A stretch of 64,000 nt of DNA. Source: Octopus bimaculoides (lineage: Eukaryota). A program made the translations under genes and the position numbers. The stretch is from assembly GCF_001194135.2 (NCBI RefSeq), contig NC_068989.1, positions 96,466,476 through 96,530,475 on the forward strand. Direction: 5' to 3'. Below the pieces are notes generated by a model that was not told the DNA's origin, made no database searches, and saw nothing but the letters and a program-made list of their open reading frames with translations. Below are positions 1 through 64,000 of the stretch, in pieces (within the stretch, counting starts at the first letter, position 1; each line of letters begins with the position of its first letter).

Positions 1-37
<37 letters not shown>

Positions 38-309
38 ACATACACATATACATACATATATATACACACACACACATATATACATATATATTATACATAC
101 ATATATTTACATGCATACACATATATTGTCATCATCATCATCGTCATCATTTTCTCATTTTTGCATTTAAATTCCTATACATTTGTACATACATCCTTAT
201 TGTTATTGTCTAAACATTGATATCATTATCATTGTCATCACCTCCTTCAACAGCATCATCATCATATTTATATTTAAATGAATTTTTTCCTATTGGCTTA
301 TGCAAATAT

Positions 310-353
<44 letters not shown>

Positions 354-639
354 GAGTTTTTAAATAAATACATTTCCTATGAAAGCAAGTCTATAAACAG
401 AAGGAAGAAAATTTGCCAAAGTCATACAAAGTTAGGTAAACATGGTGTGTAACTAATGTATTTTGAAGCATTCTTAATAAATTAGTTGTGAGTGAGGTGG
501 AGAGGTGTAGTGGGATTTCAGGATGGGGGTGGAATTCAGGAGATTAAATATGTCTTACATTGTGTTAAACATTCATATTACATACACACACACATTTATT
601 ACATACATACATATATATATATATGTATGTATGTATATA

Positions 640-1042
640 TATGAATCCTCCTCCACTACTTCATCATTTTCTTTTCTTATTTATCTTTGAGATTCTTTCT
701 TTCTTATTTTTCTATCCTGACCTTCTTCATTCACTCCCCCCTCCTTCATCTTTACCTTTTATTCTTTCTACTCCTTCATTTTCTTCGTTTTATCTTTTTT
801 CTTCTTCCTTTCCTTTTTTCTTCGTTAATGCTGCTTATTTGTTTCATTCTTCTAATTAGATTTTCTTTTATCTTTTTTCATCTTTCCTGTTTCCTTTTTC
901 TTCTTAGATTCTTTCTTTCTTTGTATTATCTTCACTCTCTTTTTTCTCATTCTTTTCTCTTTTTATTCTTCTTTCCTTTCTCCTTGGTTTTACTTCCTTT
1001 TCTTTCTCTCCCTTTTCATCTTCTTTTATCTATTTTGCTTTG

Positions 1043-1073
<31 letters not shown>

Positions 1074-1085
1074 TTTCCAATCTTC
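640..1085. repeat. CT-rich low-complexity pyrimidine tract
   Basis: Almost pure C/T sequence with (TTTC)n. It explains the F/L/S-rich spurious ORFs 623-859 and 687-1256. Confidence 0.9.
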
Positions 1086-3559
1086 GGATATGAGAACAAT
1101 AATATTTTACTTTGCATATCAGAAAGAAAGAAAGAAAGAAAGACAGAAGAGGATAAAAAAAAAATAGTGAAGCCAATTTTTTCCCTTTTTTGGCCAAGAA
1201 CCCCCCCCCCCTCTGCTCCTGGCTTTCTTTTACAAAGCATAAATCATCAATGGTAAAAACTAAGACAGACAGACACTCATATTCTTCAAGCAATTTGATG
1301 TTTGCAGCTGAATGAATTATATTTATGTATTTGGCACCGATGGCCCAAGCAGGCTTTTGCAAGAATATGAGATACTGCTTTCACTCTGAATTATAGAGGG
1401 CAGTGCAAAGGAAGTAATTTCATCATTGTCTTCCTTTCTTTTGTTGTTGTTGTTGTCGATCTGGGCAAATGAGAACTAAAAACAAATGAGGAAATCTAAT
1501 TGATGGCCGTAAATCTCAAGTTTTTTTGTTTTTTTATTATTTCTTTATCTAGTTAACCATATTTTATGATTTCTCTCTTGATAGTTGGTTGGGAGGCCCT
1601 TGTGTTCATTCCTTTTTTAACTACTATGGTAGACAAATAAATTAATGAATAAAAATATCTACAACAATAGTTATTTAGGTTTTTTGACTTTTTTTTGTCA
1701 CTGTTACTCTTACTGCTTTTTTTGGTGGAAATTTTCTTTTCTTCTTCTTTTTGCTTGTTTTTCTGTTTTATTTCGTTTCGTTATGATTTTCTGAGTTGTT
1801 TTGTCCTTCAGATTTAGCTTAAACTGCAATGGCGTGAGTTATTTTATCATTGAGAAACCCTCCCTGGCACAAAGCAACCCATTATTCTGATTTCGAGAGG
1901 AGATTGATTGACTTTTAACAACAACACAATGTATAATATCTGTATTCTTTCATGAAGGGTTCCATCCAAATTTCAGATATTTATTCTCAAAGAAGCACAT
2001 TGGATATGAGTTAAAAAAGGGGTCGAACTATTGACCACACAATCATAGGTTTCTTATATTGTGACAGTCAATATGTTGTTCCCTTTGAGTAAGACACGCA
2101 TAAATCTGTTTACTCTGGTTTGCTTGACTGACAAAAATACATGCTGCACTTCTTTTCTGCAGTTGAATGGTTAACAGTATGAAGAGCATCTATCTTTAAC
2201 CATTTTTGGCCTCAAGTAAGCATTGAAGAATGTGACATTTGCTACAAGAGCAAAGAACAAGAAGACATTCGTTATGGTTATTATTGCCACAATGGGAAAA
2301 GAACTGGGACACATTAAATGTGGCTGTTACTTTTCACATGGGCCAACAATTAGATACACTAATTATGAGCCACAAGGGCAATGTAAAGGGAGACTTCACT
2401 TGGGGGTCATTATTGCCCCAAAGGCTAAGAATGAAAGATATTAAATGTGAGCTTTAATTACCACAAGGTCCGAGATTAGGGGACACTACATGTGATCTGT
2501 TTTTTAGGATGAAGATCAGAAATCTTTATGAAAATGGATTAGAAAAGAGGGTTTTCTCCCTCCCAGAGCTGGCATTTTAAGGTTATTTTCTCTGTTAAAG
2601 AAGTTAGCCTTGTGAACTTCATAACAGTTTTCATTTTCCCCTATCCTCTTCAAAACCCTTTACCAACCTCCTTGCTCTCATTCCTTCCTCTGTTATATTT
2701 TGTTTTTATTTATTTATGTTTCAATGGCAACGTCTCCCTTTCCTCTGCTTCCTTCCACATTCATTTCCATCACATTGCTCATTCAGTCACTCTCATCCTT
2801 CTTAAGCAAATGAGCCAGCCATCTTATCCCATTTCTTAACATCCTTTACCGACTTTGTTTCTCTGCACTTTATTGTCTGTCTCTCTATTTTGACAATATT
2901 CTGCTCAGCCGGAATTCTCTAATTCAGTTTTGTAATAGGTTCAGAAAAGAAGGTTTATAAAATAATAAGAGAGTAAAAAAGAAACAAGTAAAAGTCATCT
3001 TATGAAATCCAACATCAAGAAAAGCCATCCAAGAGAATATTTACCTGTGTTTAATGCAATGGAAACTATTGCATTCCTTTGATTAGGAGAGAATTAACTG
3101 ATATTTATTCATTTTTCTATCTGAATTCTTTTCAGTTCATTATATATGTAACAAAAACACTCAGAGAGTGAAAACCTCTGCCAAGGCAACACCAAATTCC
3201 TCTCAACGATTAGCCAGAGATGATTATTAAAATGAGAATATCTGAAATAAACTTGACTGCTCTCACAAATGAGAATATTAAAAACGAACAGGACCACTCT
3301 CAAAAATTAAGTAAAAGAACCAGAAAAATAATCCATAATCCTTGTTGGGTACTGGATTGATCCCAGTGGTAGTCATGGAATGTGAAGGTGGGTGTAGAAA
3401 ACTTAGCAACAGTAATAAATAGTTTATCCTTATCTAATACAAGCCAAAGTTAACAAATTCACCATTCAAAACAGTTATATCCTAAAGGGAGACAATTGAG
3501 AAAGACTTGAAAGTTAACATTAGATTGTAATCATGTAATGTAAAGTAAATATCAGAAAT

Positions 3560-3742
3560 AATCTAGAATTCTTGTCCAGTACCAGATCGATCCCAAAATC
3601 TAATAAGGTTGTGCCAGTCACAAGGCCAAACATCCCTGAAAGTTTTATCTGAATCCTTTAAGCGGTTCTTGAGATATCTTGTCCAGAGACAAACAAACAT
3701 GGTTGAAAACAATACTTCCGCCTTCATTAAGGCGGAGGTAAT
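3560..3742 (-). mobile_element. Probable non-autonomous Helentron-associated (HINE/DINE-like) element end
   Basis: Terminal 12-bp hairpin TACTTCCGCCTT-CATT-AAGGCGGAGGTA (3713-3740). On the minus strand it is followed by tgttttc, gtttgtttgtc and agatatctcaagaacc...gataaaactttc, an arrangement resembling HINE-type elements as I recall them. Confidence 0.5.
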
Positions 3743-5104
3743 TAGCAAGTTCGGAGCATTCTATTATTTGCCGAAAGTGAATACTCAGAACTCTGAAAGA
3801 AACTGAGTGGATTTGATACTAGATCCCCTTTTCTCATGACTTAAACAAATGAGGAAAGAGGGAGCTCAGCCTACCATGACTGGCATGAGGAGAAGACAGA
3901 GCAAGGTTCCGTTTGCGGAATAAAGCATCTTCGTTGAAAACAATGAAGGGTTTGGTTCCAGGAAAGATATTTGGTCACTGAACAATGTCTCAAATATTCT
4001 TATTCCTCTTCTGCCAATATAGGAAAAGCAAATACAGAAACAACAATGATGATAATTACTTATTCATTCACAAAAGATGTATTTTTAAATATGATTTCAG
4101 CATTTTTGTGTAGCATCAAGCTTCACCTTGCAGCTAATCGATCCAAAACAACCATTTTAGGGCAAAAAACTTTCCATAATTTCGTTGTATACCTTACATT
4201 CTTAATTCTAATTTCTCCATACTCTTGTAGCTAATTGAAATAAGGATTGCTCTAGAATTACGATGAATATTCAAATTTTCTGAAATTATCTTCATTTCTA
4301 AAAATTACTCTTCACTCCATATATTTGATCGTTATTTCATTAAGGTGTCATCATTAACTCACAGTGTTCTCAGAACTCATCAAAATTCTTCATAATCCTA
4401 GCCTACTTAGTGCAGTTAATTTTCTTTTTTAATTTCATCTTAAGGTTTTAAAGTTATCAAAATCCCAGGAACAAAAATTAGTTTTTTTTTCAATTCACAT
4501 TCTTTGGATTGAATCTCAGATTCATCAAATAATTTTTTATTTTTTCTCCTTAAATTCTGTTTAATTCTCCTTTTATTTTCCTCTGTCTTCAGAGCTTTGC
4601 TCATTTATAAGAAAATGTTTATGATTTCTTTTGAATTCGTATTTTCAGTTTCATATTTCTTCATTGTTGCTCCTTAGTTTTAGCATCCACACTTCCAATG
4701 CCACTTGATTTAGATGAAACTTTGTTGAAGCAGATTTTCTACAGTTGAATCTTCTTCCTGTCACTAACCATTATCCGTTTCCAAGAAAGGTAATATTTCC
4801 CCTCGTCCTTCAAACAATAGACAGCTCAATGGCCAGACATATTTAAACAAACATCACCGTTTGTATGGTGGTGACTTCTGTTTACACATTGCTCACCCGT
4901 GTCAGGACGAAGAGAAACACTTGCATGCACCAATAACAGTGAGTTCCTTCCTAATTTCATCTGAAACATTTCCCTTGCCAAGCATTCGTCAACCTGTGAC
5001 AAAGCAGAAGATATCAGCCAACAGGGTCCACACAGAGAGAACTGACCCTTAGCCATGGGGTTCTCAAGCAAACTCCTTAATCCTGTCATCTCACCTGCGT
5101 CTGT

Positions 5105-5310
5105 TTATTGTTTGTCTTTCATTTGCTTCAGTCGTTAAACTGTGGCCATGCTGGGGCACAACCTTGAATTTTTAGTTGAAGGAATCAGCCCCAGTACTTA
5201 TTTTTTTAAAGCCTGGTACTTATTTTATTGATCTCTTTTGCTAAACCACTAAGTTACAGGGATGTAAACACACTAACATTGATTGTCAAGCAGTAGTGGG
5301 AGATAAACAC
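5105..5310 (-). mobile_element. SINE (CORE-type family) 3' portion
   Basis: Contains tgtggccatgctggggcac and ccagtacttatt / ctggtacttatt motifs shared with copies at 24450-24600 and 53215-53310. Confidence 0.7.
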
Positions 5311-5328
5311 AGACATGAAAACATACTC

Positions 5329-5361
<33 letters not shown>

Positions 5362-5440
5362 NNNNNNNNNNNNNNNNNNNNNNNNNNNNNNNNNNNNNNN
5401 NNNNNNNNNNNNNNNNNNNNNNNNNNNNNNNNNNNNNNNN
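5362..5440. other. Assembly gap inside (TA)n microsatellite
   Basis: N-run flanked by (TA)n on both sides. Other N-runs: 8067-8367, 9316-9325, 13767-13919, 18695-19002, 19560-20539, 29062-29071, 45110-45420. Confidence 0.99.
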
Positions 5441-5479
<39 letters not shown>

Positions 5480-5484
<5 letters not shown>

Positions 5485-5632
5485 GCTTCTTTCAGTTTCC
5501 GTCTACCAGATCTACTCACAAGACTTTGGTCAGCCTAAGGTTATACTAGAAGACACTTGCCCAAGGTGCTATGCAGTGCGACTGAACCTGGAACCATGTG
5601 GCTGGGAAGCACACTTCTTACCATACAGCCAC
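5480..5632 (-). mobile_element. tRNA-derived SINE (family 1)
   Basis: ggcttctttcagtttccgtctacca...agaagacacttgcccaaggtg...actgaacctggaaccatgtgg...cttcttaccatacagccac. The reverse complement has a tRNA-like head with a B-box-like ggttcagtc. Confidence 0.85.
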
Positions 5633-6372
5633 AATGATTGAAAGAAAAAGAATTTGCTTCAATAAAGCCTCATTTTTACAGTCTGATCTCACATTCTCTT
5701 GCTTGAAAAGTTTACTCCTCCAAACAATATTGAAATCATACAGACACACAAAGTGTAAACTAGATTATTACATGTAATGGTGTTTTCCCTCACAAGTTTA
5801 TTCTATATTTTCTGAACGGGGGTTTGCTCACCTCTATGAAACCAGTTAATTTAAAAGTTTTACAGAAATGCCATGATCTCTTTTATGTCAGTTTTTGAAA
5901 TAGATTTCAATCCTCTGCGCTCTGTCTCTTGACAAATGAAGTTAAACCTAATATTGCTAATCTGACTTGTGCCAGTTTGTAAAATAGAACTGAAATCTAC
6001 TGAGGCTGCCTCATTTGAGAAATAGTAACCAAATACCGTCAAAATATTACATTGACTTAGCAATTCATTTCTTTCTTGTCTTCTGCAACTAAGTTTGATA
6101 TTCCCAATATCATGTCCTGTAGGATACAGCTGTTATGATAACTTTGATGTATGAAATTTGTCCAAAAATAGTTTTGCTGCAAAGAATTTTCTTCTGCTAA
6201 ATGTATACATGTATATAACTATTTGGGGAGTTCTGGACTAAATTATCGAAATAAAACAGATAGATGGATGGGAAACTGCCTTGTATATATCAAAAATATC
6301 TCTATTTCTTACTGTTTGTTCATTTATTTATTTTTGGTTTGGCACGGTCTGGTCTCGTGGAAGAGGCTGTGC

Positions 6373-6460
6373 TGTGAATGAGATTCAGGTGTGTTGTGAA
6401 TGAGATTCAGGTGTGCTGTGAATGAGATTCAGGTGTGTTGTGAATGAGATTCAGGTGTGT
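6373..6460 (+). repeat. 22-bp minisatellite x4 (TGTGAATGAGATTCAGGTGTGY)
   Basis: Four consecutive units starting at 6373, 6395, 6417 and 6439. Confidence 0.95.
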
Positions 6461-6534
6461 TGTGCACACGTATGTGAGTGTAAGTATGTAGGTGTCTGTA
6501 TGAGTTTTGCTTCTTTTGCTACAACTCTAGGTAA

Positions 6535-6611
<77 letters not shown>

Positions 6612-7311
6612 TGTATTTTGCAACATTCTAATAATTAGTGTACATAACTGTGATACATTTATGTATCACATCTTTTGACTACCTGCTGTATTTCATTCTT
6701 TAGTTTGGAAGTAAAAGAAAAGAACAAAATCAAAATATAAAAATACAAATATAATTTATGAGAGGAATCTATTTTTTATATGATTTTTTGATCGAAGGTT
6801 AACAATTTGGTTTCAGGACAGTTGTTATATTCCATGCTACACATAAGTTCCCTATTTCTGTAGCCATTAGTTTTTTTGGTGAAGGGGATGTCCTTATTTC
6901 TTTTTCTACATTAGAAGTTCCATTTTGAAGTATCACATTCGCATCTGTGTGTGTGTGTGTGTGTGTGTGTATGCATGCATGTATGTGTGTATCAGCAGAA
7001 AGGTGAAGACTGTTTAGAATGTCAAAATATTTCAAGCATCAACAGGGAGAGTCTTGTGCCTTTTGATCATACCATATCTATTCTGTTTCAGATATCTCTT
7101 TTCATATAAAATATGTAATCTGTGTGTGTGTGTGTGTGCACGTGTGTGTGCACGTGTGTGTGTGTGTGTGTGTGGGTGTATGTAATCCTATGAATTACCT
7201 GGTCATACATACAGATATGTGTGAATATGTGTATATGTTTCTATACATATGTACATATGAGTGTGTAATCTATATCTAAGTAAGTGTACACACACATACT
7301 TACAGGCATTA

Positions 7312-7361
<50 letters not shown>

Positions 7362-8532
7362 TTACATATAGACACTACTGTATACATATATACACACACT
7401 CACACACTTACATACAGACATTGATATATCCATATCTACACACACACACTTACATATAGACAGGGAGAGATATACACCCACATATGCACATACATGTTAT
7501 CAGAGAGAAACGGATTTGGTAAAAATATCTGTAAATGATCTAAATATCCTTCCTGTAAGAATCTCACAAAAGACTTGAATAAACTGTCATTGCAATATTT
7601 GCTGTGTGCATTGTTGGAGCTGCAAACACCATTGCAGGTTTTCTAGCTTCTGCTATTATTTTGTACGGACACATAGGTTGAGTGACCAGTTAAAACCTGT
7701 TTCATGAATGTTCTTTGTTTAGGTCAACTTTTGAAAATCATTAAGCATGTCTTTTTATTTCTTCTTCCTAAGTTGTGAGTCAGTTTGTTAATTTCAGGCA
7801 TGTCTTTTAATATTCTTGCTTCTTTCCGAATTGCTAAGGCGCCATTGATGTAGCTGTAAGTTTTCAAGACCAAAGTTGTTCTGTTTTATTTCCTCCATAT
7901 TAACTGCTGTGTATTTAGTTTCTCTCATGTTAACTTCCTGATCTTTATCTTCTTTTTGTTTTGTTCTCTTTGTTTTTTACTTCCTTTTTCTAACCTTCTG
8001 AAAAGCTTCCTTTCACAAAATGTTTTACAGAAGAGATTGTGTATATATATATATATATATATATATNNNNNNNNNNNNNNNNNNNNNNNNNNNNNNNNNN
8101 NNNNNNNNNNNNNNNNNNNNNNNNNNNNNNNNNNNNNNNNNNNNNNNNNNNNNNNNNNNNNNNNNNNNNNNNNNNNNNNNNNNNNNNNNNNNNNNNNNNN
8201 NNNNNNNNNNNNNNNNNNNNNNNNNNNNNNNNNNNNNNNNNNNNNNNNNNNNNNNNNNNNNNNNNNNNNNNNNNNNNNNNNNNNNNNNNNNNNNNNNNNN
8301 NNNNNNNNNNNNNNNNNNNNNNNNNNNNNNNNNNNNNNNNNNNNNNNNNNNNNNNNNNNNNNNNNNNTATATATATATATCAGTTTAATACACAACCAAA
8401 AGAGCTGTTGATAGTTTCATGCTTTTATGATATTCTAACCATGCGTATTATAAAATACATCATTAATCTTCCACTGCATACTCATTCACACATATATAGA
8501 CTCACACACACATATACACTTGCATCTACACA

Positions 8533-8578
<46 letters not shown>

Positions 8579-8714
8579 TATATTTATATATTTCGGGAAT
8601 AAATGATGGATTTTTTCCCTTATGAGGTTTTTTCACGCTAGCTACTTGATAAATTCTTGTAAAAGAATTCGTCCTATTATTGAATTTATATATATATATA
8701 TATATATAGTTGTA

Positions 8715-9140
8715 TTGAACTGACCATATCGTGACAATGAGTGACAAAAAAATACCCAAAGTCCTCATGAACGACCAGCTTGATAGTGGGCACAAGAACA
8801 TTGGTCAACCATGGCTCAGATATAAGGACAAACTGAAGAGTAACCTCTCAGCAGTCGATATGGTTCACAACACCTTTGAGCAAACAAAATGGAGAATACT
8901 GTGTTAAAATGGTACAATAGATTTTGGTTCAACCAGCATTAACAGGTTTAGGGGTGCAAGGTAAAGGAGAAAAGCAGCTGCAAATATGCCGCCTGCACTG
9001 ACCCGTAATCCTCATACTTGCAACATTTGTGGGCTTCTGTGCAAATCGTTGGTGGGAGTCGTATCTCACATAAAGGCATTATGACTGACAAAGAAAGTTC
9101 AGGCTGTCAGATCCTCATACATCGAAACCAACAGGAGACT
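8715..9140 (+). mobile_element. RTE-clade LINE, 5'-truncated 3' end
   Basis: Decayed frames read MSDKKIPKVL...GQPWLRYKDKLKSNL and HTCNICGLLCKSLVGVVSH (C-terminal Cys/His motif of RTE ORFs), followed by a short UTR and a TATG tail. Confidence 0.85.
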
Positions 9141-9278
9141 CCATATGTATGTATGTGTGTATATAAACATATATCTATCTATATATATTTTTGTATATAA
9201 CATTGACTACTAAAGTGGACATTTAATGTGCTAGAAATAGACCACGTGTCTACTAAGACCTAAATTGTTCTCAAAACG

Positions 9279-9315
<37 letters not shown>

Positions 9316-9325
9316 NNNNNNNNNN

Positions 9326-10425
9326 TAGATGCCGAATCATCTAACCACGAAGAAATATGTTCTCAGTAAAAAATTAGCGACACAACAGACTGTAAAAGGG
9401 CAAGACAAATGAAAAAATATTTTTAAAAAACGATTAACCTACGTACCATGGTTTCACCTGTTAAAATTTACGTAAGTAAATATCTGCAGGGTCATCAGCG
9501 TAGTCTGTCGATTTAAAAATATAATTTCCAGAACTAGACATAAGACGTCCACCCGAAATGGAGCACGTGTAGAGTTCTACAAATTACATTCAGTGTATCC
9601 CTTCAAATGTCTTCAATCTGGTGCGCTAAGGCCGGAAATAACTCTGCAGTTAATACATTTTTTTTAGTATTTTTTCATTTGTCTTGCCCTTTTACAGTCT
9701 GTTGTGTCGCTAATTTTTTACTGAGAACATATTTCTTCATCGTTAGTTGATTCGGCATCTATTTCTAGCATACAGGAGTCTACTTTTGCTGGTCATTCCT
9801 CTTATTTTTGTATGTAATATAATTTTAATCTTTGAATTTTTTTAATATGCTAAGCCACTGGTTTTAATTGATTAATATCAATTTCTACCCTTATTAATAA
9901 ATTTTAGATAATGATATTCTCAAACTAGTAAATTAGCTGCAAAAATTTATTAGCTGCAGAGTTATTTCCAGCCTTAGCGCACCAGATTGAAGACATTTGA
10001 AGGGATACACTGAATGTAATTTGTAGAACTCTACACGTGCTCCATTTTGGGTGGACGTCTTATGTCTAGTTCTGGAAATTATATTTTTAAATCAACAGAC
10101 TATGCTGATGATCCTGCAGATATTTACTTACGTAAATTTTAACAGGTGAAACCATGGTACGTAGGTTAATCATTTTTTTTTCTTAGTATTTTTTCGTTTG
10201 TCTTGCCCTTTTACAGTCTGTTGTATCGCTATTTTTTTACTGGGAACATATTTCTTCGTGGTTAGATGATTCGGCATCTATTTCTAGCATATAGGAGTCC
10301 ACTTTTGCTGGTCATTCCGCTTATTTTTGTATGTAATATAATTTTAATCTTCGGATTTTTTAAATATGCTAAGCCACTGGTTTTAATTGATTAATATCAA
10401 TTTCTACCCTTATTGATAAATTTTA
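9326..10425. mobile_element. Fold-back / long-TIR non-autonomous DNA element embedded in (TA)n
   Basis: 9326-9655 is the reverse complement of about 9948-10280. 9665-9906 is a direct repeat of 10184-10425. (TA)n lies on both flanks and the left end is hidden in a 10-N gap. Confidence 0.8.
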
Positions 10426-10461
<36 letters not shown>

Positions 10462-10615
10462 AGGGCTTTAGTAAGTTTTCATCAAGCAAATTTTCTCACA
10501 AGCTATTAGCTTGGATATAGTAGGAGACATTTGATCAAAGATGCAATGCAGTGGGACTGAACCTGAAAGTACAAGATTCAGAAGGGAACTTGTTAACCAC
10601 ACAGCCATGCCTGCA
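10462..10615 (-). mobile_element. tRNA-derived SINE (family 1), diverged
   Basis: gcagtgggactgaacctg...aaccacacagccatgcctgcacct matches the family-1 reverse complement. Confidence 0.75.
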
Positions 10616-10646
10616 CCTATACAGTTATACACAGACACATACATAT

Positions 10647-10692
<46 letters not shown>

Positions 10693-11147
10693 TCACATGC
10701 ACACACAAACACACATACAAACGCATATATATCTTTTTAATTTCTGCCTTTTGTATTCTGAGTTCAAATCCCACGGAGGTCAACTTTGCTTTTCATGTTT
10801 CTGGAGTCTGGAAGGCAAACTGAGTGAAGAACTGGCAACAAAATAAATTTATACGGATGCTCAATTTTTTTTTCTGTGCACGTATATACGTGTAAGCATG
10901 TATAAGTGTATGTCTGTGCGTGTGTGTGCGTGTGTGTGTATATATACATATATATATAGAGAGAGAGATAGAGTGAGAGGTAAGGCAAGAGAGGGGGATA
11001 CAAATGTGAGGGAGAGAGATTTAAACATGTATATGTATGCGTGCCTACACACACACACACACACATATATATGTATTTATATGTAGTATACATATTTGTA
11101 TGCATACAGCATGTATAAATGTAAAGTTATTTATTTGTAGGTATGAA

Positions 11148-11185
<38 letters not shown>

Positions 11186-11479
11186 GTATGTATATGTTAT
11201 GTGTGTGTGTGTGCTCATCGCTCACTCTCTTATTATAACCCCATCATGTTAGATCTCTTGTCTTCTTTCCACTTCTTTTATAACCATTTCCCCTCCTCGC
11301 ATCTATTTGATTGTTACACAAGTTTGATTACTTAGTGCAATGTACTTCACAGCTGAACGCTTTAGCATAATAGAAACAACGAAGCTGTTTTCATCTTGCT
11401 TCCACTGAAGCAAATAAAATCATATACTTTGGCTGAAGGCATTGGTTAGCTTCTCAACTCATAACCTTTGCCTGGATTG

Positions 11480-11600
11480 GTGGAATCATTAGAGCATTGG
11501 ACTAAATACCTTGTAGTGTTTAATTTTCGACCTTTATGTTCCAAGTTCAGACCCTGCCAAGGCCAGCTTCACTTTTCATTTTTCTTGAGTCAAGAAAATA
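11480..11600 (+). mobile_element. CORE-type SINE fragment
   Basis: aagttcagaccctgccaaggccagcttcacttttcat, a motif shared with 37255-37445 and 62075-62285. Confidence 0.6.
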
Positions 11601-11954
11601 AAATAAATGGAAAATTGATGCCAAAATAAGCTGTTACTGGTACCCAGTTTCTTCAAGTAACCCTGATGAAACTATCTTTGAACCTTCTTCATGCAGTTTG
11701 TGCTTTAAGGGTGGATGAGGGTGTAAGACTGAAGATATCTACAGAATTCCTGTGATAAGCAGTAACCTTCTGGTGCTATTAACTTTGAAAGAGATTATGT
11801 CTGGTGCAAGAAAATATTGACATTAGAAGATATTTATCTTCATAATCTGATAGAACATTAAGCAAAGTACCTTGTGGTATTTAGTCAGGCTTCTTACCAT
11901 ATTTCAGGAACTTAAACTTCCAACTTATCATCCATCTAGTCTTTGTGTGCCTTT

Positions 11955-12385
11955 AGCAGAAGAATTGTTCCACTGAGATGCAAGGATTCAGGTCAGGCCC
12001 ACCCCACCTGTCTTGTAAGCACCTGTATATACTGTCCATGAAGAGGCTTCTGGCTCCACCACCCCTCAGTTTGTTTCTGTCCGTTCCTTTTTGCAGTCTG
12101 TTTGATTCGTTTTGCTTGTTTGGTGGCAGTGGTTTCAAGTTCTTCATCTAATCCAGGTTTAATGCCGAGTTCCCTTGCGAATTTCCAAGCTTCCTTGACA
12201 ATGGAATGTGATCTTTTGCTGCTTTTATGTTTGCACACAAGCTGCAACATCCACTCCTCTCTACTAGATAAGTACCTGTTCATTGCTCTTGTGGAGGTCT
12301 CCGAGCACAGTTCTGCCTGCATCATTCCTCTCCCCACATTATGTCTAGGCAGGTACAGATGATCAACATCTGCTTCTGGGTTTGT
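11955..12385 (-). mobile_element. R4/Dong-type (RLE) LINE internal fragment
   Basis: Reads ADVDHLYLPRHNVGRGMMQAE...KPLHGQY, matching the post-RT HPxADVDRLYLPRxxGGRGL / KPLHGQY motifs. It begins directly after a (TAA)n/(GAA)n array at 12386-12503. Confidence 0.85.
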
Positions 12386-12397
12386 CTTCTTCTTCTT

Positions 12398-12502
<105 letters not shown>

Positions 12503-12725
12503 TTAACTTTTGTTTCTTTATTAGGTTTTTACTTGGTAGAAAGTGAAATATTGCTGTTTATTGCTACCTTTTTCTCCTTATTTTTTTTAATTTTGTCTTT
12601 CTTTCTGTCTTTATTTTACATCATTTTCTTTATGTTGTTACCATTGGAAGATCTTTTCTAAGTTTCATAGTTCTTTCGTCAACAAATGCCAGTCTTCATC
12701 ACTTGCAAACAAGTATGGGTTAGTT

Positions 12726-12784
12726 GTACCTTGGTGGGTCGTACCTTGGTGGGTCGTACCTTGGTGGGTCGTACCTTGGTGGGT
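12726..12784 (+). repeat. 15-bp minisatellite x about 4 (GTACCTTGGTGGGTC)
   Basis: Units start at 12726, 12741, 12756 and 12771. Confidence 0.95.
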
Positions 12785-14575
12785 GGGTGATTCTTGCAGG
12801 GTATTTTTTTTATTTGATTTGATTCTCAGTTTGCATTGTTTTGAAGGAAGTTTTAGACACTTTCAAAGCTATCTTCTTGCAATGTTCAGTATCTCTTGCA
12901 TGTATTTACTTGATAAAAAAAGTCACATGTTGAAGAACTGCGAATTGAAATCCTGTGACTATTGCAGCACAAATGTGTGGGGCATTGATTTTACTCCTTC
13001 TTCCCTCATACGTAGCTTGTAAGAAGTGGTTAAAAAACAAAGATAAAGATTAGCACAGGTGTTCGTGATAGAATGAAAATCCTCTTCCGTAGATAGGATG
13101 ATGTTGACGAGTTAGTTTATGATGCTAACATTTGATTTTCTTACACAGACTTAAACTGTGAAACATCTTACAGTCTCAGAAATTATGAATTATCTTTAGA
13201 CTGTTAATGAGCACAATCAATTAAGAGCTAACAGTGAGAACAAAAACAAACAAAAAACGGAAAAAGAAAGAAATTTATCAGTAATCTTTATCATAGTATA
13301 TATTCCAAAAATAATAATTTACAAAATATTTTCACCAATTAGTTCTAAAGAATTAATTAAAGGTGGCAAAGATATCCTTTTCTTTATTGTTATTTTTTTT
13401 TTCTGGGTAATTTGTACATTATAATTCCTAATTGTTTTGTCAATAAGGCTAATTGTTTCATCATTAATGTTAAGTGTTTCTTATATCTTTATCGTCTATG
13501 AACTATTTCATTAATGAAGCTAAAAACATTTCATTATTCAGTATAGATATCACATCCATCATCATCTGCAATTGTTTTGCTTTATTTATTGTTTTCTTTT
13601 TTGTTTTCTTCAAAACTAATTTTCATATCCAGGATATTTTTAATATATATATCTATATTCTTTTTTTTTTTTTTGTATTTATAATCATTATCTTAATTAT
13701 CCAAGATAATTATTTCATGATCATTGTAACTCTGACTGTTCACACTTGAGATAAGCAATTCATTATNNNNNNNNNNNNNNNNNNNNNNNNNNNNNNNNNN
13801 NNNNNNNNNNNNNNNNNNNNNNNNNNNNNNNNNNNNNNNNNNNNNNNNNNNNNNNNNNNNNNNNNNNNNNNNNNNNNNNNNNNNNNNNNNNNNNNNNNNN
13901 NNNNNNNNNNNNNNNNNNNGATGCAAAATCAGCAATCAAAAATTCTAAAAACGGAATTGGTGTTGATTATCAATAATAGCTTTTCCATAGTAATATGGTG
14001 AGTTTCAGAAACAACTCAGTCATTTAAAAGCAACACAACTACAGTAAAATATAATTTTCTTTTTTTTACTTTTTCTTTTCTTTTCCATTTCCATTCTCTC
14101 AGAAATCAACTGATTTCGGTGGCAGCAAATTGTTATGATAAAAAAAATAGAAAAAGAAAATAAAAGAACAACATTACAGCAAAAGAGGAATTTTCTGAAT
14201 TACAAACAAAATCATTTTTTAAATAATTTATATTATCAGAAGTTAATGATTAAATAAAGAAAAGAATGACATAGTAGATTCGTACAATAATTACTGATTA
14301 TTTTAACTTTCGTGTGACATACATGGAATCAACCTCAGCATATAAGATTGATATTTATGCCAAAGAGATGAAATAAAAGGTCAATTTTAGTAACATCTGA
14401 CTTTAGAAACAAAAGTCAGTGAAAAGGGCAGGAAACAGAGGGATATATCTAAGGGTTTACTATATTTGCCCTCATTGCTCAGCTTCTGTAACCAAGGCTT
14501 TTGATGTTCAATGTTTCAATAGGCAGAAAACTGGAGGTACTTGTTTTGTTTCATACTTTTATTTATAACATGACC

Positions 14576-14644
<69 letters not shown>

Positions 14645-14646
<2 letters not shown>

Positions 14647-14825
14647 CATAATTCAACATCCGTTTTCCATGCTGGCATGGGTTGAACAGTTTGACAGGAG
14701 CTGAAGAGCAGCCTGGATCCATGTCTGTTTTGGCATGGTATCTAAGGCTGGATGCCCTTCCTAACACCAACCACTTTACAGAGTGTGGACTGGGTGCTTT
14801 TTAAGTGGCACCAGCACCCAGGAGC
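14645..14825 (-). mobile_element. RTE-tail SINE/LINE 3' end
   Basis: catccgttttccatgctggcatgggttgaac...ggatgcccttcctaacaccaaccac. The same family occurs at 15150-15400, 22760-22995, 23555-23708, 29500-29700, 36770-36920, 51120-51208 and 59360-59600. Confidence 0.8.
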
Positions 14826-16061
14826 CCTCAAGATTAGAATATTTGTGTGTCGATGTATGAAGCAGTAACTGAAAGGAAACAAGCTTGACGGCAGTTTCAA
14901 TATGTTTGAGAGTTATTTGAATCTGTTAGTGTTTTCAGTTATAACCTCATTTCACATGATGCCAGTCTGCTCAGCTTAAAATGAGGACCAGCAAAGCTGT
15001 ATTGGTGTGGCATCTTGTTTGATGGGGTGCAGGACAGTTTTATTGCTTAAACATCATAAAAATTAGTATAACATGTCTTAATGAATATAGTATAACATCT
15101 GTCCTAATCAATACAAACATTGACTTTATCTTAAGCATCATCATCATCACCACCACCACCACCATCATACAGCCATTTTTCATGCTGGCATGGATTGGAC
15201 TGTTTGATAAGAACCATTGAGTCAAAAGATTATGCCAAGCTCCAATGTCTACTTTGGTATGGTTTTTATGGTTGAACACCCTTCTTAATATCAACCACCT
15301 TACAGAGTGTATGGGGGGGCGCTTTTTACATGGCACTAGCACCAATGAGGTCACCAAGTAACTCACAAGACAAGACCCTTCTCCAGCTGTGTGGGAGGGT
15401 GGGTAGTATTGATGGATGTGGCTTTGTGCCACTTGAGAAGGACAGGAGCACATGACTTGCAGTAAAGCTTCTCCAGTTAGAAAAAGGAGTGACATGAAGG
15501 TGACTAAAAGTGGTTTAGGGAACTGGACTGAGTAGATAAGTTCATGAGAGTGTTGAAGGAGAGTGGTAGATGGATAGAAAAGAAGATAGAGGTCACTGCT
15601 GTGAATGGTGAACAGGGGTTGAGATGTAATTAATGGTGAATGTCTGAGTAGAAACAAATTCAGCTACAATGGAATTTGATCTTGGAATACACACAAAAGT
15701 AAAATGCAGTCAGAATATTAACTCAGTGCCTTACCATTTTCATCAATTATGCTATCATCTCTGCTTTTCTGAGTATATTGAAATTTCCTTCAACTCATTA
15801 AGTAACAATTAATTAAGAATATTGAATTTAGATACCATTCTTAAAACAGATAAACCAGGTTTTTGTGTTTTATCTGTAAAATTCTAACATTGGAAATTTT
15901 CTTTCGTTTCACTTTATCAGGAAACTTTTATTCTTCTGTTGAAACATTGTTAGAAAACTGTTGCTACAACTATTTCTAAATCTGTCATAGGTTTGTATAC
16001 TTGTTTGAGTTTGTTGATAATGTTGTTGTTGTTTTTGATAATCATCATCATCATCATCCTC

Positions 16062-16124
<63 letters not shown>

Positions 16125-16844
16125 CAGTATGTTTATTGTGATAGTTTAGAAAGGTTGGCAGCATTAATTTTATTTTGTTTTTGTATATTTTTCTTTTGCA
16201 TTACCTCCCCCACCCCTGTATTTCTTATTAAATTTCTTATATCTCAGTGAGAGAGAGAGAGAGAGAGGGAGAAATGAAGTGGAACCAATATTCAACAACA
16301 CATGTCAGCACTTATTTCATTGTTTTTCTTTTAAAATAATCTCTCTCTCTCTCTCTCTCTCCCCCTCTCTCTCTCTCTCTCTCTGAGCATATTCTGAAAA
16401 TTGCTGTCTGTAGTAATAAGGTTGTTACCAATTCTTTGCTGGCATTAATTCCTCTGCCCACTTCTCCTGCAAAACAATTCAATAAATAGTCTCCTGAATA
16501 CGATAAGGAAATCCAAAGAATGAAATAAAGATACAAACAAAAATTAGCAAAAAGAAACCAACAAAAATGAAGACAAACCAAAACATAAAGTCAACTCTTG
16601 AAGATTCTCTGGATATTTTATTTATCTTTATTTAATTAAATGTAATTGATTTTCACTTTTTTTTCTGTTGTTGTTGCAAAGATAAAATACTTAACTAAAA
16701 TGTTTTCCGTCACAAGACACCAGCCCAGGTTTTTTTTTTTTATCTGACAAATAATGACCCTTAAACAACAAATCAAGTCTTTATTCTTTCAACATCAAAG
16801 CTACCTACTTAGTTACTAAGAGATCCTCTTTATATATCCTCTTC

Positions 16845-16985
16845 CATGGTTGTCTGGTTAAGAAGCTCACTTTGTAAGCACATGGTTTTAGGTTCAGCCC
16901 CACTGCATGATACCTTGGGCAAGTGTCTTCTTCTATGACAGCCCTAGGCCACCCGATGCCTTATTAGTAGATGGAAAGTGTGTGA
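16845..16985 (+). mobile_element. tRNA-derived SINE (family 1)
   Basis: ggttaagaagctcactttg...ggttcagccccactgcatgataccttgggcaagtgtcttc. Confidence 0.8.
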
Positions 16986-17064
16986 AAGCGCAAGGGTCCA
17001 TTCTGTGGAGTGGTTGGTGTTTGGGAGAACATCTAGCCATAAAAAAAAAATTATGCCAAAGCAG

Positions 17065-18645
17065 ACGGTGGAGCTGATATTATTGGAAGCTGTGAGCGGT
17101 TCCCCTGAAGGAAGAGAGTATGGCTGTTTTAGTATTGACTTTCTTCCAAAATGCATCAGCTCAAATTTTTCCTCGTTCAGTTTCATTTTGTTTTTATCTG
17201 CCCATTGACTCACAGCTTATAGATCAGACTGGAGTTGGGTTCGGTCTTCTTCTTCTTTGATGATTTGCTGGAGCTTAGTGTCATCAGTAAATATTTTCAC
17301 TTTGAAGTGATTTACGACGCTGGAAAGGTCATTTATATAAATTATAAAGAGGAGCGAGCCTAAGACAGTCGCCTGAGGGACACTGGTGACTTTTGCTAGG
17401 CTTGAGTGGACTCCATCGACCACAACTTCTTGTGTTCTATTCTCCAGGAAATACTTAATCCAGTGTAGAAGTTTTCCCCAGATTCTAACATTTGCCAATT
17501 TTGTGAGTGAGATATTAAGGTCAGCCTTGTCAAACGCTTTACTGAAGTCAAGATATATGACATCAGTGTTCGAACCTGTTCCCAAGTCTTTAAGTATATC
17601 TTCAATGTGGTGTAAGAGCTGTGTTAGACAGTCCCTGCGACAGCGAAAGCCATGCTGGTTTGCATTTAGGAGTTTTGGGGTCTCCAGGAAGTCAGCTATC
17701 CTTGATCTTACCACTCTTTCAAACACTTTAATGATGTGGGAGATGAGTGAGATTGGGCGATAGTTGACTGCGAGGGATCTGTTTCCCTGTTTGAAAACCA
17801 GGATGACAGACTGGGATAGGAGCTGTTTGGGTATATAACCTGAGTCTAAAGAATTTCTCCAGAGGCTGGTCAGACGGACTGCAAGTTGGTGTCTACATTC
17901 CTTCAGGAGACTTGCCGGGAATCTATCAGGGCCTACAGCAGAATAGTATTTGACCTCATTTATTGCTGCTATGATGTCTGAAGCAGTGAGGGTTATGTCC
18001 GAGATTTCATGTTAGGAATCAACTTCATTCGCTTCTCTTACGTCAATATCAGTGGGATCACTAAAGACAGAGCAGTATTGTTTCTGCAGTATTTCTGCCA
18101 TTTCTTTAGCATCGTGTTGGGGAATGTCGTTATCATCGATCAATGGTCCAATGGGTGAGACAGCGGTTCTATTCTTAATTGCATAAGAATAAAACACTTT
18201 TGAGTTCTGTTTGATGTTTTTGATTACTCACTGTTCCTCCGCAGCTCTTTGATTTTCAATGGAGGCTTTCATGTCGGTCTGCAGATGAAGTTTTTCCAAC
18301 TCCAGCCGTTTCATTATTGTTGACTGTGGATGTTGTATGTGGGAGTATTTTCATTGGTTGATTTTTTTTATTGAGTCTTTTGATGCGCCTGATGAGTGTT
18401 TTTTTCTTTTTAGGGAGCCGGTTTCTGTTTGTGTTAGTGGATTTCGTAGGAGCGTGTTTTGAGCATGTATAGGTGACAATGTTCTCAAAGTGTTGCCATG
18501 CAGTCTCAATGTGAGTGGAACTGAGAGTGAAAGACCAATCGATGAAGGACAGATCCTTTCTGATTGCTCCTCAGTCTGCTTTGTGGAAGTTTATGTTGTC
18601 AAATGAGTGACGTGGACCGGGATTGGCTGGTTTGGTTTTGATATT
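17065..18645 (-). mobile_element. CR1/L2-like non-LTR retrotransposon, decayed RT region
   Basis: ORF 17217-17726 reads NQHGFR...VIYLDFSKAFDK...VPQATVLGSLLFIIYINDL...IFTDDTKL (RT domains 3-5; FADD is mutated to FTDD). Flanking frames read SQWADKNKMKLNEEKFELMHFG and FYSYAIKNR...KEMAEILQKQYCSVFS. Multiple stops and frameshifts. Confidence 0.92.
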
Positions 18646-19018
18646 AATCTCTTTTACTCTTCTACTTGTTTCAGTCATTTGACTGCGGCCATGCNNNNNN
18701 NNNNNNNNNNNNNNNNNNNNNNNNNNNNNNNNNNNNNNNNNNNNNNNNNNNNNNNNNNNNNNNNNNNNNNNNNNNNNNNNNNNNNNNNNNNNNNNNNNNN
18801 NNNNNNNNNNNNNNNNNNNNNNNNNNNNNNNNNNNNNNNNNNNNNNNNNNNNNNNNNNNNNNNNNNNNNNNNNNNNNNNNNNNNNNNNNNNNNNNNNNNN
18901 NNNNNNNNNNNNNNNNNNNNNNNNNNNNNNNNNNNNNNNNNNNNNNNNNNNNNNNNNNNNNNNNNNNNNNNNNNNNNNNNNNNNNNNNNNNNNNNNNNNN
19001 NNCGGATGGCAACACCAG

Positions 19019-19051
<33 letters not shown>

Positions 19052-19079
19052 TTTATATATATATCTCCCCAACCTCAGC

Positions 19080-19559
19080 CTAACCCACATCCCACCCATG
19101 CTTTCTCCACTCTCACTTTCCCCACCTCCCAACACCATCACACCACACCACGCTACACCATACCACACAACACATCACAACACACCACCACGCACACACC
19201 AGCACTGACCAATTCCCATCCTCACATTTTCACACCTACTTACACACATGCATACGTTAAGATCACCAGCATTCTCACACACACACGCACCTTCAGTTTG
19301 GGATCACTACAACTTTGTTATCTCCCCTCCTTTTTAACTCTCCTGTGTGACCCTTCTGTCCGGCATTCGCCATAATAGATCGCTAACCACTACACATTGT
19401 TTTCTTCTCTCCTTGTTTCTTTCTGTGTTCCTTTCTCTGGAAGAGCGTAGGCTCGAAACGTTAAAGACTTTTTCAATTCCTGAGCGTTATACTAATACAT
19501 CTGTTTGTTTTTTACACCACCTGTCTTTGTCTTGTTTTTTTTGTGAATTCTCCCAATAT
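19080..19559 (+). mobile_element. Probable Penelope-like element pseudo-LTR / 3' region
   Basis: C/A-rich UTR-like tract followed by gaagagcgtaggctcgaaacgtt, which has the spacing of a PLE minimal hammerhead. It runs into a gap. Confidence 0.45.
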
Positions 19560-21195
19560 NNNNNNNNNNNNNNNNNNNNNNNNNNNNNNNNNNNNNNNNN
19601 NNNNNNNNNNNNNNNNNNNNNNNNNNNNNNNNNNNNNNNNNNNNNNNNNNNNNNNNNNNNNNNNNNNNNNNNNNNNNNNNNNNNNNNNNNNNNNNNNNNN
19701 NNNNNNNNNNNNNNNNNNNNNNNNNNNNNNNNNNNNNNNNNNNNNNNNNNNNNNNNNNNNNNNNNNNNNNNNNNNNNNNNNNNNNNNNNNNNNNNNNNNN
19801 NNNNNNNNNNNNNNNNNNNNNNNNNNNNNNNNNNNNNNNNNNNNNNNNNNNNNNNNNNNNNNNNNNNNNNNNNNNNNNNNNNNNNNNNNNNNNNNNNNNN
19901 NNNNNNNNNNNNNNNNNNNNNNNNNNNNNNNNNNNNNNNNNNNNNNNNNNNNNNNNNNNNNNNNNNNNNNNNNNNNNNNNNNNNNNNNNNNNNNNNNNNN
20001 NNNNNNNNNNNNNNNNNNNNNNNNNNNNNNNNNNNNNNNNNNNNNNNNNNNNNNNNNNNNNNNNNNNNNNNNNNNNNNNNNNNNNNNNNNNNNNNNNNNN
20101 NNNNNNNNNNNNNNNNNNNNNNNNNNNNNNNNNNNNNNNNNNNNNNNNNNNNNNNNNNNNNNNNNNNNNNNNNNNNNNNNNNNNNNNNNNNNNNNNNNNN
20201 NNNNNNNNNNNNNNNNNNNNNNNNNNNNNNNNNNNNNNNNNNNNNNNNNNNNNNNNNNNNNNNNNNNNNNNNNNNNNNNNNNNNNNNNNNNNNNNNNNNN
20301 NNNNNNNNNNNNNNNNNNNNNNNNNNNNNNNNNNNNNNNNNNNNNNNNNNNNNNNNNNNNNNNNNNNNNNNNNNNNNNNNNNNNNNNNNNNNNNNNNNNN
20401 NNNNNNNNNNNNNNNNNNNNNNNNNNNNNNNNNNNNNNNNNNNNNNNNNNNNNNNNNNNNNNNNNNNNNNNNNNNNNNNNNNNNNNNNNNNNNNNNNNNN
20501 NNNNNNNNNNNNNNNNNNNNNNNNNNNNNNNNNNNNNNNCAGCAGTCATATCAGGTGACATTAAAAATATGCCTATATATCTTTGACACTATATATATAT
20601 TTTTTCTACTAAATTATTATTTCATTTTCTACTGATGCAGAAAATGTCTAGTTCCCACCCCACTCGTTTGACTGTTTTACTATTATTTTCCTTCATGTTT
20701 CATATTTTTTCAATATTTTTATTTTATTTTCTCTTTGCTGGTTCATTGTAGATTTAAACAGAAAGCCATATGTATGTGTATATATATACATATATATAAA
20801 GCCATAATATGGTAGAAAGGCAGGCATTTAAATCTGCTATAATCACTCTAGCATTTTGTTGATTTAGGAAGTAAGAAAAAAGAAGAAATAAATAAAAGAT
20901 TGAAATTTGCATCAATGCAACATTATGCTGATGTGCAGCAGTAGTTTATGCGTTTTGTTGTTCTAAAGTGCTAAACATAAAGCCAGCATAAAGCTTGAAG
21001 AAGGTCAGAAAATATATTTGTCGAAACACAATATCTTCAAAGTGGAAAATAGAAAAAAAAATGGAATATTATCGATATAAAAGAGAAGTCAGCAACCATA
21101 TCATTACATGAAAATCGAGCGAAAATCAGATGCAATATAAATTAATTTTATATGAAAATTATTAAGCATAAAAACATGTTTACGGCCCTTTTTTA

Positions 21196-21228
<33 letters not shown>

Positions 21229-21859
21229 GGGTGTGTGTGTGCAGATACAAAATTTATATTTTATAGATATATATATATATATCCTTACACACACACATAT
21301 ATATATATATATATACATACACACACATGAATGCAAACATATATATATATACATACACATGCTTATTTATAGGTACACATACATACATACATATATACAT
21401 GCATATATATACATACAGATACGTATTTATAAATACCCCCCACACACACACACACATACACAGACACGTACATACATACATATGTACATATATATGTATG
21501 TATGTATGTTAAATTGAATGTTTTAATTCATATTATCACTTTTGCATCCTAGATATCCTATTCAGTTTCCATAATATAATATTCATGTGATAATTATGCA
21601 TAAATGCATGACAAAAGGCTCACAAATAAAATATCGGAAGCTGATATCACATATAAAGCTAAACATAATAAAATAAAAAGCTATCATAAATAAGATATCA
21701 TGGAATGGAAAATTATCTTTAATCTTCATTTTACTTTTTGTTCCTAATTCAAAATAGCAAAGGAGATTTTAGATAAACACCTATTTTACTTTCTATAAAC
21801 AATTTTTCTCCAAGTTCTTTTTTTTTTCTTGTCAATTTTTTCATGAACTTCACAATGCC

Positions 21860-22135
21860 AACATACACGGGTATCTAGGATTATGTCAGAAGAGACAAAT
21901 TCACCTAAAAACTAGAGTATCGCTTACACACTTGGGAGAGTTCCTCTTAAATGTACTCTCCACTATTGATAAAATACAAAATCGAATGCAAAGTCTAGTT
22001 GTTGATAAACTCTTCATCACTCCAATGCCCCAATTCTTCATAGAATGTTGCACATCAGAAACTTTTTGCATTTTTTCTTGTGGAAGGTGTTTAGGTGAGT
22101 TTCATTCTTTGGTCTCACTGATCAAAGAATTTGCC
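21860..22135 (+). mobile_element. L2/Jockey-like LINE C-terminal fragment
   Basis: Decayed frames read QIHLKLEYRLHTW..., LSTIDKIQNRMQSLVVD and FSCGRCLGE, resembling RPKLEYCSHIW...LDRIQNRA...GRCSxEL. Confidence 0.65.
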
Positions 22136-22696
22136 ATCAAAACTTAGTTTACTAAACTTAGGTAATTTGTTCCATGCTCCCTCAATATCTCATGGATATG
22201 CTGCAAATTCCTTGCCAAAGTTATTGTTTGTTTCTCCCACTAAAACTGATTAGGAGAATATAATGTAGCCCCATTGATCTCCTGCTGAATATCATCACAT
22301 TGGTCTCTTTAAATTCAAGCTTAACCAGTCTCTTGCCTAATGTTGGCAGTTTGCTTCATTTTAATACTTCTCTCTTCTTTTATAACCATTTCAGTTCCTT
22401 TCAATTTACTCTCTCCTTTATTGTTCTCTCATTTACCATGTTTTTTTATTGCCCTCGGCTCTTTTATATTTCTTTTATTGCTCTATCTATCATCATATTT
22501 TATTTAAAACTTTTAACATTCATTTTATTGGACTCGTTTATTTGTTATCTGAAATATGGGTGCATATATAAAGCTTTTGTGGCATTAATTTCCATTCCTC
22601 TCATTCCTTTGCCTACAAAGGGCCTATGTCTTTACTTGAAGTGATTTTACATAAAGAAAAATATATCACACATGTTTATACACACACACATACACA

Positions 22697-22748
<52 letters not shown>

Positions 22749-23183
22749 CCCTTGTCTTGACCTCGTGTGATGATTGTAAATGAGCATCATCAACATACAG
22801 TTGATGGTGTTCATTTCCAGTCTTCCATGAAAAACGTGTTTGGCCATGGTGGGGAGTGGGGTGGAAATATTACCTTGTTCAGAAACAGGTGAGGGTTGAC
22901 AACAGGAAGTGCATCCGGCTGTAGAAAATCTGCTTCAACAAATTCCATCTGACCCATGTAAGCATGGAAATGTGAACATTAAATGATGATGATGAAAGCA
23001 TCACAAAATTCCACTCTCATAGGGGTTAGGAAAAGTTTAAGGGAATTTTGGTGTTGGTCAATTTAACATTTCATTCAAATGGGGACTGGATTAACAAATA
23101 TTTAGGAAACACTGCATTAAAACATTTCTTATTCAAAATCCTTTCATAAAACGAACAAAAAATTAATTATTGGATTAATTGCA

Positions 23184-23208
23184 TTTTTTTCTTCTTTTTC
23201 AGGTAAGT
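23184..23208 (+). promoter_or_regulatory. Candidate recursive splice site (ratchet point): 3' splice site immediately followed by 5' splice site
   Basis: TTTTTTTCTTCTTTTTC-AG|GTAAGT: a 17-nt pure pyrimidine tract, CAG, then a perfect GTAAGT, with a TTAAT branch-like motif just upstream. Confidence 0.55.
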
Positions 23209-23554
23209 TCTTCAATATTATTGTGAATTTGGAAGTTCTCGTTAAGTATTGTTGGTTTTTAACTCCATCAAACAGGTATGACTGGAACCTTTTTTTTTTT
23301 TTCATTTTTCATCACCATGACTACATATATTGTGTGTGTGTGTGTGTGTTTAGTATTTTTGTCTCATTGTGGCTACATAACATTATATATTTTGTTTCCT
23401 AAGATTCTTGATATGAAACCAGGTGTTGAAACAGATATAATTTTGTACTTTGGTAGAGTCATTTTGCCAATAAGAATATATGCATTGTAGCTTACTTTTT
23501 ATTGTTAATTAATTAATTTATTCATTAATTGGTTGGTCAAAGTATTTTGATGCA

Positions 23555-23708
23555 CAGTGGTTGGGGTTAGGAAGGGCATCCAGCTGTAGAAACTCTGCCA
23601 AATTAGATTGGAGCCTGGTGTTGCCATCCGGTTTCACCAGTCCTCAGTCAAATCGTCCAACCCATGCTAGCATGGAAAGCGGATGTTAAACAATGATGAT
23701 GATGATGA
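23555..23708 (+). mobile_element. Young RTE-tail SINE/LINE 3' end with (GAT)n tail
   Basis: cagtcctcagtcaaatcgtccaacccatgctagcatggaaagcggatgttaaacaatgatgatgat is near-identical to the reverse complement of 51120-51208. Confidence 0.85.
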
Positions 23709-24230
23709 CAGCTTTTGCAATATTTTCTTCTTTGTGCAACTTTCTTGCAAAGTTGCAGAAAGAGGACACACAGACCACAGTTATGTGGTGAAAAACTTTA
23801 ATTAGTTAATTAAATAATTTACAAATTAATTAATTAATAATAAAATGAACTACGGCCAGTGTATATATTTTTATGAGAATAACCCTTTCAGAGTACATAA
23901 TCATTTAGCACAATTGTATGTTTCTATGTGTGAGATGAGTCATTATAAATGCAATTATAATTTTACCAACTAATTAATCTTATTTTTATAAACGAAAATT
24001 TGTTTTTTAAATATTTAAATCATCAATACTTTTCAATCAGTTTCTTCTCTAAACATCGTAAGATGTCTTATTCCTGGATATGTATTTAGTACCAAGTTGG
24101 ATTTGAAATAAAGATCTTTATTTTTGAAGATAGTCACACACTGACACCTTAGTCTAAGTGTATCTGGGTTGAGGAATCAGGCAGTCCATAAGGATCAAAG
24201 ATCAATCTGATCAATAAGTAATCGAAAGAT

Positions 24231-24385
24231 TAATCCTTTATTACCATATTTCTGTTGAAATGCTCTAATTTTGTTTCACTTAAATTTGAAAATAACGAAG
24301 AATTTAGAAAATAATTTTGACATTAATTAAACTGGTTTTTAGAACAAATGAAGATTATTTTTGATGGAAGATTTCTATTTCGGTC
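24231..24385 (+). mobile_element. Non-autonomous DNA element (MITE-like) fragment
   Basis: Aligns with 49120-49250 (ttgaaaataacgaagaattt...ctggt...gaaca...atgaagat). It starts ttaatccttt, similar to a TTAA-CCCTTT piggyBac-like terminus. Confidence 0.55.
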
Positions 24386-25645
24386 TCTTTGTTTGCATCA
24401 TTGAAGCAGGGATGGTCCCAGGTGGATTTGTACCAAAATGGTTCTATTATATTTTTTACATTTTTCAGTCATTGGACTGTGGCCATGCTGGGGCACCCTG
24501 CTCTTTGTTTTTGTTTTTTTGAAGTCTGGTACTTATTTGATCACTTTTTTTTGCTAAGCTATGAGGACATAAACAAACCAACATCAGTTGTCATCTGGTG
24601 AGGAAGGAATAAATACAAGCACAGGAACCACACACACATAAATAACAGGGTTCCTCGTAGTGTTTGTCCACCAAATTCTTTTGCAAGGCATCGGTTGACC
24701 CAAAACAGGAGTGGAAGACAATTTCCCAAGGTGGGACTGAAACCAAAAATATATTGTTGCAAATTGAGGTTTTTTAACTCTGCAACCGAAAAAAAGATGT
24801 GGTTCTTCCTTCCTTACACTACCAGGTCCACTAATGACCCCTGCTTCCTTCACCAGTGTTTCTCAAGGTATTTTCTGGAGATAATGCAGTGGTGGGGTTG
24901 CCATTGGCTCCTTTTAGTTATTTGTTTACAGACAGGTAGATAAACTTACTGAAGAAATTAATAAATAGGTAAGCATAAATATAGACTGGTAGTCAAACAG
25001 ACAGACACACAGACAGAAAGATAGATAAAAAGTGGGTGAAAAATTGATGGATATAGCAAGAAAGTTATAATAGACAAATAAAAATGGAGAGGAAGTCAGA
25101 GATGAAGAGAGAAAGAGATCAATAAAGAAATTCTTTAACCTGAAAAGACAAGAAAGAAATATTCAAATCCATTTCCACTAAAACCAAAATAAATTCAACA
25201 TTTGATTTCTTATTTATTTATTAGTTTTGGTATTTTTTATTTATTTTGTTTGGTGTTGTTGCACTTTATAAAAACCTGTAGTTAGAGACCTGTCACTTGA
25301 CTGGCTCATTGCAACTTCAATCTAAGCCAATTAGCTGGGCCTTGCCTCAAATTCATCTCTCCCTCAAATGTCTCCCACACATTTCTTTCTTTCTTTATAG
25401 ACCAATGATAGTCAAGTTACATCTATGTTGTTTTTGTTTGTGTGTTTTTCTATGTTTTTTTTATGATTGTGGTAGGAAGAGATGAGTTGGTGAGGTGGGA
25501 GGAGAGATGTGATGAGTGAGGAAGAGAAGGAAAAGGAAGTAGGATGAGAGAGATTGGAGAGTGAAAGTGACATAGATAGAGAGCAAGTGAAAGAAAGAGA
25601 AAAACAGACAGAGAGATAGATAGGAAAAAAGAAAATTAAAGAGTT

Positions 25646-25680
<35 letters not shown>

Positions 25681-25977
25681 TCAGGTAAAAACAAAAAAGA
25701 AACAAAGAGAAGTAAAAGAAGAGAACAGAAGATTATTGTTTAGAATTTCTATGGAAACTTTGTATTGTAAATATTTAAAAAAAAAATTTTTTCTGACATT
25801 TCAATTCTGAGAAAAAAAAATTCCTTCTCTGAGCTTTGCTGCTCATCAGTCATCATTGACCGTTTCTCAAACAACAGATATTCTTTGGCACAGAAGAAAC
25901 TTGTCACTTTTCAGTTCTGGTTTCAACAATTTTAATCATTTTAATACTATTCCAATTTAAGCTTTACATGCATGCAC

Positions 25978-26011
<34 letters not shown>

Positions 26012-26090
26012 ACACACGCACGCACACTCACACATCTATGTGTGTTTGTATATATATTTATGTATATACACACATACATATATTTATGTG

Positions 26091-26133
<43 letters not shown>

Positions 26134-27069
26134 TTTTTGGGAATAACTTGAAGCACGCACAAAGTTATAAATAATAGCATGTATTATTTTTGATGTCAAC
26201 AACATACGTATATAGTCTGTGTGTTTGTGTGTGTATGCATAATCTCAATATGTATTTGTATGAGAATGAGAGGAAAATAAGCTATTTGTAAATTAGATTA
26301 TAATAAATGAGAAATATTCTATCAAAGATACTTTTACTATCTGTATACGATATCCATGTGTCCATGTTTTGTGTTGGTATAATTTTTGTTTGTGTATACA
26401 CACACTCACACACACAAACGTGTGTGTGTATTGGTAAGTGGCTGGGGACCAAAGCAGATTTATTATTTTATGACAGCAAACCGAATTTCATAAGCTTTGT
26501 TACAAAACCTAATCTGTGTTCTGTTATCGTATCTGTTTGAATCTTTATTTCAATATTTTTTGTTATGAACCAAAATTGGTTTCATACAATGAAGATTATG
26601 ATTGCCATTGTTTGTGCTGCTATTGTAATTATTCTGACTCCTGCTGCTGCTGCTGCTGCTCCTACTATTACTACTGCTATACTTACTGTTGTTTTGACAG
26701 ACAAAAAAAAACAAATAAATATGTTACATGAAATTGTAATGTGTGGAAGAAGAGATGTGAATGAGTTCAGAATGAATTTTATTCAGCTTCAGAATAATGT
26801 TCTCATCTTCAAGCACGGGAACATTTTGATGTCTGCTTTTTCACCAATTCTTGCATGGATCTGATGCAATTTGTTGAAATAGATTTTCTATGGCTTAATG
26901 CTCTTCCTCTTGTCAAACCCTTTTTGAGAAACGAACTACTTTCATTTGTGTTTTCAACACAAGCGGTTTAGTGGCCTGACATGTTTTCATTGCAGATTGC
27001 CAGTGAATGACACCACTTTCTTACAAGAGTAATGCACTGTATGAAATCAATGGGAAACTCTCATGCATG

Positions 27070-27122
27070 CACACATGTACATTAGCTCTCTCTCTCTCTC
27101 TCCCTCTCTCCCTCTCACCCTT

Positions 27123-27177
<55 letters not shown>

Positions 27178-27255
27178 AATCAATGTTGTCTGAACAGATG
27201 CATGGTGTGCCATACATCAGGTGTCAAAAGCAATATGATATGAGGTGTTTTGCTC
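27070..27255 (+). repeat. Interspersed repeat with internal (CT)n/(TA)n; inverted partner at 28630-28795
   Basis: gtacattagctctc...caaatcaatgttgtctgaacagatgcatggtgtgccatacatcaggtgtcaaaa versus the reverse complement of 28630-28795, gtacatcagctctc...caaatcaatgtttcctgaacaggtgcatggtgtaccacatatcaagtgtcaaaa. Confidence 0.8.
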
Positions 27256-27481
27256 AAGAACAGAATGGTGATGCCATGCTAACACTGATATAGACCATTA
27301 TCTTAAAAGTTAATAAGTAGCAAATTTTTTTAAAATTAATTTCATTTATTTCTCTTAGTTCTGAATTATCTGTACTTACCATTTCGAAAAAATGCCAAAT
27401 ATCTTTTATCATTGCTACTCCTCTATTTTCATTTTATATTGATTACTTTTCCATCAAACCAACTGAAGTGAATATGTATGC

Positions 27482-27512
27482 CTGATGAGACCTAACTAGT
27501 TTGAAACATATC
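27482..27512 (+). ncRNA. Degenerate hammerhead-ribozyme-like motif (PLE/retrozyme type)
   Basis: CTGATGA-GACCT-AACT-AGTTT-GAAA-CATAT. The CUGAUGA and GAAA cores are intact, and stem II is restored by two substitutions (AGGTC). Confidence 0.4.
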
Positions 27513-28139
27513 CATCACTTTTAACCACTTTACTTTAGAAACAAAATTTCTTACTGAACTGTTTTAATTCCTTAAATCTGGATTAATATTATTGAAGCTA
27601 CCTCACTTGTTAGTTTTTTTTTTAAGAAGACCCAAGGCATCCTGGCAATCAAGTATTTCAAATTAAACAAGACTGGCCTTGTTTAAGGGGAGTGTAGATA
27701 GCACTCCTCTGATACAAAGCCAAAACCTGGACTACAAAGAAGGTGCTTTTAGAAAACCCTGATGCTACATATATCAGGCTTTTCATGAGGGCTCAGTATA
27801 CCTCATAGCATGTGCACAAGACAAAAGAATAAATTTACAGACATATCCCACCCATCTCTACTATTGAATGCAGAATAGGCTTTGCTGGCTACTGCTATTA
27901 TGCTAAATAACAGTGGATACCAGATGTATTTTGGAGGCTTTTTCAGAGAATGAAATCCACTAAGCTGCATTGATGTTATTGGCAGAGAGAAACAACATGG
28001 AAGTGAGGACCAATCAAAAGCAATGGGACAATGTTGTGAAATGCAGGTTGGATGTGGCTGCTTTCAGAAGAAGAGATGGAAATAATTACAAAGGTGAGGG
28101 TCTGTTCCCTTGTATCCTTAGCATGGAGATACTTCTCTT

Positions 28140-28310
28140 CAGCTCAGTTGTCGATGGCTGTCTGGTTAAAAAGTTAACTTCACAACCATGTGCTTATAGA
28201 CTGAAACCTACTGTGTAGAACGTGGGCAAGTGCATACTATTTAACCCCAGGCCAACCAAAGCCTGTGAGTGGATTTGGTTGTTGGAAACAAAAAGAAGCC
28301 CATCATATAT
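28140..28310 (+). mobile_element. tRNA-derived SINE (family 1)
   Basis: ggttaaaaagttaacttcacaaccatg...aaagcctgtgagtggatttggttgttggaaacaaaaagaagcc. Confidence 0.75.
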
Positions 28311-29016
28311 GTAAATATTCACATCCACAGAAATATCATCTCATCTTCAGTCAAAGGTAAGATGTAGATATTTTTCCAAAAAGAAACATGACTCAGTTAT
28401 CATTTGTTTACCATTGCCAGAAAAAAAACTCACTGAGAAAGATTTTTTACAGTTGGATGCCCTTCTTGTTGCCAACCTTCACCAGTTTCCAAGTAAGTTT
28501 ATATTTCCCAAAGTCCTTTGAAGACAAACAGTAGAGGAGCCAAACATGCTTTTGTGGAAGACGGGGATCAACAAATGATATATTCACACAAGTATGTTGT
28601 ATATGTGTGTTTGTATGCATGGAAGCCACACACACTTCATATCCTTTGCAATCATTTTGACACTTGATATGTGGTACACCATGCACCTGTTCAGGAAACA
28701 TTGATTTGATGGAGAGAGAGAGAGGGAGAGAGAGAGGGAGAAAGAGAGAGGGAGAGAGAGAGGGAGAAAGAGAGAGAGAGCTGATGTACAACACATACAT
28801 TTAATTATTACAGATAAATCATTTGCGCAGGTTTGTTCAGCAAGAAATTACAGAACCATCTTTCTTGGACTATGAGAGACAACCATTTACCATTATATAC
28901 ATATCTGCAGAGTGGTTGATGTTAGGAAGGGCATTCAGCCATAAAAACTCTGCCAAAATAGACACAGTAGCCTAGGGTTGTCTTCTACCTGGTTGACTCC
29001 TGTCCAACCATGCCCG

Positions 29017-29061
<45 letters not shown>

Positions 29062-29071
29062 NNNNNNNNNN

Positions 29072-29117
<46 letters not shown>

Positions 29118-29696
29118 CTTGCTCTTCCCTCTGACTGGGTAACCAAGTATCTCTGGTACATCAGCACACCTGTTTCAGACCTCTTTCTTGTACCTCTCTC
29201 TCCCTCTCATTCTCTCCCTCTCATTCTCTCCCTCTCTCTCTCTCCCTCTCCCTCTCCCTTCCCCCCTCTCTCTCTCTTCTCTCTCTGGTTCTATAGCAAG
29301 ACATCTCTCTATTTCTCTGCCACATTCTAACCTTTCATCATTTCACACCAAATCACCTCCTCCAATACTCCCTCCATTATAGCAAGACACCTGTTTCTGC
29401 CTCTCTGCCCCTCTCTTTCATCCTCTGACACAAGATCCCCTCCTCAAATACCACCTCCCCGCTCTCAAAATTCCTTGTCTTGCAAATTACTTTGTGACCC
29501 TGCCAGTGCTGGTGCCACATAAAAAGCACTGAGTCCACTCTGCTGGGTGGCCAGTGTTAGGAAGGGCATCCAGCCATAAAAACTCTGCCAAAACAGACAC
29601 AGTCACCTGGGGTAGACTTCTACTTGGTTGGCTCCTGTCAACCATCCTACCCATGCATGCATAGAAGATGGACACTAAATGATGATGATGCTGATG

Positions 29697-29729
<33 letters not shown>

Positions 29730-30359
29730 TATATTTATATATGAGAAAGGGAGAGACCAAGAAAGATAGTTTGGGATAGAAAGTTTCTGCCTGAGTTTTG
29801 TGCTAATGTCTCAACCCTGCAGGAAATATTGAGACTCAAAATGTTAAGTTTGAATCATTTCGGCTGTCATAAAGTGTTAAATTATGAAACTAAACAAATC
29901 ACACAATATTTTGTTTGGAGCAAAAGAATTGTCTCATAGAAACGATATTGTGGAGTTCTTGAATCAATTATTTTGAAATTGAAAAGAAAATTTCTAACAC
30001 AAATTACTTCTTGATGCTTCAGAAAATATATTTTTTTTATTCAATCTTTTGTCTTTTTGAATGAAGATGATTAGAAAAAAAAGTTAAATACTCCACAAAA
30101 GAGAAACCAGTAGGTGTATTCCAAGAATACTTTTTTCTAGTGTGTTGGTGGTGGTGAGGGGCTGAGATGAAGAGATTCAGAGATCTTAATCCGTACAAGT
30201 ACTTTTCTAATGTGGTTTTTCTAACATTCTATTTTATTCAGATATTTCTCTCTCTCTCTCACTCTCACTAGTTTTCTCATTATCTATCTCAATCTCTTTC
30301 CCTCTCTCCCTCTCTGACTCTTCTCTCTCTCACTCTTCTCTCTCTCACTCTCTCACTCT

Positions 30360-30391
<32 letters not shown>

Positions 30392-30744
30392 TCTCTCAAT
30401 CTCTCTCTCTCTCTCTCTCTCTTCTCTTTTTTGCTTATTTTCCTCACAATTTTCCTTGTTATTTTCTCTTCTTTGCTCTCTCTTTCTCTCTCTGTTTCTA
30501 AATCTCTTTTTTCACTGCTCTTTCCCTCTCTCTCTCTTATTTGCTCTCTCTTTCACTCATTTTAATTATTTTTACCAAATTTCATTCTCTTTTATTTTTT
30601 TTTCCTCTTTATACGTATTATTTCCAAAACAAATTTTTATGAATTGCTAAAGGGGAATGACTTAAACTCTATGGAAAAAATAAAATATGATAAAATCAAT
30701 GCAACAAACCAAATTACTTTAATCTGAACAATTTTTTCCAATCT

Positions 30745-31140
30745 GATACTATGGTATTTAGTGTTTAAGAGTGTCTTTTGGTAGAGTTACCAAAGGTTTG
30801 TTGATTACGGGTACAGTTATCATTCTTAGATGCCATAATTTTGAGACCTGTTTTTTTTTTTAAATATCTAGTCTATTATTTTGGAGAGCTTGATCAGTTT
30901 GAACACTAAAGTCCCAAAGAATGGTGGTGCCTTTATTTTCTGCTACATTGGCAGGTTTATGTTTCCACTTGTTCTTCTCATATGGGAATTCAAACTGATG
31001 GCATAAGAACCTGTGCCAATACTGACTAAGTCTATCATGGAGATTAATATATTCATTTGAGACTACCATCCAGAGAGGAAATGGTCATTTGTAGTTTCTA
31101 ATGAGCAGACACTGATACTGAGCTACTATAATGATGCACA
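30745..31140 (-). mobile_element. R4/Dong-type LINE 3' fragment (RLE domain)
   Basis: EYINLHDRLSQYWHRFLCHQF...ILWDFSVQTDQALQNNRLDI, then KLWHLRMITVPVI. It starts immediately after the (TAA)n at 31146-31185. Confidence 0.88.
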
Positions 31141-31141
31141 C

Positions 31142-31184
<43 letters not shown>

Positions 31185-31185
31185 G

Positions 31186-31727
31186 AGTGAGTGAGAGAGC
31201 AGTGCATGCCATCAAAGTGACACTGGGGTAAAATATTCGAAGCCCAGTATACCCATTACGACTACCCGTCTGATAAGAGTAACCAGGCACATGCATCACA
31301 ACCATATGTACGCAACATGGTGATCTCATATCAAGAGAAACAGCACATGACCTTGTAGGTGGATCCCAGTTAGAATTTTCTTCAGGTCGAGTAGCCCATC
31401 CTGCTCAAAAGGTCCCTGAATAAGGTTTGTTTAAGGATGTTGAGCAAAACACCCATGTTTCCAAATGTGAATTATTCAAACCCCAAAGAATTCCTCTCAA
31501 CACACACGTGGCTATAATGCTCCCCCACTACTTCTGCTCATGAGCAGAGATGTACATATCGTCAGCCACCAAGGGACATGCTTAACTAGTTAAGGTCAAA
31601 TAACTGACAAGCAAATCTGTGGTATTGAGCAAAATATTTGCTGTAGCCCATCTTTTATACCAAGACAAAACAATGTACATGGTAACACTTCCAATCAGTT
31701 AAGATCAGAAGCCATGAGAGCCACTGT
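31186..31727 (-). mobile_element. About 540-bp non-coding TAA-tailed interspersed element
   Basis: Ends in ...ctctctcactca-(ATA)n on the minus strand. A second, partial copy with the same end and tail lies at 50777-51000. No ORF homology is visible. Confidence 0.75.
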
Positions 31728-31739
31728 CAAGAAAACTCA

Positions 31740-32240
31740 CAGCTTATTTTGTGGATATTATGGGAAGTGTCAGCTGTCCACAGCCAGCAGACTAATGTGA
31801 TATTTGTTTACTGGTCATGCTTCAAGAACCTTGCAAAGAATTCTTCCAATTCCAAGCATTGCTGATTTTTGTAGACGTTCTACCTTCACACTGGCACCAA
31901 TCTTTTTCAGACATGTTGGTGCTGATACTTCCAAATGCCCCAATTACTATTGGTATCATGTCTACTCTCCTCATTGACCACAACCTTCGCATTTCCCACT
32001 TCAAATCGTCAGAGTTGTTTACTTTTTCTTCTTCTTTCACATCGATCCTGTTGTCGCCGGGGCATGCTGTGTCGATTATCATACATGTTCTTTCTTTTTT
32101 ATTCACCACAACAATGTTCAGTTTCTGATGTCTGGTCAGGTGATTGCACTGAATCATTGCATCCCACAGGACTTTGTAATTCTCATTCTCAGGGACTCCT
32201 TCTGGAGTTTTCTCATACCACGTCTTCGCTCTTTGTACAG
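31740..32240 (-). mobile_element. R4/Dong-type LINE 3' fragment (RLE domain)
   Basis: KTWYEKTPEGVPENENYKVLWDAMIQCNHLTRHQKLNIVVVNKKERTCMIIDTACPGDNRIDVKEEEK...IPIVIGAFG (decayed PD..D..K RLE motif). Confidence 0.9.
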
Positions 32241-32254
32241 AGCTCCCAATGTAT

Positions 32255-33505
32255 CATTATTATTATTTTCTCTTTATTACAGGTTTTGTTGGAGCTCCTG
32301 GAGTCTTACATGCATAGCAGGCTTGTTATCTGCAGCCTCCGGTACCATACCATTCGTTCTTTTCGGCTATTTAATACTTTCCTGATTATTCTGGCCGTGC
32401 CAAGGAGGCAAACCTTTTGTAACAGTTCTACTGGACTCTCTATTCCAGTTTCCTTTATAATTTTCTTGATGCCTTCTGATACTGTTCCCAAGGACCCAAC
32501 AATAATTGGCACTATCTTCACCTTCTTCATTTTCCATAGCCAGGCTTTTTCGTACTTAAGACAGTTATATTTATTTTTTCACCTTCCTTCTTGACCATTC
32601 ATGGGTCAAAGAGGCATGCAGCATCAACTACACAGCATATGTGGTGCACCTTGTCCTCCACCATTAGGTCCGGTCTGTTATGTTCTAGCACCAGATCTGT
32701 TTGGATTGGGAAATCCCAGAGGATTTTGCTAGTCTCCGACTCTGCCACTCTCTGCAGTTTGTGCTCATATTATGTCTTGTCTCTCTCTAACCCCCCCACT
32801 TTTCACACAGTTTCCGATGTAGCACTTTCACTATCTGATTGTGTTTCCACAACTTGTTGTGGTTTTGGGCAAGTCTTGGGTATTCGTTCATGATACGGTC
32901 AATGGTTTTGTCCACTCTGTTGCAGATGCGGCACAGCAGAGACACTTGTTCATTCCTAAGGTTGACCCTCCAGTTCGTGGCCAGAGCTTGGTCATGCATT
33001 GCCAGTATATAGTGCTCTCGGTCTCTTTTTTTAGGGTTCCTTTCATCAGCCAATCCCATCTATTTTTTTCCAGCAACCTCTGCTGTGGTTACATAGAATT
33101 GATTGTATAGTCCCTTCTTTGGTAATTCTTCTTCATGTCCTTTTTTGTACTTCTTCCTTTGTTTTCCCTTTTTTTCTCTGCTCTCAATACTCTTTCATTC
33201 CTAACTAACATTAGCAAGGTTTCCTTACTTGGGGCTAGATATCATCTCATTAAGCTTTTGAGTTTGATACGTACGCTGTCTTCCACACTTATCAGTCCCC
33301 TTCCTCCATTTGCTCTCTTCATGCATAGGCAATCAGTGTCTGCACATGGATGATGGACTCCATGCATCATTGAGAGCTTTCTTGACTTCCTATCCATCTT
33401 CTTTTACTCTTCTTCTGTCCACTTCAGGATTCCAGCATCATGCAAACTACTGTGACTGCATGCAAGTTTATTGCCAAAATTATGTTTCTAGCATTCAGCT
33501 TTGAT
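32255..33505 (-). mobile_element. R4/Dong-type LINE, 5'-truncated, decayed
   Basis: SKLNARNIILAIN..., HHPCADTDCLCMKRANGGRGLISVED, LKKETESTI, LCRICNRVDKTIDRI (CCHC remnant), VPIIVGSLGTV...CLLGTARIIRKVLN, followed by a 3' UTR and a short TAA tail. Confidence 0.92.
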
Positions 33506-33527
33506 GCCTATTATTATTATTATTATT

Positions 33528-33562
<35 letters not shown>

Positions 33563-33574
33563 TATTATTATTCA

Positions 33575-34170
33575 TTTATTTATCTATTTATTTATTTTCC
33601 ACTTGATTTCCATTTTATTTCACTTTCTGGCCAGATCTCAACCAAAGACTTAATACATTTTAACCTTACTGACAAACAGTGATTTTCGTCACTACTTTTG
33701 ACAGATTCACTGCAACAAGCTTGAAGGAGTCTCTCTCTACCCTCATTTAGTTGGGCTGGGCTGGTCACCAACTCAGTATTTCTTTCATACTCAGTCACCC
33801 ATGTTCTAATTAAGACACCATCTCTGGAGGCATTGCTGACCAAGGCTAAAGAGGTACCCTCACCCCATAAAGTAGACTTAAACTCACCAGAAGCCAACCT
33901 GGTCTCGGGATGGGATTACAGGCTCCATGCCTTATCCAACAGTGACCTGAAGGTAGTTGTGGTTATGGGTAACTTCATTATTTCCTGTCTTTAAGGGGCA
34001 AACATTCTGTAGAAACTCTACAGAACGTTCTATTCCAATCTCCTTCAGCCATCTGTTTCTATCTTTACGCACAGTTCCTTTTTTGACCATTCCAACTGCT
34101 TCTACAATCATTGATATTCTAACTGTCTTGTGATGCCAAATTGTTTTGGACTTCAATGAGGAAATATTAG
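33575..34170 (-). mobile_element. R4/Dong-type LINE 3' end plus probable UTR
   Basis: KTIWHHKTVRISMIVEAVGMVKKG...EIGIERSVEFLQNVCPLKTG, followed downstream by a (TAA)/(TGA) array at 33510-33575. Confidence 0.7.
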
Positions 34171-34324
34171 TTTGAGATTTGAACTCAGAACACAATCACG
34201 AAGCTGATTATTGTCAAACAATTATCGGTTGCTTTATTATCTCAAATCGTGTCATTGCTGACTTTTCTTTTCTTTCTTATATTTGAACACTTGATTAATT
34301 ATGAATCCTCTAGATAGATTCGAT

Positions 34325-34360
<36 letters not shown>

Positions 34361-35904
34361 GAGACTGTGAAAGAGAGAAAGAGAAAGAGTGAGAGAAATG
34401 ATTTTTATTTTCATTTTTAGTCTTCAAGTTCAGAACAGATATCTTCCTTCTTTGTATTTCAGTTTTGATATGTTAACTCTTTACTTTCTTTTGAATAAAT
34501 ATTATTTCTAAATTGATTAAAATCCATGTGAGAAGCCACAGCAGGTCACATACAGCCTTTGAGCCATACGTTGTGCAAAATTTGGTTTATAATTCTATCA
34601 ACTCTACCATGCTAATTAACCAATTGTGTGCAACAAAAGTGAACCAGTCACTTCAGAATTTCAGTTGGAAACTAACATATCTGAGGTATTCTTTCTATTA
34701 TACGGAATCAGCTGATACCCACCACCACCGCTGCCACTCTTCCAGTGGTGGTGGTGGTGATGGTGGAGGATTAGAACTTACCTTTAATGTAACAATAACG
34801 ATTTAACCTGTTGTTCATTGTCACTCGAGAACCTCTAATGCAATCTTGCCAAAAAAATTATTCAGATCTATTTTATGTTTGGGATTAATTACTTTCATAT
34901 CTTAAGATTTCTAATTAATGGTGACAACTAAAATTTAAATAATAAATGATGTTTCTGTAATGAAAAAGCTCTTTTATCATTCTGTGAACTTTTGAAAAGG
35001 AAAGCAAAAATGACAACCAAATCTAATCTATCTTTTTTGAGAGAATTAAATCATTTATTGTTTGTTTCTAATGAGCCAAAAAATACTACCAGCTTCATCT
35101 TCACTTTCCTTATCTCTTGTATTATTTTCATATTTGTTTTTCAATCACTAAATGGTATGTGTATAGCTGTGCTCTGTTACATCCTTGCATATGTCATAAT
35201 CCTATGTTTATTTCAAATACAAAACCCAACTTAATATTTTGGTTTATTATAACAATCTCTGCCTTAGCTGATTAAAAATCTTTGTAACCCTTTTTCCAAG
35301 TGTAAAATTACTGAAGACTTCTGAAGATGTTTCTACTCACATTGCTGAGCAGTAAAGGTCCAATAAGATTGAAACCTGCCTGTTACAGTCACTCTCTCCA
35401 CTAACAGACATCAGATTTTCCCTTAAACATGAGAATTAATTTTTTCAAATCTTTTTATTCTGTTACGGGTTCCAATCAAACTGGCATTGCTGGAACACCA
35501 CTTTGAAAGGTTTAATTCAAATTAAAGCCAGTATTAAGTTTAGAACTTATTCTATAATTTTGTTTTTGCCGAGTGGCTAATGTATGGGGACATAAGCAAA
35601 CCAACACCATTTGTCAAGCAATAAGAAACAAACACAACAGACATGCATGTGCGTGCATGCACATATGACAAGTTTCTGTACAATTTCCATCTACTAAATT
35701 CACTCACAAGGTATGAGCCAGCCCAGTGCTATGGTAGAAAACACTTGCTCAAGGTGCCACAAAGAGCTGAATAAATTTAATAGAAATAATATCCAAGGAA
35801 TTCTATTCTTTGATCTTTCTTCACCTTTCAATGGTTTCTTTACCCATTCACTTTGCCTTCACTAACTTTTAACATATTAGAATTTTGCTCCCAAATAATG
35901 GCTT

Positions 35905-36085
35905 CTGACTTAGCTACAAGGTCAGCACTTTTGAGGGGAAGGGATCAATCAGTTTCATTGACCCTAGCACTTGACTGGTACCCTAACCCTAACCCTTAAC
36001 AACCCCAACAGGATGAAAAGCAAAGTCAACCTTGATGGGATTTGAACTCAGAGCAAAAAGTGATGGAGCAAATATTGCAAATTCC
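35905..36085 (-). mobile_element. CORE-type SINE
   Basis: ggatgaaaagcaaagtcaaccttgatgggatttgaactcag is the reverse complement of the ctgagttcaaat...gttgactttgc...tcatcc core. Confidence 0.75.
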
Positions 36086-36406
36086 CTATTCCACTGCCCA
36101 GACAATTCAACCAGTTCTCTTCTCTCTTCTCTCAATCAACTTCAAAACCCAATTGTAATTTACTATGTACCCTAAAGCTCTTTTGTTGAAATGAAATTTT
36201 CCATTTTTTTCTCTCCAAAGAGAGACTTAATCACTGCTGGTTGCATAAACTTTTAGGCAAAACTCGAAATCCCAGCATTAGCCCCTAACTAATATTACAA
36301 AGAAATTTGACTTTGCTTTTAGTATTGAAGCCCCATCTTGCTTTAGTAAATGTTCTATCATTATCTTGTAATTCCTTTAAAATGAAACCTAAAAGTTAAC
36401 AATTGT

Positions 36407-36475
<69 letters not shown>

Positions 36476-36936
36476 AGACCTTGAAGTTTCTGCCTACCAA
36501 ATCCCACTCACATGGAACTAGTTAAACCTAAGACTACAAAGCAAAAACTTGTACAGAATTGTACTAGTTCTGTACAATGAGATTGAACTCAGAAATATAC
36601 AACTGCAAAGCAGACCTCTTAACTACTTGGCTAATATGCTTCTCTTTGTATTTTTGAAGAAAATACTTCAATGAACTTATTCAGTTCTTGTAGCCATCAA
36701 ACATGTGTCCAGAACTTCTCGTGAAATATTTTTGATGATCCTATTGGAAGGAAGTTATGTAAGACAACCAAGGAAGAGATGAAAAATGGTGAAGAGCATT
36801 CAGCCATGCCAAAGGTTGTTGACATTGGAACATGATGCAGCCCTGTGGCTTGCCAAATCCTGTAGAACCACTCAACCCATCTGACCATTGAAAACAGACA
36901 TTAGTTGATGATAATGATGATACTGGTGATCACTCA

Positions 36937-36987
<51 letters not shown>

Positions 36988-37254
36988 CCACTTTCACATA
37001 CCATGACTACCATTGGGATCGATCAGGTACCAAACAAGGATTCTGGATTATTTTTCTGGCATTTTTATTTAATTTCTGAGAGCGGCTGGGTTCATTTTTA
37101 GTATTCTCGTTTGTGAGAGCAGTTTAATTCATTCTTATTTTAAAGATATTCTCATTTTAAAGATCATCTCTGGCTAATCGTTGAGAGGACGTTGGTGTTG
37201 CCTTGGCAAAGGGTTGTGCCCTCTGAGTGCTCTTGTTGTTATTATTATTATTCC

Positions 37255-37445
37255 GGTGGCAAGTTGATACAATTGTTACTATGCTGGGCAAAATGCTTTT
37301 TGAGTTCAAATTTCCGCTGAGGTTGACTTTGCCTTTCATCCTTTCATGGTCAATAAATTAAGTACCAGTTATGCTCTGGGGTTGATATAATCAACTAGTT
37401 CCTTCCCAAAAAATTTCGGGCTTGTACTTTTAATAGAAAGGATTA
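37255..37445 (+). mobile_element. CORE-type SINE
   Basis: gagttcaaatttccgctgaggttgactttgcctttcatcctttcatggtcaataaattaagtaccag. Related copies at 39995-40135, 48455-48630(-), 59170-59295(-), 61005-61095 and 62075-62285. Confidence 0.8.
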
Positions 37446-38677
37446 TTTTTATTATTATTAGTAGTAGTAGTAGCATCATTACTATCATTCCATTGTTGTT
37501 ATTGTTGTTGATGCGAGCTTTCTCTTTATACCTCATTCTGACATTTCTCAAAAGTGTCTTAATTAAAATTGTCCTGAAAAACTTTAGCAAAACTGAAAAA
37601 AAAAAGGTATTCTTTATTATTATTTTTATTTATTAATTTGTATTTTACGAAATTTTAGACTCATTCTTCAGCCTTTCTTCTTCAATTAATTAACTTCCCC
37701 ACTCCTACACATTTGTTCCAAGAGAAAATGTAATTAAAACATTTTATTCTCACTTTTTCAAACACATGCATGCACATGCACACACATATATGAACATGTG
37801 TGCATGTGTGTGTCCATATATATTTATACCTATGTATGTGTACATGTCTGTGTGTATGCAAATATATATGCATATATATGTATATAAATGCATTACATAC
37901 TTACACATGGGTACATATGCATGAATCCATTTACATATGTTCATAAACTTGCACACACACACACAAACTCACACATCTATATGCACGACATGTATACACA
38001 TAAATACATACATGCCTAGTAAGCACATTGAGTGAGGTATATACACACACATGCAAGTAAAACTTTTTTAAACACTTCATTAAGCTCTCTGTTCTCTCTT
38101 GACATTTTTTCCTGCTTTTTAATAATTGCTTATTGTTCATTATAGCCCCTGACAATCTCTTCTGAGCATGCTTTGACTATTCTCCATTTTGTTCTCACTT
38201 TTATGACATTGTTGTTATTGTTTATTAAGATTGTCCATAATTAAATCCCTGATTATATCGTTGTATGAAATGGTCAGCAGGGCCATTGACAAGGGAGACA
38301 ACTTCTGAACTGAAAGAGCCAACGGTGCTGTGTGTCAAGGTTGCACTAAATGGCCATTGTTGCTCTCAACACTTAGCCTTTTCCTTTCTTTGCCTTCCTT
38401 GTGTAGATATGAATGGGCACACGGGGGGGGGGGGATGGCCATGAGAAGATTGCTTTGAAAAGTGCATGGAGCTGAATACAATCTCACCATGCAGCACTTT
38501 ATGCAACTCTCTTCTAACCCTAACCTCAGCTTCACCAATGTAGATTGACAGACAGACAGGTCAATATATAGATAGGTAAATATAGACAGGTAAATATATA
38601 GATAGATACACAAATGCAGAGAGAGAGAGAGAGAGAGAGAGATTTGTTGTGAGTGGTAGTTTAAGTCTGAATTGTGA

Positions 38678-38998
38678 AGGTATGTAGCTCAGTGGTTAGA
38701 GTATTTAGCTCACAACTGTAAGGTTGTGAGTTCAATTCCTGGAAACACACTGTGTTCTTGAGCAAGCCACTTTATTTCACGTTGCTCTAGTCCTTTCAGC
38801 TGACAAAAATGAGTTGTATGTGTATTTCAAAGGCCCAGCCTTATCACAGTCTGTGTCATGCTGAATCTCCCTGAGAACTACATTAAGGGTACATGTGTCT
38901 GTGGAGTACTCAGCCACTTGCATGGTAATTTTGTGAGCAGGCTGTTCTGTTAATCAGAGCAACTGGAACCCACATTGTCATAACAAATGGAGTGCTAG
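38678..38998 (+). mobile_element. tRNA-derived SINE (family 2, about 320 bp)
   Basis: A-box-like tagctcagtggttagag and B-box-like gagttcaattcc. The body is nearly collinear with 55790-56103. Confidence 0.88.
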
Positions 38999-39595
38999 AT
39001 AAAAAAAAAAACTCCAAAAGTCTCAACTGATGTCTTCATCAACTGAATGAGAAAATCTTCAGACAGAATTCGAAGTCCCAGTCAAATAATTTTTATGGCA
39101 TATTTGACTCTTTACGATTAGTATTGAATTTTCCTATCAGTAAATTCTTGACTGCACACTTGAGCATGAATGGCATTACCTGAGGGCATTTTGTCTAAGT
39201 TCAGCTTGACAAACCTCAGAACACATCAGAAAGTGCTTTGCTTGCTGATTTCTATACAGGAACAGAAGTTCATATCTAGTCCCAAAGGTCCAGTGGAGCT
39301 ATCTGTCACTGAGGAGGTGAAATTAAGCTGAAATATTGGTGTTTGATAGTTCCAGTCATTTGGAGTTTGATGTACTTTGGGAAGAAATTTGTTCTTTGGA
39401 ATAAATTCCTGCAGTGAATTTATATTTCAGTGTGCAGAAATGTTTTCAAGAATGACTGTGCACACCATTATTTTGATTCTTCTTGTTTCATGTACTTATA
39501 TTGTTTATATATTTATTCATCTTCTTAGATACATAGATAGCTCTATAATGTATTACTATCTAGCTAGCTAGCTAGCTATCTACATTGATTGGTCA

Positions 39596-39639
<44 letters not shown>

Positions 39640-40910
39640 AAATAAGCACTACTTGGGTAATATGATACAAAGGTCCTGGGTTCAATGACACACCGTGGCA
39701 ATTTGGGAAAGTACCTTTACTACAGTCTCAAGTCAAACCAAGCTTTATGAATGAAATTACATAGTTGGAAACTGTATAGAATCCTGTCAAATGGACTGTA
39801 CCTGCAGTTTAAAGCTCCAGTTTTGTCATACTTTTCATCATGTTTCTTCTGATTGAGATTACTTTAAAGGTCCATACCTTTGTGGAAGAGTCAACCAGTT
39901 TGCATTCCAGTTCAATGAGTAGGTTGTGTGCTTGATTGAACAAGGGATGCTCATGCTGTGAAATCAACAGGAGAGTCCATCATTATATATGGCATATACT
40001 GGGGTGGTTAGGGTGTTGGCCTCATGATTTTTAGATTACGGGTTTAATTTCTGTATCAGGTCTTATTTATCAACACAGTGATTTGAGCCAGGCCACTGAG
40101 TTGATAAATAAAGTACCAGTTCAACATTGGGGCCTCTTTTTTCTTCTCTAATTCCTTTTCCAGTTCTTTTGAAAGAAATTGACTTTGGTAAGACTTGGAG
40201 AGGGATGGGCTCTGCCTAGTCTAAAATGTCTTTGTCTTGCTGTATGTTATAACAGCGCCCACAACATGTGCATGAAGGAGTTAAGAGCCTATGCCACAGC
40301 ACATATATTCATACATACATGCATGCATATGTTCACACACACATACACACATACATACACACATACATACATACATACATACATAAATAGAATGTGTTTG
40401 TGTGTGTGTAAGAGAAGACTTTTCCAGAATGTATTATCATGTTTCTAATATGGCAAAATGACTGATGTTCTCTATACTTATTGGCTAATCCAATCAGGAC
40501 ATTACCAGGGGGAAGACAATGATCCATTTGGCAGCTAATAATGCAAGAATAACCAGTTTACTATGTTAACTCTGTTAGCTGCTGTCAAGTAAACGAGACA
40601 AAATAAATGAGTTTTTGCTTGACATGCATACATTTAGAATTTCTGGCAAAATATTCAAGATGTCACGGAGCTTGTTGATCGAATGCATGAAATATGTTTA
40701 GAATAACAAGTTTCTTTTGTACCTAACCCATTAGGAAGGTTAATCAATTTTCCTATTGAAGACAGGCAAAAAATGAATTATAATTCATAAATATATAACT
40801 TTGCAACAGTAACAACCAAATGTGATGGAGTTAGTTATAATTCAGGTAGAAAACATTTAATTTTGTGATACATTTTTTTCACTTACAATCATAAACTCAG
40901 ACATACACAA

Positions 40911-40955
<45 letters not shown>

Positions 40956-41272
40956 CTCCTTCTCTTTCCTTCTCTCCTTACATTTTTTTTTATCTTTCTT
41001 CACAATTCTTCCTTTTCTCTGCCTTGCTCTTTCTCTGTGGCTTTCTCTGAGAAAGCATCTTCTTTTCTCAGTTTTATAATATTACTAGATAAATGTTTAT
41101 GTCTTGTTTTATTGCATAAACCAGACCATCATGTTTACACACACACACATGTGATTGTGTATGTATAAGTATAAAGTCTGGGAATTAATGAAGATAAGGA
41201 GCCATGGATCTACTGTTCTGTGTTGAGGGAGTTTAATTAACAGTTCTAAGAAGTTGTTTATATATATATATG

Positions 41273-41307
<35 letters not shown>

Positions 41308-42489
41308 CTGTAGAGAGAGAAATTGAAAGAGGAAGAGAGAGAGGGAGAAATTTTCTGTCACTTACTTGAAGCCTTCCTGAATGTAAAACTACAGTAGCAC
41401 TAATTTAGAAAGCTACTGTAAAATACAGTTAAGGAAAGATTAAATATAATTAAGAACAGAATTTTAAAATTTCACTTTGAAATATTTGATAATTCCATAT
41501 TTCAAGTGAAAATACCTTTTTAAAAACTGAATATGGACACCAGGTGATTCATTTTAGTTTGAAGTGTATGTGATGTGGTATATTAGGTATGACAATGTTT
41601 TCCAGGCATCATTTAAGCCAGATAGTCTAAAGCCAACCTTCACACATTTCTCCGATAATTGAAATTGTTCTCACATAATGGCAGATTTAACCAGGCCAAG
41701 GTTGTATTGTAGTTTGCTTGAAGCATTGCAAAATATACAAAAATAAGTGATTGAAAAAGGTACAACAACACGGATGGGGAGAGATTAAATATAAATGAGA
41801 ACACAGTTTCTTCTTTTAGCTGAAATTGTTAATTTTTTTGTGGTGATGGAATGCTCTTTTCGAAAGAATGAGGTGAACAGAAGAATATGTTTGGATCCAT
41901 TGTGGTTTTGAGCCTGGATGAAGTGCTAAGATGTTTGGAATGACATTTTTCCCAGTAGCAAAGTAAAAGAAGACTGAAAACTCATTTGAAGAGTTCTACA
42001 TATTTTTGTTTATTATTAGCTGAAGTTTACAAAGTGACATTGCAGCTGAGAGTTCCATATGTTCTCTGACTTATTAATTAAAGACAGAGAATTGGCAAAA
42101 CTCTGAGTTGTAATGTAGCATTGTAACCTTAACATATTAACTAAAAGACACACAGACATATATTGATAAAACAACAAACACACACACACACATGAGACAG
42201 ACACTTTTCTACACATGTATTTGTACCATATATGTATGTGAATAAAATTTAGTCCAAACCTGTCTGTCTCAGACTCTAACCTTAACTGAACTTCATTGTC
42301 CTTGCTTTCTTTCTTTCCCAAAAGCTCAAACTCCATAACATATTTTACCAATTCTTGTGCCTTGCCTCCACTGTATAATTTGCCTAACAACCATATCCAA
42401 CGCTTTGTTGGTACCAAAATAGCAATTTTCTCTCAAATCATCGAGGTAAAACTATTGGGAGGGGAAGAGAAGGACAAGAGAAATATAAT

Positions 42490-43830
42490 GTGGTTGTTCC
42501 TGCAGACCTTAATGACATTACAGTCTTCAAGAAGGGAGACTGGACAATCTGTGGGAACTAATTGTGGCATCTCAGTTCTCAGTGTCGCTGGGAAGTTTTT
42601 CACCAGGATCCTGCAAGATACATTATTGGTCATTGCTGAAGAAGTTTTTCCAGAGTCGCAGTGGAGCTTCTGCCCCACCTGTGGTACCATTGACATGGTC
42701 GTTTGTACTGACTTTCTCCAATAAAAGGCCTTAGAGCAGAGAAAGCCCATACTTTCTGTGCTCTGAAACTTGGAGAAAGCTTTCAACAGCATACCAAGAC
42801 CTACAATGTGGGCCACCTCAAAGCATTTTGGTTTTCTTGACCACTTTATGAAGCACATCCAGGCTCTACATGATGGACTGTCTGGCCAGATCATTGCCAA
42901 GAATGCTCTCTCTCCAGTTCTTTCCCAATTACAACTGGCTTGAAGCAAAGATGTGTCTTTGCTTCCACTTTGGTTTCTCTCTACCTCTTTGCCATGACCC
43001 ATGAGATCCCTAATTGGGCTCCTGGAGTAGACATCCATTACATAATGGATAGAGGACTTTTCAACACTGCCCAGTTCAGAGCCTGTCAATTTACCACCAC
43101 CTTGGCTAAAGTACATGAACTGCAGTACATGGATGGCAATACTACACCTGTGCACTAAGTTTTTAATCTTTAGGGGTCTATGAACCTCTTCAAAAACTTG
43201 TATTCCTGCTTTGGTTTGACCACAAATACAAACAAGACAAAGATCCTTGCACAAGGAGTCTCTGGCCAATCTCCCACTGGCATCAGTGACACAAGGTTAT
43301 ATGGCACTATCCTGAACCATGAAGCTACCTGTCCAATAGTTGCACCATTCAGAAAGACATTGAGAATAAGATCAATGCATCCCATTCTGCGTTTGGAAAA
43401 CTCTCAAAATAAGTCTTTCTAAACCATGACCTCACCATCCAAATGAAAATCAGGTATTCTAAGCTGTCATCCTTTCCACATTCCTCTACTGATGTGAGAT
43501 GTGGGTGTTGTATCAACATGACTTGAAGAAGAAAATAGAACATTTCCGACAGAACAAACTTTGTGTAATCATGAGGATTTGATGGAAAGCCTATGTTATG
43601 AGATGAAGAAGTGCTGCTCCAGACCAGACTGCCCTGCATTGAGGCCACCGTGGCACAGCACCACCTCTGCTGGTTGGGATACCTCAAATGTGCCTGCCCT
43701 GTCAACTTTGGGAAATTGGCCCCAGGTACCAAACAACACAGCGCCCCAAATTCCATTTTCAGGACCAGCTCAAGGTCACCCTCCTGTTGCATTCCTAGAT
43801 AAATTTCTAGCTCTTTAGCCCTTATCAATG
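42490..43830 (+). mobile_element. RTE-clade (BovB-like) LINE, decayed RT region
   Basis: KKGDWTICGN..GISVLSVAGKFFTRILQ...EEVFPESQWSFCPTCGTIDM, LEKAFNSIPR, GLKQRCVFASTLVSLY, VHELQYMDG, GLTTNTNKTKIL, QHHLCWLGY. Many stops and frameshifts. Confidence 0.92.
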
Positions 43831-44794
43831 GGAAATACTGAAGAGAAGGTGTTTTTTTACACGTTTGTATCTGTGACATATTTCAACTAACCTAAAGTTC
43901 ACTTCTGCCTAAACACTGCTTGGTGCTGATACTACTGTAACACCCATGCTAGCATGGAAGGCGGACATTAAACGATGATGACTATTTATATGTACACACA
44001 CACACACATGCACATTTGTATATCAATATGCATATATACATAAATATATCCACATATATGTATGTATGCGCACACACACATGCACAAAAAATTAATTACA
44101 TATTATATGAAGCATCTTCATTATTTTCGTTATGAAAAGAACATCATGTTTGGCATATATTATAGAGGCAAAATAATTGTGTATTTGTTCTCCATTCATG
44201 TGTGAGATTATTAATTGGAGCAAAAGCATCTACCACATCGATTCTCTATCTATTTAAAGTTTGTTCTGGCAGCACTTAGGACTCCTAATCATATATTTTT
44301 TTATAAATCTTAATACTGACTGAGAGAAAATGCTCAGGGTCTTCTCCTGCATGGTAAACAAAGAGTAAGATTGATGCCTAGTATACATAATAGTGTGAAA
44401 CAAGAAATTTTAAATAGAAGAATTTCTTAACCACCAGATGTTATGGTTAAGAAGGTCGCTTCAGAAAACCAGGTTTCATGTTCAACCCTAAGGTATGTCT
44501 CTTTGGACAAGTGTTTTTCACTACAGCTGTGAAGTGGGGATTGAACTAGAAAGTACATATTTGAGAAATGAACCTCTTCACTGCAGAGTAATGAAGATTC
44601 GTTCAGTTGTCCAGACACTCCTTCTGCTGCATTAAAACATTATGGAATCAAAGCAGAGAGGTGAGACTTTGAAGAAACCGTTGCCAGTGGGAAAATGTTG
44701 ATCATTTTCAGTCTTCAATATGGGAATATTTTCAGATTATCAAAAAGTCATTTTGGAACCAGCATCGAGGCTGTGATCACAGCGAATATTCCTC

Positions 44795-45560
44795 AATTAG
44801 CACTGATTGTATGTGTGTGTGTATGTATGTGTGTATGTATGTATGGTATGTATGTGTGTATGTATGTATGGTATGTATGTATGTATGTATGGTATGTATG
44901 TATGGTATGTATGTGTGTATGTATGTATGTATGTATGTATGTGTGTCTGTATGTGTGTATGTATGTATGGTATGTATGTATGTATGTGTGTATGTATGTA
45001 TGTATGTATGGTATGTATGTACATATGTGTGTATGTATGTATGTATGGTATGTATGTGTGTATGTATGTATGGCACGTATGTATGTATGTATGTACATAT
45101 GTGTGTATGNNNNNNNNNNNNNNNNNNNNNNNNNNNNNNNNNNNNNNNNNNNNNNNNNNNNNNNNNNNNNNNNNNNNNNNNNNNNNNNNNNNNNNNNNNN
45201 NNNNNNNNNNNNNNNNNNNNNNNNNNNNNNNNNNNNNNNNNNNNNNNNNNNNNNNNNNNNNNNNNNNNNNNNNNNNNNNNNNNNNNNNNNNNNNNNNNNN
45301 NNNNNNNNNNNNNNNNNNNNNNNNNNNNNNNNNNNNNNNNNNNNNNNNNNNNNNNNNNNNNNNNNNNNNNNNNNNNNNNNNNNNNNNNNNNNNNNNNNNN
45401 NNNNNNNNNNNNNNNNNNNNATGTATGTATGGTATGTATGGTATGTATGTATGTGTGTGTGTATGTATGCATGTATGTATGTGTGTATGTGTGTATGTAT
45501 GTGTGTATGTATGTGTGTATGTGTGTATGCATGTATGTATGTACCTCTTTCTCACTCTCA
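44795..45560. repeat. Complex (TATG)n/(TG)n microsatellite spanning a gap
   Basis: Long degenerate gtatgtatgtatg array. It is the source of the VCMY/HTYI ORFs. Confidence 0.97.
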
Positions 45561-46911
45561 AAATATATGTACACACACATATATATATAGTGTGTGTGTG
45601 TATATATTGAGAGAGAGAGAGTGAGAAAGGTATATATACATACATACATGCATGCATACATACATAAAACTATATAAATTGTTTTACTAGAACATCTAGT
45701 GATGCACACACACACAAACACACACACACACACACACACACATGCACACACACACACTCGCATACACACACACACACACGCATATAGCACACTCAGATTC
45801 TTTTATAATGTATGTATTGATTCTTGGAAAATTTGTCTGAGGTCACATCACATAAATGTGTCTAAATTTTGCTTTATGATGCAGTGTGACATAAATATAT
45901 GTGCTCAAATGTAATTGTCTGATACTTAAATGCATCTCTACCTAGACTTGTGTGTAACATAGACATTTATGCGCATAGAATAGTAAATTAAATTTCTGGC
46001 CTTCATTTGTGGTTTAAAGCATACATCAATATATATATGTGTGTATGTATATACATGTATATAAATGTGTGTGTGTGTGTGTATAAGTGTCGATATATGT
46101 GGTGTGTGTAGATATGTATGTATGTATGAATACCTTAGAGAGCTTTTTTGTTATTTTTTTTTTATTTTTTATATTTTTTTTATTTTTGCCACTTTTTTTT
46201 TTTTCCTTTCTTTCTCTGAGAAATAAATAATGAGCTTTGAAAGATCACATTAACATTATTACTAAACATAAAATATAAAGAAAATACTTGTCACACACAA
46301 GTTTCTCCATAAGTATAGTGAATACCTCCATGCTTTGTGCAAGTATAAAGTTTTTAATCAACTAAAAGATTGCAAGGTAATTATGAAAGAGATATTTTCA
46401 TTACTTCTTTCTCATATTTTAGCTGATGAAATAAACTGCTTCCAATTCAGATCACTTTCTTTTTCTTTCTTTCTTTCTTTCTTTCTTTCATTCCTCCTCT
46501 TCCTCCTCCCCTCCTCCTCCTCCTCACTTTTAAGATGAATGGGGCCAGACTAGGAATCTAAGTTAAATCTCTTTTCTTTTTTTTCCCCTCCATGTTTCCT
46601 GCAGCCTTTTTGATGCCTAAACTAATTAACTATTAGACTGTGTCCATTTTAATTAATAAAAATGAAGAATATTTTTGATGTGCAGTTAGGAATGAAATTG
46701 AAGACAAAATGAAGAATGAAGAATTAATCCTTTGTTTTTGCTCTCTTAAGCCACCACTTTTCTCCAGTGGTTTTCTTAAAATGTGAAACAGTAATACTCT
46801 GGGGTAAGTTCAATTAACCATTCTCCATCCAAGCATTAAAAGAGATTCGGTTTAATCAAGGAATTTTTTTGTTACTTTTATTATTATTGCTGTAATATTA
46901 ATAACAAATTC

Positions 46912-46968
<57 letters not shown>

Positions 46969-47248
46969 TTATGTTTGACTTTTGTTTTGCATTTGTACAA
47001 GTTGGATCCAAGTCTCACCCAGAGACCTCAAGAGACAACAAGTTAGAAGTTCATGTAGGTGTTATGCCTAGGGTACCATATATTTGGATTTGTACATACC
47101 ATATATTTGGATTTGTACATTTGGATTTGTACTAGAGAATGTTTAAGAAACCATAAGAATATTGCGTTTGTTTTAAAATTTGAGATCACATAGACAGTAT
47201 TTTATGTAGGATAAAATTTGAGATCACATAGACAGTATTTTACGTAGG

Positions 47249-47250
<2 letters not shown>
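46969..47250 (-). mobile_element. R4/Dong-type LINE extreme 3' end with internal 38-bp and 23-bp duplications
   Basis: Minus strand ATCCTACGTAAAATACTGTCTATGTGA = ILRKILSM* (RLE-LINE ORF end) plus UTR. (ATT)n arrays lie on both sides (46915-46968, 47250-47350). Confidence 0.75.
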
Positions 47251-47280
<30 letters not shown>

Positions 47281-47282
47281 CA

Positions 47283-47350
<68 letters not shown>

Positions 47351-47351
47351 T

Positions 47352-47462
47352 GGTTTGATTCAGGGTTTATGTGGATAGCGGGTTACTACCTGTAACCTTA
47401 GATCTCCACAAGTTTTCAGCAGTCTTTCAAGTGCTTAGAACCCTCCTGATAATCTTTGCTGT
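47352..47462 (-). mobile_element. Second R4/Dong-type subfamily 3' end
   Basis: TAKIIRRVLST* followed by a UTR and a (TAA)n tail. Confidence 0.7.
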
Positions 47463-47891
47463 CACCTTTTCTCTCAATAGCAATGTTCCACCTTCAAATG
47501 AGAGCATGTATCCCTGCCCCGTAAAATTCTGTTGACTGTTCTTTGAGCTACTTCTTCACCACCTCCACACTCACCAGATTTAGCGCTTTCAGACTATCAT
47601 CTCTTCAGCGCCACGAAAGAGGGTTTGAGAGGTAAACATTGTTCCAGTGACAAGGAAGTGAAAATTGTAGTGAAGAAGTGACTCAAAGAACAGTCAACAG
47701 AATTTTATGGGGCAGGAATACATGCTCTTATTCGAAGGTGGAACAATGCTATTGAGAGAAATGCTAACTTTGTTGAGAAGTAGGGATGTGATCTACAGAG
47801 GACCAACTTCATTTTGATGTATGATACATGTTCCTGTGTTGGTAATTATACCTGTCCTAAACAAAATGGCATTTCTTTTTGACTCACCCTC

Positions 47892-47893
<2 letters not shown>
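47461..47893 (+). mobile_element. Mariner (Tc1/mariner) transposon 3' remnant with inverted internal duplication
   Basis: PHSPDLALSDYHLFS...EGLRGKH...EFYGAGIHALIRRWNNAIERN..FVEK*, then a TIR-like end ctttttgactcaccctcgta abutting (TA)n. 47461-47562 is an inverted copy of 47667-47768. Confidence 0.88.
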
Positions 47894-47938
<45 letters not shown>

Positions 47939-48141
47939 CATACATGCATGTGTGAGTCGTCTAAGAGATCATAAGTCAGGGAAATGCACTCGTATATCCG
48001 ACAATAGAGTGGGTATATTATCCAAAATGTATAGTTTTATACACCAGCTGTGATGGATATATAATACTATACATTTTGGATAATATACGTATATGTCATG
48101 TATGATATATACATATATATGTATATATTATGGATATCATC

Positions 48142-48172
<31 letters not shown>

Positions 48173-48182
48173 TATATACATT

Positions 48183-48238
<56 letters not shown>

Positions 48239-49119
48239 TTTCATTAAATATATGTATATACAATCTCTAATATATATATGTAAATATCTAATATATATAC
48301 ACATATAACCATTTACAAAGACTTGCAACCATTTTTGTTTTGTTTAATTCTTTATTCAGTTTTAAATTCAAATTCAATGACAGTTATTTAGATCTTTATA
48401 AATTACAATATTTACAACAATCTCCAGAGACTAGGTATATTGATTTCTTAGTGAGACACAATGCCAATAATCATAGTGGAGCAGTATAATTGATTAAATC
48501 AACTCCAATATGTTATTGATGCTTATTTAATCAACACGAGAAGAATGAAAGTCAAAAGTTTGACTCCTCTGAGATTTGAATTCACAACATGAAGGTACAA
48601 AATTAAATACTGTAATGTATTTATGGTTCTCTGCTGAACAATGTCATTTATCTACATCACGTTTCTGGGGATTAGTCATATTAGGAAGTCTGTACTGGAG
48701 TTAGTTACAAGTTGATAAAAGATAAAAGGAGGAAAATGGTGACTCAACAGAACGGAGAATCTCATAAACACATCAGGTGTTGGTGCATCCTCGAAAACTG
48801 TTGTCATCTTTGTGACTATCTCTCTCTTTCCACTTCTCTCACTCTCCCCTCTCTCTGTCCTCCTCTTCTGTGCTTCTCCCTCTTTCAGTGCCTCTATCAC
48901 TCTCTCTCTCTCTCCCTTTTCTCTCTTTTAGCAACTTGAGTTCAAATTCACTAAGGTCAATTTTGTCTTCCTTCCCTTCAAGGACAATAAAATAAAGTAC
49001 CATTCCATGGCATGGATTCATGGAATTGTTAGAGCTTTGAATCAGATTCCTGGTGATATTTCATATGGTTCTTTGCATTCTCGGTTCTTCTCGCATTGTA
49101 AGCTTAAACTACTTCTTTA

Positions 49120-49316
49120 CTCCATTTCTCTTCAAATAAACTTGCTTTGAAATTAATGAAGAATTTACTGAAATAACTTTGTTGTTTAGCTGGTGTTTGG
49201 AACATAAATGAAGATACAAATTTAATGAAAGATTATAATTTTGATCAAAACAGGAAGTTTTTAGTGCAGAAGCAGAGGAGTGGTGGTGTGAGGCAGGGTT
49301 CATATCAAAAGGATAT
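49120..49316 (+). mobile_element. MITE-like element fragment (same family as 24231-24385)
   Basis: Similarity to 24280-24385. It ends near atcaaaaggata, consistent with a decayed AAAAGGG-TTAA terminus. Confidence 0.55.
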
Positions 49317-51120
49317 CTCCCATGCTGTTTAACATCATCACCTAATTCTTTGGTAGCCTTAGAGGCAATCATTCAGACCAGATCTCAGATATGAGGATCA
49401 GTCTCCCCTTCTTTTCACCATTCTTTGAGGCCCTCAGAAGGGCACAGCCAGTTTTATCTCCTCCACTGAATAAGAGAGGAAAAAAAAATTGCTGATATTT
49501 TTTTTTACGTTTGCACATTTGAATTAAGTATTAGAAAATAAATTTAAATGAAAATTTGTAAATTGAACATTAAAGTTAAGTATAGAAGTGATGGCCATAG
49601 AACCATGATGATGATGGTGGTGGTGGTGGTGGTGGTGGTAGTGGTGGCTTTAATGGTAGTAGTGATGATGATGTTGCTGCTGCTGCTGATGATGATGACA
49701 ATTACCTCTTTTGTTTTTTTTTTGTCTCAGCATGTTTACTCTCATACATCTGTTTGAATTCATACTATTTAATGGTTATACAATGTTTGATATTTTTCTT
49801 TTTGTGTGTTGTTTTTCAAAAAAAAAATATATTTCTATTGTGTCATCTCATTTCCTTTTTAGTGCAAACAAAAACATATCATTGTGAATCCTTGACAAAA
49901 GTTAGAAAGTTTTATACTCCAAGACACAAACATAGGACGATAGATTGATGTCAGCGATTCAAGCAAATGAAACACCTGCAGCTTGTTGCAATTGCATTGA
50001 ATTCTTGATGTTTGTGTTGTCAAACAGTTTACACTCGTGCAGACACACAGCCATGCCACTTCTAGATAGAAGAGGACTGAGTCATAAAGAGTGCCAAGTG
50101 ATGACCAAGTCATAACAGCACTGTATGGCTGACCAAGGCTAAACTATTGCTGTATTTTCTTGGCAGGATGCATTATTTCTCTTTTCTGACTGTTTACAAA
50201 CCTCAGCTATTTGCAAACTTCAGAAATAAACTTGAAATGAAATTGGAAAAATGAAATGAAATTGGAAAAATGAAATGAAATAAGTACACATAGAACGCAT
50301 GCATATATGTCTGTGCCTGTTTCTCTGTCACTTTCTCTCTACACACACTCACGTATGCATAGTAACACTGCAAGAGCCAAGAGAAATGCCGCTGAGCATT
50401 TTGTTTGACATGCTAATGATTCTACAAGCTTACCATCTTAATAACAAGAAGAATGATAAAGTGTCAGCCACTGGCTACAAATGTGTAGGACCTGGTAGCA
50501 TGTGCTGTACTTCCACTCATTCTTATAAGCGCCCATGTTGTCCTGAGCAGACACAGGCACTGTCTTGACTCTCCCACCTTTTGACTCAGTCATTAAACCA
50601 AAATGCGATGGCTACAGGAAGAGAGGGCTGCACCAGCACTCAGCTGGTGCTCATTTTCTACTGAGCAACCCAATGTGCTGCTCAATTATGATCATGAGTT
50701 GAACACCCTAACTGCTGGGCCACATGCATCATATCATCATCATCATCATGAAGAAATAAAACATGATTATTATTATTGAGTGAGAGAGCAACACACACCC
50801 TCAAAGTGACGCTGGATAGAAATATACAAGGCCCAGTATACTCGTCATGACTCCCTGTCTGATGAGGGTCCATCAGGCACATGCCTCACAACCGTGTGTG
50901 CATGACATGGTGACCTCATATCAAAATAAACAGTGCATGATTTTGCCGGTAGGGCCCAGTTAGAATTTTCTTCAAGACAAATAGCCCATTCTGCTTAAAC
51001 TGACAATGACTGGTAACTTCCTCATCCACAGCAACACTAAGAGGATCGATGTGATGAAATAGATCAGTCCAGATGGCTTTTGAGTGCTACAGCATGTCAC
51101 CTTGTCAGCACTTTCAAACC

Positions 51121-51151
<31 letters not shown>

Positions 51152-51229
51152 GTTTAACGTCCGCTTTCCATGCTAGCATGGGTTGGACGATTTGACTGAG
51201 GACTGGGGAAATAAAGAGAGAAATGAGTT

Positions 51230-51830
51230 GATCACATGTATACTCAACATTGAAAGTAATAACATCTTGAGATTAGATGAAGAACTCCTGCACAAGTACT
51301 CTGAGTTTACAGCTGATTGGGAGAAAAATACTCATCATACGAGTAGAAAGGTGTGCATTGGTGCATGTCCATCAAGTTAGAGAATACCAGCAACATTGAT
51401 AGGAATAATAGCTTCTCTTGGACATCACATCTCACCTAGGCACTATGCCTTTCTTTTCCAAGATTAGGGGATTGCTGCTAAATACCTGATCAACAAAAGA
51501 GATAAGGATTCCTCTAAACCCCTGTGCTGTGATAGAAACTGTAGATTGCACCATATTAGTGAGGAAGATATCACTCATCACCAGTAACTGTTCAACAATG
51601 CCTACAAGATTATAACCTTTGTATGAGGCCTGACGTTGCTTCTAGGACAGTTGAGAATGGTCATCAAGACAGGAAGGAATTGTCTTGATGACCATACAAA
51701 AGGCACAGCGGAACCAGAAAATATCCACATTTAAAAAAATAAAGAATACTGGTATAATACTCCAATAAAAACAGTAATCTGTCGTCAGCACAATCGGTCA
51801 GATATGGTTGTAGGGAACAGGTAGATATAT
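51230..51830 (+). mobile_element. R4/Dong-type LINE fragment (CCHC/RLE region)
   Basis: YAFLFQD*GIAAKYLINKRDKDSSKPLCCDRNCRLHHISEEDIT...SNCSTM..., PIKTVICRQHNRSDMVV. Confidence 0.8.
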
Positions 51831-52914
51831 GAACACCAATACTTAGCCTGTTACTTATTGTGTCAATCCAGTCTCATCTAATAGAGAATGCAATGCTCCA
51901 GCATGGCCACAGTTCAAAGACTAAAACTAATGAAATAACATATTGCCAGTCTCATCTTCAGTATTGGAATCGCTGGTTTCAATTAGAGACGTGTCTCTCT
52001 TTCTCTCTTCTTTCCTTTCTCATTTATTCACTGTCAGCATCCTAACCCTTTCCAATCCGATTTTGCTTACTAACAGCTATTATTAATAATGCATGGCAAA
52101 TATTACTAATTAAGAAGATTATCCTTCCTCTCAGCTGGCCTTACCACCTAATTTGTTCGGTTCTGATTTGCTGATTTATCTCTGAACGAAGTCAAGAGTC
52201 AAGTGAGGAACAGGGGGGGGAATCCCAACATAAGCATAGTATTATAGGGGGCACAGTTGAGTTTTTGCTTGATGGCTGGAGCTAAGCCACTGCTAAGCTA
52301 AAATTATTATCGGAAATTGTTTTTGAATGATATTAATTTCGTTTGGTTATCCTCATCCCTAACCAATAATCAAGAGCTAATTAATGACTTGTCGTAGCCA
52401 GTTCGTCTAGCAACACATAGGAAGAAGTTTAGTCAAATATATATATATATATATTGGTGAGGAAATAAGAGAAGAAAACTACAACAAACACAGACAACCA
52501 AAGAACCTATTCCAAATGGGAACAAAATTATCAACACTCTTTTGTTGTTGTTGTTGCTGCTGTTGCATCGTTTCATTTCAGCCAAAGACTATCTAATCAA
52601 AAATGGAGTTTGGCTTATAGAGCAGGTGGGGGTGGCAAAACAAATGAAAAAAAAAAAAGATCATCTCTTCCCCACTCCTGCTTCTAAATCTTCTCATAAT
52701 TTCTCATCTTCTTTTTTTCTTGCATTTCTATTTATCTGGATCACATTGATTTTTTTGCTTTCAATCTATTTGATTATTTCATATCCAATCACCCATATAT
52801 TAACTGTACATTACTCCATAATTTTATACATGTGTGTGTGTGAGTGTTATATATGTGAGTGTTATACATGTGTGTGTATATATGTGTGTACACACACACT
52901 GGCACATTTAAGGA

Positions 52915-53225
52915 CTGCATAGATGTATGGTTAAGAAATTTGCTTCTTAATTAGTGGTTTTCAGTTCAATTCCATCCACTGCATCTTGAGTGTCTTTGAC
53001 TCTAACCCTAGGCTGACAAATTTGTCATGAGGAATTTGATTGATGGAAATTGTGCAGAAGCCTCTTCATGTGTGCATGCACACAAATGGTTGTTTTGCAT
53101 ATTTGAAGACTCATGCAACCACCTGGTTTCAGATTCAGTTCCATGGCACTGGCATCTTAGGCAAGTCTCTTATATTATAGCCCTGCGTTGATTAATAATT
53201 TGTGAGTGAATTTCATGGACAGAAA
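52915..53225 (+). mobile_element. Two tandem family-1 SINE copies
   Basis: ggttaagaaatttgcttc...cagttcaattcc and accacctggtttcagattcagttcc...cttaggcaagtctctt. Confidence 0.7.
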
Positions 53226-54249
53226 ATGTGTAAATACTGGGGTCAATTTGTTTGATTAAGCCCTTCAAGATGGTGCCCCAGCATGGCCTCAGTTTAATAA
53301 CTGAAATAAAAGATAATGCAATTGTATTTCTCTAATGTAAATGGCCTGAGCCCTACTTGACCTTGGGAATTAGCCAAAAGCAACAAATTCAGTTTTTAAC
53401 AACTCAGAAACATTAACGAAGACTTTTGCAAATGCATTCATCTTTTCAACTTACTTTGTCGATTAAATCTAAAGTGGTTAAGAATAAGTGTTTAAGAATA
53501 AGAGACATTTAAAGCAGCTTAAAATAGAAATTAAAATGGATGAGAACAGACATGAATAGAATGAAAGAAAAAAAAAAACACCTCATGAATGAATTTTTCT
53601 TTAAAGTTTGGCTGGTAGCCAACACCTGTCCATGTTTTTATGTTTAAAGTAAGTTCTTTCATATTTCGTATGTGTATTTCGTGTATTATTACCGGCATAA
53701 TGCCTCTCCCAAGGTTTAATTGTAAGTTCTTTCATATAATCAAAAAAGGTTTTGACTTTAATATACCTTTCTTTTATATGCATTAAAAAAATCTCTTTGT
53801 TGCGAAGTGTTTTCTCCGGCCCAGTTTGGCCCGATTCAAGTTTTATCTGTTTCACTTTTTATATAGTTTAATGAAATTTTTACCTGCATAGTCACACATT
53901 TGCAGCCTATCTTTGCAAACGTTTGCCTTGTGCCTCTTTAAAACACCAATGTGTAGCAAGTTTTTTGATGTATGAGGGTCAGCTGAAAGGTTCATAGGCT
54001 GTGTATATCTGAATGTGCATGTGTGTGCATGTTTGTATATAGATAGATCGATCATTTATACAAAATATGGGGGTTTAGTTCACAGGTGATCTAAATGACT
54101 AGGTATGCTAGGTAAATGCTGTAATGGATTACTAGGGCTCCAAGTTTATAGCCGAGATGGTAGTTATGGAGCCATTGCACATTTCTGATATAGTGGAAAT
54201 GTGATTGTTAAACATTAAGGTAAGGCAAACATCTCAAGTCATATACATT

Positions 54250-55190
54250 ACTATTATTGGAAAAAAAATTCAAAGTCTTACAGCTGTTTCTGAGATATCC
54301 TAGAGTATGGGAATGGTAGTGGAGGTGGTTATTAAGTGGTAATGGAATGGTAGTGGAGGTGGCTATTAAGTGGTAAAAAGAAAGAAAAGTAAATAAACAG
54401 AGAGGTAGAGAGAGTGAGGGGGTAAGTTAAGGATTGGCGTTAAAAATAGAGAAAGGTATATAAATGTATAGTATCTAAGAATATGATGTACAAAGATAGC
54501 CAAGAAGATAAGAGGGAGGAGGAGGTAGAGGAAGATAACGTAAAAAAAAAAAATAAAGTAAAATGAAAGGGATACAAAGAGAATAGTAGGTGCCAGTGGT
54601 ATTCTTCTAGTCTGTAGGGGATAAAGAGGAAATCTAGTAGTTAGTGTTTGTGTCCGTTCTGTGTGTTAATGATGATGGAGGTTTGCAAGTGGGTGTTATT
54701 TATGGTGGGGTGGGGATGAATTTACATGTGGATTTATGGAAGAATTTTAAAATGCAGAAGAATTTGTTTACACATTGTGAAGGATTTGTTGTGTTTGTTA
54801 AGCAATTGTGGTGAGTTATGGGCTAAAAGTTTGAGGGCTTCTTTTAAGCAGAGTCCACAAATGGAGTGCTGTCCCTGATCTGGAATACCAGAATCTATTA
54901 TATTCCAAGAAAGTCTATATTGTATTTTCCTCTTAATTAGATGGTGTACATGGCTGGCTAGTAAATGTGGGATTGCTATTCTCTTTATATTTAAATGAGT
55001 ATAAATGTGCATAATATCTTTGTTTGGAAATTGTAGTAGATCCAATGTAGTAACTTTAGGAGTTATTTACTATGTTGTGAACGGTGCATTGGTATACGAT
55101 GGTGAATCTTCTGCAGTGGGCTTGCAGCGGGCAGTCTGTCCCAGATCTGCAGTTGCGGCTATCAGTTCTATGATGGTTAGTTGGAGAGAT
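54250..55190 (-). mobile_element. Penelope-like element: GIY-YIG endonuclease C-terminus plus 3' UTR/pseudo-LTR
   Basis: RNCRSGTDCPLQAHC...IVYQCTV...YYIGST...KQRYYAHLYSFK, then ...WNIIDSGIPDQGQHSICGLCLKEALKLL...LLNKHNKSFTMCKQ (frameshifted). This matches the CNC..CPL / VY..YIG / C.LCL.E..LLNK pattern of PLE ORF ends. Confidence 0.85.
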
Positions 55191-55735
55191 AGAGATGAGG
55201 TAGTGCTGGTAATGGCCAGGATAGTATTAGGTGAATTGTTCATGATGTTGCTGTTATTATCGCCGTCATTTCTAGTATCTTTAACAATGATAGATAGATA
55301 GATTGGCAGGCATATGTGTATATATTTATGTATGTACACATACATGCATAGGTAGGCAGGTGGTCTGACTGGCTTACAACTCACTTTTCAGCTCAAAATA
55401 TTGTTAAACATGATAGAAGTTGAAAGCCAGCGTTTATGTGAATATTTTATTTGGAAAATTGCTCTTGTATATGGAATTATTTCCAGTATTTCTGCATTTC
55501 TTTTTATTGAACCTTTTATTTGTTTTACAACAAAATCATTGATAAAATCATAGCAGCAATAATGACAGTGACATGTGTGTCTTTGTTGTGCACAGTTCCA
55601 GTTGTTTATTGTCAGATATACATAAAAAGTGTATATGTTACCTGTATGTGATGTTGATACATGTACACACATGTATATCAGATGGTGGCTTATCTGCATT
55701 ATTACATTATATATTTATGTGTGAGTGATATGTGC

Positions 55736-55775
<40 letters not shown>

Positions 55776-55789
55776 CCATGAAAATACTC

Positions 55790-56103
55790 ACTTAGTTTAG
55801 TGGTTAGGTTATTTGGTTTACAGTCATAAAGTTGTGAGTTCAAACCCTAGCAGTGCATTGTACCCTTGGGCAAGACGCTTTATTTCATGTTGCTCCAGTC
55901 CAGTCAGCAGGCAAAAATGAGTTGTTCCTGTAGTTCAAAGGGGCCTAGCCTTGTCACATTCTGTGCCATGCTGAATCTCTTTCAGAACTACGTTAAGGGT
56001 GCACGTGTCTGTGGAGTGCTCAGCCACTTGCACGTTAATTTCACGAGCAGGCTGTTCTGTTGATCGAATCAACTGGAACCCCTGTTATTGTGACCAAAGG
56101 AGT
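55790..56103 (+). mobile_element. tRNA-derived SINE (family 2)
   Basis: Collinear with 38678-38998; followed by a (GTA)n tail. Confidence 0.88.
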
Positions 56104-56199
56104 GACAGTAATAGTAGTAGTAGTAGTAGTAGTAGTAGGAAGAGGAGAGGAGGAGATCAATAGGAAGTAGAAGTTCTGAGCTGTGGATAGTGGGAGAAA

Positions 56200-57660
56200 G
56201 TGTGACATCAGGAGGAAGTCATTGGTGAACCCCAGCATTGGTGAATGCCATTTTATGGGGAGGAATCATTTCATTTGTGGGAGTTTAAGGGGGAAACATT
56301 ATTTCTCCATGACCACAGGTAGATGCGCATTTCTTCTTCCTGCTTCTGATGGAATCCAGGGCCTTCCTCTGCACGTGCCCCAGAGACTTGGTATCTTAAG
56401 ACTCATGGTTTTAACATTATTTTGCCAAATTATTATGGTTTTTGAGAGAGAAAAGAATGTGAGGGGAAGATTTAGAAACTTATTCCCACAACAAGCCATT
56501 TTAGTTCATAACTGGAGAGAATATCAATTAAGATTGAGACATGAAACGTTAGGGTCATTTAATGGTGAAGGAGCTGTGGTTGCATGAGTGAGGAAGATGA
56601 GGGTGATTTTGAAGCTGAAGAGGATTCTGAATGTGGCAAGTTTTATGTTGTTTTATTTAAAACAACCAGTATTGGCTCTGCACTGAGAGATAAACAAAGA
56701 ATCCCAGGACGATGCAGAGAAAATAGATGCCAGACTAATGGAGGCTTTTACAGATGTTTGTAGCCTATGGCAAGATGGAGGGAAGAAAATGGACTCAGGA
56801 ACAAGCAGATGTGATTTAAAAAATTGGTGGGACTTGCTAAATACACTAGAGATGATTGGTTGGAACCTAGCAGTTATGGCTAGTTGACCTGCTTATATAT
56901 TAGTAGGGTTGCAGCTATTGGAAAATTTGGTGACCAGGACTTGAGTGTAAGCAGCAACAAGACCCCCAAGCCATAATCACACAGGGACAGAGTTCTATGA
57001 AATGGTAAACTTGAGCAGAGCAGATTCAGTAGAGGGAAGAGGGCATGTGTGAACATTTAAGGGACAGCCTCCAGATGTCATGGGCCACAAGGAACTCAAG
57101 TGAGGAGCAGGCTGGTCATATAGTAAGCCATTGCATTCAAAGAAATGAAGGAGGTGGGGGACCTACTGTGCTGTAGAAATTCTAATAAAGAGGAGGAGTA
57201 GAGTGAACACACAGGTTGGTAAAGGCTTTATAACTTTTCGGATCACTTTATAGCTAAATTCCTCACCTGCAGAGAATTTTACAAAAATGGAGATAATTAT
57301 CGAGTGGGTCCATGGAAATTATTAATCCCTTTCAGTTGTTTAAAGGCTTATTGATTAGGGATAGAGGCCTGCTGTTGCATGAAATGATCTTGAGATCAGT
57401 AGGTGTGCCTGGTGTTGTGGAGGTGGTGAGTTAAGATAATGGATGAAAATAATGTTGAAAGTAACCAATAGGAAGAATGTCTTTTTATCAACCAGAATCA
57501 ATTCCCACATGGGAGTATGTAAGCCAAGAAGGAAGTGCAATTTATTCACTGCTGCATGTAGACACATTTCTTCCACTGATTCACAATGTAGTGTTTGCCT
57601 TCTTCCTCTGCGTGAGCACCCCAGAGACAAGAACCTCTGGCTTAGGTAAAAACGAAGCCA
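56200..57660 (-). mobile_element. Highly decayed L2/CR1-type LINE (AP-endonuclease to pre-RT region)
   Basis: ELILVDKKTFFLLVTFNII...YLNSPPPQHQAH resembles IL.GDFN.HH..WL.S. No intact ORF remains. Confidence 0.5.
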
Positions 57661-60600
57661 TTTCATGTCGTTCACCTATTTCCTCTTTTATAGTTATTGC
57701 TGGATGTCAGCTATTTATGGCGGCTTTTAGATGTAAAGAAAAATAATTTAATTGTCTTCTCACTGTGAAGTATTTATAGACTGGTTTTACTACTTTATAG
57801 ACCAGCGGTTCCTTGTTTTAATATCAGCATGATGAAATTATATATTACTATTAAAAGAGAAAGTAATATCCATTCATCCACATATGTGTATGTGTGTATG
57901 TATATATTTACATGTACAAACACACATACACATGTATGTAATTATGTATTTATGTATATTATATATTCATGTATACATATTTACATACACACACACACAC
58001 ATATATATACACACACATATTTTTATGTATATTTATATATTCGTGTGTATGTATGTATGTATATTTGTATGCATATATATCTTTATATATATATCTATAA
58101 CGTACACACACACTATATATGTGTGTGTGTGTATGTATAATACTTATATATGTACAGATTCTTATATATAAATATATGTGTATACATGCATATATGAATT
58201 TAAAATAGATGTAAAATATGTGCTGCATCTGATGAATAATGAAACGAAAGAATCTCTTATCAAGGGCCATATTTTTATGAATTGAGTGCAAAATTTTGAG
58301 AAACTTGTTACAAGATGGTGCGAGAATTGCTTCATGCTAATTTAAAGTTATTCAGTGATGATTAACTCATATAAACAGTCTTAAGATATAAATATGGAAA
58401 TAGATAAATATATAAATGTATTGTACATTCTCAATGAGAAATGTAAGGATTCTGTTGCTATATAAATTCAGTGGATTTTTCTAGAAAAAGTTGCTTTTTG
58501 TTTATTTTTATATCTATTACAGTATTTGCAAGGTTCGCAAATATAATATGAAATATCTGATTTTTAAATTCACACAAACAAATATTTAAATCCATGAAAA
58601 ATTTATTTTTATTTTATTTTTAATAGCTGTGAAGAATATGAAAATAGGATGGTGGGAGGGGGGGTACTTTAAAAGTAGATATACTGAATTTGTTGGGCTG
58701 AATGCTTATTTTGATAATAAATGTAAAAATTTGGAAAATTGCTGCTTGTTTAATATGTAAAGGTTTTGTTGAATAGAATCAGATTTGTTGTAAAATATTT
58801 AAAATGGTTTCCATTTAATTATTATCTATTTGTTGTTGTATTTATTTCTTGCATTTCGTAGTTTCAGGATCTTCAGAAAGGCATGATTATTAGGAAGAGT
58901 CAATATAGGTGATTAGCAGCTAAAGCCAAGATTTTTCTTTTCTTTTCTCTTTTTGTTGTTGAGGTTGTTGCTGAAGAGAGAGCAGTAAAAAAATACTTTA
59001 GTGGTGATGTTGGGGATGGTGGTGGTGGCAGGTGGTTGTGGGTGGAGGTTATGATTCCTGGGAGTAGAGACAGGTTGAAGCTGACTAAATTGATACAGTA
59101 CATGACTGGTATTTATATAATTGTTCCAAACATAAGCAGAAAAGTCTGAAATTTGGGGAAGGCAGATCGGCTGGTATCATTGACCCCTGTTCTTGACTAA
59201 CACTTTATTTATTGAACCCCAAATGGTGCAAAATGAGGTTGACTTTGTTAGAATTTCAACTGAGAACATAAAGAACTGGAACGAATGTTGCAAAGTAATT
59301 TTTCCTTTTTTGTTCCTGTGGTTCTACCAAACCAGCATCTGTAATTACTTCTAACGTAATCATTATCATCATCATTGTAACATCCACTTTTCCATGCTTC
59401 CATGCGTTGCATGGAGTTGATTGAGGTACATTTTGTATAGCAGGATGCCTTCCCTGTCTAAGCAAGGTAATATCCCTCCCAGAGCCCAAACATATTTCTT
59501 CCTCAGAAGAAGAAGATTGGAACTGAATGACCACTGCTTGCGTGACAGCGATACTCATTTACAGCTATCATGTGACATCAAGACAAGGAGATGCACACAC
59601 ACACACACTTACATACACATATACATACATACATACATATGTATGTATGCAGAGGACATGCGAAGGTTAGAGAGGAATGAAGCTAGTATTTATGGGCCAC
59701 TTGCACGGAAGCCAGACAGCTGCTCTGGCAATGAACACGCTCGGACAGTGCTGTTAGTGCTCCACTGGCACAGGTGACATGCTATTGTTTAAGTATTGGG
59801 TATTTTCCTAGTGGTTAGCTGCTAAAGTGTGTTCACTACCTATGGCTACCTGACGCAATCAATGGTATTTACACAATTGTCACTGCATCTACCTCAGGAA
59901 TTCCTCAGTGTTTGTCAAGTGTATAACAAATGATAGAGATGGGAAATGGAATATACAAGAAACTTTATTTCTCACTACGATCGGTTTGACCCATCCTGCA
60001 TCAGTGGATGGAATACTGTACAAATGGTTGTGGTGCACCCCTCTGTGTAGGAGTGTCTCATCAGCTGATTTTTACAAAGGGGTGTCTCATTAAATAAACC
60101 CTGTTTCACTCAGTTCTAATACAGCATGTTCTTAGTGGCCATGGATTTAAGCTCTTGGGTAGGAATGGCAAGGGACAAGATTCCGTTGCAATGTTATAAA
60201 TGGTTATCTTCATGTATTTAGGAGTAAATCAATGCCAGGGAGTAAAGAAGAAAAATAAGAAAATAAAAAAAATAAAACCTACAATAAAGTAAAAAATTAT
60301 ATGCATAAGTAGGCATGGAGATGCTTCCGTCCCTAGAAAGACTGTTTATGAAAGTCATGTAAAATGTAATTAGATACTAACGACATTTGATAAAGTTTTA
60401 ATTGTTATTGATTTATAACAAATGCCTTAAATTATTTGAGTGTGTTTGGGTGGGAGGGTAGGGTTGAGTCTGTTGATCTACATGACTGCAGTATTTGATT
60501 GATACATATTTTCTCAACCCCAGGAGTATGAAATGCAAAACTGACATCAGCAGGATTTGATCACAGAAAGAAATAAAATGGAAGTTGCAAAACACTTGAT

Positions 60601-62519
60601 ATTCTTTCTCTGTAACAATTGAAAGTAGATACTTATGGAATATGGTCTGAATGTCATAAGAATCTGTAGCTAAAAAATAAAAAACGAATTTTAACAAGAA
60701 GGTTTGGCTTGACTTCAGGAACATTACTTATGTTTTCACTCTCAGAGATCAGTGAAAACCTGAAGAGGTTTCACTTTGCCAAAACTTTGATCTACGTCGT
60801 TAAAGCAAGTGGAACTACATTCCAAGAAAGAAAACCAAATTTCAAGTAGCTCAGGTCTGTTGCAATTGAATGAAGGATATTTGTTCAAGAGAATACTCAC
60901 TCTGATAATTATTTCCTTGATTGTCAATGGCATGTTTGGTCATGAGATCAAGTTCAGTTTGCAACCACAGAGACCCACGTTCTATCAAGCTGCGCAAAAC
61001 AATTTTGAGATCAATGAAATAAGTACCAGGGGTGATGTAATCAACTAGCCTCTCCCCCAAAATTTCAGGCCTTCTGCCGATAGAAAAAGGATTGTTATTA
61101 TTATTATTATTGTTGTTTGTTATTTTTTCCCACCTCTTTTCTGTAGAACCATTATGCAAAAGCATCTAAGATAATTGAAACAAAAATTTTTTTAAATCAA
61201 TTTTTGGAAGAATTTCTTTTCTTTTCTTTAGTGGAATTTTGATTTTTGTTTTTTTTTTCTTTTGCATCCACACTAACTTTGAATTCTTTAACCATTCTAA
61301 CCAATCTGTAAGAAATGAAACCAGGAAGTATTTCTAAATGATCGTTGGAACAATTTCAATGATATCTTTTATTGACCATGATTTCCATCAGAACAAATTG
61401 ATTGAAAGAAGAAAATTAAGCATTTCTAAAATATTTCATTGAAAACTTTCACTTTTGTAATCAATGTCAATTTTGAGGAATTGAAGTAATTTTCAGTTTT
61501 AATCACCAAAAAAAAGTTTCCTTTTTTTTAAAAATTTAAATTTAAAATGAAAATTTTTCAAGAAATAACAATTTCAAGAAGAAATATATCTCCTTGTTGT
61601 TGTCATTGTTTTTGCTGCTGTGTCATCGTCATCATCATCATCATCATCATCATCGTTGTTGTTGTTGTTGTTGTTGTTGTTGTTGCTTATGCTGTTACTC
61701 TTGCTGTTGTTGTTGTCTCACTTCAATTTAAGAAGTTTAATTCTTTTGTCTAACTGAATTTCCTGAGCCACTTATTGCCTCTAGCTGTGCTGGTGGCAAT
61801 GGTGGTGGCGGTGGCAGTGGTGGTGGTGGCGGTGGCAGCGGTGGTGGTGGTGGCAGTGGCGGTGGTGTACTGTGAATGACTTTTGAGAATCTTAAATACT
61901 ATTATTTAGATGAATAATTTTCATTTCTAAACAATACTGCGAACAGTGAACCACTAATTTGTATTTACTCTGACTTGTTCGTTACTATTTTGGACCTGAT
62001 TAAAATGAATGGAAATGTTGACTTTTGTTGTGATGGTATCATCATCATCATCATAATCTTTATTAGGAACAGTTCCTCAGGTGGTGAAATGGCAGAATCA
62101 TTCACAACTCAGACAAAATGTTTAGTGGAATTCTTATGTTTTGAGTTCAAATTCCATTGAGATTAACTTTGCCTATCATCCTTTTCAGATTAAAAAAAAA
62201 AAAAGTACCAGTTGAATGTTGGGGTTGATGTAATCAACTTCACCTCAAAATTGCCGGTCTTGTGCCAAAAATTAGAAAGAATTATTAAAAGGCTCTCTGC
62301 ACAATTCTTTTTTGCTGTTTGGTGCATGTGTCTTTGGTTCGGTGTTCTGTGACTGGATGCCGGCTTTGTTAGGTGGTTCAGGAGTTTTGTTTGTAACTGG
62401 ATGGCTTTCGGTTCAATCCTATTGTATCATATCTTGAAAAAGTGCCTGCCTCAGGTCGACTGTGTGTTGAGGCCTATTTTATGTGTGTGTGTGTGTGTGT
62501 GCATGCGTATGTGTGTGCC

Positions 62520-62850
62520 TATGTAAAATGGTAAAGGGTAAAAGATACCCTTCGGTCATGAATGACCACAAGATTGCACGTAAAAAGTTCCCTGCCAAGG
62601 CACAAGTCCAGGCAAGGCTGTTTATGGAAGACCAACAGTTGGCCAGGCATACTGGGCACCCCTCCTCTCCATGCAATCGATGTTGTCCCAGAGAAAGGCA
62701 AAGGGGCCGATACAGCTTGGCAACTCATTTCTACAACTGAGGGAACTGAAGCAACATGAAATAAAGTGTCTTGCTCAAGAACACAACACACAACCCAGTC
62801 AGGGAATTGAACTCACTACCTCATGACTGTGAGCCTGACACTCTACTGAG
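62520..62850 (-). mobile_element. tRNA-derived SINE (family 3)
   Basis: Head ggaattgaactcactacctcatgactgtgagcctgacactctactgagccat is the reverse complement of a tRNA-like A/B box region. It shares gcaacatgaaataaagtgtcttgctcaag with family 2. Confidence 0.8.
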
Positions 62851-62928
62851 CCATATGCCATGTATATTTATGTGTGTGTGTGTGTGAGGTATATATACCA
62901 GTAAGCACAGATACAAACATGAAATTAT

Positions 62929-62984
<56 letters not shown>

Positions 62985-64000
62985 CCACAGATATATCAGG
63001 GTAGTGTTGATGTTCCTTCTTCCCCCTTCATTGTCACTGCCCCCTCTCTTCTCTCCCCTCTCTCCTTCTTAGTCCCAGATAATTTCTCATTAAGTATAAC
63101 TATAACCAAAGACATTCAGCCTCTGTCCATCCCATCTCAGCATATCTGGGATCATCCAGTCTAGTCTATCTTTCCTCTCCTTTAATTTGAAGATGGTTTT
63201 GCCTGACTTGAGGGCTATTTAGCTATCCTTCCTAGCAGGTTAAAAGGATCACATGGAGTGTCTTTTATTGGCTTTTGAGGGACTTGTTTGTGTGTTTTGT
63301 CTGTAAAATTTGGTGGTTTTCTATTGCATTTGAGAACAGATTACTTAATTCTGCATCACATTGTCATCCCTTTAGCTGATGGAAATAATTTGAAGGTTGT
63401 TGTGGTAGGCTTTGATAGTTATGTTCCATGATAACAATGATGATGATGATGCCAAACATTTTCTAAGGGTGTTTTGTACTGGAGGCATCCAAATTTCTTT
63501 ACTTCCTAGATATAAGTATCTATCTACTGTATAATTTTTATATTGAATTGATAGATACCTGCTGTCAAACTCGGTGTCTTTTTCAGCTGATTTGTAGCAG
63601 AAATCTGCTTGAATACTTGTTTATGTAACTGTTTTGAAAATTGTGCTTATTTATAAATTTCAAACTCTTTATCCTTTCATATATTGATTTATCTTCCTCT
63701 TCGGAAATAGAACTACTTATAAGTGCTATCATCAGAAAACCAGTTTGTATAGAAAAGATCCTCAGAATAAAAACATATAATGCTACCAGCCTTTCCTTTT
63801 ATCTTTTTTTTTTTCCCCAAATATTGATATAGAAAAGTCTTCTGCCGACCTTCTTTTTGTGCTGAATATCAAATATAACTAATATATATTTTGATAGAAA
63901 TCATAAAATGTTTCTTATTCAAGCCATTGGTAATGTTTTTACAATGCAAAGGAATTATTATCCCCTGCCCTATTTCAGGGGAACTTTATTTCAATGAATC

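What the first reader, a model, noticed from the sequence alone, without database searches (positions are those of the whole stretch)
23170..23210. Perfect ratchet-point (recursive splicing) motif in an exon-free stretch
Seen: TTAAT-TGCA-TTTTTTTCTTCTTTTTC-AG|GTAAGT, a strong acceptor whose AG is immediately followed by a perfect donor (a zero-length exon). It is the only such strong AG|GTAAGT junction I found by eye on either strand, and it sits in unique AT-rich sequence rather than in a repeat. Established: this is the consensus of Drosophila ratchet points, used to remove very long introns stepwise. Inference: the window lies inside a giant plus-strand intron processed recursively. I am not aware of this having been characterised in cephalopods.
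Basis: partly seen in the sequence, partly recalled or inferred. Interest (0 to 1): 0.7.

Follow-up and report, generated by a model that had tools for sequence, protein, structure and literature searches.

The report
Candidate recursive splice site, octopus-like DNA
A textbook "ratchet point" motif (a splice acceptor fused to a splice donor) really is at 23202/23203 with the extra sequence parts that recursive splicing needs. Such a motif turns up by chance in about 1 of 100 windows of this size, and nothing here could show that the site is transcribed, used or conserved.

Summary
Window 23175-23208 (+) reads TTAAT-TGCA-T7CTTCT5C-AG|GTAAGT. It is the only CAGGTAAGT on either strand and the only AG|GTRAGT with a real pyrimidine tract. 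With my own approximate scoring matrices it ranks 2nd of 3451 acceptors and 1st of 3572 donors on the + strand.

It is not overwhelming statistically. A swap-null gives about 0.01 equally good sites per 64 kb, which is a few hundred per 2-3 Gb genome.

Further sequence-level predictions of the recursive-splicing model could have failed but are met:
- TT at -5/-6.
- Branch-point-like TTAAT with the A at -25.
- A 97-nt AG-free zone upstream.
- A weaker donor (CAG|GTATGA) 73 nt downstream, closing an AT-rich, stop-containing cryptic "RS-exon".

A coding exon ending at 23202 is excluded. No coding exon was detectable anywhere in the 64 kb. The + strand has a T>A excess of 4.9%.

Transcription, strand, junction reads, lariats and cross-species conservation could not be tested with these tools. 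I rate a functional ratchet point at about 0.4, chance at about 0.4, and an ordinary expressed exon at about 0.15. If real, it is a new member of a known kind in a new phylum. Interest is modest (0.33).

The parts
23163..23167 (+). Alternative branch-point-like TTAAT (YTNAY), with the A at 23166, which is -37 from the acceptor
   Evidence: This is motif level only and usage is untested. Fly ratchet-point branch points lie at -36 to -21, so this one sits just outside that range.
23175..23179 (+). Branch-point-like TTAAT (YTNAY), with the A at 23178, which is -25 from the acceptor
   Evidence: It lies within the -36..-21 range of mapped fly ratchet-point branch points. It carries little information in AT-rich DNA.
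23105..23200 (+). AG-free zone upstream of the acceptor; the previous AG starts 97 nt upstream, at 23104
   Evidence: P(gap>=97) is 0.012 among all AGs and 0.059 among AGs with a pyrimidine-rich upstream.
23184..23200 (+). Polypyrimidine tract TTTTTTTCTTCTTTTTC (17 of 17 pyrimidines), with T at -4, -5 and -6 and C at -3
   Evidence: The upstream score is reached by only 17 of 7336 AGs on both strands. TT at -5/-6 is found in 99.5% of fly ratchet points.
23201..23202 (+). Acceptor AG
   Evidence: acceptor score 10.8 bits, rank 2 of 3451.
23203..23208 (+). Ratchet-point donor GTAAGT, directly abutting the acceptor
   Evidence: donor score 13.1 bits, rank 1 of 3572 GTs.
23203..23275 (+). Candidate cryptic RS-exon: 73 nt, 30% GC, length not a multiple of 3, stops in 2 of 3 frames
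   Evidence: [quoted passage not shown]
23276..23281 (+). Downstream, weaker donor CAG|GTATGA that would close the cryptic exon
   Evidence: 8.8 bits (top 1% of GTs) against 13.1 bits for the ratchet-point donor. The chance of a donor this good 25-150 nt after a random position is 0.058.
23290..23302 (+). T13 run beginning 14 nt after the downstream donor. It may be a U-rich intronic enhancer of a weak donor (an inference from general knowledge of TIA-1-type sites), or merely a homopolymer.
   Evidence: not tested.

Best explanation
This is a recursion-competent splice element of the Drosophila 'ratchet point' type, on the + strand, inside a long intron of a gene whose exons lie outside the window.

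Proposed mechanism (inferred, not shown):
1. U2AF binds the 17-nt U/C tract, and U2 pairs at the TTAAT branch site (A at -25).
2. U1 at the downstream donor (23276) defines a 73-nt cryptic RS-exon.
3. The upstream exon is spliced to 23203, removing the first part of the intron as a lariat.
4. That junction regenerates a 5' splice site, (exon end)|GTAAGT.
5. The regenerated donor is stronger than GTATGA. It out-competes GTATGA, so the cryptic exon and the rest of the intron are removed in the next step. No trace remains in the mRNA.

Shown here: the sequence parts and their rarity. Inferred: transcription, strand, use of the site, and skipping of the cryptic exon.
For: - The motif is present exactly as described, and its joint score is an outlier (23.8 bits against a next-best 17.0).
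- A swap-null expects 0.0095 equally good sites per 64 kb.
- TT at -5/-6, as in 196 of 197 fly ratchet points.
- Branch-like A at -25, inside the published -36..-21 range.
- A 97-nt AG-free zone, P=0.059 among pyrimidine-rich AGs.
- A downstream donor at +73 nt that is weaker than the ratchet-point donor, P=0.04-0.06 by chance. This matches the cryptic RS-exon plus donor-competition model.
- The cryptic exon is out of frame and contains stops, as published for fly RS-exons.
- A coding exon ending at 23202 is excluded.
- No recognisable coding exon in the 64 kb on either strand. This fits a very long intron, but it fits intergenic DNA equally.
- T>A skew of +4.9% on the + strand after repeat masking, with 13 of 16 bins positive. 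That is the direction expected for the sense strand of transcribed DNA in other animals (general knowledge, not calibrated for octopus).
Against: - There is no evidence of transcription, strand, junction reads, lariats or conservation. None could be obtained.
- About 1 window in 100 carries an equally good motif by chance, which is hundreds per genome.
- The supporting features (downstream donor, AG-free zone, skew) were examined after seeing the sequence. Each is only P of about 0.05, and multiplying them overstates the case.
- The scoring matrices are generic ones written from memory, not octopus-trained.
- Part of the T-skew comes from minus-strand LINE fragments (bins 16-20 kb and 32-36 kb).
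- How many ratchet points a cephalopod genome has is unknown. Large vertebrate genomes have few strongly defined ones: nine noted definitively in mammals, ten reported in mouse (abstract), and lungfish similar to human.
- An exon-free 64 kb is equally expected for intergenic DNA.
Confidence: 0.4

Rival explanations
1. The motif is a chance juxtaposition. A T-rich tract, which is common in this 33% GC, T-skewed DNA, happens to end in CAG and be followed by GTAAGT. The site is either untranscribed or ignored by the spliceosome and has no function.
For: - The swap-null expects 0.0095 sites at least this good per 64 kb. That is about 300-450 per 2-3 Gb genome, comparable to or larger than the number of true ratchet points known in any genome (counts).
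- The + strand carries many acceptor-like pyrimidine tracts: 19 with at least 16 of 18 Y, and 87 with at least 14 of 18.
- CAGGTAAGT alone is expected 0.43 times per window.
- The site sits among SINE copies and microsatellites in apparently junk DNA.
- No gene could be found in the window.
- The extra features are each only P of about 0.05 and were chosen post hoc.
Against: The same junction is the top donor and the second-best acceptor of the strand. It also has a suitably placed weaker donor (P about 0.05), a long AG-free zone (P about 0.06) and TT at -5/-6. If these are treated as independent, the joint chance expectation falls to the order of one to a few tens per genome.
Confidence: 0.4
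2. 23203-23275 is an ordinary expressed exon that merely begins with GTAAGT. It could be an alternative, poison, UTR or lncRNA exon, that is, an 'expressed RS-exon' in the vertebrate sense. It would be included in at least some transcripts. A less likely variant is that 23202 is the end of a non-coding first or 5'-UTR exon.
For: - A strong acceptor and a top-1% donor 73 nt apart make a well-formed exon.
- One of the three frames is open through it.
- Mammalian genomes may hold thousands of expressed RS-exons but very few fully suppressed ratchet points.
Against: - The exon is 30% GC, has stops in 2 of 3 frames and has a length that is not a multiple of 3. It is not coding-like.
- Donor competition favours the much stronger GTAAGT (13.1 against 8.8 bits), which predicts skipping.
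- For an exon ending at 23202: stops occur in all three frames within 82 nt, there is no AG acceptor within 97 nt, and there is no ATG. Only a non-coding exon is possible.
Confidence: 0.15
3. The motif is carried by an unrecognised transposable element or other repeat family whose consensus contains splice-site-like sequence. It would then be present in many copies genome-wide.
For: The window is dense in repeats: SINE-like copies 200 nt upstream and 350 nt downstream, and LINE reverse-transcriptase fragments on both strands. Uniqueness could be checked only inside this window and against one 20.6-kb O. sinensis locus.
Against: 23000-23320 has no second copy in the 64 kb although the SINE families recur 5-6 times. 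It has no match in the O. sinensis locus L001, which shares other repeats at up to 86% identity.
Confidence: 0.05

Closest known systems
Drosophila intronic ratchet points (zero-nucleotide recursive splice sites with a cryptic RS-exon, for example in Ubx, kuz, Bx and luna)
   Same: - Juxtaposed acceptor and donor, (Y)n-CAG|GTAAGT.
- A prominent T-rich tract with TT at -5/-6.
- A branch-like A within -36..-21.
- A short, out-of-frame, stop-containing cryptic exon closed by a weaker downstream donor.
- At least 23 kb upstream and 40 kb downstream without a detectable exon. This fits host introns of 11-133 kb and removed segments of 2.6-64 kb.
   Different: - No evidence of use, of the host intron or of conservation, and ultraconservation is a hallmark of fly sites.
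- The branch-like motif is TTAAT.
- The cryptic exon is 73 nt, somewhat longer than the 'about 50 nt' typical in flies.
- The organism is an octopod-like mollusc, where the process has not been described.
Vertebrate recursive splice sites and RS-exons in long neuronal genes (Sibley et al. 2015; Blazquez et al. 2018, as summarised)
   Same: The RS-exon is recognised by exon definition, and competition between the regenerated donor and the RS-exon donor decides skipping or inclusion. The setting is a large, repeat-rich genome with long introns.
   Different: Vertebrate fully suppressed sites are very few: nine noted definitively and about ten in mouse (abstract). Most RS-exons there are expressed exons. 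Whether this 73-nt segment is ever included is unknown.
Motif-only recursive splice site prediction in the locust NPF1 230-kb intron (PMC8892266)
   Same: It is a candidate in a non-model invertebrate with a large genome. It was called from a branch site, a polyT/C tract and the AG|GT motif using the fly matrix.
   Different: The locust site lies in a known intron of a known gene and had indirect biochemical support (U2AF65 RNA immunoprecipitation). Here not even the host gene is known.

Membership tests
Drosophila-type intronic ratchet point | A strong 3' splice site directly abutting a strong 5' splice site (Yn-NYAG|GTRAGT) | tested here: met
   17-nt Y tract, CAG|GTAAGT. Rank 2 of 3451 acceptors and 1 of 3572 donors with an approximate scoring matrix.
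Drosophila-type intronic ratchet point | TT at positions -5 and -6 (196 of 197 fly sites) | tested here: met
   ...TTTTTCAG|, with T at -4 to -8.
Drosophila-type intronic ratchet point | A branch point (usually A) 21-36 nt upstream of the acceptor | tested here: inconclusive
   TTAAT with A at -25, and a second with A at -37. This is a motif match only. It is easily met by chance in AT-rich DNA, and use needs lariat reads.
Drosophila-type intronic ratchet point | A cryptic RS-exon closed by a downstream donor that is weaker than the ratchet-point donor | tested here: met
   CAG|GTATGA at 23276, 73 nt downstream, 8.8 against 13.1 bits. Chance is 0.04-0.06.
Drosophila-type intronic ratchet point | A cryptic exon that is non-coding: out of frame and/or with premature stops | tested here: met
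   73 nt, stops in 2 of 3 frames.: 30% GC.
Drosophila-type intronic ratchet point | Location in the sense strand of a long (>10 kb) intron of an expressed gene | not testable with these tools
   No annotation and no RNA data. Indirect evidence only: no exon found in 64 kb, and a T>A skew of +4.9% on the + strand.
Drosophila-type intronic ratchet point | Exon-to-ratchet-point junction reads, saw-tooth nascent RNA coverage, and lariats to and from the site | not testable with these tools
   No RNA-seq access.
Drosophila-type intronic ratchet point | Strong evolutionary conservation of the junction relative to its flanks | not testable with these tools
   No cephalopod genome DNA search was available. 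Attempts failed: ORFs spanning or next to the site are not in the protein collection; an exact-motif scan of metagenome contigs gave 0; the only O. sinensis locus reached is not orthologous.
Expressed RS-exon (vertebrate type) | An exon that starts with a donor consensus and is present in mature transcripts | not testable with these tools
   The sequence allows a 73-nt exon. Inclusion in mRNA is unknown. The composition is not coding-like.
Ordinary coding exon ending at 23202 | An open reading frame running into the donor from an upstream acceptor or start codon | tested here: not met
   in-frame stops within 24, 53 and 82 nt, and no ATG.: the nearest upstream AG is 97 nt away.

The most novel reading that the evidence does not exclude
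Cephalopods use Drosophila-style constitutive ratchet points to remove giant introns stepwise. These are zero-length recursive splice sites with a suppressed cryptic RS-exon. This site would be the first example in a mollusc or lophotrochozoan. Together with flies and vertebrates, that would argue that the mechanism is ancestral to bilaterians and is re-used where neuronal genes grew very long.
Probability: 0.37. Interest if true: 0.55.

Novelty: new member of a known kind. Interest (0 to 1): 0.33.

Why it matters
Recursive splicing has been documented in Drosophila and vertebrates, and predicted in locust. In the held literature it is undescribed for any mollusc.

Octopods combine a large repeat-rich genome, very long introns and a complex nervous system, and recursive sites elsewhere concentrate in long neuronal and developmental genes. 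A validated site would extend the mechanism to a third major animal lineage. It would also give a concrete locus for asking whether large-genome invertebrates follow the fly regime (hundreds of conserved sites) or the vertebrate regime (few).

A single unvalidated motif does not answer any of this. The result is also expected from phylogenetic bracketing, so the surprise value is limited.

Tried and rejected
**1. Finding the host gene**
- Pfam scan of all non-low-complexity ORFs of at least 55 aa. The + strand gave nothing; the - strand gave only RVT_1 at 17.2-18.0 kb.
- Splice-site plus ORF exon scan: 14 weak candidates, none protein-like.
- Amino-acid-composition screen: the top hits are microsatellite translations and TE fragments.
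- Homology search of the only protein-like + strand ORF cluster (56.2-56.9 kb): no hit in 5.8 billion proteins.

**2. Cross-species conservation**
- Exact look-up of ORFs spanning or adjoining the site: not on record.
- Exact scan of the 34-nt motif in JGI metagenome contigs: 0.
- Fetched the O. sinensis locus of the best named RT homolog, hoping for orthology. It is a different copy (RT 68.5% DNA identity, no synteny), although it shares repeats at up to 86%.

**3. Intronic ncRNA as a strand marker**
- No Rfam family and no tRNA in the window.

**4. Rejected readings and approaches**
- A coding exon ending at 23202.
- A repeat-borne motif, which has no second copy in the window or in L001.
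- An assembly artefact: the nearest N gaps are 2.6 kb and 5.9 kb away.

**5. Considered but not run**
- A long concatenated ORF query against the protein database. It risked a candidate explosion and swamping by TE hits.
- Calibrating T-skew and splice matrices on annotated octopus genes. That needed a further 13-CPU-hour search for a likelihood ratio of only about 2.

**6. Literature**
- The Burnette 2005 paper, for sense/antisense motif rates, is not held.

Full report
**Observation**

The reported sequence is present at the stated coordinates. It reads TTAAT (23175-79), TGCA, a 17-nt uninterrupted pyrimidine run TTTTTTTCTTCTTTTTC (23184-23200), AG (23201-02) and, directly abutting, GTAAGT (23203-08).

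CAGGTAAGT occurs only here on either strand. The 9-mer alone is not unusual: 0.43 are expected, and 33 of 100 shuffles have at least one. Adding the tract (Y12-N-YAG|GTRAGT) gives one hit against none in 100 shuffles. The window holds three AGGTRAGT, and only this one has a pyrimidine-rich upstream.

I wrote generic metazoan scoring matrices from memory, so they are approximate and not octopus-trained. With them the acceptor ranks 2nd of 3451 AGs and the donor 1st of 3572 GTs on the + strand. The joint score of 23.8 bits is well clear of the next best on either strand, 17.0.

**How unusual is it?**

Dinucleotide shuffles destroy the T-runs that are abundant in this DNA, so I used a swap-null. 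It multiplies three quantities: the fraction of real AGs with an upstream score at least as high (17 of 7336), the fraction of real GTs followed by RAGT (73 of 6757), and the number of AGGT tetramers (380). The result is 0.0095 sites per 64 kb on both strands.

Roughly one window in a hundred therefore shows an equally good motif by chance. That is about 300-450 per 2-3 Gb genome.

**Surroundings**

- The window is 33% GC and has eight N gaps and many microsatellites.
- It carries a LINE reverse-transcriptase fragment on the minus strand at 17.2-18.0 kb (RVT_1, E=2.6e-19).
- The best named homolog of that fragment is an Octopus sinensis protein, at 64% identity.
- The O. sinensis locus of that homolog is not orthologous, but it shares other repeats with the window at up to 86% identity. 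This supports an octopod origin; the species was not identified.
- The site lies in about 550 nt between two SINE-like copies (about 22770-22995 and 23551-23708, both +). Their relatives recur 5-6 times in the window.
- 23000-23320 itself has no second copy in the window or in the O. sinensis locus.

No coding exon could be found anywhere in the 64 kb:
- Pfam found nothing on the + strand and only the RT on the - strand.
- A splice-site plus ORF scan gave only weak, non-protein-like candidates.
- A composition screen found only microsatellite and TE translations.
- The one protein-like + strand ORF cluster, at 56.2-56.9 kb, has no homolog in 5.8 billion proteins.
- There is no Rfam family and no tRNA.

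'Exon-free' is therefore supported. It fits a giant intron and intergenic DNA equally well.

**Tests of the recursive-splicing model at sequence level**

Published fly ratchet points have TT at -5/-6 in 196 of 197 cases and branch points at -36 to -21. The current model requires a short cryptic RS-exon closed by a downstream donor that loses to the stronger regenerated donor. [quoted passage not shown]

Here the following hold:
- T occupies -4 to -8.
- A YTNAY match, TTAAT, puts an A at -25, and another puts one at -37.
- The previous AG starts 97 nt upstream. P=0.059 among AGs with pyrimidine-rich upstreams.
- CAG|GTATGA at 23276 scores 8.8 bits, in the top 1% of GTs, against 13.1 for the ratchet-point donor. 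It closes a 73-nt segment with 30% GC, stops in two frames and a length that is not a multiple of three.
- A donor that good within 25-150 nt of a random position has P=0.058.

For coding exons it fails: all three frames hit stops within 24, 53 and 82 nt, no AG acceptor lies within 97 nt, and there is no ATG.

The + strand also carries a T>A excess of 6.9% raw and 4.9% after masking tandem repeats, homopolymers and within-window repeats. Thirteen of 16 four-kb bins are positive. One O. sinensis stretch with no other called gene shows 1.9%.

In other animals the sense strand of transcribed DNA is T-rich. That is general knowledge and I could not calibrate it for octopus. Two of the strongest bins coincide with minus-strand LINE fragments.

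**Weighing**

The extra features are those the model predicts, and each could have failed. Each is only about P=0.05, and I examined them after reading the sequence.

My rough likelihood ratios are about 10 for the downstream donor, about 2 for the AG-free zone and about 1.5-2 for the skew. I set these against about 400 chance motifs per genome. On that basis, function beats chance only if the genome holds on the order of 100 or more strongly defined ratchet points.

That number is more than 500 in flies. In mammals only nine are noted definitively, and about ten are reported in mouse (abstract). The lungfish preprint finds human-like levels despite giant introns. For cephalopods the number is unknown.

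I therefore put a functional ratchet point at about 0.4 and pure chance at about 0.4. An ordinary expressed or non-coding exon using the same sites gets about 0.15, and an unrecognised repeat about 0.05.

**Mechanism if functional (inferred)**

1. U2AF binds the U/C tract and U2 binds TTAAT. U1 at 23276 defines the 73-nt cryptic exon, perhaps helped by the T13 run 14 nt downstream.
2. The upstream exon is ligated to 23203, releasing the first intron segment as a lariat.
3. The regenerated (exon end)|GTAAGT out-competes GTATGA. The cryptic exon and the remaining intron are then removed, leaving no mark in the mRNA.
4. Weakening GTAAGT should force inclusion of a frame-breaking 73-nt exon, as shown for fly Bx and kuz.

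**Comparison and novelty**

The element looks and would work like a Drosophila intronic ratchet point. All five sequence-level criteria were examined: four are met and the branch-point one is inconclusive. The three criteria that actually define membership could not be tested. These are location in a sense long intron, RNA evidence of use, and conservation.

No paper in the held library links recursive splicing to octopus or mollusc, and the single hits for cephalopod and for squid are unrelated. If validated, it would be a new member of a known kind in a new phylum. Because the mechanism exists in both insects and vertebrates, its presence in cephalopods would be expected rather than startling.

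**Verdict**

This is a reasonable candidate worth a look in total RNA-seq and in an octopod genome alignment, but not more than that. Interest is 0.33.

Noticed in passing
window 22770-22995 (+) and 23551-23708 (+); relatives at about 4688-4800 (-), 14645-14775 (-), 26847-26919 (-), 28906-28962 (+), 29556-29697 (+), 43942-43981 (+), 51135-51211 (-), 59360-59646 (-): A SINE-like repeat family ends in a (GAT)n-type tail ('...catggaaa...ttaaatgatgatgatga') and recurs about ten times in both orientations. Two same-orientation copies bracket the candidate site. There is no orientation bias that would reveal a host-gene strand.
   Followed up: partly
window 17220-18570 (-): A degraded LINE. It has a 264-codon open frame with an RVT_1 domain (E=2.6e-19), followed upstream by frame-shifted ORFs. 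The closest named relative is Octopus sinensis LOC115213219 (64% identity). The closest hits overall are unnamed ENA contigs at 57%.
   Followed up: yes
window about 11950-12500 (-), 29400-33900 (-), 42300-43900 (+), 47578-47631 (+): Further TE remnants recognised by eye only: several minus-strand fragments with the 'KILWDF..QTD...NRPD...ERTC.IIDVA.PGD' retroelement C-terminal motif, a plus-strand LINE RT fragment ('GISLLSVAGK...ESQ.GF.P..GTIDM'), and a mariner-like 'LSDYHLF' remnant. None reached Pfam thresholds.
   Followed up: no
window 54000-60000: This stretch has strongly positive GC skew (+0.16 to +0.36 per 2-kb bin), unlike the rest of the window. It includes a cluster of overlapping + strand ORFs (56180-56884, up to 135 codons) that has no homolog in 5.8 billion proteins and no Pfam hit. 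Its origin is unexplained.
   Followed up: partly
window 1-64000, + strand: There is a window-wide T>A excess (6.9% raw, 4.9% after repeat masking, 13 of 16 bins) with no net G/C skew. The + strand also has about twice as many pyrimidine-tract+YAG sites as the - strand (87 against 43 at 14 or more of 18 Y). This could reflect + strand transcription or TE orientation, and it is not calibrated for octopus.
   Followed up: partly
window 6506-6538 (+) and 57266 (-): These are the next-best AG|GT junctions. TTTGCTTCTTTTGCTACAACTCTAG|GTAAGGAT at 6530/6531 (+, 15.2 bits) lies 16.7 kb upstream of the main site and runs straight into a (TA)n microsatellite. TCTCTGCAG|GTGAGGAA is at 57266 (-, 17.0 bits, weak tract). 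Neither is convincing.
   Followed up: no
window 23437-23530 and 23812-23904: A 71%-complementary AT-rich inverted repeat of about 95 nt flanks the SINE-like copy at 23551-23708. It may be a MITE-like element or a palindromic insertion target, or just low-complexity AT-rich sequence.
   Followed up: no
window 5362-5440, 8067-8367, 9316-9325, 13767-13919, 18695-19002, 19560-20539, 29062-29071, 45110-45420: Eight runs of N (10-980 nt) are present. Those whose flanks I saw in the ORF translations (8067-8367, 18695-19002, 45110-45420) are bordered by microsatellites, which is typical of a short-read scaffolded draft assembly. None is within 2.6 kb of the site.
   Followed up: yes
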